A stretch of DNA of 22,299 bases from Gemmatimonadaceae bacterium (GTDB lineage: Bacteria > Gemmatimonadota > Gemmatimonadetes > Gemmatimonadales > Gemmatimonadaceae). The translations under genes and the position numbers were made by a program. The stretch spans positions 1 through 22,299 of the forward strand of contig JBBDYA010000080.1 of the NCBI GenBank assembly GCA_040902005.1, read 5' to 3'. Numbering within the stretch: the stretch's first letter is position 1; each line of letters begins with the position of its first letter. The notes below the pieces were generated by a model. That model worked only from the letters and a program-made list of their open reading frames with translations, was not told where the DNA came from and did no database searches. Of the stretch, positions 1-22,299 are shown piece by piece.

Positions 1-1
1 C

Positions 2-106
2 GGACCGCGGGGCGGGTCACGCGGCGCTCCGCGCGGCGGACGTCCCGATCGCGGTCCCCCGCGCGACCGGCGTCCCGACCGTGAGCGGCCTCGCCGGGAC
101 GGATAG
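2..106 (+). CDS. 3' end of an upstream gene (partial); Arg/Gly/Asp/Pro-rich low-complexity tail
   Basis: Frame 2 is open from the window edge to TAG at 104-106: GPRGGSRGAPRGGRPDRGPPRDRRPDRERPRRDG*. It ends 9 nt before the tdk ATG. Such tails are typical of RNA-binding proteins such as DEAD-box helicases, but the product cannot be identified. Confidence 0.45.
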   Translation, partial: GPRGGSRGAPRGGRPDRGPPRDRRPDRERPRRDG

Positions 107-115
107 CATCCGCGC

Positions 116-772
116 ATGATTTCGGACATGCCCTTCCCCTCCACAGGTGGGTGGATCGAGGTCATCAGCGGCGTGATGTTCAGCGGGAAGAGCGAGGAAC
201 TCATTCGCCGCGTGCGCCGGGCGGTGATCGCGCGCAGGAGGGTGCAGGTGTTCAAGTCACATCTCGACGCGCGCTACGCCGGCATCTACCAGGTGTCCAG
301 TCACGACGGGCGGACGGTGGAGGCGGTCCCGGTGGATAGCACCGACCAGATCATCGGGCAGGTGCGCAACGACACGCAGGTCGTGGGCATCGACGAAGCA
401 CAGTTTCTCGACAAGGGCATCGTGGGGCTGGCCACATCGCTGGCCCAGCGCGGGATGCGGGTGGTCATCGCGGGCACGGATCTCGACTTTCGCGGAGAGC
501 CGTTTGGCGCGATGCCACATCTCATGGCCATCGCGGAACTGGTGGACAAGCTGCACGCCATCTGCGTGGTCTGCGGCGGCCCGGCGAGCCGCAACCAGCG
601 GCTGATCGGCGGCAAGCCGGCGCGATATGACTCCCCCACCATCATGGTCGGTGGGCAGGACACATACGAAGCGCGCTGCCGCTCGTGTCACAAGGTGCCG
701 CGGCGCGACGAGGATCAGGTCGCGCTCCCGCTCACGGTCACGCGCGAACCGCGGTACCGCCAGGATCCCTAG
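116..772 (+). CDS. tdk: Thymidine kinase (TK1-like)
   Basis: P-loop [14 protein letters not shown], Walker [20 protein letters not shown], and zinc ligands CVVC...CRSC with the YEARCR motif. The start could be 128. Confidence 0.96.
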
Positions 773-1467
773 AGCGACGATCCCCTGGCGTAGGCGAGCG
801 AGAGGAACTCCTCGCGCGTCTTGGAGTCGTCCCTGAACGCTCCGCGCAGCGCGCTCGTGATGGTCTTCGAGTTCTGTTTCTCCACCCCACGCATCATCAT
901 GCACAGGTGGTAGGCCTCCACCACCACGCCGACGCCGGCGGGTTTCAGCACGTCGTCGATGGCGCTGGCGATCTCATCGGTCAGGCGCTCCTGCACCTGA
1001 AGCCTGCGCGCGAACACCTCGACGATCCGCGGAATCTTGGAGAGCCCCACGATGTGGCCGTCGGGGATGTAGGCGACGTGCGCCTTGCCGAAGAAGGGCA
1101 GCATGTGGTGCTCGCACATCGAGTACAGCTCGATATCGCGCACCATCACCATGTTCTGGTGTCCCTCGGACCGGAATATCCCGGTGCCGACGACCTCCTC
1201 GATGCTGGCCTCGTACCCCTTGGTGAGCCACTGCATGCTGCGCGCGACTCGCACCGGCGTCTGGCGGAGGCCCTCGCGGGTGGGGTCCTCGCCAATCAGC
1301 TCCAGCTGCCGGCGCACGAGCGCCTCGAGTTCCGGGTCGCGCCGCATGGTGGCATCGCCGCTCGCGCCCAAGGCGCGGTCATTCTCCCCGTCCAACGCAT
1401 CCCCCCCCTGCACGCGCTTCGCGCGCTGGAGCGTCGATGAGTCCTTCTGGTCGTGTGTCATGCTCAT
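769..1467 (-). CDS. folE: GTP cyclohydrolase I
   Basis: [54 protein letters not shown]. Start placed at the ATG at 1467 (1461 also possible) rather than 1539. Confidence 0.96.
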
Positions 1468-1562
1468 CCGTTGTTGCCGGTCCGAAAAATCGTTGACGCT
1501 CGCGCTGGATACCCGTAGCTTGGCGACCCCGAACCGCATGTCAACGCTCGACCCAGGATCGC

Positions 1563-2192
1563 ATGCTCCTCGTGGGCCTGACTGGGAACATCGCCAGCGG
1601 TAAGTCTACCGTCGCACAGCTGCTGTCCGAGCGGGGCGCGACGATCATCGACGCGGATGTGCTCGCCCGGCGCGCGGTGGAGCGTGGGACGCAGGCGTTC
1701 GATGCCATCGTGCGCCGCTGGGGCACGTCGGTCCTGGCGCCGGACGGCCACCTGGATCGCGCGGCGCTCCGGCGCACCGTCTTCGGCAGCCCCCCCGAGC
1801 TGGAGGCCCTGAACGACATCGTGCATCCCGAGGTGGAGCGGCTGCGCCGCTTGCGCATCGAGGACGCGCGCGTCCGGGGCGACCGGATCGTGGTTTGCGA
1901 CATCCCGCTGCTCTTCGAGAAGAAGATGGCGGATCGCTTCGACCGCCTCGTGCTCGTGGATGCGCCGCGGCCGGTCCGGATGGAGCGCCTGGTGATCGAC
2001 CGCGGACTTCGCGAGACCGAGGCGATGGACATGATTGCGTCGCAGATGCCGTCCGATCTCAAGCGCGCGCGCGCCGACTTCGTACTCGAGAATCATGGCA
2101 CGCTGACCTCGCTGGAGGAGCAGGTGACCGGGCTGTGGGCGTCGCTCGTCCAGGAAGCCGACCGGAACGCGTCCGTCGGCTCCGGGCTGTGA
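1563..2192 (+). CDS. coaE: Dephospho-CoA kinase
   Basis: [15 protein letters not shown]-loop, [28 protein letters not shown] motif. Confidence 0.96.
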
Positions 2193-2268
2193 GGTCGGGG
2201 TTCCGGCGCTTACGCTTCATGCGCGATCAAGACTCACTGAAACGCCCACAGCCCCCCCCCATCGCCCC

Positions 2269-2658
2269 ATGGCAGACATTCCGAAGGATCTGAAATACAC
2301 GGAAGATCACGAGTACGTGAAGGACACGAAGGAAGCCGCCGTGGTCGTCATCGGCATCACCGATTACGCGCAGGGCGAGCTGGGAGACATCGTGTACCTC
2401 GAGCTTCCCGCGGTCGGCGCCAGCTTCGACGCGCACGACGTCTTCGGCACGATCGAGGCGGTGAAGGCGGTGTCCGAGCTGTTCGCCCCGGTGTCGGGCG
2501 AAATCGTCGAAGTGAATGCGCGCCTCGAGAAGGAGCCGCAGCTGGTGAACAGCGCGCCCTACGGCGACGGCTGGATGGTCAAGGTCAAGCTGTCCGACGC
2601 CTCCGAGCGGGAATCGCTGATGGATGCAGACGCGTACTCGGCGCACATCGGCCAGTAG
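2269..2658 (+). CDS. gcvH: Glycine cleavage system H protein
   Basis: YTEDHEY, GITDYAQGELGDIVYLELP, lipoyl-lysine motif IEAVKAVSEL, NSAPYGDGW. Confidence 0.97.
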   Translation: MADIPKDLKYTEDHEYVKDTKEAAVVVIGITDYAQGELGDIVYLELPAVGASFDAHDVFGTIEAVKAVSELFAPVSGEIVEVNARLEKEPQLVNSAPYGDGWMVKVKLSDASERESLMDADAYSAHIGQ

Positions 2659-2672
2659 TCAGGGGTGACGCG

Positions 2673-2703
2673 GCCGGCGTGAGGGCGGATGCCTCACGCC
2701 GGC
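2673..2703. terminator. GC-rich hairpin between convergent gcvH and gcvP (probable bidirectional terminator or stabiliser)
   Basis: Perfect 12-bp stem GCCGGCGTGAGG (2673-2684) / CCTCACGCCGGC (2692-2703) with a 7-nt loop, overlapping the gcvP stop codon. No U-tract. Confidence 0.55.
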
Positions 2704-5579
2704 GCGTACGCGTCGATCGGGGGACAGGCACAGACCAGGTTGCGGTCGCCGTACGCGCTCTCCACCCGTCCCACGGCGGGCCAGAACTTGTGCTCGCGCA
2801 CCCACTCCACGGGGAACGCCGCCTGCTCGCGCGAGTAGGGATGCGGCCAGGCGTCACTCACCACGCGGCGCGCCGGGTGCGGCGCGTTCTTCAGCACATT
2901 GTCCTTCCGGTCGCCCGCGCCGGTTTCGATCTCGCGGATCTCCTCGCGAATCCGGATCAACGCGTCGCAGAACCGGTCCAGCTCCGCCTTCGGTTCGCTC
3001 TCGGTCGGCTCGATCATCAGCGTGCCGGCCACGGGAAACGACACGGTCGGCGCGTGGAACCCATAATCCATGAGCCGTTTCGCGATGTCCTCGACCTCCA
3101 CGCCACTCAGCGCTTTCAGCCCGCGCGGATCCACGATGCATTCGTGCGCGATGAGCCCCTGCGCGCCCTTGTACAGCACGGGGTAGTGCGGTTCCAGCCG
3201 CCTCGCGATGTAGTTCGCGTTGAGGATGGCCATCTTCGTGGCGTGGGTGAGTCCCTCACCCCCCATCATGTCGATATACATCATCGAGATCGGCAGGATG
3301 CTCGCGCTGCCCCAGGGGGCCGCGGACACCGCCCCAGTGCGCTCGCCCGCGAGCTTCACCACGGCATGGCCGGGGAGGAACGGCACCAGGTGCTGCGCGA
3401 CCCCGATGGGACCCATCCCCGGGCCGCCGCCGCCATGTGGAATGCAGAACGTCTTGTGCAGGTTCAGGTGACACACGTCGCCGCCGATGTCACCCGGCCG
3501 CGCCAGCCCGACCATCGCGTTCATGTTCGCGCCGTCGAGATACACCTGCCCGCCGTGCTCGTGCACGATCGCGCAGATATCAACGATGCCCTCCTCGAAA
3601 ACACCGTGCGTGGACGGATACGTCACCATCAGCGCGCCGAGCTGCTTGGCGTGCTCGGCGGCCTTGGCGCGCAGGTCCCCGATGTCGATGTTCCCGTGCT
3701 CGTCCGTCTTCACGACCACGACGCGCATGCCCGCCATGACGGCGCTCGCGGGGTTGGTGCCGTGCGCCGACTGTGGAATCAGACAGATGTCCCGGTGTGC
3801 CTCCTTCCGGGATTCGTGGTACGCCCGGATCACGAGCAACCCCGCGTATTCACCCTGCGAGCCCGCATTCGGCTGGAGTGACACCCCGGCGAACCCGGTG
3901 ATTTCAGCGAGCGCGCGCTCGAGGTTCGCGAACAGCTCCTGATACCCCTTCAGCTGATCGAGGGGCGCGAACGGATGCGGCTTCGCGAACTCGGGCCAGG
4001 TGATGGGGAACATCTCCGACGTGGCGTTCAGCTTCATCGTGCATGAGCCGAGCGGGATCATCGAATGCGTGAGCGACAGGTCGCGCGACTCCAACCGGCG
4101 CATGTAGCGCAGCATCTCGGTTTCACTGCGATGGCTGCTGAACACCGGGTGCGTGAGGAACGCGCTCGTGCGCGCGAATGGCGCGTCGTAGTGTTCGTCC
4201 ACCGTCAGCGATGCGATCGCGGGCGCGTCGCGCTTGCCGCCCGCGAACACCGAGAGCAGGTCGCGCAGGTCCGCGTCGCCCACGGTTTCGTCCAGGGCCA
4301 CGCACACCGCGTCGTCGGTGAGCTGCCGCAGGTTGATCTTCTGCGCCCGGGCGCGGCCCACGATCGACGCCGCCAGCCCGGTGCCGACCTCCACGCGCAC
4401 CGTGTCGAAGAACACCTGGTGCCGAACCTTGAACCCGAGGGATTCGACGCCGCGCGCAAGTTGTTCTGCGTAGCGGTGCACCCGCTTCGCAATCGCGGCG
4501 ATTCCATCCGGCCCGTGATACACCGCGTACATGCCGGCGATCACCGCCAGCAGCACCTGGGCCGTGCACACGTTGCTGGTCGCTTTCTCCCGCCGGATGT
4601 GCTGCTCCCGCGTCTGGAGCGCCATGCGCAGCGCCGGACGGCCGTCGGCATCCCGGGAGACGCCAATGATGCGCCCCGGCAGCTGGCGCCTGAATTCATC
4701 CTTCGTCGAGAAGAAGGCGGCGTGCGGGCCGCCGAAGCCCATCGGCACACCGAAGCGCTGCGTGTTGCCCACTACCACGTCCGCCCCCCATTCGCCCGGC
4801 GGCGCCAGGACGGCGAGGCTCAAGAGGTCCGCCGCGACAGTCACCAGGGCCTCGCCCGCGTGCGCGCGCTCGCAGAACTCGCGGTAGTCCACGACCGCGC
4901 CATCGGTGGTGGGATACTGCACGAGCGCGCCGAACACCGACCCGTCGAACCGGAACGCGCGCCAGTCGCCGACGATCACCTCCCACCCGCGCGCCCGCGC
5001 CCGCGTGCGCACCACGTCGATGGTCTGCGGGTGGCACTCGTCGGACACGAAATACCGGGTGCGGTCCCCCGCCCTGGCGCCGTGCGACAAGCCGACCGCC
5101 TCCGCCGCCGCGGTCGCCTCGTCGAGCAGCGACGCGTTGGCGATCTCCATCCCCGTCAGATCCATCACCATGGTTTGGTAGTTCAGCAGCGCTTCCAGCC
5201 GGCCCTGCGCGATCTCCGCCTGGTAGGGCGTGTACGCGGTGTACCAGCCAGGGTTCTCGAGGATGTTCCGCTGGATCACCGGCGGCGTGATGGTATCGGC
5301 GTAGCCCATCCCGAGGTACGACCGGTACAGCTCGTTCCTGGAGGCACTCCGCTTCATCGAGCGCAGCGCGTCGAACTCGCTCATGGCCGCCTGGATGGCC
5401 AGTGGTGCCTTCATGCGGATGCGACGCGGCACGGCGGCGTCGATCAGCGCGTCGAGGCTATCGTATCCGAGCAGCTCGAGCATGGCCTGCGTCTCGTGCG
5501 CACGAGGGCCGATGTGGCGATCGACGAAACGGTCAGCGCCGGGACTGGCAGGCGCGGAGGCGGGAGTGGTCGGGTTCAT
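2694..5579 (-). CDS. gcvP: Glycine dehydrogenase (decarboxylating), single-chain P protein
   Basis: 961 aa; [48 protein letters not shown]-lysine motif [30 protein letters not shown]. Confidence 0.98.
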
Positions 5580-5647
5580 GGAGTGAAAGTTATGCTTCCG
5601 TCAACCGAAGGTGAGCGAGCAAGCCACAGACACTTATGCGGAGCTCA

Positions 5648-6418
5648 ATGCAGTGGCATTTCATGGTCTCGCCCCCCGCGGCCGGCGCCGCCAACATGGC
5701 GCTGGACGAAGCGCTCATGCGGCGAGCGGCGCGGACCGGGGACGCCGTGTTTCGCGTGTACAGCTGGTCCGCGCCGACGCTCTCGCTCGGCCGAAACCAG
5801 CGCGCCCGCGACTGCTACGATCTCGAGCGGGCGGGCGAGGCCGGTGTCGACTTCGTGCGGCGTCCCACGGGGGGACGCGCGCTGCTGCACCACCGGGAAA
5901 TCACCTACAGCGCCACGCTGCCCGCCGCGGACGCCGCCGCGGCCCGCGCCGCCTACGGCTTCATCAATGGCATCCTGATCGCGGGACTCGCGCGGCTCGG
6001 CGTGCCCGCGCGCCTGACGGCCGAAGCGCAGGCCATCCCTCCCGGACTTCGCCCGTGCTTCGACGTGCCCGCCGAGCACGAGATCGTGCTGGGAGAGCGC
6101 AAGCTCGTCGGCAGCGCGCAGTGGCGTCGCGGCGGCGCCCTGTTGCAGCATGGCTCGATCCTCGTGCGCGACGATCAGCCGCTCATCCAGCAGCTCCTGG
6201 CCGCCCCGCAGCCGTCGGGCGCCGGGAGCGCGGCGACGCTGCACCAGGCGCTCGGCCGCGACCCGTCGGTGGACGAGATGGCGGATGCATTGCGTCCCGC
6301 CTTGCGCGAGTCGGCGCGGCATGAGCCACGCCTGCTGCCGCCGGACGCCGCGCTCGAGGCCGATCTGGCGGCACTGCGCGCCTCCTACGGCGCCGATGCA
6401 TGGACCTGGCGGCGCTGA
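5648..6418 (+). CDS. Lipoate-protein ligase A / octanoyltransferase (LplA/LipM-like) family protein
   Basis: NMALDEAL, PTLSLGRNQ, VRRPTGGRALLH, KLVGSAQ, LLQHGSI; lies next to gcvH/gcvP. GGAG at 5640-5643 favours the ATG at 5648 over 5636. Confidence 0.9.
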   Translation: MQWHFMVSPPAAGAANMALDEALMRRAARTGDAVFRVYSWSAPTLSLGRNQRARDCYDLERAGEAGVDFVRRPTGGRALLHHREITYSATLPAADAAAARAAYGFINGILIAGLARLGVPARLTAEAQAIPPGLRPCFDVPAEHEIVLGERKLVGSAQWRRGGALLQHGSILVRDDQPLIQQLLAAPQPSGAGSAATLHQALGRDPSVDEMADALRPALRESARHEPRLLPPDAALEADLAALRASYGADAWTWRR

Positions 6419-6496
6419 TCGCTTGACCCTACCCGGCGACTTGGTATCGTAGTCGCACACTCGTCGTCGCCGGTTTCCGCAATCCCACGTGTCGCC

Positions 6497-8167
6497 ATGC
6501 GCTCAGCCCATCCCGCCCTCCTCCTCGCCACGTTCGGCTTGTTCGGGTGCGCCGACCGCTCCAGCGATCCCGGCGCTGGCGAGGTGGGCGGAACCGTCGT
6601 CATCACCGTGCCGGGGGGGTTCCCGCCGTCCCTTCCGCCGATCATCCAGGAAGCCACGTCGCGCGCGGTGGCGGATCAGGTCTTCGAGCGCCTGGCCGAC
6701 ATTGGCGAGGACCTGAACACGCTCGGCGACCGCGGGTTCACGCCGCGTCTCGCGCAGCGCTGGTCGTGGGCGCCGGACTCATTGTCGATCGCGTTCGCGC
6801 TCGATCCGCGCGCTCGCTGGCACGACGGCCGGCCGGTGCGTGCCAGCGACGTACGGTTCACGCTTGGCCTCCTGAAGGATCCGCTGACGTCGTCGCCCTT
6901 CACCACGCTGCTCGTCAACATCGATTCGATCTCGGTGGCTGATTCGCTGACCGCCGTGGTGTGGTTCCGCCGGCGCACGCCGGAGCAGTTCTACGACGCG
7001 GCCTATCAGATCGAGGTCCTTCCGGAGCACGTGCTCGGGCGGGTGCCGCGCAACCAGCTTCGCGCGGCCAACGTCGCGTCGGTATTCGTCGGGTCCGGAC
7101 CCTTCCGGATGTCGCAGTACGAGCCTGGCGTGCGCCTGACGCTCATCGCCGACACGGCGAACTATCGCGGACGACCGAAGCTGGACCGTGTGATCTGGTC
7201 CTTCAGCACCGATGCCGGCGCGGCCATCACGCAGTTCATGAGCGGACAGTCGGACATCTACGACGGCGTTCCGACCGATGTCCTCCCGAGACTGGACAGC
7301 AATCCCAACCTGCGCGTGCGGCCGGTGACGGGGTTTGTCTACGCGTACATGGCGATCAACCAGCGCGACCCGCGGCGGAACGCCGCGCCGCATCCGATCT
7401 TCGCCGACCGCCAGGTTCGCCGCGCGCTGTCCATGGCGCTCGATCGGGAGGCGATGTTGCGGAACGTCTTCGGCCCGACCGGTGTGCTGGGCGCGGGACC
7501 ATACCCCAGCGCGCTGGCAGACAGTGCAGTGCGAATGCTGCCGTTCGACCGCGCCGCCGCCGCCGCGATGCTCGATTCCGCCGGGTGGCGCGCGGGCGCG
7601 GACGGCATCCGCTCGAAGGATGGGCGGCCCCTGGCGTTCAGCATCCTGGTGCCCACTTCCAGCGCACAGCGCATGCGCTACGCGGTGCTCCTCCAGGAGC
7701 AGTTCAGGGCGGTCGGCGCGCGCGTCACCGTCGACGCACGTGATATCCAGGGGTTCATCGACCGGCAGAACACCAGGAATTTCGACATGACGCTCACGGC
7801 CTGGTCGTCGGATCCCGCCATCGGCGGCATCAAGCAGACCTGGACGACGTCCGGCATGGTAGGCGGCAACAACAACATGAGCTACTCCAATCCGCAGGTG
7901 GACGCGCTGATCGATAGCGCGCTCACCGGGTTCGACCCGGTCCGCACGCGGCAGTACGCGCATCGCGCGTACCAGATGATCGTGGACGACGCGCCCGCGG
8001 TGTGGCTGTACGACTTCGTGCAGAACCTCGGCTACCACAGCCGCCTGCGTCCCGTGGACGTGCGCGCGACCGGCTGGGCGTTCGGGCTGGCCCGGTGGTG
8101 GATACCCGAGGCAGAGCGGATCGACCGCGACCGCCTCGGGTTGCGCCCCCCCCCCCCGCAGCCGTAG
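6497..8167 (+). CDS. Peptide ABC transporter substrate-binding lipoprotein (SBP family 5)
   Basis: Lipobox LFG-C, PRLAQRW, ARWHDGRPVRASDVRFT, VGSGPF, VRRALSMALDR, YSNPQVDALID. Confidence 0.93.
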   Translation: MRSAHPALLLATFGLFGCADRSSDPGAGEVGGTVVITVPGGFPPSLPPIIQEATSRAVADQVFERLADIGEDLNTLGDRGFTPRLAQRWSWAPDSLSIAFALDPRARWHDGRPVRASDVRFTLGLLKDPLTSSPFTTLLVNIDSISVADSLTAVVWFRRRTPEQFYDAAYQIEVLPEHVLGRVPRNQLRAANVASVFVGSGPFRMSQYEPGVRLTLIADTANYRGRPKLDRVIWSFSTDAGAAITQFMSGQSDIYDGVPTDVLPRLDSNPNLRVRPVTGFVYAYMAINQRDPRRNAAPHPIFADRQVRRALSMALDREAMLRNVFGPTGVLGAGPYPSALADSAVRMLPFDRAAAAAMLDSAGWRAGADGIRSKDGRPLAFSILVPTSSAQRMRYAVLLQEQFRAVGARVTVDARDIQGFIDRQNTRNFDMTLTAWSSDPAIGGIKQTWTTSGMVGGNNNMSYSNPQVDALIDSALTGFDPVRTRQYAHRAYQMIVDDAPAVWLYDFVQNLGYHSRLRPVDVRATGWAFGLARWWIPEAERIDRDRLGLRPPPPQP

Positions 8168-8170
8168 CGC

Positions 8171-9136
8171 GTGCGGCGCTTCGTCGCCGTCCGCATCGCG
8201 CACGCGGTCGTCGTCGTGTTCATCGTGACGACGATCGCGTTCTTCCTGATCCACTCGGTGCCCGGCGATCCGTTCCAGACGGACAATCCGCGCATCACGC
8301 AGGAGATCCGCGACCGGCTCCGTGCCGAGTTCGGCTACGACCGCCCCGTGATCGAGCAGTACGTTCGCTACGTCGGGAACGTGGCGCGCGGCGAGCTTGG
8401 CTTCTCCCACTCGTTGCAGATCCCGGTGCTGACCGCCCTCGGCGGCGCGCTCAAGCGCACCCTCGCGCTGATGGCCTCGGCGCTCACGCTCAGCTTCGCC
8501 CTGGGCATCTGGCTGGGTGTGTTCGAGGCACGGCACGCGGGACGACGCAGCGCGCGGGTGGCGAACCGGATGTCACTCCTGCTGTACTCCATGCCGGACT
8601 TCTGGGTGGCGCTGATGCTGCTGCTCGCCTTCGCGTACTGGATTCCGCTGTTCCCTGCGGGGGGCATGATCGACGTCGTCATGCACGACTACCTGTCACC
8701 GATGGGCAAGCTGTGGGACTACGCGCGCCACATGGCGCTGCCGCTGCTGGCCCTCACGCTGGTGCTCACCGCCTACATCGCGCGGTACCAGCGCGCCGTG
8801 CTCCTCGACCAGATGCCGTCGGACTATGTGCGGACGGCGCGAGCGAAGGGCGCGGACGAGTCGCGCGTCGTGCGACGGCACGCGCTGCGCAACGCGTTGC
8901 TCCCGATGATCACCCTGGCGGGGCTCGCGTTTCCCATGCTGCTCGGCGGGGCCGTTTTCGTCGAGAAGGTGTTCGCCTGGCCCGGCATGGGGCTGATGAT
9001 CACCACCGCGATCTTCGCGCGCGACTATCCGCTCGTGATCGCGGGCGTGATCGTCGGCGGGGTGATGGTGACACTGGGCAGCCTGCTCGCCGACATCGCC
9101 TACGGCCTGGCAGATCCGAGGATCCGTGTTCGCTGA
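8171..9136 (+). CDS. Peptide ABC transporter permease (OppB/DppB-like)
   Basis: PGDP, DYVRTARAKG EAA-loop, HALRNALLP, EKVFAWPGMG, DPRIR; GTG start. Confidence 0.95.
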   Translation: MRRFVAVRIAHAVVVVFIVTTIAFFLIHSVPGDPFQTDNPRITQEIRDRLRAEFGYDRPVIEQYVRYVGNVARGELGFSHSLQIPVLTALGGALKRTLALMASALTLSFALGIWLGVFEARHAGRRSARVANRMSLLLYSMPDFWVALMLLLAFAYWIPLFPAGGMIDVVMHDYLSPMGKLWDYARHMALPLLALTLVLTAYIARYQRAVLLDQMPSDYVRTARAKGADESRVVRRHALRNALLPMITLAGLAFPMLLGGAVFVEKVFAWPGMGLMITTAIFARDYPLVIAGVIVGGVMVTLGSLLADIAYGLADPRIRVR

Positions 9137-10031
9137 CGCGCTGGCGCGGTTGGCTGCGGGATACCGACGCCTGGCGACCCCAGCGAAGGTCGCGCTCGCC
9201 GTGCTGCTGGCGATGTATCTCGTCGCGCTGCTGGCACCCGTCATCGCGCCATACGCACCGTCGCAGCAGCTGGACATCGTCGCGCTCAAGAGCCAGGCGC
9301 CGACCGCCGCGCATCCCTTTGGCACGGACCGCTTCAGCCGCGATGTCCTGACGCGAGTGCTGTACGGTACGCGGGTCTCGCTCACCATCGCGATGTTCGC
9401 CGTGCTGATTTCCGCCGTCGTCGGCACCCTGTACGGACTGGTCGCGGCGACGATGGGCAGCGTGGTCGATGCGCTCATGATGCGGCTGCTGGACGCCGTG
9501 CTGTCCATTCCGCGCGTGCTGCTGCTGCTCGCGGTGCTGGCGATCTGGAGTCCGGTGCCGGTGTCGACGCTGATTCTCCTGCTCGGACTCACGGGATGGT
9601 TCGAGACGTCGCGGATGGTGCGGGCCGAGGCGCTCACGCTTCGCGAGCGCGACTTCGTGATCGCCGCGCGCTCGCTGGGTGCCGGCCGCGGCCGCGTCAT
9701 GGCCCGGCACCTGCTGCCGAACGTCCTCGTACCGGTCATTGTCGCGGCCACCCTCGGCATCGGGAACGTCATTGTGCTGGAGGCGGGGCTTTCGTTCATC
9801 GGGATCGGCGCCCGGGAGCCGGCGGCAAGCCTGGGCACCATGTTCCACGACGGGACGGAAGCATTCGTCGGCACCTGGTGGCTGGCCCTCTTCCCGGGCA
9901 TCGCGCTGGTGGTGGCGGTCGTGGCAGTCAATGTGCTGGGCGATGGCTTGCGGGCGCTGCTGGACCCACGGCAGCTTCCCGCGGCACCGCTCGGCATGCG
10001 GAGTGCAACGTCACGGGCCACCGTCACCTAA
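9126..10031 (+). CDS. Peptide ABC transporter permease (OppC/DppC-like)
   Basis: [50 protein letters not shown]. Confidence 0.95.
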
Positions 10032-10044
10032 CTTCACCACACGC

Positions 10045-11073
10045 ATGGCCGAACCGCTGCTCTCGATCGAGAACCTCCGTACCTCGTTTCACACGGACGC
10101 CGGCGTCGCGCGCGCGGTGGACGGCGTGTCCTTTTCCATCGGAGCGGGAGAAACGGTGGGCCTCGTGGGGGAGTCCGGCTGCGGCAAGTCCGTCACCGCG
10201 CTGTCCATCCTGCGCCTGATCATGCCGCCGGGCCGCATCGACCCCGACAGCCGGATGCTGTTCGAAGGGCGTGACCTGATGAAGTTGTCCGACGGCGAGA
10301 TGCGCAAGATTCGCGGCAATCGGATCGCGATGATCTTCCAGGAGCCGATGACCGCGCTGAATCCGGTCTTCACCGTGGGCGACCAGATCGCGGAGGTGGC
10401 GCGCATTCACGAGAAAGCGACGCGGCGCACCGCCTGGAAACGCGCGGTGGAGATGCTCGACCTGGTCGGCATTCCCGCGCCGGAGGAGCGCGCGGGCGAG
10501 TATCCGCATCAACTGTCGGGCGGCATGCGGCAGCGCATCGTGATCGCGATGGCGCTGGTCATGCGCCCCGCGCTGGTCGTGGCGGACGAGCCCACCACCG
10601 CGCTCGACGTCACCATTCAGGCGCAGATCCTGGAGCTGCTCGGGGATCTCCAGCAGCGCTTCGGCACGTCGATTCTTCTCATCACGCACGACATGGGCGT
10701 CGTGGCCGAGGCCGCCTCGCGGGTGATCGTGATGTACGGCGGAGAGATCGTGGAGGAATCCCCGGTGGATCGTATCTTCGCCAGCCCGCATCACCCGTAC
10801 ACCGAAGGATTGCTCGGCGCGATGCCCCGCGTGGGCCAGGAGCGCGAACGCCTGCAGACGATTCCGGGCACGGTGCCGGCGCCAACGGCGTGGCCTTCGG
10901 GGTGCCGGTTTCACGATCGCTGCGGCTACTCGTGGGAGCGCACCGCGCACGAGCACCCCCCGCTGTACGACGTGGGCCCCGGTCACCGCTCGCGGTGCCA
11001 CCTAGCCCAGGAGCCGGAGCGCCGCCAGCATCCCCACGAGCCGGTCGTGGTACAGCGGGGAGTGCCCGCATGA
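10045..11073 (+). CDS. Peptide ABC transporter ATP-binding protein (OppD/DppD-like)
   Basis: Walker A GESGCGKS, signature LSGGMRQR, Walker [21 protein letters not shown]-terminal GCRFHDRC. Start at ATG 10045 (MAEPLL). Confidence 0.95.
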
Positions 11074-12155
11074 GCGAGCCGCTGCTGTCGGTCCGGAATC
11101 TATCCAAGCACTTCACGAGAACGTCGGGATTGTTCGGTGCCACAAAGGACGCGATCCGCGCCGTGGACGGCGTGTCCTTCAACGTGTTTCCCGGGGAAAC
11201 CCTGGCACTCGTCGGCGAGTCCGGCTGCGGAAAGACCACGACCGGCCGGGCGATCCTCAGACTCATCGAGCCCACGGGCGGCGAGGTGCGTTTTGACGGC
11301 CAGGACGTGCTCGGACTCGGCTCCGCGGACCTGCGCCGGCTGCGGCGCCAGATGCAGATCATCTTCCAGGACCCGTTTTCGTCGCTGAATCCGCGCATGT
11401 CGATCGGCGCGATCGTCCGCGAGGGGCTCACGATCCACCGGATCGCCGAGGGCGCGGAAGCGGACAAGCGCACGCGCCGCCTGCTGGACGAAGTGGGACT
11501 GCGTCCGGAATACGCCGAGCGGTACCCGCACGAGTTCTCGGGTGGACAGCGGCAGCGCGTGGGCATCGCGCGGGCGCTGTCCGTGGAGCCGAGGTTCATC
11601 GTCTGTGACGAACCCGTCTCGGCGCTGGACGTCTCGGTGCAGGCACAAGTGATCAACCTGCTCCAGGATCTCCAGCGCGATCGCGGCCTCGCGTATCTCT
11701 TCATCGCGCACGACCTCTCGGTCGTGGAGCACATCGCGGATCGCGTCGCGGTCATGTACCTCGGTCACATCGTCGAGCTGGCGAAGTCCGAGGACCTGTA
11801 TCGCGAGCCGCTCATGCCGTACACGCAGGCGCTGCTGTCGGCGGTGCCCGTGCCCGATCCCGCCGCGAGGCGCGATCGCATCGTGCTCCAGGGAGACGTG
11901 CCCTCCCCCGCCAATCCGCCATCGGGGTGCGTCTTCCATCCGCGGTGCCACCACCCGCGCAAGGATGCGGCCTGCGCGTCGATCGTTCCCCCGCTCGAGG
12001 AAAAGGCGCCCGGACATTTCGCGGCGTGCATCAAGCAGCCGCCAACCGGCGTCGTGTGGGAGCAGCAGAAGACCCACGGTGGCACATTGGAGCCGGAGCG
12101 GTATGTTCCGCGCTCCGCTTTGCGCCTTCCCCAGCCGTCCCAGCCCACGTCGTAG
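11070..12155 (+). CDS. Peptide ABC transporter ATP-binding protein (OppF/DppF-like)
   Basis: [51 protein letters not shown] overlap with the upstream gene at 11070-11073. Confidence 0.95.
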
Positions 12156-12187
12156 GCAGGATCTCCCCCCCCCAGAACGGAGCGACC

Positions 12188-13780
12188 ATGGCCAACGAGA
12201 AGCCGCCCAGAGCACAGGCCCAGGCCACGGGTGTGGCGACGGACAGTCCGCCGCCAGGACTCGAAGAGTGGACGCAGAACACAAGCTTCTTCGGGCATCC
12301 GCGCGGGCTCTCCACGCTCTTCTTCACGGAGATGTGGGAGCGCTTCTCGTATTACGGCATCCGGCCGCTGCTCGTGCTGTTCATGTCGGCGGCACTGTTC
12401 GACGGCGGCTTCGGCTTCGACCGCACGCAGGCCTCGGCGATCGTCGGCATCTACGGGGCGTGCGTGTACCTCGCCTCGCTTCCCGGCGGCTGGGTCGCTG
12501 ACCGATTGCTCGGCCTTCGGCGCGCCATCCTGTACGGCGCCGTCCTGATTTCGCTGGGCCACATCGCGATCGGGTTCTCGTCGTTCATGGGCTCCAGGCT
12601 GCCATTCTTCCTGGGACTCGTCCTCATCGTGATGGGCACGGGTCTGCTGAAGCCGAATATCTCGGCGATCGTCGGCGACCTGTATCCCGAGGGCGGCGCC
12701 CGCCGCGACGCCGGGTTCTCGATCTACTACATGGGCATCAACATCGGTGCCTTCTTCGGACAGCTGGTCACCGGGCTGCTCGGCGAGCAGTACGGCTGGC
12801 ATCTGGGCTTCGGCGCCGCCGGCGTGGGCATGCTCCTGGGACTCGTCGTCTTCGCCATGCGCGCGCCCAAGACCCTCGGCCCGATTGGCCTCCAGCCGAC
12901 GCGGCATCCCGACGCGGCCGTGCAGGCGACGCAGGAACGCCGGGTGAAGCTCACGCTCGGTATCGGACTCGGATTGCTCGGACTGTTCATCGTGCTGGCA
13001 GCCACCGGCACCATCACGCTCGATGCGGCCGCGATCGCGGAACAGATGACGTACGTCCTGGTCGGGACCGCGGTGCTGTACTTCCTGTACGTGTTCGTCG
13101 CCGGTGGCCTGGATGGCGACGAGAAGCGTCGTGTCGCGGTCATCGCGGTGCTGTTCGTCGCCGCGGCGATCTTCTGGTCCGCGTTCGAACAGGCGCCGAC
13201 GTCGCTCAACCTGTTCGCGCGCGACTTCACGGATCGCCAGTTCGGCGCCTTCGAGATGCCGGCGACGTGGTTCCAATCCGCCAACGCATTCTTCGTGGTG
13301 CTTTTCGCCCCCGTCGCGGCGGCGCTCTGGGTGCGGCTCTCCAAACGTCCCGGGGGAGACCTCTCGAGTCCAGCCAAGTTTTCCGCCGGGCTCCTGCTCG
13401 CCGGCATCGGATTCTTCGTGATGATCTTCGCCGCAAAGAGCGTCGTCGCCAGCGGCGGCATCCTGAAGGTGTCCGCCTGGTGGCTGATCGCGAGCTACTT
13501 CTTCCAGACGATCGGCGAGCTGTCGCTCAGCCCGGTCGGTCTCTCGTCGATGACCAAGCTGTCGCCGCGCCGATACGTCGGGCAGATGATGGGCATCTGG
13601 TTCCTCGCGTCCGCGGTCGGCAACCTGATCGGCGGGCGCGTCGGCGGCCACGTGGATCCGGAAAACCTCGAGCAGATGCCGCAACTGTTTACCCTCACGA
13701 CGGCGTCGCTCGTCATCGCCGCGATCGTGCTTGCCCTGCTCATCAAGCCGATCCGGAGCATGATGCGGAACGTGAACTAG
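12188..13780 (+). CDS. Proton-dependent oligopeptide transporter (POT/PTR family, MFS)
   Basis: ExxERFxYY motif (TEMWERFSYYG), GTGLLKPNIS, FSIYYMGINIG, multiple TM segments. GGAG at 12179-12182 precedes the ATG at 12188. Confidence 0.95.
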   Translation: MANEKPPRAQAQATGVATDSPPPGLEEWTQNTSFFGHPRGLSTLFFTEMWERFSYYGIRPLLVLFMSAALFDGGFGFDRTQASAIVGIYGACVYLASLPGGWVADRLLGLRRAILYGAVLISLGHIAIGFSSFMGSRLPFFLGLVLIVMGTGLLKPNISAIVGDLYPEGGARRDAGFSIYYMGINIGAFFGQLVTGLLGEQYGWHLGFGAAGVGMLLGLVVFAMRAPKTLGPIGLQPTRHPDAAVQATQERRVKLTLGIGLGLLGLFIVLAATGTITLDAAAIAEQMTYVLVGTAVLYFLYVFVAGGLDGDEKRRVAVIAVLFVAAAIFWSAFEQAPTSLNLFARDFTDRQFGAFEMPATWFQSANAFFVVLFAPVAAALWVRLSKRPGGDLSSPAKFSAGLLLAGIGFFVMIFAAKSVVASGGILKVSAWWLIASYFFQTIGELSLSPVGLSSMTKLSPRRYVGQMMGIWFLASAVGNLIGGRVGGHVDPENLEQMPQLFTLTTASLVIAAIVLALLIKPIRSMMRNVN

Positions 13781-13815
13781 TCCTCGGCCGGCCCGCGCCG
13801 AGGGCACGGTCTGAA

Positions 13816-15534
13816 CTACGGCCAGTTGTAGATGCTCGCGGGCACCGCGCGTGCCCGCGCGGCGTCCACGTCCACGGGCTCGCGCCAGAAAAACGTGGTG
13901 AGGTCGCGGTGGGAAAGACGAAGCTCCCACGGGCTCATTCCCGGAAGCTTGTTGAGCGGGACCGCGAACTCCAGCCGCCAGGTGCGCGTGGACCGCATGG
14001 GAATGGCGAGTAGCACGCTGGCCCCAGCCGACACGCGGATCTGCGTTACGTCGCCATACGGCACGTCGCCCGGCCACAGCCGGCCGGCGTCGCTGAAAAC
14101 CGAAAAGCCGAAATCTCCAAAGTCGAACGGCGTGCCCAGGAACACCCGCTCCTCGATCCGCGCGACGGCACGGCGCCCTCCAACCGACGATTCCTCCTCG
14201 CGGAATCCGCGCACGCCACCCTCCGGCACGCCGAGCGAGAGCGCGTGCGGCATCAACACACGCGACGTCCCGCTCCATTCCACGGTGACGGACCGCGTGC
14301 GGCGGTCGGTGACGCGGCTATGTCGCGCGAGCCGGCCCGTGCCGACAAGACCGTCCCATTCCCCGCTCCCCCGCTGGCGGCGTCCTTCGCCCTGGAACTG
14401 TAGCCGAACAATGCGCCCCGGACTGCCGTACCCCAGGTAGAGGTCCGACGCGACGAACAGGTCGTTGCTGACCGCGCCGAGCGCGGGAACGCCACGGCCA
14501 ACGAGCGCGCCGAATTGCAGCCCGAGCGGCACGTCCTGAGTGCCCCGCAACGCGTCGATGGCGCGCGTTCGCATGTAACGCAGGCCACGCAACCCCAGCA
14601 GCGCGTTGACCCGAGCCGCGCGCGTTTCCATGAATCGGCCGCCGAACGCGCTCGCGGTATCGGAGAACAGTCCGACGTCCGTGACGCGCGCGGCAGCCGT
14701 GTCCGGAAAGGCGCGCTCATTCGTGAACGAGAGGCCGAAGAGCGTGAGCTTTCCCGGAGGCCCCACACGCACCATGCCGCCGAGCTCCGCGTACTCCCGG
14801 CCGTACCCGAGGGCGAGTCGGCCGCTGTCCCGTGCGGCGAAGAGCGCATGGCCCCGACTCTCGCCAACGACGCCGCGCCACGCGAATCGCTGGACGTCCG
14901 TCCTGAACGGCAGCATCAGCTCGGCGCGGTCGTCGCGACCCAGCGGGTCGCGCAGCAGCGAGACCGCCAGCACGTACGGCTTGCCCGCGAACTGATGGTC
15001 CGCGATGCGAATCTGCATGACGTCGTCGAAGTACTGCCGGTAGCGCCAGGCGATGGACGTCGCGATGCCGCGTCCCGCGAGATTGGAGCTCCCGATCCGT
15101 GCGGCGCGGACGTTCGGACCCACCGTGCCGATGGCCCCGCTGAGGATCAGCGACGCCTCGTCGATCGTCCGCACGTCCAGCACCACGCCCCCGCGATTGT
15201 TCGAAAGGACCTCGATGGACGCGTCGGCCAGATAGGGCTGCGCGCGGAGGATGCGTTCCGATTCCGCGCGCCGCAGCTCGGTGCACCGGTCTCCGACGCG
15301 AAGCAGAAGGTACCCGCGCACGACGTCCTCGCGGGTGACCACGTGCGTTTCGCGAACCACGTTGCCCAGGACGGGCACGCGGCTGAGCCCCGCGACCGTC
15401 GGCGCCTGCGCATCCACGATGACCGAATCGATGCGCTGCCCGCGACACGGCACGAGTCCCCTGGCCCCCCCCGGCTGCGCCGCCGCTGATGACGTCCCTG
15501 CGCAGATCAGCAGAATCGCAAGCCGGTAGCGCAC
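13816..15534 (-). CDS. Omp85/BamA-TamA superfamily outer-membrane protein (POTRA-like N-terminus plus beta-barrel)
   Basis: Signal peptide MRYRLAILLICAGTSSAAA, POTRA-like segment TREDVVRGYLLLRVGD...ESERILRAQPYL, loop-6-like motif GGVRGF, amphipathic beta-strand pattern. Confidence 0.7.
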   Translation of the reverse strand: MRYRLAILLICAGTSSAAAQPGGARGLVPCRGQRIDSVIVDAQAPTVAGLSRVPVLGNVVRETHVVTREDVVRGYLLLRVGDRCTELRRAESERILRAQPYLADASIEVLSNNRGGVVLDVRTIDEASLILSGAIGTVGPNVRAARIGSSNLAGRGIATSIAWRYRQYFDDVMQIRIADHQFAGKPYVLAVSLLRDPLGRDDRAELMLPFRTDVQRFAWRGVVGESRGHALFAARDSGRLALGYGREYAELGGMVRVGPPGKLTLFGLSFTNERAFPDTAAARVTDVGLFSDTASAFGGRFMETRAARVNALLGLRGLRYMRTRAIDALRGTQDVPLGLQFGALVGRGVPALGAVSNDLFVASDLYLGYGSPGRIVRLQFQGEGRRQRGSGEWDGLVGTGRLARHSRVTDRRTRSVTVEWSGTSRVLMPHALSLGVPEGGVRGFREEESSVGGRRAVARIEERVFLGTPFDFGDFGFSVFSDAGRLWPGDVPYGDVTQIRVSAGASVLLAIPMRSTRTWRLEFAVPLNKLPGMSPWELRLSHRDLTTFFWREPVDVDAARARAVPASIYNWP

Positions 15535-15538
15535 CGGC

Positions 15539-16090
15539 CTACTTGCCCATCTTCCGCTTCAGTTCCTCGAGGCGGCGATCCGCATCGGCGTCACGATCTG
15601 TTCGCGCGCGCGCGCGAAGCAGCGCCTCCAGCTCCTGCTCGGCGCGCGCGTCCGCCGTATCCGCGAGCGGATCATCCAGCGGTGCGCCCGGCGGCGGCGC
15701 GGGAATGCCCGTCATCGCCTTCCGAAGTTCTGCCTTCATTTCCTCGAGCTCGCGGTCGGCGAGTTCCACCTCGCGCGTCTGGATGGCGATCTTGTCCTCG
15801 AGAATGCGCGCCCGTTCCTCGTGCTGCCGCTCAAAGCGCTCGGCCACGGCGACCGTTTCGGCGTCCCGGATGCCAAGCGCGAGCTCCTTCCGCCGCCGGA
15901 CGGTGGCCAACTCGCGCTGCTCGCCTTCGAGCTTCCGCTGTGATACGGCCAGGGCATCCCGCAGGTCGTCCACGCCCATCCTGACCTGCACGAGCGTGCT
16001 GCGCATGCGCGCCATGACAGTACGCCGTTCCTCGGGCTTCGTGGCCCGCTGCAGCAGTTCGTCCAGGGACCGTCGCAGATGCTCGAACAC
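15539..16090 (-). CDS. Coiled-coil protein, PspA/IM30-like
   Basis: 183 aa, helical and E/R/L-rich, ending DADADRRLEELKRKMGK like PspA C-termini; GTG start; ends 4 nt before the Omp85 gene start. Confidence 0.6.
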   Translation of the reverse strand: MFEHLRRSLDELLQRATKPEERRTVMARMRSTLVQVRMGVDDLRDALAVSQRKLEGEQRELATVRRRKELALGIRDAETVAVAERFERQHEERARILEDKIAIQTREVELADRELEEMKAELRKAMTGIPAPPPGAPLDDPLADTADARAEQELEALLRARARTDRDADADRRLEELKRKMGK

Positions 16091-16219
16091 AGAGGCTGTA
16101 CGCGAAATCGAGGGGGAAGGTGACAGTGCCGCCTGAGGGGGCGCTTGTCTGTTCGGGGGGCGCGCTTACCATACCGTCTGGCACGATGGACCCGCAACTC
16201 CTCTCACGCCCTCGCCTGC

Positions 16220-16939
16220 ATGCGCGCCCCTCTCGTCGCGGTCACCGCCACCACCAGGCTTAGTGATGGCGTTTCACGCGTGTACCTCAACGAGGCCTAT
16301 GTCCAGGCGCTGCGGGCCGTGGGACTCACCCCCCTGATCCTTCCGCCGCTCGATGCCACGGAGCTTCCCGACATCGTGGCCGGCGTGCAGGGCGTCGTGC
16401 TCACGGGCGGCGAGGACGTGGATCCAGCCGAGTATGAAGCGTCCCGCGGCGCGCACACGGAGCCGCCACACCGCCGGCGGGACAAGATGGAACTGGCCCT
16501 CGTGACGCTCGCCCGGGAGCGGTCGATTCCGACCCTGGCGATCTGCCGCGGCCTGCAGGTGGTGAACGTGGCCCTGGGTGGATCGCTCGTGCAGGACATC
16601 CCCACGGAATTCGAGACCACGGTCACGCACCGGGCAGCCGAACGAGACCAGCGCGTCCACGAAGTGAGGGTGGAGGGCGATTCCGCGTTGGCGCGGGCGG
16701 TCGGCGCGCGAACCATCAGCGTGAACTCCTCGCACCACCAGTCCGTGGGCCGCCCGGGTGAGGGCGTGCGCGTCACTGCGCGCGCGTCCGACGGCGTCAT
16801 CGAGGGCGCCGAGTGGAAGGATGACGGGTGGTGGATGCTCGGCGTCCAGTGGCACCCGGAAGATCTAGTGCGCGACGTGGAGGACTGGGATCGCGCGCTG
16901 TTCCGCGCCTTCGCGACTCGCGTGCGCGGGCCGGACTAG
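16220..16939 (+). CDS. Gamma-glutamyl-gamma-aminobutyrate hydrolase family protein (peptidase C26, class I glutamine amidotransferase)
   Basis: VLTGGEDVDP, nucleophile elbow LAICRGLQ, VNSSHHQ, GVQWHPE (Cys-His-Glu triad). Confidence 0.92.
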   Translation: MRAPLVAVTATTRLSDGVSRVYLNEAYVQALRAVGLTPLILPPLDATELPDIVAGVQGVVLTGGEDVDPAEYEASRGAHTEPPHRRRDKMELALVTLARERSIPTLAICRGLQVVNVALGGSLVQDIPTEFETTVTHRAAERDQRVHEVRVEGDSALARAVGARTISVNSSHHQSVGRPGEGVRVTARASDGVIEGAEWKDDGWWMLGVQWHPEDLVRDVEDWDRALFRAFATRVRGPD

Positions 16940-17667
16940 CCGGCGAGCTTCCAGCGCGCCTCGTCCGCCACCTGGCGCATGAGACGCTCCGGCGTGTGGA
17001 CCCGCGGAAAGAGCAGCGCGTCCGACATCGTGTTGAGCGCCACACGCAGCAGCCCGAACCGCGCCGCGATGGCCGTATACACGCCCGCCATCCCGTACTG
17101 CTCCGCCATCCGGTGCTCGGCGGCGAGCTCGAAGCCGCGCTTCCCCAGTTCCTCGAAGTACGCGAGGTCGGGACCACCGCGCCGCCACCGGCGTTGCTCG
17201 ATGTTGTCCGGAAACATGCCCGAAAACCACAGCGCGTGGTTGCCCAAGTGCACCCGAACGAGAAAGGCACGGCGCGGATCGCCGTCGTTCACATCGTCCA
17301 GGAGTGACGCGAGCGTGTCGTACAGTTCGTCGTCGGCGTCGCCGATCCGCTCGGACCGCCCGCGCGCGTTGAACGCCAGCACCACGGCCGCCAGGTAATC
17401 GCTCAGGGCGCGATCCGTTTCGCCCGCTCGCAGCAACGCATGCCGCACCATGACGTACAGGAACAACGGCAGTGAGGCGTACGCCCCGAACGAGCATCGG
17501 AGCAACGCGCGCGGAAGGTGGTGATCGTCGAGTATGCCATCGATCCCGTCGTCAACCAACCGCTGCTGCACGTCGCCGACATCGGCCCGGGACTCGGTGG
17601 CCACGAGTCGGACGGCGAGCTGCGCGTCTTCGCGCGTGAGCAGGTGCCGAGCATTTGCAAGAATCAT
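16936..17667 (-). CDS. Hypothetical protein (243 aa)
   Basis: ATG at 17667 (MILANARHLL) follows a strong SD, GGGGGGAGG, and codon usage is host-like. The ORF-track extension to 17820 runs into the IS end and is not credible. Confidence 0.8.
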   Translation of the reverse strand: MILANARHLLTREDAQLAVRLVATESRADVGDVQQRLVDDGIDGILDDHHLPRALLRCSFGAYASLPLFLYVMVRHALLRAGETDRALSDYLAAVVLAFNARGRSERIGDADDELYDTLASLLDDVNDGDPRRAFLVRVHLGNHALWFSGMFPDNIEQRRWRRGGPDLAYFEELGKRGFELAAEHRMAEQYGMAGVYTAIAARFGLLRVALNTMSDALLFPRVHTPERLMRQVADEARWKLAG

Positions 17668-17770
17668 CTGCGCCTCCCCCCTGAGACCCAATACCCGCGG
17701 TCGGTTCGAAGGTTGTGTGAAGGCAGGACCCGTGCTCCTCAGACTGCCTGGACCGCCTGAGGTAAAACGT

Positions 17771-17797
17771 TTGGCACTCAGCAGTTGACAGTGCTGA
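17771..17797. promoter_or_regulatory. CIRCE-like operator (putative HrcA site)
   Basis: TTGGCACTC-N9-CAGTGCTGA against the consensus TTAGCACTC-N9-GAGTGCTAA: 8/9 and 7/9 matches with exact 9-nt spacing; about 100 nt upstream of the hypothetical gene starting at 17667. Confidence 0.6.
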
Positions 17798-17798
17798 C
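17791..17798 (+). repeat. Target-site duplication, left copy (GTGCTGAC)
   Basis: Identical 8-mer at 21337-21344; each copy directly abuts a TIR. Confidence 0.93.
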
Positions 17799-17820
17799 GG
17801 CGTCTATGTATTTGGCGCAC
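17799..17820 (+). repeat. Terminal inverted repeat (left)
   Basis: GGCGTCTATGTATTTGGCGCAC matches the reverse complement of 21315-21336 (GGCGTGTATGGATTTGACGCAC) at 19/22 positions. Confidence 0.92.
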
Positions 17821-17850
17821 AGGGCACGGCCACCACCACAGAAGGGGCCT

Positions 17851-18240
17851 ATGACGGCCCTTAACGCGGAGATTGTAGCGCGAGCCGATCCCGGCATAGC
17901 CCCCGCCGTGAGGGTTCTGTTGGACGCTGGCATAGAAACCTTCGAGTCATGCCAGGGGGGGCGCGGCCATTGTTATCCCGAACCGACTGTCCGGTTCTTT
18001 GGCCAGCGGTCGGAGGGCTTCCGGGCCTTAGCCGCCGTGCGCCAACTGGCCTTCCGGGTCCATTCGCTTCGACGCATCTGGCCGATCATCGACGGGGAGC
18101 CCACAGGCCCGTATTGGGAGCTGGTTTTTGAGGCCGGGCTATACGAGGACGCGGAGCAGTCACGCGACGTGCTGGTGCAGGCGGCAAACGCGGGCACGGC
18201 TCAAGAGTGGTTCCGCGCCCGCGAGAGGCCACATGCCTAA
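17851..18240 (+). CDS. Passenger hypothetical protein (129 aa) with a D-x-x-I...T-x-x-SCQG-x-x-x-H motif
   Basis: ATG at 17851 follows the SD-like GAAGGGG (17841-17847). Globular-looking sequence ADPGIAPAVRVLLDAGIETFESCQGGRGHCYPEPTVRF. The ORF-track start at 17785 lies outside the element. Confidence 0.75.
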   Translation: MTALNAEIVARADPGIAPAVRVLLDAGIETFESCQGGRGHCYPEPTVRFFGQRSEGFRALAAVRQLAFRVHSLRRIWPIIDGEPTGPYWELVFEAGLYEDAEQSRDVLVQAANAGTAQEWFRARERPHA

Positions 18241-18241
18241 C

Positions 18242-18391
18242 TCACTTGCAGTTTTGGCAGCGCGGGCGACCGCCCGTTCCCGACACCCTGTTGTACGTCT
18301 CGATGTTGTTCCCTTCGGTGCAGGTGTCGTCGTCGTGGTACACCTTCTTGTCGCTTTCCCGCTTCGAGTGGAACGGTGCAACTCTGGCCAT
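18242..18391 (-). CDS. 49-aa putative zinc-binding microprotein (H-x4-C...CxxC)
   Basis: Translated by hand: MARVAPFHSKRESDKKVYHDDDTCTEGNNIETYNRVSGTGGRPRCQNCK*. SD-like GGGAAGGG lies 4 nt before the ATG, and the stop is 1 nt from the convergent gene's stop. Confidence 0.75.
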   Translation of the reverse strand: MARVAPFHSKRESDKKVYHDDDTCTEGNNIETYNRVSGTGGRPRCQNCK

Positions 18392-18510
18392 GGTACCCTT
18401 CCCGTTAGGAGGAAGTGGAACGATATAACCAAAGACTCATTTAGGAAATACGGATTAACACGGCCGGTAGGAAATGCGAAAGGATCGCCTTTACTAAACC
18501 GGTCCGCTGC

Positions 18511-18651
18511 TCATTTCTTCTTTTTGCTTGGCGGTTTCCCGCGTTTTAGCGCCTGCTTTAAGGCGTCCTTCCAGTCTCCCTCAATCTTGAGGGTCTCGGG
18601 CGGGCGTCCGCGCTTCTTGGAGGGTGTCTTTTTCTTGGGCATTTCGTCCAT
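18511..18651 (-). CDS. Small basic peptide (43-46 aa) with an AT-hook-like KRGRPP motif
   Basis: MDEMPKKKTPSKKRGRPPETLKIEGDWKDALKQALKRGKPPSKKKK, starting at 18651 or 18642. The ORF-track start at 18708 lies inside the tRNA. Confidence 0.6.
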   Translation of the reverse strand: MDEMPKKKTPSKKRGRPPETLKIEGDWKDALKQALKRGKPPSKKKK

Positions 18652-18671
18652 TTTGGTAGTAGATTGTCTAG

Positions 18672-18757
18672 TGCGGTCGGCGGGGTTCGAACCCGCAATC
18701 TCGGCCAAGAGAAATAGATTCCAGGTCTATCGCGTTTACCGTTTTCGCCACGACCGC
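18672..18757 (-). tRNA. Atypical class II tRNA: Leu-type body, anticodon TGG (Pro), C33, no encoded CCA
   Basis: Cloverleaf read by hand: acceptor GCGGTCG/CGACCGC plus A73; D arm GCG-AAAACGGTAAA-CGC; anticodon arm ATAGA-CCTGGAA-TCTAT; 17-nt variable arm with a TCTC/GAGA stem; T arm GCGGG-TTCGAAC-CCCGC. Followed by CTA rather than CCA. Confidence 0.88.
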
Positions 18758-18758
18758 G

Positions 18759-18795
18759 CCCCGTACTGCCGTCAGCAGTACGGGGTTTCTTGTTT
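18759..18795 (+). terminator. Perfect 11-bp hairpin with a U-rich tail on the + strand
   Basis: CCCCGTACTGC-cgtca-GCAGTACGGGG (18759-18785), followed by TTTCTTGTTT. Confidence 0.65.
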
Positions 18796-18796
18796 C

Positions 18797-19264
18797 CTAT
18801 TCCGTGGCCAAGCTGGCTTCCTGAGGCTTCCATTCGCGCTGCTCCAGTTCGGTGGTCAGCGCCAAGAGGTTCATGGGAGGAAGCCAAAGCGGTCCGAACC
18901 GACCTTTGCCGCTCAGCGACGCAAGGGTTTCGCGGACGAATGGGTACAGCGCTGCTGGCCCTGCTTTCACCACGTAATCGCGAAGCGACATGTTCGGTTC
19001 GTCGGTCTGTTCAACGACCGCGACAAACTCAATACCGAACCGATAGAGGCTGTTCGCCGCCTCTTCTTTTGGCGTGAACACAGAAACGGATACGATGCCG
19101 CTTTTCTCGTCCGGGGAGATGCCGACCCTGACCTTCACTTTTGTAGGTATGTCCTCGACGGGCGTGGTTGGCGGAAGGGCCAGCGCATCATTGCGCGTCT
19201 CGAAGTGGCAACGAGACAAGAAGATCTGATTGATCTTGATGCCGGGGTTTTTTGTGGCGTCCAT
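18797..19264 (-). CDS. SecB-like chaperone (TAC chaperone)
   Basis: IKINQIFLSRCHFE resembles SecB strand 1, and GPAALYPFVRETLASLSGKGRFGPLWLPPMN resembles the SecB C-terminal motif P-x-x-L-F-P-Y-x-R...G-x-F-P-x-L-x-L-x-P-V-N. Its ATG directly abuts the antitoxin TAA. Confidence 0.88.
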   Translation of the reverse strand: MDATKNPGIKINQIFLSRCHFETRNDALALPPTTPVEDIPTKVKVRVGISPDEKSGIVSVSVFTPKEEAANSLYRFGIEFVAVVEQTDEPNMSLRDYVVKAGPAALYPFVRETLASLSGKGRFGPLWLPPMNLLALTTELEQREWKPQEASLATE

Positions 19265-19744
19265 TTAGTTCGCGAAGTACGACGGAAGGGTGGTGGTCAA
19301 CGTCTGACGCACCCGCTGGTGCGTACTGCCGCCTACGTGCAGCGGTGGGACGTTCGCCGTGTGTACCTGAAAGGCCCGCATCGAAATCGCGGGATACTCC
19401 GCTGTCGCTTCAGGGGTGGCACCCAACGGTTCTGTCCACAGGTCGCGCACCTGTCGGCCAGCCGCCCACAGCAGAGCGCCAAGCGTGCGAAGAGTCATGT
19501 TCGTCGAGCCGTTCAGAGCCTGACTCACATACGACTTCGTGGTGCCGAGCAGGCCTGCCACTTCAGAGCGCGACAGCCCAGCCCTCTTGATCGCGTCCTG
19601 AACAGCGGCGGTGATCGCGGAAATCGCTTCGTCCTCGGCATATGGACGCAGCGAAGTACCTGCGGGGAGCTGCCGCGCAATCCAGTGGTCGCTGGGCAGG
19701 TCATCTACGGTGCGAATCACGTTCTTAGTCATCTGCGGGTCCAT
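19265..19744 (-). CDS. XRE/Cro HTH antitoxin (HigA-like) with a C-terminal extension
   Basis: AGLSRSEVAGLLGTTKSYVSQALNGSTNMTLRTLGALLWAAG is a typical HTH_XRE segment, followed by about 50 extra residues. The start (19744 or 19732) overlaps the toxin's end. Confidence 0.85.
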   Translation of the reverse strand: MDPQMTKNVIRTVDDLPSDHWIARQLPAGTSLRPYAEDEAISAITAAVQDAIKRAGLSRSEVAGLLGTTKSYVSQALNGSTNMTLRTLGALLWAAGRQVRDLWTEPLGATPEATAEYPAISMRAFQVHTANVPPLHVGGSTHQRVRQTLTTTLPSYFAN

Positions 19745-20108
19745 TCAAGTAGTCCTGAAGCCGTTTCAGAGCCGTTCGGTAGTCCGGCTCTTGTCCTGTG
19801 GTCTTTTTCTTCGCCGCGTGAAGAACGACGTAGGTGTTCCGGTCTTTGTAGCCCCATGATCGCGTGACCTTGAGGTTGAACTGATGCAGATCGCGGAACT
19901 CCCCCTCCAACTGATGCCCGTTGTTTTCCAGCCGTATCCGCCCAAACCGGGCCATCTCGCGGCAGCGTTGAAGGAACTGCGCGAAGTCGTACGGATGCCG
20001 CTCCAAGAAACGCCGCGCGGGGAACTCGTGGCGGAAGCGCATCCAGCGGACCCGCATGGCGGGTCCGTCGAGGATGAAAGCGGTTTCAGGAAGTTCATCA
20101 GGCTCCAC
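19725..20108 (-). CDS. RelE/ParE-superfamily toxin, HigB/Gp49-like
   Basis: About 127 aa; HQLEGEFRDLHQF...R...YVVLHAAKKKTTGQEPDYRTALKRLQDY parallels the Gp49/HigB pattern L-x-G...LWE...R...VLLHxFxKKT...A-x-x-R. Toxin-first order upstream of an HTH gene. The start is uncertain (GTG 20108 preferred; 20138 possible). Confidence 0.75.
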   Translation of the reverse strand: MEPDELPETAFILDGPAMRVRWMRFRHEFPARRFLERHPYDFAQFLQRCREMARFGRIRLENNGHQLEGEFRDLHQFNLKVTRSWGYKDRNTYVVLHAAKKKTTGQEPDYRTALKRLQDYLNGPADD

Positions 20109-20128
20109 GGTGTAGCTATAACTACACC
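20109..20128. promoter_or_regulatory. Palindromic operator, putative antitoxin autoregulation site
   Basis: GGTGTAG-C-TATA-A-CTACACC is a 20-bp palindrome with one mismatched pair, directly abutting the toxin GTG at 20108. Confidence 0.65.
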
Positions 20129-20217
20129 ACCGTCCCACATTTCGCTAGGTTGGCCGTTATGTCCGCCAGTAAACAACGATTTGGAGCAGTTTAAGCCACA
20201 CTGGAAATTAGTGGCAC

Positions 20218-20245
20218 TTGACGCACAGGGTGCGTGTAGTATCAT
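20218..20245 (+). promoter_or_regulatory. Putative sigma70 promoter of the transposase (leaderless transcript)
   Basis: TTGACG (20218-20223), a 16-nt spacer, then TATCAT (20240-20245). The A of the ATG (20252) is 7 nt after the -10 box, and no SD is present. Confidence 0.55.
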
Positions 20246-20251
20246 TATACC

Positions 20252-21307
20252 ATGCCTAAAGTCGCCAATAAGAGGTCAGCCCTCGAAGCCCGTATCCCAA
20301 TCGCCTGCTCGGATGAAGGCGCAGCCGTGGCGTTCCTCGAAGAACAGCGGTGGGGCGATACGCCCAACTGCCCGCGTTGTGGGGATACCGACGTGACGCA
20401 GATGAAGGCCAAGGACGGCACCCGCAATGCGCGGTTCCTGTGGCGCTGCAAGGGCTGCAAGCAGCAGTACACGGTCCGCGTTGGGACGATCATGGAGGAC
20501 AGCCCCATCCCCTTCCGTCACTGGTGCCTGGCGTTCTTCCGGGCCGCGTCCAGCAAGAAGGGCATCAGCGCCTTGCAGATTCAGCGCGAGACCGGCCTGT
20601 CCTACAAGAGCGCCCTGTTCCTCATGCACCGTATCCGCTGGGCAATGGCGCCAGCCAACGAGAACGAGCCCAAGCTGGGACGTGACGGCGGTATCGTGGA
20701 GTACGACGAGACATACGTTGGCGGTCGCCCGCGTGGTCATGCGCGGTACCTGAAGGCAGACGGTAATTACCGCTCAGGCCCCGCAACCGATTTCGCGGAC
20801 CGCAAGACGCCCGTTGTCGGCGGCATTGAGCGCGATGGCCGCGTAAAGGCTCGCGTTGTCTCAAGTCTCACCGCTACCGAACTGGCCAAGAACGTCGTCG
20901 CAATGGTGGACCCGTCAGCGCACTTGCAGACCGATCAGGCGCAAGCGTACAAGGCGGTCGGGCAGGACTTCGCCAGTCATGAGCGTATCCGCCACAACGC
21001 TGGCCAGTACGTGCGTTATACCGAGGAAGGCCTACAGGTCACGACGAATCGCATCGAGGGCTTCTGGTCGCTGCTCAAGAAGCAGATTCACGGCACCCAT
21101 ACCTCAGTGAGCCGGAAGCACCTTCAGCGTTACGTCAGCGAAGTGGAGTTCAAGTACAACAACCGTGGCCTGAGCGATGGCGAGCGCACGGTGAAGCTGA
21201 TTCAGTCGTGCGACCATCGCCGCCTGACCTACAAGGAATTGACCGCCGAACGTGACCGCCGTGGTCGCACCCTCAACCGTGACGCGTTGGGGCGCATCTG
21301 CAAATGA
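20252..21307 (+). CDS. IS1595-family DDE transposase (ISXO2-like domain)
   Basis: Zinc ribbon CPRC...CKGC, HTH ISALQIQRETGLSYKSALFLMHRIR, catalytic motifs VEYDETYVGG, LQTDQAQAY and TTNRIEGFWSLLK, plus RYVSEVEFKYN. No frameshift. Confidence 0.97.
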   Translation: MPKVANKRSALEARIPIACSDEGAAVAFLEEQRWGDTPNCPRCGDTDVTQMKAKDGTRNARFLWRCKGCKQQYTVRVGTIMEDSPIPFRHWCLAFFRAASSKKGISALQIQRETGLSYKSALFLMHRIRWAMAPANENEPKLGRDGGIVEYDETYVGGRPRGHARYLKADGNYRSGPATDFADRKTPVVGGIERDGRVKARVVSSLTATELAKNVVAMVDPSAHLQTDQAQAYKAVGQDFASHERIRHNAGQYVRYTEEGLQVTTNRIEGFWSLLKKQIHGTHTSVSRKHLQRYVSEVEFKYNNRGLSDGERTVKLIQSCDHRRLTYKELTAERDRRGRTLNRDALGRICK

Positions 21308-21314
21308 GGAAGCC

Positions 21315-21336
21315 GTGCGTCAAATCCATACACGCC
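21315..21336 (-). repeat. Terminal inverted repeat (right)
   Basis: GTGCGTCAAATCCATACACGCC lies 7 nt after the transposase stop and matches the left TIR at 19/22 positions. Confidence 0.92.
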
Positions 21337-21344
21337 GTGCTGAC
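21337..21344 (+). repeat. Target-site duplication, right copy (GTGCTGAC)
   Basis: Identical to 17791-17798. Confidence 0.93.
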
Positions 21345-21346
21345 GC

Positions 21347-22297
21347 TCAGCGAGGACGTGATTCCCGATTCGCCAGCGCGGCTCCGAGCTCGAGCAGGAG
21401 GGCGCTGATCCGGGACATCTTCTGGTAGTCGACCTTGGCTGGTTCGTCCGACACCTTGTGGTAGTCCTCGTGCAGTCCGGTGGTGAAGAACAGCACGGGG
21501 ATTCCCTTCTGCGCGTAGTTGACGTGGTCGCTGCGGAAGTAGATGCGTTCCGGATGATCCGGCGTATCCCACTCGCGATCGAGCTCCATCGGGCGAAGCT
21601 GCCGCGCATTCACGGTGTCCAGGATGGCGCCCAGCACCCGGCTCTGACCATTGGGCGCCGCCATCGGCCCAACCACGTAGACGCGATTCTCGGCGGCCAC
21701 GCCATCGGTCTGCGAATTGAATGCTGCCGTGGCGCCACCACGACGACCGATCATGTCGAGATTCACGTGCGCAACGATCGAGTCGATCGGCACGGTGGGG
21801 TTGCTGGTGAAATAGGCGGAGCCGAGCAGCCCCTTTTCCTCAGCGGTGTGCCACACGAACAGTACGGAACGCCTGGGCGGGTTGTCCCTGAGGGATCGGG
21901 CCAGCGCCAGCATCGCAACGGTGCCCGAACCGTTGTCGTCCGCGCCATTGGCGATCGAGTCCGGCGACATGCGCGGCTGGATCCCGATGTGGTCGTAATG
22001 GGCACCGAAGGCGACGAACGTCTTGTTCAGCAGGGGATCGGTTCCGCGCACGACGGCGACGATGTTGTGCGAGGTCACCTGATCCTGTCGCAGATCGATC
22101 CGGCCCAGAAAGGTGCGCCCGTCCAGCGGGCGCGGCGAATCGTCCGCCTGCCAGTTGGCCGGCAGCAGGGGCGAGTTGGGGCGCGCCAGGCCGAGAATGA
22201 TCATCGGCAGCGGGCGCTCCGAGTCCGACGTCGTGCGGTCACCGGGCGATGCCGTCACCGTGCGCATCAGCTCGGGCGCGGCCTGCGTGTAGAACTC
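21347..22297 (-). CDS. M28 family metallopeptidase (5'-partial)
   Basis: GAHYDHIG, NGADDNGSG, HTAEEKGLLGS, NLDMIGR, RSDH, DYHKVSD. The frame stays open to the window edge. Confidence 0.93.
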   Translation of the reverse strand, partial: EFYTQAAPELMRTVTASPGDRTTSDSERPLPMIILGLARPNSPLLPANWQADDSPRPLDGRTFLGRIDLRQDQVTSHNIVAVVRGTDPLLNKTFVAFGAHYDHIGIQPRMSPDSIANGADDNGSGTVAMLALARSLRDNPPRRSVLFVWHTAEEKGLLGSAYFTSNPTVPIDSIVAHVNLDMIGRRGGATAAFNSQTDGVAAENRVYVVGPMAAPNGQSRVLGAILDTVNARQLRPMELDREWDTPDHPERIYFRSDHVNYAQKGIPVLFFTTGLHEDYHKVSDEPAKVDYQKMSRISALLLELGAALANRESRPR

Positions 22298-22299
22298 GG

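Follow-up and report, generated by a model that had tools for sequence, protein, structure and literature searches.

The window, that is, the whole 22,299-nt stretch of Gemmatimonadaceae contig JBBDYA010000080.1 that was analysed, carries a 3,538-bp IS1595-family transposon at positions 17799-21336. The element encloses six minus-strand units: a toxin, an antitoxin, a SecB-like chaperone, a tRNA, a basic peptide and a Cys/His peptide. The preliminary description had found all six, co-oriented as they are, and overlooked the element around them. An inverted-repeat search defined 22-bp terminal inverted repeats (left, 17799-17820, plus strand; right, 21315-21336, minus strand), the longest inverted repeat in 17300-21800, flanked by an 8-bp target-site duplication whose left copy (17791-17798) is identical to the right copy (21337-21344). 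The element was inserted in an intergenic target that is empty in four of four same-genus loci. It is present as a single copy and has a GC content of 0.598, compared with 0.68 and 0.66 in the flanks; neither an empty-site nor a circle joint turned up in the four DNA runs searched. The tRNA itself was rejected as an integration site, being internal to an element that sits in an intergenic target. The intact transposase (351 aa, 20252-21307, plus strand) scores 164.6 bits against NF033547 (cut-off 75), also matches PF12762 and PF12760, and runs divergently from the toxin gene. Consensus matches predict overlapping divergent promoters at 20218-20252: a plus-strand transposase promoter with a -35 at 20218 and a -10 ending at 20245, and a minus-strand extended -10 at 20252-20244, read from the sequence, that faces the cargo. 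The passenger genes lie between the terminal repeats, as in a transporter IS of this family.

The first three units form a HigBAC-type toxin-antitoxin-chaperone (TAC) system: a HigB-fold toxin, an HTH antitoxin and a SecB-like chaperone, in the order, overlap and abutment given in the preliminary description, with fold and profile matches that fit a TAC. The palindromic operator described upstream is likewise present, at 20128-20109, directly ahead of the toxin GTG. The toxin (127 aa, 19725-20108, minus strand) starts at GTG 20108 and is probably leaderless; homologues including P0011 start at the same position, and in P0009 and P0010 palindrome-derived sequence lies immediately upstream of it. 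Scans against Pfam, NCBIfam and PADLOC profiles gave no match, so the assignment to the HigB/RelE fold rests on a structure model (pLDDT 84), which resembles 6AF4 (TM 0.79) and M. tuberculosis HigB1 (7AWK; TM 0.71), with a best E value of 3.9e-4. The toxin had no match among plasmids. It belongs to a divergent HigBAC family. The HigA-type antitoxin (19265-19744, minus strand), whose 5' part overlaps the end of the toxin gene, matches PF13560 and PF01381 above cut-off (HTH_31/HTH_3, residues 51-97). Its C-terminal extension of ~60 aa, in which W103, Y117, F125, Y156 and F157 were read from the sequence, is a candidate ChAD; the antitoxin modelled from a single sequence, with no alignment, reached a pLDDT of 41. 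The SecB-like chaperone (155 aa, 18797-19264, minus strand) abuts the antitoxin gene, matches PF02556 above cut-off (E 3.8e-10) and weakly matches PD-T4-9_C, and has no relatives in the viral contigs. The predicted role of the TAC is probably that of an anti-phage and addiction module.

Farther along the minus strand lie the two peptides. The 46-aa basic peptide (18511-18651) begins 20 nt beyond the tRNA, as previously described, and has homologues near transposases, in 27 of 43 transposase-anchored loci, that align with conserved positions; it travels with the transposase as a companion of the IS1595 group. After a gap of 119 nt follows a 49-aa Cys/His (zinc-finger-like) peptide (18242-18391, minus strand), which has 172 homologues and constitutes separate cargo: in 12 of 12 other loci it occurs apart from TAC, basic peptide and transposase. 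Tail-to-tail with it lies a plus-strand cargo ORF (17851-18240) of ~129 aa from ATG 17851, or 151 aa as listed from a TTG outside the element. Homologues 58-62% identical are paired with the Cys/His peptide in two other IS loci (L007 and L009). Profile scans assigned the basic peptide to no named family, the Cys/His peptide to no Pfam family and the cargo ORF to no Pfam or NCBIfam family, and atlas searches placed both peptides in unnamed clusters only. A 579-aa plus-strand ORF at 18128-19867, which has no Pfam match, was discarded as a shadow frame.

The tRNA (18672-18757, minus strand) is a type II molecule that scores 58.5 bits against Rfam RF00005 (E 1.6e-10) and combines a predicted leucine identity with a UGG (proline) anticodon. 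An alternative register with a GGA (serine) anticodon was rejected, as the 5-bp stem fixes UGG. Bacterial tRNA-Leu is recognised by A73, A15:U48, G18G19, A20a and a long variable arm, and bacterial tRNA-Pro by G72, G15:C48 and G37 besides A73, G35 and G36, according to the accessible part of a published account (PMC9976931). By its sequence features, the tRNA falls in the leucine class: it has A73, A15:U48, G18G19, A20a, a long variable arm and G1:C72, with C33 and A37 in the anticodon loop. C72, A15:U48, A37 and the long arm set it apart from tRNA-Pro, and it is unlike both host tRNA-Pro genes found; the host genome carries its own tRNA-Pro(UGG). In a family of 133 related tRNAs, gathered with a search pattern that itself set the D-arm and UGG anticodon and so gives no independent evidence for either, A73 is kept in 128, U48 in 131 and a full acceptor stem in 125, C1:G72 occurs in only nine, and 19 of the 24 stem pairs have changed on both sides. 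C33 is found in 22 of the 133, including the copy in the window. As read from these sequences, the tRNA is one of a conserved group that joins leucine identity to UGG, an anticodon for proline.

We surveyed related loci to establish what the tRNA travels with. The survey left out L063-L070 (short duplicates of L071-L077 and of the window), L010 (on too short a contig), L323 (from an unpublished genome), all duplicates among the tRNA and protein sequences, and transposases below 250 aa. In all 26 other loci in which both tRNA and terminal repeats could be identified, three of them duplicates, the tRNA lies between the repeats. A metagenome scan covered at least 120 stretches, 80 of them with flanks; among the matches listed, 68 distinct tRNAs were picked up solely by the pattern, 41 of them with a transposase, 25 with the basic peptide and one with a SecB, and six of 21 well-flanked loci have neither transposase nor peptide. 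The position of the TAC is taken in related elements elsewhere by MqsA, HTH-M78, Fic, PIN, AlbA_2 or P63C genes (the cargo scan covered 97 of 104 picked ORFs). With high confidence, the element has a two-layer architecture: a core of transposase, basic peptide and Leu-identity UGG tRNA, and a cargo of HigBAC-type TAC and peptide/ORF pair.

The preliminary description had proposed instead that tRNA and peptides are co-transcribed accessory parts of the TAC. Read-through transcription is plausible, given that the units are co-oriented and that a terminator search, as reported before, found no minus-strand U-tract terminator. The accessory role found no support in the neighbourhood survey. In 250 genomes all five toxin homologues sit in full triplets, and none of these five same-family TACs has a transposase, a tRNA or a peptide in the 8.5-12 kb surveyed. 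As far as gene neighbourhoods go, the proposal is largely refuted. Only one of 14 SecB homologues in these genomes adjoins a tRNA of this kind, and that one lies inside an IS; conversely, SecB is present in 2 of 71 tRNA-anchored loci among the matches listed. One toxin/antitoxin profile set was built from the window alone and misses distant families. SecB triplets do recur in five other tRNA-bearing elements, immediately upstream of the tRNA in L001, L005, L146 and L288/L317 and downstream in L075, but their toxin types differ and the same slot takes unrelated genes. CCA codons, the potential targets of a UGG tRNA, occur in the antitoxin (two) and SecB (four) and not in the toxin, so the tRNA may affect the TAC; CCA mistranslation in antitoxin and SecB could free the toxin, or the tRNA could add a second translation-poisoning arm. 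We regard such an extended TAC as very unlikely. There is no support for a dedicated TAC-tRNA module, given the tRNA-free relatives, the rarity of SecB at the listed tRNA loci, the association of tRNA and basic peptide with the transposase, and the separate distribution of the Cys/His peptide. The TAC trio is ordinary, swappable cargo that can do without the tRNA, the tRNA belongs to the jumping gene, and a tRNA-extended TAC is no novelty as such.

The codon usage of the transposases suggests a different candidate target. The transposase in the window uses CCA only at codons 16 and 134. Across related transposases, three proline columns are encoded by CCA in 52 of 61, 24 of 33 and 37 of 40 sequences, as opposed to 23 of 430 at nine other proline columns, counts whose significance is overstated by the mutual relatedness of the sequences. 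In 49 representatives below 65% identity, the corresponding values are 29 of 34, 12 of 17 and 23 of 26 versus 8 of 192, and when 128 column sets are ranked for A/T-ending codons, these columns take the first three places. In the host, CCA makes up 8.3% of proline codons and is the second-rarest of them. The C-terminal CCA site is occupied by leucine in distant relatives and is, on this comparison, an ancestral leucine; for positions 16 and 134, the ancestral residue is other than leucine. In the element studied here, a genuine leucine codon (TTG) already occupies the C-terminal site, and the nearest relatives have glutamine there, for which a UGG tRNA cannot account. A frameshift at the C-terminal site in this clade found no support, with no shared +1 or -1 tail seen by eye. 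L215 pairs an AGG tRNA with CCT at its EP and C-terminal sites, and L202 has an AGG tRNA and no CCA. A similar test for GCA in three related elements, two with a UGC-anticodon tRNA, yielded a single shared column, which is not enough to draw on. The link between tRNA and CCA is not strict, as CCA16 is kept in 8 of 12 elements in which the tRNA model, which a second, short tRNA class escapes, detected no UGG tRNA.

We consider it reasonably probable, taking the reading as a whole, that a cargo-carrying IS1595 element houses a private recoding tRNA that acts on its own transposase; the recoding step itself, leucine inserted at transposase CCA codons by the UGG tRNA, we put at little better than an even chance. 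LeuRS would ignore the anticodon and charge the tRNA with leucine, and the tRNA would decode CCA, placing leucine at the few CCA sites that the transposase family retains, so that transposase output would be tied to tRNA level. At the C-terminal site, where leucine appears ancestral, recoding would be activating; at Pro16 and Pro134 it may have a damping effect. Read-through from whichever cargo lies upstream is the probable source of tRNA transcripts, which in the window would start from the TAC operon or from the outward promoter of the element. Alternatively, the tRNA may be uncharged or rarely used and act as a decoy, stalling agent or RNA handle, with CCA codons as speed sensors. Pro16 is indeed encoded by other codons in L018, L029, L037 and L203, the copy in the window has C33, and some irregular tRNAs near toxin-antitoxin genes were charged but unused, or inactive, in E. 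coli (PMC5389517, in its accessible text); yet leucine determinants held over 133 sequences, heavy stem covariation and the replacement of an ancestral leucine by CCA make this account improbable.

The 39-nt gap between SecB and tRNA, confirmed at that length, is taken up by a hairpin of 12 pairs (18758-18786, z -5.4) that abuts the tRNA 5' end and, by terminator calls, acts as an intrinsic plus-strand terminator antisense to the tRNA; the hairpin, or C33, could weaken this copy. The terminator is a candidate end of an antisense RNA. Whatever the cargo, loci that have the peptide next to the tRNA carry such a terminator more often (12 of 19) than the rest (13 of 108), and the same holds for a downstream -10-like hexamer on the antisense strand (16 of 19, against 40 of 108). 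These frequencies would also suit a tRNA that is a toxin, causing proteome-wide proline-to-leucine errors and neutralised by antisense RNA. The two would then make up an RNA-RNA module for addiction or abortive infection, stabilising the transposon and doing most harm to foreign genes rich in CCA. In the accessible text of PMC5389517, allo-tRNAs of the missense type were lethal to E. coli and are neighbours of toxin-antitoxin genes. A general poison, however, predicts that the transposase avoids CCA, which it instead fixes; 95 of the 108 other loci lack the terminator, and the antisense -10 in the window is a weak match. We judge the toxic tRNA unlikely. Within the recoding reading, a short antisense transcript that stops at the terminator may restrain the tRNA, a suggestion we make tentatively. 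The fullest version is speculative and, on balance, doubtful: a private codon reassignment in a widespread transposon group, in which a leucine-charged UGG tRNA switches the transposase via fixed CCA codons, antisense RNA silences the tRNA, and an upstream stress-responsive cargo promoter feeds it. In the window, TAC de-repression during phage attack would then turn on recoding and so transposition.

If recoding is true, here is a mobile element that regulates its enzyme through the rewriting of a single codon, a tier of transposon regulation not found in the literature searched. These would be natural cases of deliberate proline-to-leucine mistranslation, and annotated sequences of these transposases may differ from the working proteins. 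IS1595-family transporter IS have a transposase with a zinc ribbon and DDE domain, ~22-bp repeats starting with GG, an 8-bp target duplication and variable passengers. The element described here shares transposase type, repeats, duplication and passengers, and differs in its recurrent non-canonical tRNA and basic peptide and in a transposase that fixes the codon read by the tRNA. The literature searched, mostly outside subscription journals, yielded no IS1595-borne UGG tRNA with a leucine body and no IS1595 element with such a tRNA/codon link. Streptomyces tRNA-ProA and tRNA-ProX are natural examples of mismatched identity and anticodon; they bring proline to non-proline codons with a dedicated synthetase, whereas the transposon tRNA would put leucine at proline codons using the host LeuRS. 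The elements are seen to move defence modules, to which the TAC adds a divergent HigBAC family. In the available text on the HigBAC systems of M. tuberculosis and E. coli NT1F31 (bioRxiv 10.1101/2024.02.24.581848), the toxin-antitoxin-SecB order, the HigB fold and an HTH antitoxin whose C-terminal extension bears aromatic residues are the same as here; the preprint's main text mentions tRNA once and insertion sequences not at all. The toxin family here is divergent, with no profile match, and the TAC is an IS1595 passenger upstream of a mismatched tRNA. The accessible parts of the allo-tRNA reports (PMC5389517; PMC7609411) describe tRNAs from soil and sediment data, proposed as missense suppressors, whose identity/anticodon mismatch and proximity to toxin-antitoxin genes and transposon-related ORFs are shared by the element tRNA. 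No link to transposase codons was found in the accessible text of Mukai et al. (PMC5389517), and IS1595, transposase, UGG, SecB and transposon are absent from its supplement text. Allo-tRNAs, as described there, have 8/4 or 9/3 acceptor branches and serine or alanine identity (G73/U73 or G3:U70), whereas the tRNA of this element has a 7/5 branch, A73, leucine identity and a UGG anticodon.

The toxin, antitoxin, SecB-like chaperone, tRNA, basic peptide and Cys/His peptide are all present on the minus strand of the window, as the preliminary description had it from the sequence, and they sit within an IS1595 element, a context which that description missed. The element spans 17799-21336 (3,538 bp) and is flanked on each side by the same 8-bp duplication, and the longest inverted repeat within 17300-21800 pairs 17797-17820 with 21315-21338. 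An intact IS1595 transposase (20252-21307), recognized by profile matches, diverges from the toxin and has its nearest homologues in Gemmatimonadaceae records, which points to a host of that lineage. The element has a GC content of 0.598, versus 0.68 and 0.66 in its flanks, and a single copy in the genome. In 4/4 same-genus loci examined, the alignment runs straight across the junction, and the insertion site is therefore uninterrupted and empty there. The host flanks are ordinary (2694-5579 and 21347-22299; glycine dehydrogenase GcvP, M28 peptidase), and eight other ORFs from 10682 to 17650 gave no NCBIfam match at 1e-8. A 9-9-9 inverted repeat at 17771-17797, also present in L321 (L-numbers denote relatives' loci compared with the window), shares bases with the left target duplication and precedes a minus-strand host gene that has no assigned name; we take it to resemble the CIRCE heat-shock operator, and the insertion may alter control of that gene. 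At the transposase promoter, the -35 region (20217-20225) repeats the inner motif of both terminal repeats and is likely a transposase binding site, predicted to serve autorepression.

On the features tested, the first three genes are a HigBAC-type toxin-antitoxin-chaperone (TAC) system, with the functional assignment predicted. The toxin starts at a GTG (20108) directly after the palindrome 20128-20109, a start position shared by its homologues. It has no HMM match; its predicted model (pLDDT 84) aligns with 6AF4, a toxin-antitoxin structure from S. pneumoniae, at TM 0.79 and with HigB1 of M. tuberculosis at TM 0.71. The antitoxin joins an HTH to a ~60-residue tail in which five residues are aromatic, consistent with the ChAD of HigBAC systems as described in the available part of bioRxiv 10.1101/2024.02.24.581848, and the third gene is SecB-like by profile search.

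Neighbourhood counts identify the TAC and the Cys/His peptide (49 aa, 18242..18391) as transposon cargo; the tRNA and the basic peptide (46 aa, 18511..18651) are tied to the transposase. First, the toxin family occurs in 5/250 genomes of the order, with the full triplet in 5/5; the tRNA, basic peptide and transposase are absent within 8.5-12 kb of all five TACs, and the tRNA pattern has no match anywhere in those genomes. Second, a SecB homologue is found in 14/250 genomes, and one of these homologues adjoins a tRNA of this family, within an IS. SecB lies at 2/71 tRNA-anchored loci with at least 600 bp of upstream sequence (among the matches listed) and in 2 of 43 transposase-anchored loci, 27 of which carry the basic peptide. 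Third, the Cys/His peptide has 172 homologues and stands without TAC, basic peptide or transposase at 12/12 other loci; it is paired with the convergent ORF (17851..18240, plus strand) in L007 and L009. Two tRNAs near its homologues proved to be ordinary Leu-UAG rather than the mismatched tRNA. SecB triplets recur within tRNA-bearing elements (L001, L005, L075, L146, L288/L317) with varying partners: in L001 the antitoxin is MqsA-like (below the Pfam cut-off), and in L005 and L075 it is of HTH type. Elsewhere the TAC slot holds MqsA, HTH-Peptidase_M78, Fic, PIN, AlbA_2 or P63C genes, and most of the 97 cargo-slot ORFs scanned were assigned no family. The dedicated TAC-tRNA-peptide module proposed earlier thus resolves mostly into co-located cargo; that the tRNA is a dedicated TAC accessory, a reading which the recurrent triplets favour and the tRNA-free TACs oppose, is highly improbable. 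In L020, L029, L093, L095, L097, L121, L122, L202, L203 and L206, the gene for the basic peptide comes immediately after the stop codon of the transposase or overlaps it, in the +1 or -1 frame, an arrangement that suggests translational coupling or a fusion form.

The tRNA (18757-18672, minus strand; Rfam RF00005, 58.5 bits) is leucine-type in sequence identity but carries a UGG (Pro) anticodon. By the leucine and proline identity rules in the available part of PMC9976931, leucine determinants are present and proline G72, G15:C48 and G37 are absent; a regular tRNA-Pro(UGG) is also encoded by the host. A transposase-anchored search, free of anticodon bias, found the strict Leu-body UGG pattern at 14/43 loci and 3 further via a covariance model, and the tRNA pattern matched 8/401 genomes of the phylum. 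Among the matches listed (68 distinct tRNAs, 80 flanked metagenome loci), the transposase accompanies 41, and transposase or peptide 47. The tRNA lies between terminal repeats at 26/26 other loci where repeats were found, 3 being duplicates. Across 133 distinct tRNAs, A73 occurs in 128, U48 in 131, C1:G72 in 9 and a full acceptor stem in 125, with two-sided changes in 19/24 base pairs; the D-arm and anticodon of relatives' tRNAs are preset by the search pattern and are not independent evidence. A second tRNA-like class, short and oddly folded, lies near the transposase in L007, L008, L009, L022, L028, L033, L040, L042 and L198 (15-31 bits on the covariance model), with a UGG loop in several and G3:U70 (Ala-like) in some. 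Other mismatched tRNAs in related elements (L018, L019, L021, L024, L028, L036, L078, L125, L207, L210, L238) have, as assigned by eye, Ser-type bodies with UAA, CAA, UAG or ochre UUA, Ala-type with GUC, or Leu-type with UGC or GGA. In L001, L003, L005, L006, L014 and L079, a conserved trailer immediately 3' of the tRNA is complementary to its T-loop and could direct precursor refolding or serve as the 5' stem in an antisense transcript; the window's copy does not have it.

CCA makes up 8.3% of host Pro codons and is fixed in the transposase, at position 16 (52/61), position 134 (24/33), two columns after 134 (14/22) and the C-terminal RLxYxx site (37/40), versus 23/430 at nine ordinary Pro columns, counts inflated by relatedness of the sequences. 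Among 49 representatives below 65% identity, the values are 29/34 at position 16, 12/17 at 134 and 23/26 at the C-terminal site, versus 8/192 at other Pro columns. Codons beside the fixed CCA vary among relatives, which disfavours a DNA motif as the cause. In the window transposase, CCA occurs only twice, at positions 16 and 134. Distant relatives have Leu at the C-terminal site; L215, with an AGG tRNA, uses CCT both at the EP site and at the C-terminal one, and L202, also with an AGG tRNA, has a transposase without CCA. We propose that the tRNA would be charged with leucine and place Leu at CCA, and that the transposase would thereby be controlled. Counter to this tRNA-codon link, the window C-terminal site is a true Leu (Gln in the nearest relatives), Leu was not the ancestral residue at either 16 or 134, and CCA at 16 is kept by 8/12 elements without a detected UGG tRNA. 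A rival role for the tRNA, as a non-recoding sensor or decoy, we consider improbable. A more distant IS1595 clade (transposase 3' ends L212, L217-L223, L226, L230, L235, L236, L239, L243, L245, L249, L256, L259, L260, L275, L276) uses N-C-T codons, which specify Pro, Thr, Ala or Ser, in place of the C-terminal Leu. Read in the +1 frame, these 3' ends give Leu and a basic tail of similar kind, with a median length of 24 aa against 5 aa for the in-frame tail, which points to a programmed +1 frameshift at this site; no tRNA was detected near most members.

A terminator search agreed with the earlier claim in finding none on the minus strand; the strong hairpin (z -5.4) inside the 39-nt gap preceding the tRNA is a plus-strand terminator. 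Three layouts cover tRNA placement in 71/76 loci, each, in our reading, with the tRNA 5' end toward the cargo side; at 17 window-like loci the tRNA lies 0.8-2.1 kb from the divergent transposase, with cargo in between. An extended -10 on the minus strand (consensus match) lies across the transposase start. The hairpin and A-tract ahead of the tRNA recur regardless of cargo, the hairpin at 12/19 peptide-adjacent loci versus 13/108 others, and a loose antisense -10 at 16/19 versus 40/108. Together, the layouts, hairpin and antisense -10 suggest, on consensus matches, read-through from the cargo plus an antisense RNA across the tRNA. An RNA toxin with an antisense antidote would draw on the same -10, and the fixed CCA codons weigh against it; we regard it as unlikely. 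In the leucine-at-CCA mechanism, the tRNA would be made by read-through, under antisense control.

TACs are already a known kind of system, and passenger-carrying IS1595 elements are likewise known. Irregular tRNAs near toxin-antitoxin genes and transposons are also known, from the available parts of PMC5389517 and PMC7609411. Among open-licence papers, we found neither an IS1595-borne Leu-body UGG tRNA nor a link to transposase codons. Set against these known systems, the real, testable finding is the mismatched tRNA of a transposon together with the fixed codons.

Follow-up and report, generated by a model that had tools for sequence, protein, structure and literature searches.

A tRNA gene that joins the body of a leucine tRNA to the proline anticodon UGG was found inside an IS1595 transposon in a 22,299-nt stretch of DNA from a Gemmatimonadaceae bacterium (the window), and related elements in many bacteria carry tRNAs of the same kind. 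The tRNA is real and its family widespread, and judged from sequence comparison it probably serves these transposons as a module for recoding their own genes. We think it reasonably likely that the tRNA is a missense tRNA charged by LeuRS, that its selected target is the element's own transposase, and that it tunes transposition.

The IS1595 element and its tRNA gene

The element is an intact IS1595 transposon of 3,538 bp (17799-21336), present as a single copy in the genome. It has the components of an IS1595 transporter IS, namely an IS1595 transposase, terminal inverted repeats, a flanking 8-bp target duplication and passenger genes, and the tRNA gene lies between the repeats, which bears out the earlier note in calling it transposon-borne. 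The features are:

17791..17798, plus strand: 8-bp target-site duplication, left copy
17799..17820, plus strand: left terminal inverted repeat
17851..18240, plus strand: conserved 129-aa cargo protein of unknown function, with 723 relatives
18511..18642, minus strand: 43-aa Lys/Pro-rich peptide of no known family, starting 30 nt behind the tRNA
18672..18757, minus strand: class II tRNA gene with Leu-type body and Pro UGG anticodon at 18721-18723 (ARAGORN, Rfam)
18758..18786, no strand assigned: GC-rich hairpin immediately 5' of the tRNA, resembling a terminator in the antisense (plus) direction (z -7.1)
18797..19264, minus strand: SecB-like chaperone (PF02556), next to the tRNA on its upstream side and part of a toxin-antitoxin-chaperone (TAC) module
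19265..19744, minus strand: HTH antitoxin with a long C-terminal tail (PF01381/PF13560)
19725..20108, minus strand: putative toxin of the TAC module, Gp49/RelE-HigB-like (scores of 0.92-0.93 with PF05973 clusters in a feature search, a lead only)
20218..20245, plus strand: predicted sigma-70-like promoter for the transposase (one site, against 1.0 expected by chance)
20252..21307, plus strand: intact IS1595-family transposase, 351 aa (PF12762, PF12760)
21315..21336, minus strand: right terminal inverted repeat
21337..21344, plus strand: 8-bp target-site duplication, right copy

The minus strand reads, in order, putative toxin, HTH antitoxin, SecB-like chaperone, hairpin, tRNA and 43-aa peptide. 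The SecB-like and HTH parts of the TAC module were identified by Pfam and the toxin part by the feature search only, the putative toxin having no Pfam match; the chaperone also gives a weak match to PADLOC PD-T4-9_C. The 43-aa peptide, which marks this IS1595 clade, matched nothing in NCBIfam, PADLOC or PHROG. The 129-aa protein has an invariant T-x-E-S-C-x-G motif and, in the model, a compact alpha/beta fold; no family and no telling fold match were found for it (best Z 8.0).

The transposase scores 164.6 bits with NF033547 (cut-off 75), its named relatives are from Gemmatimonadaceae, and its structure model has a pLDDT of 88.6. No solved IS1595 structure was found by sequence, and a fold search returned retroviral integrase cores only. 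Nine nucleotides of the right inverted repeat recur in the -35 region of the predicted promoter, which, together with a short palindrome at 20218-20240, may be an autoregulation site. Ten nucleotides of the hairpin (18763-18772) match the junction of the left target duplication and inverted repeat (17792-17801), possibly by chance. Outside the element, a peptidase C26 was identified by Pfam at 16145-16939, and the flanking region from 116 to 16939 looks ordinary, with genes that we take to be those for thymidine kinase, GTP cyclohydrolase, dephospho-CoA kinase, glycine cleavage H and P, and a peptide ABC transporter.

ARAGORN called a single tRNA in the whole 22,299-nt window, on the minus strand with anticodon TGG, and Rfam RF00005 matched 18672-18757 at 58.5 bits (E 1.6e-10) with all pairs standard; the free-energy fold alone does not give the cloverleaf, with a z of only -1.8. 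The cloverleaf is 7/5, with a 3-bp D stem, a variable region of 16 nt and G1-C72; the anticodon loop is C-C-U-G-G-A-A, with C33 and A37, and CTA follows A73, the CCA end not being encoded. Everything that had been listed of this structure in the earlier note is present. A73, A14, A15:U48, G18G19, A20a and the long variable arm are those of a tRNA-Leu, and the leucine anticodon (A35) is replaced by UGG. Of tRNA-Pro features the gene has G35, G36 and A73; the C1-G72, G15:C48, G37 and short variable loop of canonical bacterial tRNA-Pro are absent, as had been stated for all but G15:C48, and the host's own tRNA-Pro copies have the full set. In global comparison with the 37 other ARAGORN calls of the host, the three best matches were Leu tRNAs (scores 69, 63 and 54), and the host Pro-GGG scored 52.

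We do not take CTA in place of CCA, or C33, as signs of a decoy: 0/31 host tRNAs with a canonical T loop encode CCA, hence its lack is ordinary for this host, and C33 occurs in 20 relatives. Since the host possesses canonical tRNA-Pro genes of its own for UGG and GGG, as well as four for Leu, the element tRNA is supernumerary, and this tRNA set does not support host-wide reassignment of CCA. Assembly error and decay were ruled out, because the sequence over 17734-21800 is identical (0 differences) to that in public contigs assembled from run X1, possibly the source sample, and cloverleafs are found family-wide, in agreement with the earlier argument from intact stems.

A family of leucine-type tRNAs with proline anticodons

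A relative in another genus (L012) has the same tRNA body with the loop C-U-C-G-G-A-A. A pattern scan of GTDB for a Leu-type D arm with an NGG anticodon gave at least 120 loci, and 85 of the 100 that were parsed formed cloverleafs pairing in stems that the pattern did not constrain. The anticodons of the at least 84 unique cloverleafs were TGG (67), AGG (9), CGG (7) and GGG (1), and the records came from Acidobacteriota, Planctomycetota, Alpha-, Gamma- and Deltaproteobacteria, Myxococcota, Gemmatimonadota, Chloroflexota, Verrucomicrobiota, Actinomycetota, Krumholzibacteriota and Eisenbacteria. A control scan of metagenomic sequence for any anticodon without A35 yielded 121 loci and 99 unique cloverleafs, among which TGG was the commonest anticodon (24), followed by GTC (9), CGC (8), GTT (8) and ochre TTA (8). 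All scans together gave at least 120 distinct Leu-type bodies with a Pro anticodon, 99 of them UGG, from over ten bacterial groups.

Among the 120 members listed, A73 is found in 117 and A15:U48 in 119, position 33 is U in 100 and C in 20, position 37 is A in 84 and G in 36, and pair 1-72 is G1-C72 in 97, G1-U72 in seven and C1-G72 in 15. Every stem position except the third D pair shows several pair types, a count that the pairing filter biases upward. The homologue search that had been suggested thus found relatives at IS1595 loci with compensatory pairs and all of the anticodons UGG, AGG, CGG and GGG. The alternative origin then proposed, an out-of-register Ser(GGA) loop, fails on A73, which excludes a Ser discriminator in 117 of the 120, and on position 37, where G is in the minority.

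The family is tied to IS1595. A transposase of this type lies within 3 kb in 35/52 Pro-anticodon loci with full flanks versus 2/37 loci with other non-Leu, non-stop anticodons (2/13 for other A73 bodies, 0/24 for non-A73 bodies), and in 24 of the 59 loci with a transposase, ends and a target duplication enclose both it and the tRNA. When the search was started from transposase matches, the family tRNA was found in 8/15 loci of the peptide-bearing clade against 0/30 more distant loci. At 28 of the 90 UGG loci with at least 2.5 kb of sequence, no IS1595 transposase was found. A stable hairpin lies 5' of 57 of the 120 listed members, compared with 4/37 host tRNA calls and 6/77 control stretches. 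No synthetase was found among the recurrent neighbours.

Several observations were made beside these. Family tRNAs also lie next to IS1-like and other transposase-like genes (L022, L143, L188, L207, L274, L525; L162, L338; L023, L197). A73 Leu-type bodies with Glu, Asp or Ala anticodons occur with no IS1595 gene nearby (L139, L158, L166, L167, L190, L200), L166 and L167 being two copies on one contig. Anticodon loops of 6 or 8 nt, possible frameshift suppressors, are found in or beside elements (L015:5874-5966, L432:5015-5089, L064, L148).

Fixed codons in the transposase

Three codon positions of the transposase, here called the N, M and C sites, bear on the function of the tRNA:

20297..20299, plus strand: N site, CCA codon, Pro16, in the middle of helix 10-20 of the model; CCA in 38/39 UGG elements with the motif
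20651..20653, plus strand: M site, CCA codon, Pro134, just after helix 118-132 of the model
21239..21241, plus strand: C site, TTG (Leu) in this element, three codons beyond the Tyr in the terminal RLxY motif

Pro16 and Pro134 are the sole CCA codons of the element's transposase. At the C site most other UGG elements have CCA and most ochre elements a stop. A set of 161 distinct transposases was scanned, every column and every four-fold codon box being examined in the 58 from UGG elements. A codon ending in A or T is fixed at three columns, all of them CCA (38/39, 39/42 and 21/30), and the next best column reaches 30 %. Other four-fold boxes in these transposases end in A in only 9-18 %, family-wide prolines are CCA in 6/133, and long GC-rich ORFs of the host use CCA for 7.6 % of Pro codons. 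Around the N site the third base is A in at most 8/39; neighbouring codons are therefore free, which argues against a DNA motif there. As the elements are related and not independent, p values overstate these differences.

The codons also follow the anticodon. Pro codons at the C site are CCA in 32 and CCT in two UGG elements, CCA in none and CCT in four AGG/GGG elements, and CCA in two and others in eight tRNA-less elements; within the AGG/GGG group, CCT stands at the C site of 4/5 elements and at the M site of 4/6. L199 (GGG), although nested in a CCA clade, has CCT at both the N and C sites, and L601 and L604 (UGG) have CCA among tRNA-less sisters with CCT or CTT. Codons also predicted tRNAs: CCA-type codons in L420 led to one that ARAGORN had missed, and CCT-type codons in L560, for which an AGG or GGG tRNA was expected, to one with AGG. 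There are mismatches, in that the sites of L012 and L090 (CGG) are CCT/CCA, L658 (UGG) has CCT and L057 (UGG) has a stop at the C site; for L612, L613 and L571 (CCA) the family tRNA was not found, nor was it in the whole genomes of L612 and L613. Genomes flagged as unpublished (L029, L080, L097 and L630) are included in these counts and in the ProRS table below, L097 being one of the six AGG/GGG cases.

The C site calls for caution. In the 34 alphaproteobacterial elements that have no tRNA, the residue at this site is Thr, Ala, Pro or Ser, so that leucine is not required and proline occurs without the tRNA. Their third base is T in 25/31 whatever the amino acid (L645-L689), an unexplained bias at the DNA level that weakens the CCU match. 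In distant IS1595 clades the C site is a leucine in a Leu-Ile/Thr motif, which had suggested licensing by leucine; a requirement for leucine is weakened by the tRNA-less control and is kept only as the licensing branch of the explanation given below. Among the 120 closest proteins listed, the N and M sites are proline and never leucine; at the C site 102 have Gln and six Leu, and this element has Leu there already.

The 43-aa peptide family shows a similar pattern, with CCA at one early proline in 21/37 versus 2/68 at two late prolines; the peptide of this element is without the early CCA site. Neither a substitution of conserved Leu, Ser or Ala columns nor such a codon signature was found in six IS1-like transposases or in the Ser- and Ala-body cases L418, L422 and L440.

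These patterns bear on three other readings. An outward function, in which the tRNA would be an inducible mistranslation toxin (for defence or addiction) hitting AT-richer invaders or the cell through CCA, with the transposase codons secondary, is improbable. In this element the tRNA does come after a TAC operon, and in others after HTH/peptidase or other regulatory genes, the anticodons read codons rare in GC-rich hosts, and allo-tRNAs are toxic and lie near toxin-antitoxin genes (PMC5389517, portion covered). Such a toxin predicts avoidance of CCA in the element's own genes, yet all 58 UGG transposases have at least one, compared with 63/87 tRNA-less ones, and the upstream cargo is not conserved. 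The TAC module as a dedicated partner of the tRNA was rejected, since the cargo is interchangeable and differs between elements.

That the gene is a non-decoding mimic (a decoy for a nuclease, synthetase or ribosome), as the earlier note had considered, or a copy made useless by its C33, is highly improbable. Some allo-tRNAs are inactive in E. coli (PMC5389517, portion covered), and this copy has C33; however, the large majority of listed members have U33, the 20 with C33 have intact stems, the element keeps both ends, its target duplication and two CCA sites, and the tracking of codons by anticodons implies decoding.

The lowest probability is given to a kinetic throttle, in which an A37/C33 tRNA without m1G37 would cause a stall, drop-off or frameshift at CCA whatever its amino acid. 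The frequency of A37 (84/120 listed members), the recurrence of C33, the retention of proline at the sites, and the location of the N site at codon 16 and of the peptide sites near the start would suit it. Against this, 36/120 have G37 and 100/120 U33, a stall or shift at the C site, a few codons before the stop, would change little, and the stop codon found there in ochre elements would be left unexplained.

Ochre and companion tRNAs

In ochre elements, where the tRNA chassis is that of the Pro family, the transposase reading frame ends in TAA or TAG precisely at the C site in 4/5, compared with 0/31 tRNA-less relatives, and the codon after the stop in these four encodes Ile, Ile, Ala or Thr. 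The Leu-bodied ochre (UUA) subfamily includes L150, L196, L216 and L316, with a tRNA and neighbouring transposase, and also L146, L268, L326 and L334; a conserved gene for a 150-aa coiled-coil/HTH-like protein follows these tRNAs.

Companion tRNAs in the elements combine a Ser body or an Ala (G3:U70) body with an anticodon foreign to it. Class II bodies of Ser type, with G73 or U73 and a Leu, Ala or ochre anticodon, occur in IS1595 elements at L418:3693-3780, five bases upstream of a Pro-anticodon tRNA, and at L422:5128-5325, L571:5220-5309 and L221. G3:U70 (alanine) tRNAs with Asp, Ser or irregular anticodon loops are found at L440:2871-2945, inside IS1595 ends, and as upstream companions in L050, L062 and L116. 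In a scan of viral sequences, whose pattern returned mostly Asn tRNAs, no IS1595 match was found at 72 Asn, 15 TTA and 4 CTA loci.

The amino acid carried

Leucine is the most likely amino acid on the element tRNA, judging from its identity elements. In the portion of PMC9976931 covered (Giege & Eriani), E. coli LeuRS requires A73, A15:U48, G18G19 and A20a and does not need the anticodon, E. coli ProRS requires G72, and A. pernix ProRS uses G1-C72, A73 and the anticodon, the archaeal determinants being G1-C72, A73, G35 and G36. The host LeuRS is of the bacterial type, and the host ProRS belongs to family I, the eukaryote/archaeal type, which makes charging with proline possible in this host; the element tRNA has the bases that a family-I ProRS would use (G35/G36, A73, G1-C72), but on a class II body and with A37.

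A cognate tRNA-Pro on a leucine-like scaffold, charged by ProRS and decoding CCA in the element's genes (as bldA does TTA) or resisting a tRNA-Pro nuclease, is therefore to be weighed, and we regard it as unlikely. Apart from the match of G1-C72, A73, G35 and G36 to archaeal ProRS determinants (PMC9976931, portion covered), it would fit the presence of C1-G72 in 15/120 listed family members versus 0/18 Leu tRNAs, the proline at the fixed CCA sites in all close relatives listed, and the occurrence of phage tRNAs whose Leu-like long-arm scaffold carries cognate discriminators (Asn G73 30/32, Gln G73 5/6, His C73 3/5), which means that such a scaffold can be cognate. These phage tRNAs sit at viral loci, for example L282, L289, L319 and L336. 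ProRS was typed in 50 of the 82 host genomes, a selection that took in all 12 C1-G72 copies, and was family II in 32, family I in 15 and neither in three. C1-G72 occurs in 9/32 family-II and 3/15 family-I hosts (p 0.73), so pair 1-72 is not fitted to ProRS type, and 23/32 family-II hosts carry a copy without G72. A15:U48 replaces G15:C48, A37 predominates, the host already has a tRNA-Pro UGG for the CCA codons that it uses, nothing in the tRNA would prevent charging by LeuRS, and for the ochre tRNAs built on this chassis there is no cognate amino acid. Bodies with A73 are also found with Asp, Glu, Ala, Gly and stop anticodons.

The earlier proposal of a natural Pro-to-Leu mistranslating tRNA hence stands in part: A73 and A15:U48 are near-universal among listed members, G72 is mostly absent and anticodons track codons, but the family-I ProRS of this host may charge proline.

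Proposed mechanism

In the explanation that we favour, in which the tRNA carries leucine, host RNase P and the CCA-adding enzyme would mature the tRNA, and LeuRS, blind to the anticodon, would by its identity rules charge it with leucine. The tRNA would decode CCA, a codon rare in the GC-rich host, and leucine would replace proline in a part of translation events. Its target would be the element's own transposase, in which CCA is found at two or three fixed sites, with the small companion peptide as a looser second target. Two forms of transposase would result, and their ratio, set by the element's own tRNA, would tune transposition. Either the leucine forms are inactive or inhibitory and the tRNA restrains transposition, or they are active and it licenses it; restraint appears somewhat likelier, as several dispersed targets would suit it better. 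With its 5' hairpin, C33 and A37 the tRNA is probably only weakly active, which would limit the damage to host proteins.

A broader proposal, on which we are evenly divided, is that a widespread group of IS1595 elements has a private genetic code, in which a Leu-charged tRNA and its codon (CCA, CCU or stop) at fixed transposase sites license or restrain transposition by self-directed recoding, and that these elements also form a mobile pool, in environmental bacteria, of missense and nonsense tRNAs with Leu, Ser and Ala bodies.

Relationship to known systems and implications

IS1595 transporters have a Zn-ribbon/HTH/DDE transposase, inverted repeats of about 22 bp, an 8-bp target duplication and variable passenger genes, and such elements with passenger genes were reportedly described by Siguier et al. 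in 2009. The element shares the transposase type, repeats, duplication and passengers; a recurrent tRNA passenger matched to transposase codons was not found described. Control by a dedicated tRNA or recoding event is known from bldA and TTA in Streptomyces, the programmed frameshifts of IS1 and IS3, and the suppressor tRNAs of stop-recoded phages, and these have in common with the element a rare codon in chosen genes that creates dependence on one tRNA or recoding event. However, bldA belongs to the host and is cognate, IS frameshifts work without any tRNA from the element and the phages reassign stops genome-wide, whereas here a sense codon at fixed sites is paired with a mismatched tRNA borne by the element.

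Among hybrid-identity tRNAs, allo-tRNAs (Mukai et al. 2017, PMC5389517; reviewed in PMC7609411) are, in the portions covered, 8/4 or 9/3 tRNAs of Ser or Ala identity (G73/U73, G3:U70), some with missense activity. They resemble the element tRNA in the long variable arm, an anticodon unrelated to identity and proximity to toxin-antitoxin and transposon genes, the allo-tRNAs being from soil bacteria, but differ in their Sec-like D arm and discriminator from its 7/5 fold, 3-bp D stem and A73, and the portion of PMC5389517 covered makes no link to transposase codons. Nematode nev-tRNAs (Hamashima et al., PMC3333845, PMC4300185, portions covered) likewise have a Leu-derived class II body with a foreign anticodon and are leucylated and decode the foreign codon as leucine in vitro, with no detectable mistranslation in vivo (PMC4300185). 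They are eukaryotic and chromosomal, with Gly/Ile anticodons and no known target gene, unlike the bacterial element tRNA with its Pro anticodon, which by analogy may work as they do but is not one of them. The tRNA-ProX/ProRSx system of Streptomyces (PMC10404621, PMC11415595, portions covered) is also a natural bacterial hybrid-identity family that departs from the norm at position 33, as well as having A34, and causes mistranslation and toxicity in E. coli. It runs in the opposite direction, a Pro body inserting Pro at Ala/Asn/Thr codons, with its own synthetase gene proSx adjacent, and the text covered gives no transposon context.

A full-text search of freely available papers, among them part of the main text of PMC5389517, whose supplements list irregular 7/5 tRNAs, found neither a family with Leu bodies and Pro anticodons nor a tRNA of a transposon that matches the element's transposase. 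The tRNA alone is a further kind of hybrid-identity tRNA, and its coupling to the element's own transposase is the part not found described.

For the natural mistranslating tRNAs in the papers covered (allo-tRNAs, tRNA-ProX and nev-tRNAs) purpose and target are open, whereas here the target is legible in the sequence down to the codon, which makes deliberate mistranslation testable with three codons. If the proposal is right, it would add a new layer to the self-control of transposons and would explain puzzling 'tRNA-Pro' calls in many genomes. The proteins made would then differ from some of the transposase sequences and stops now annotated, and the elements would be a source of natural orthogonal missense and ochre tRNAs.
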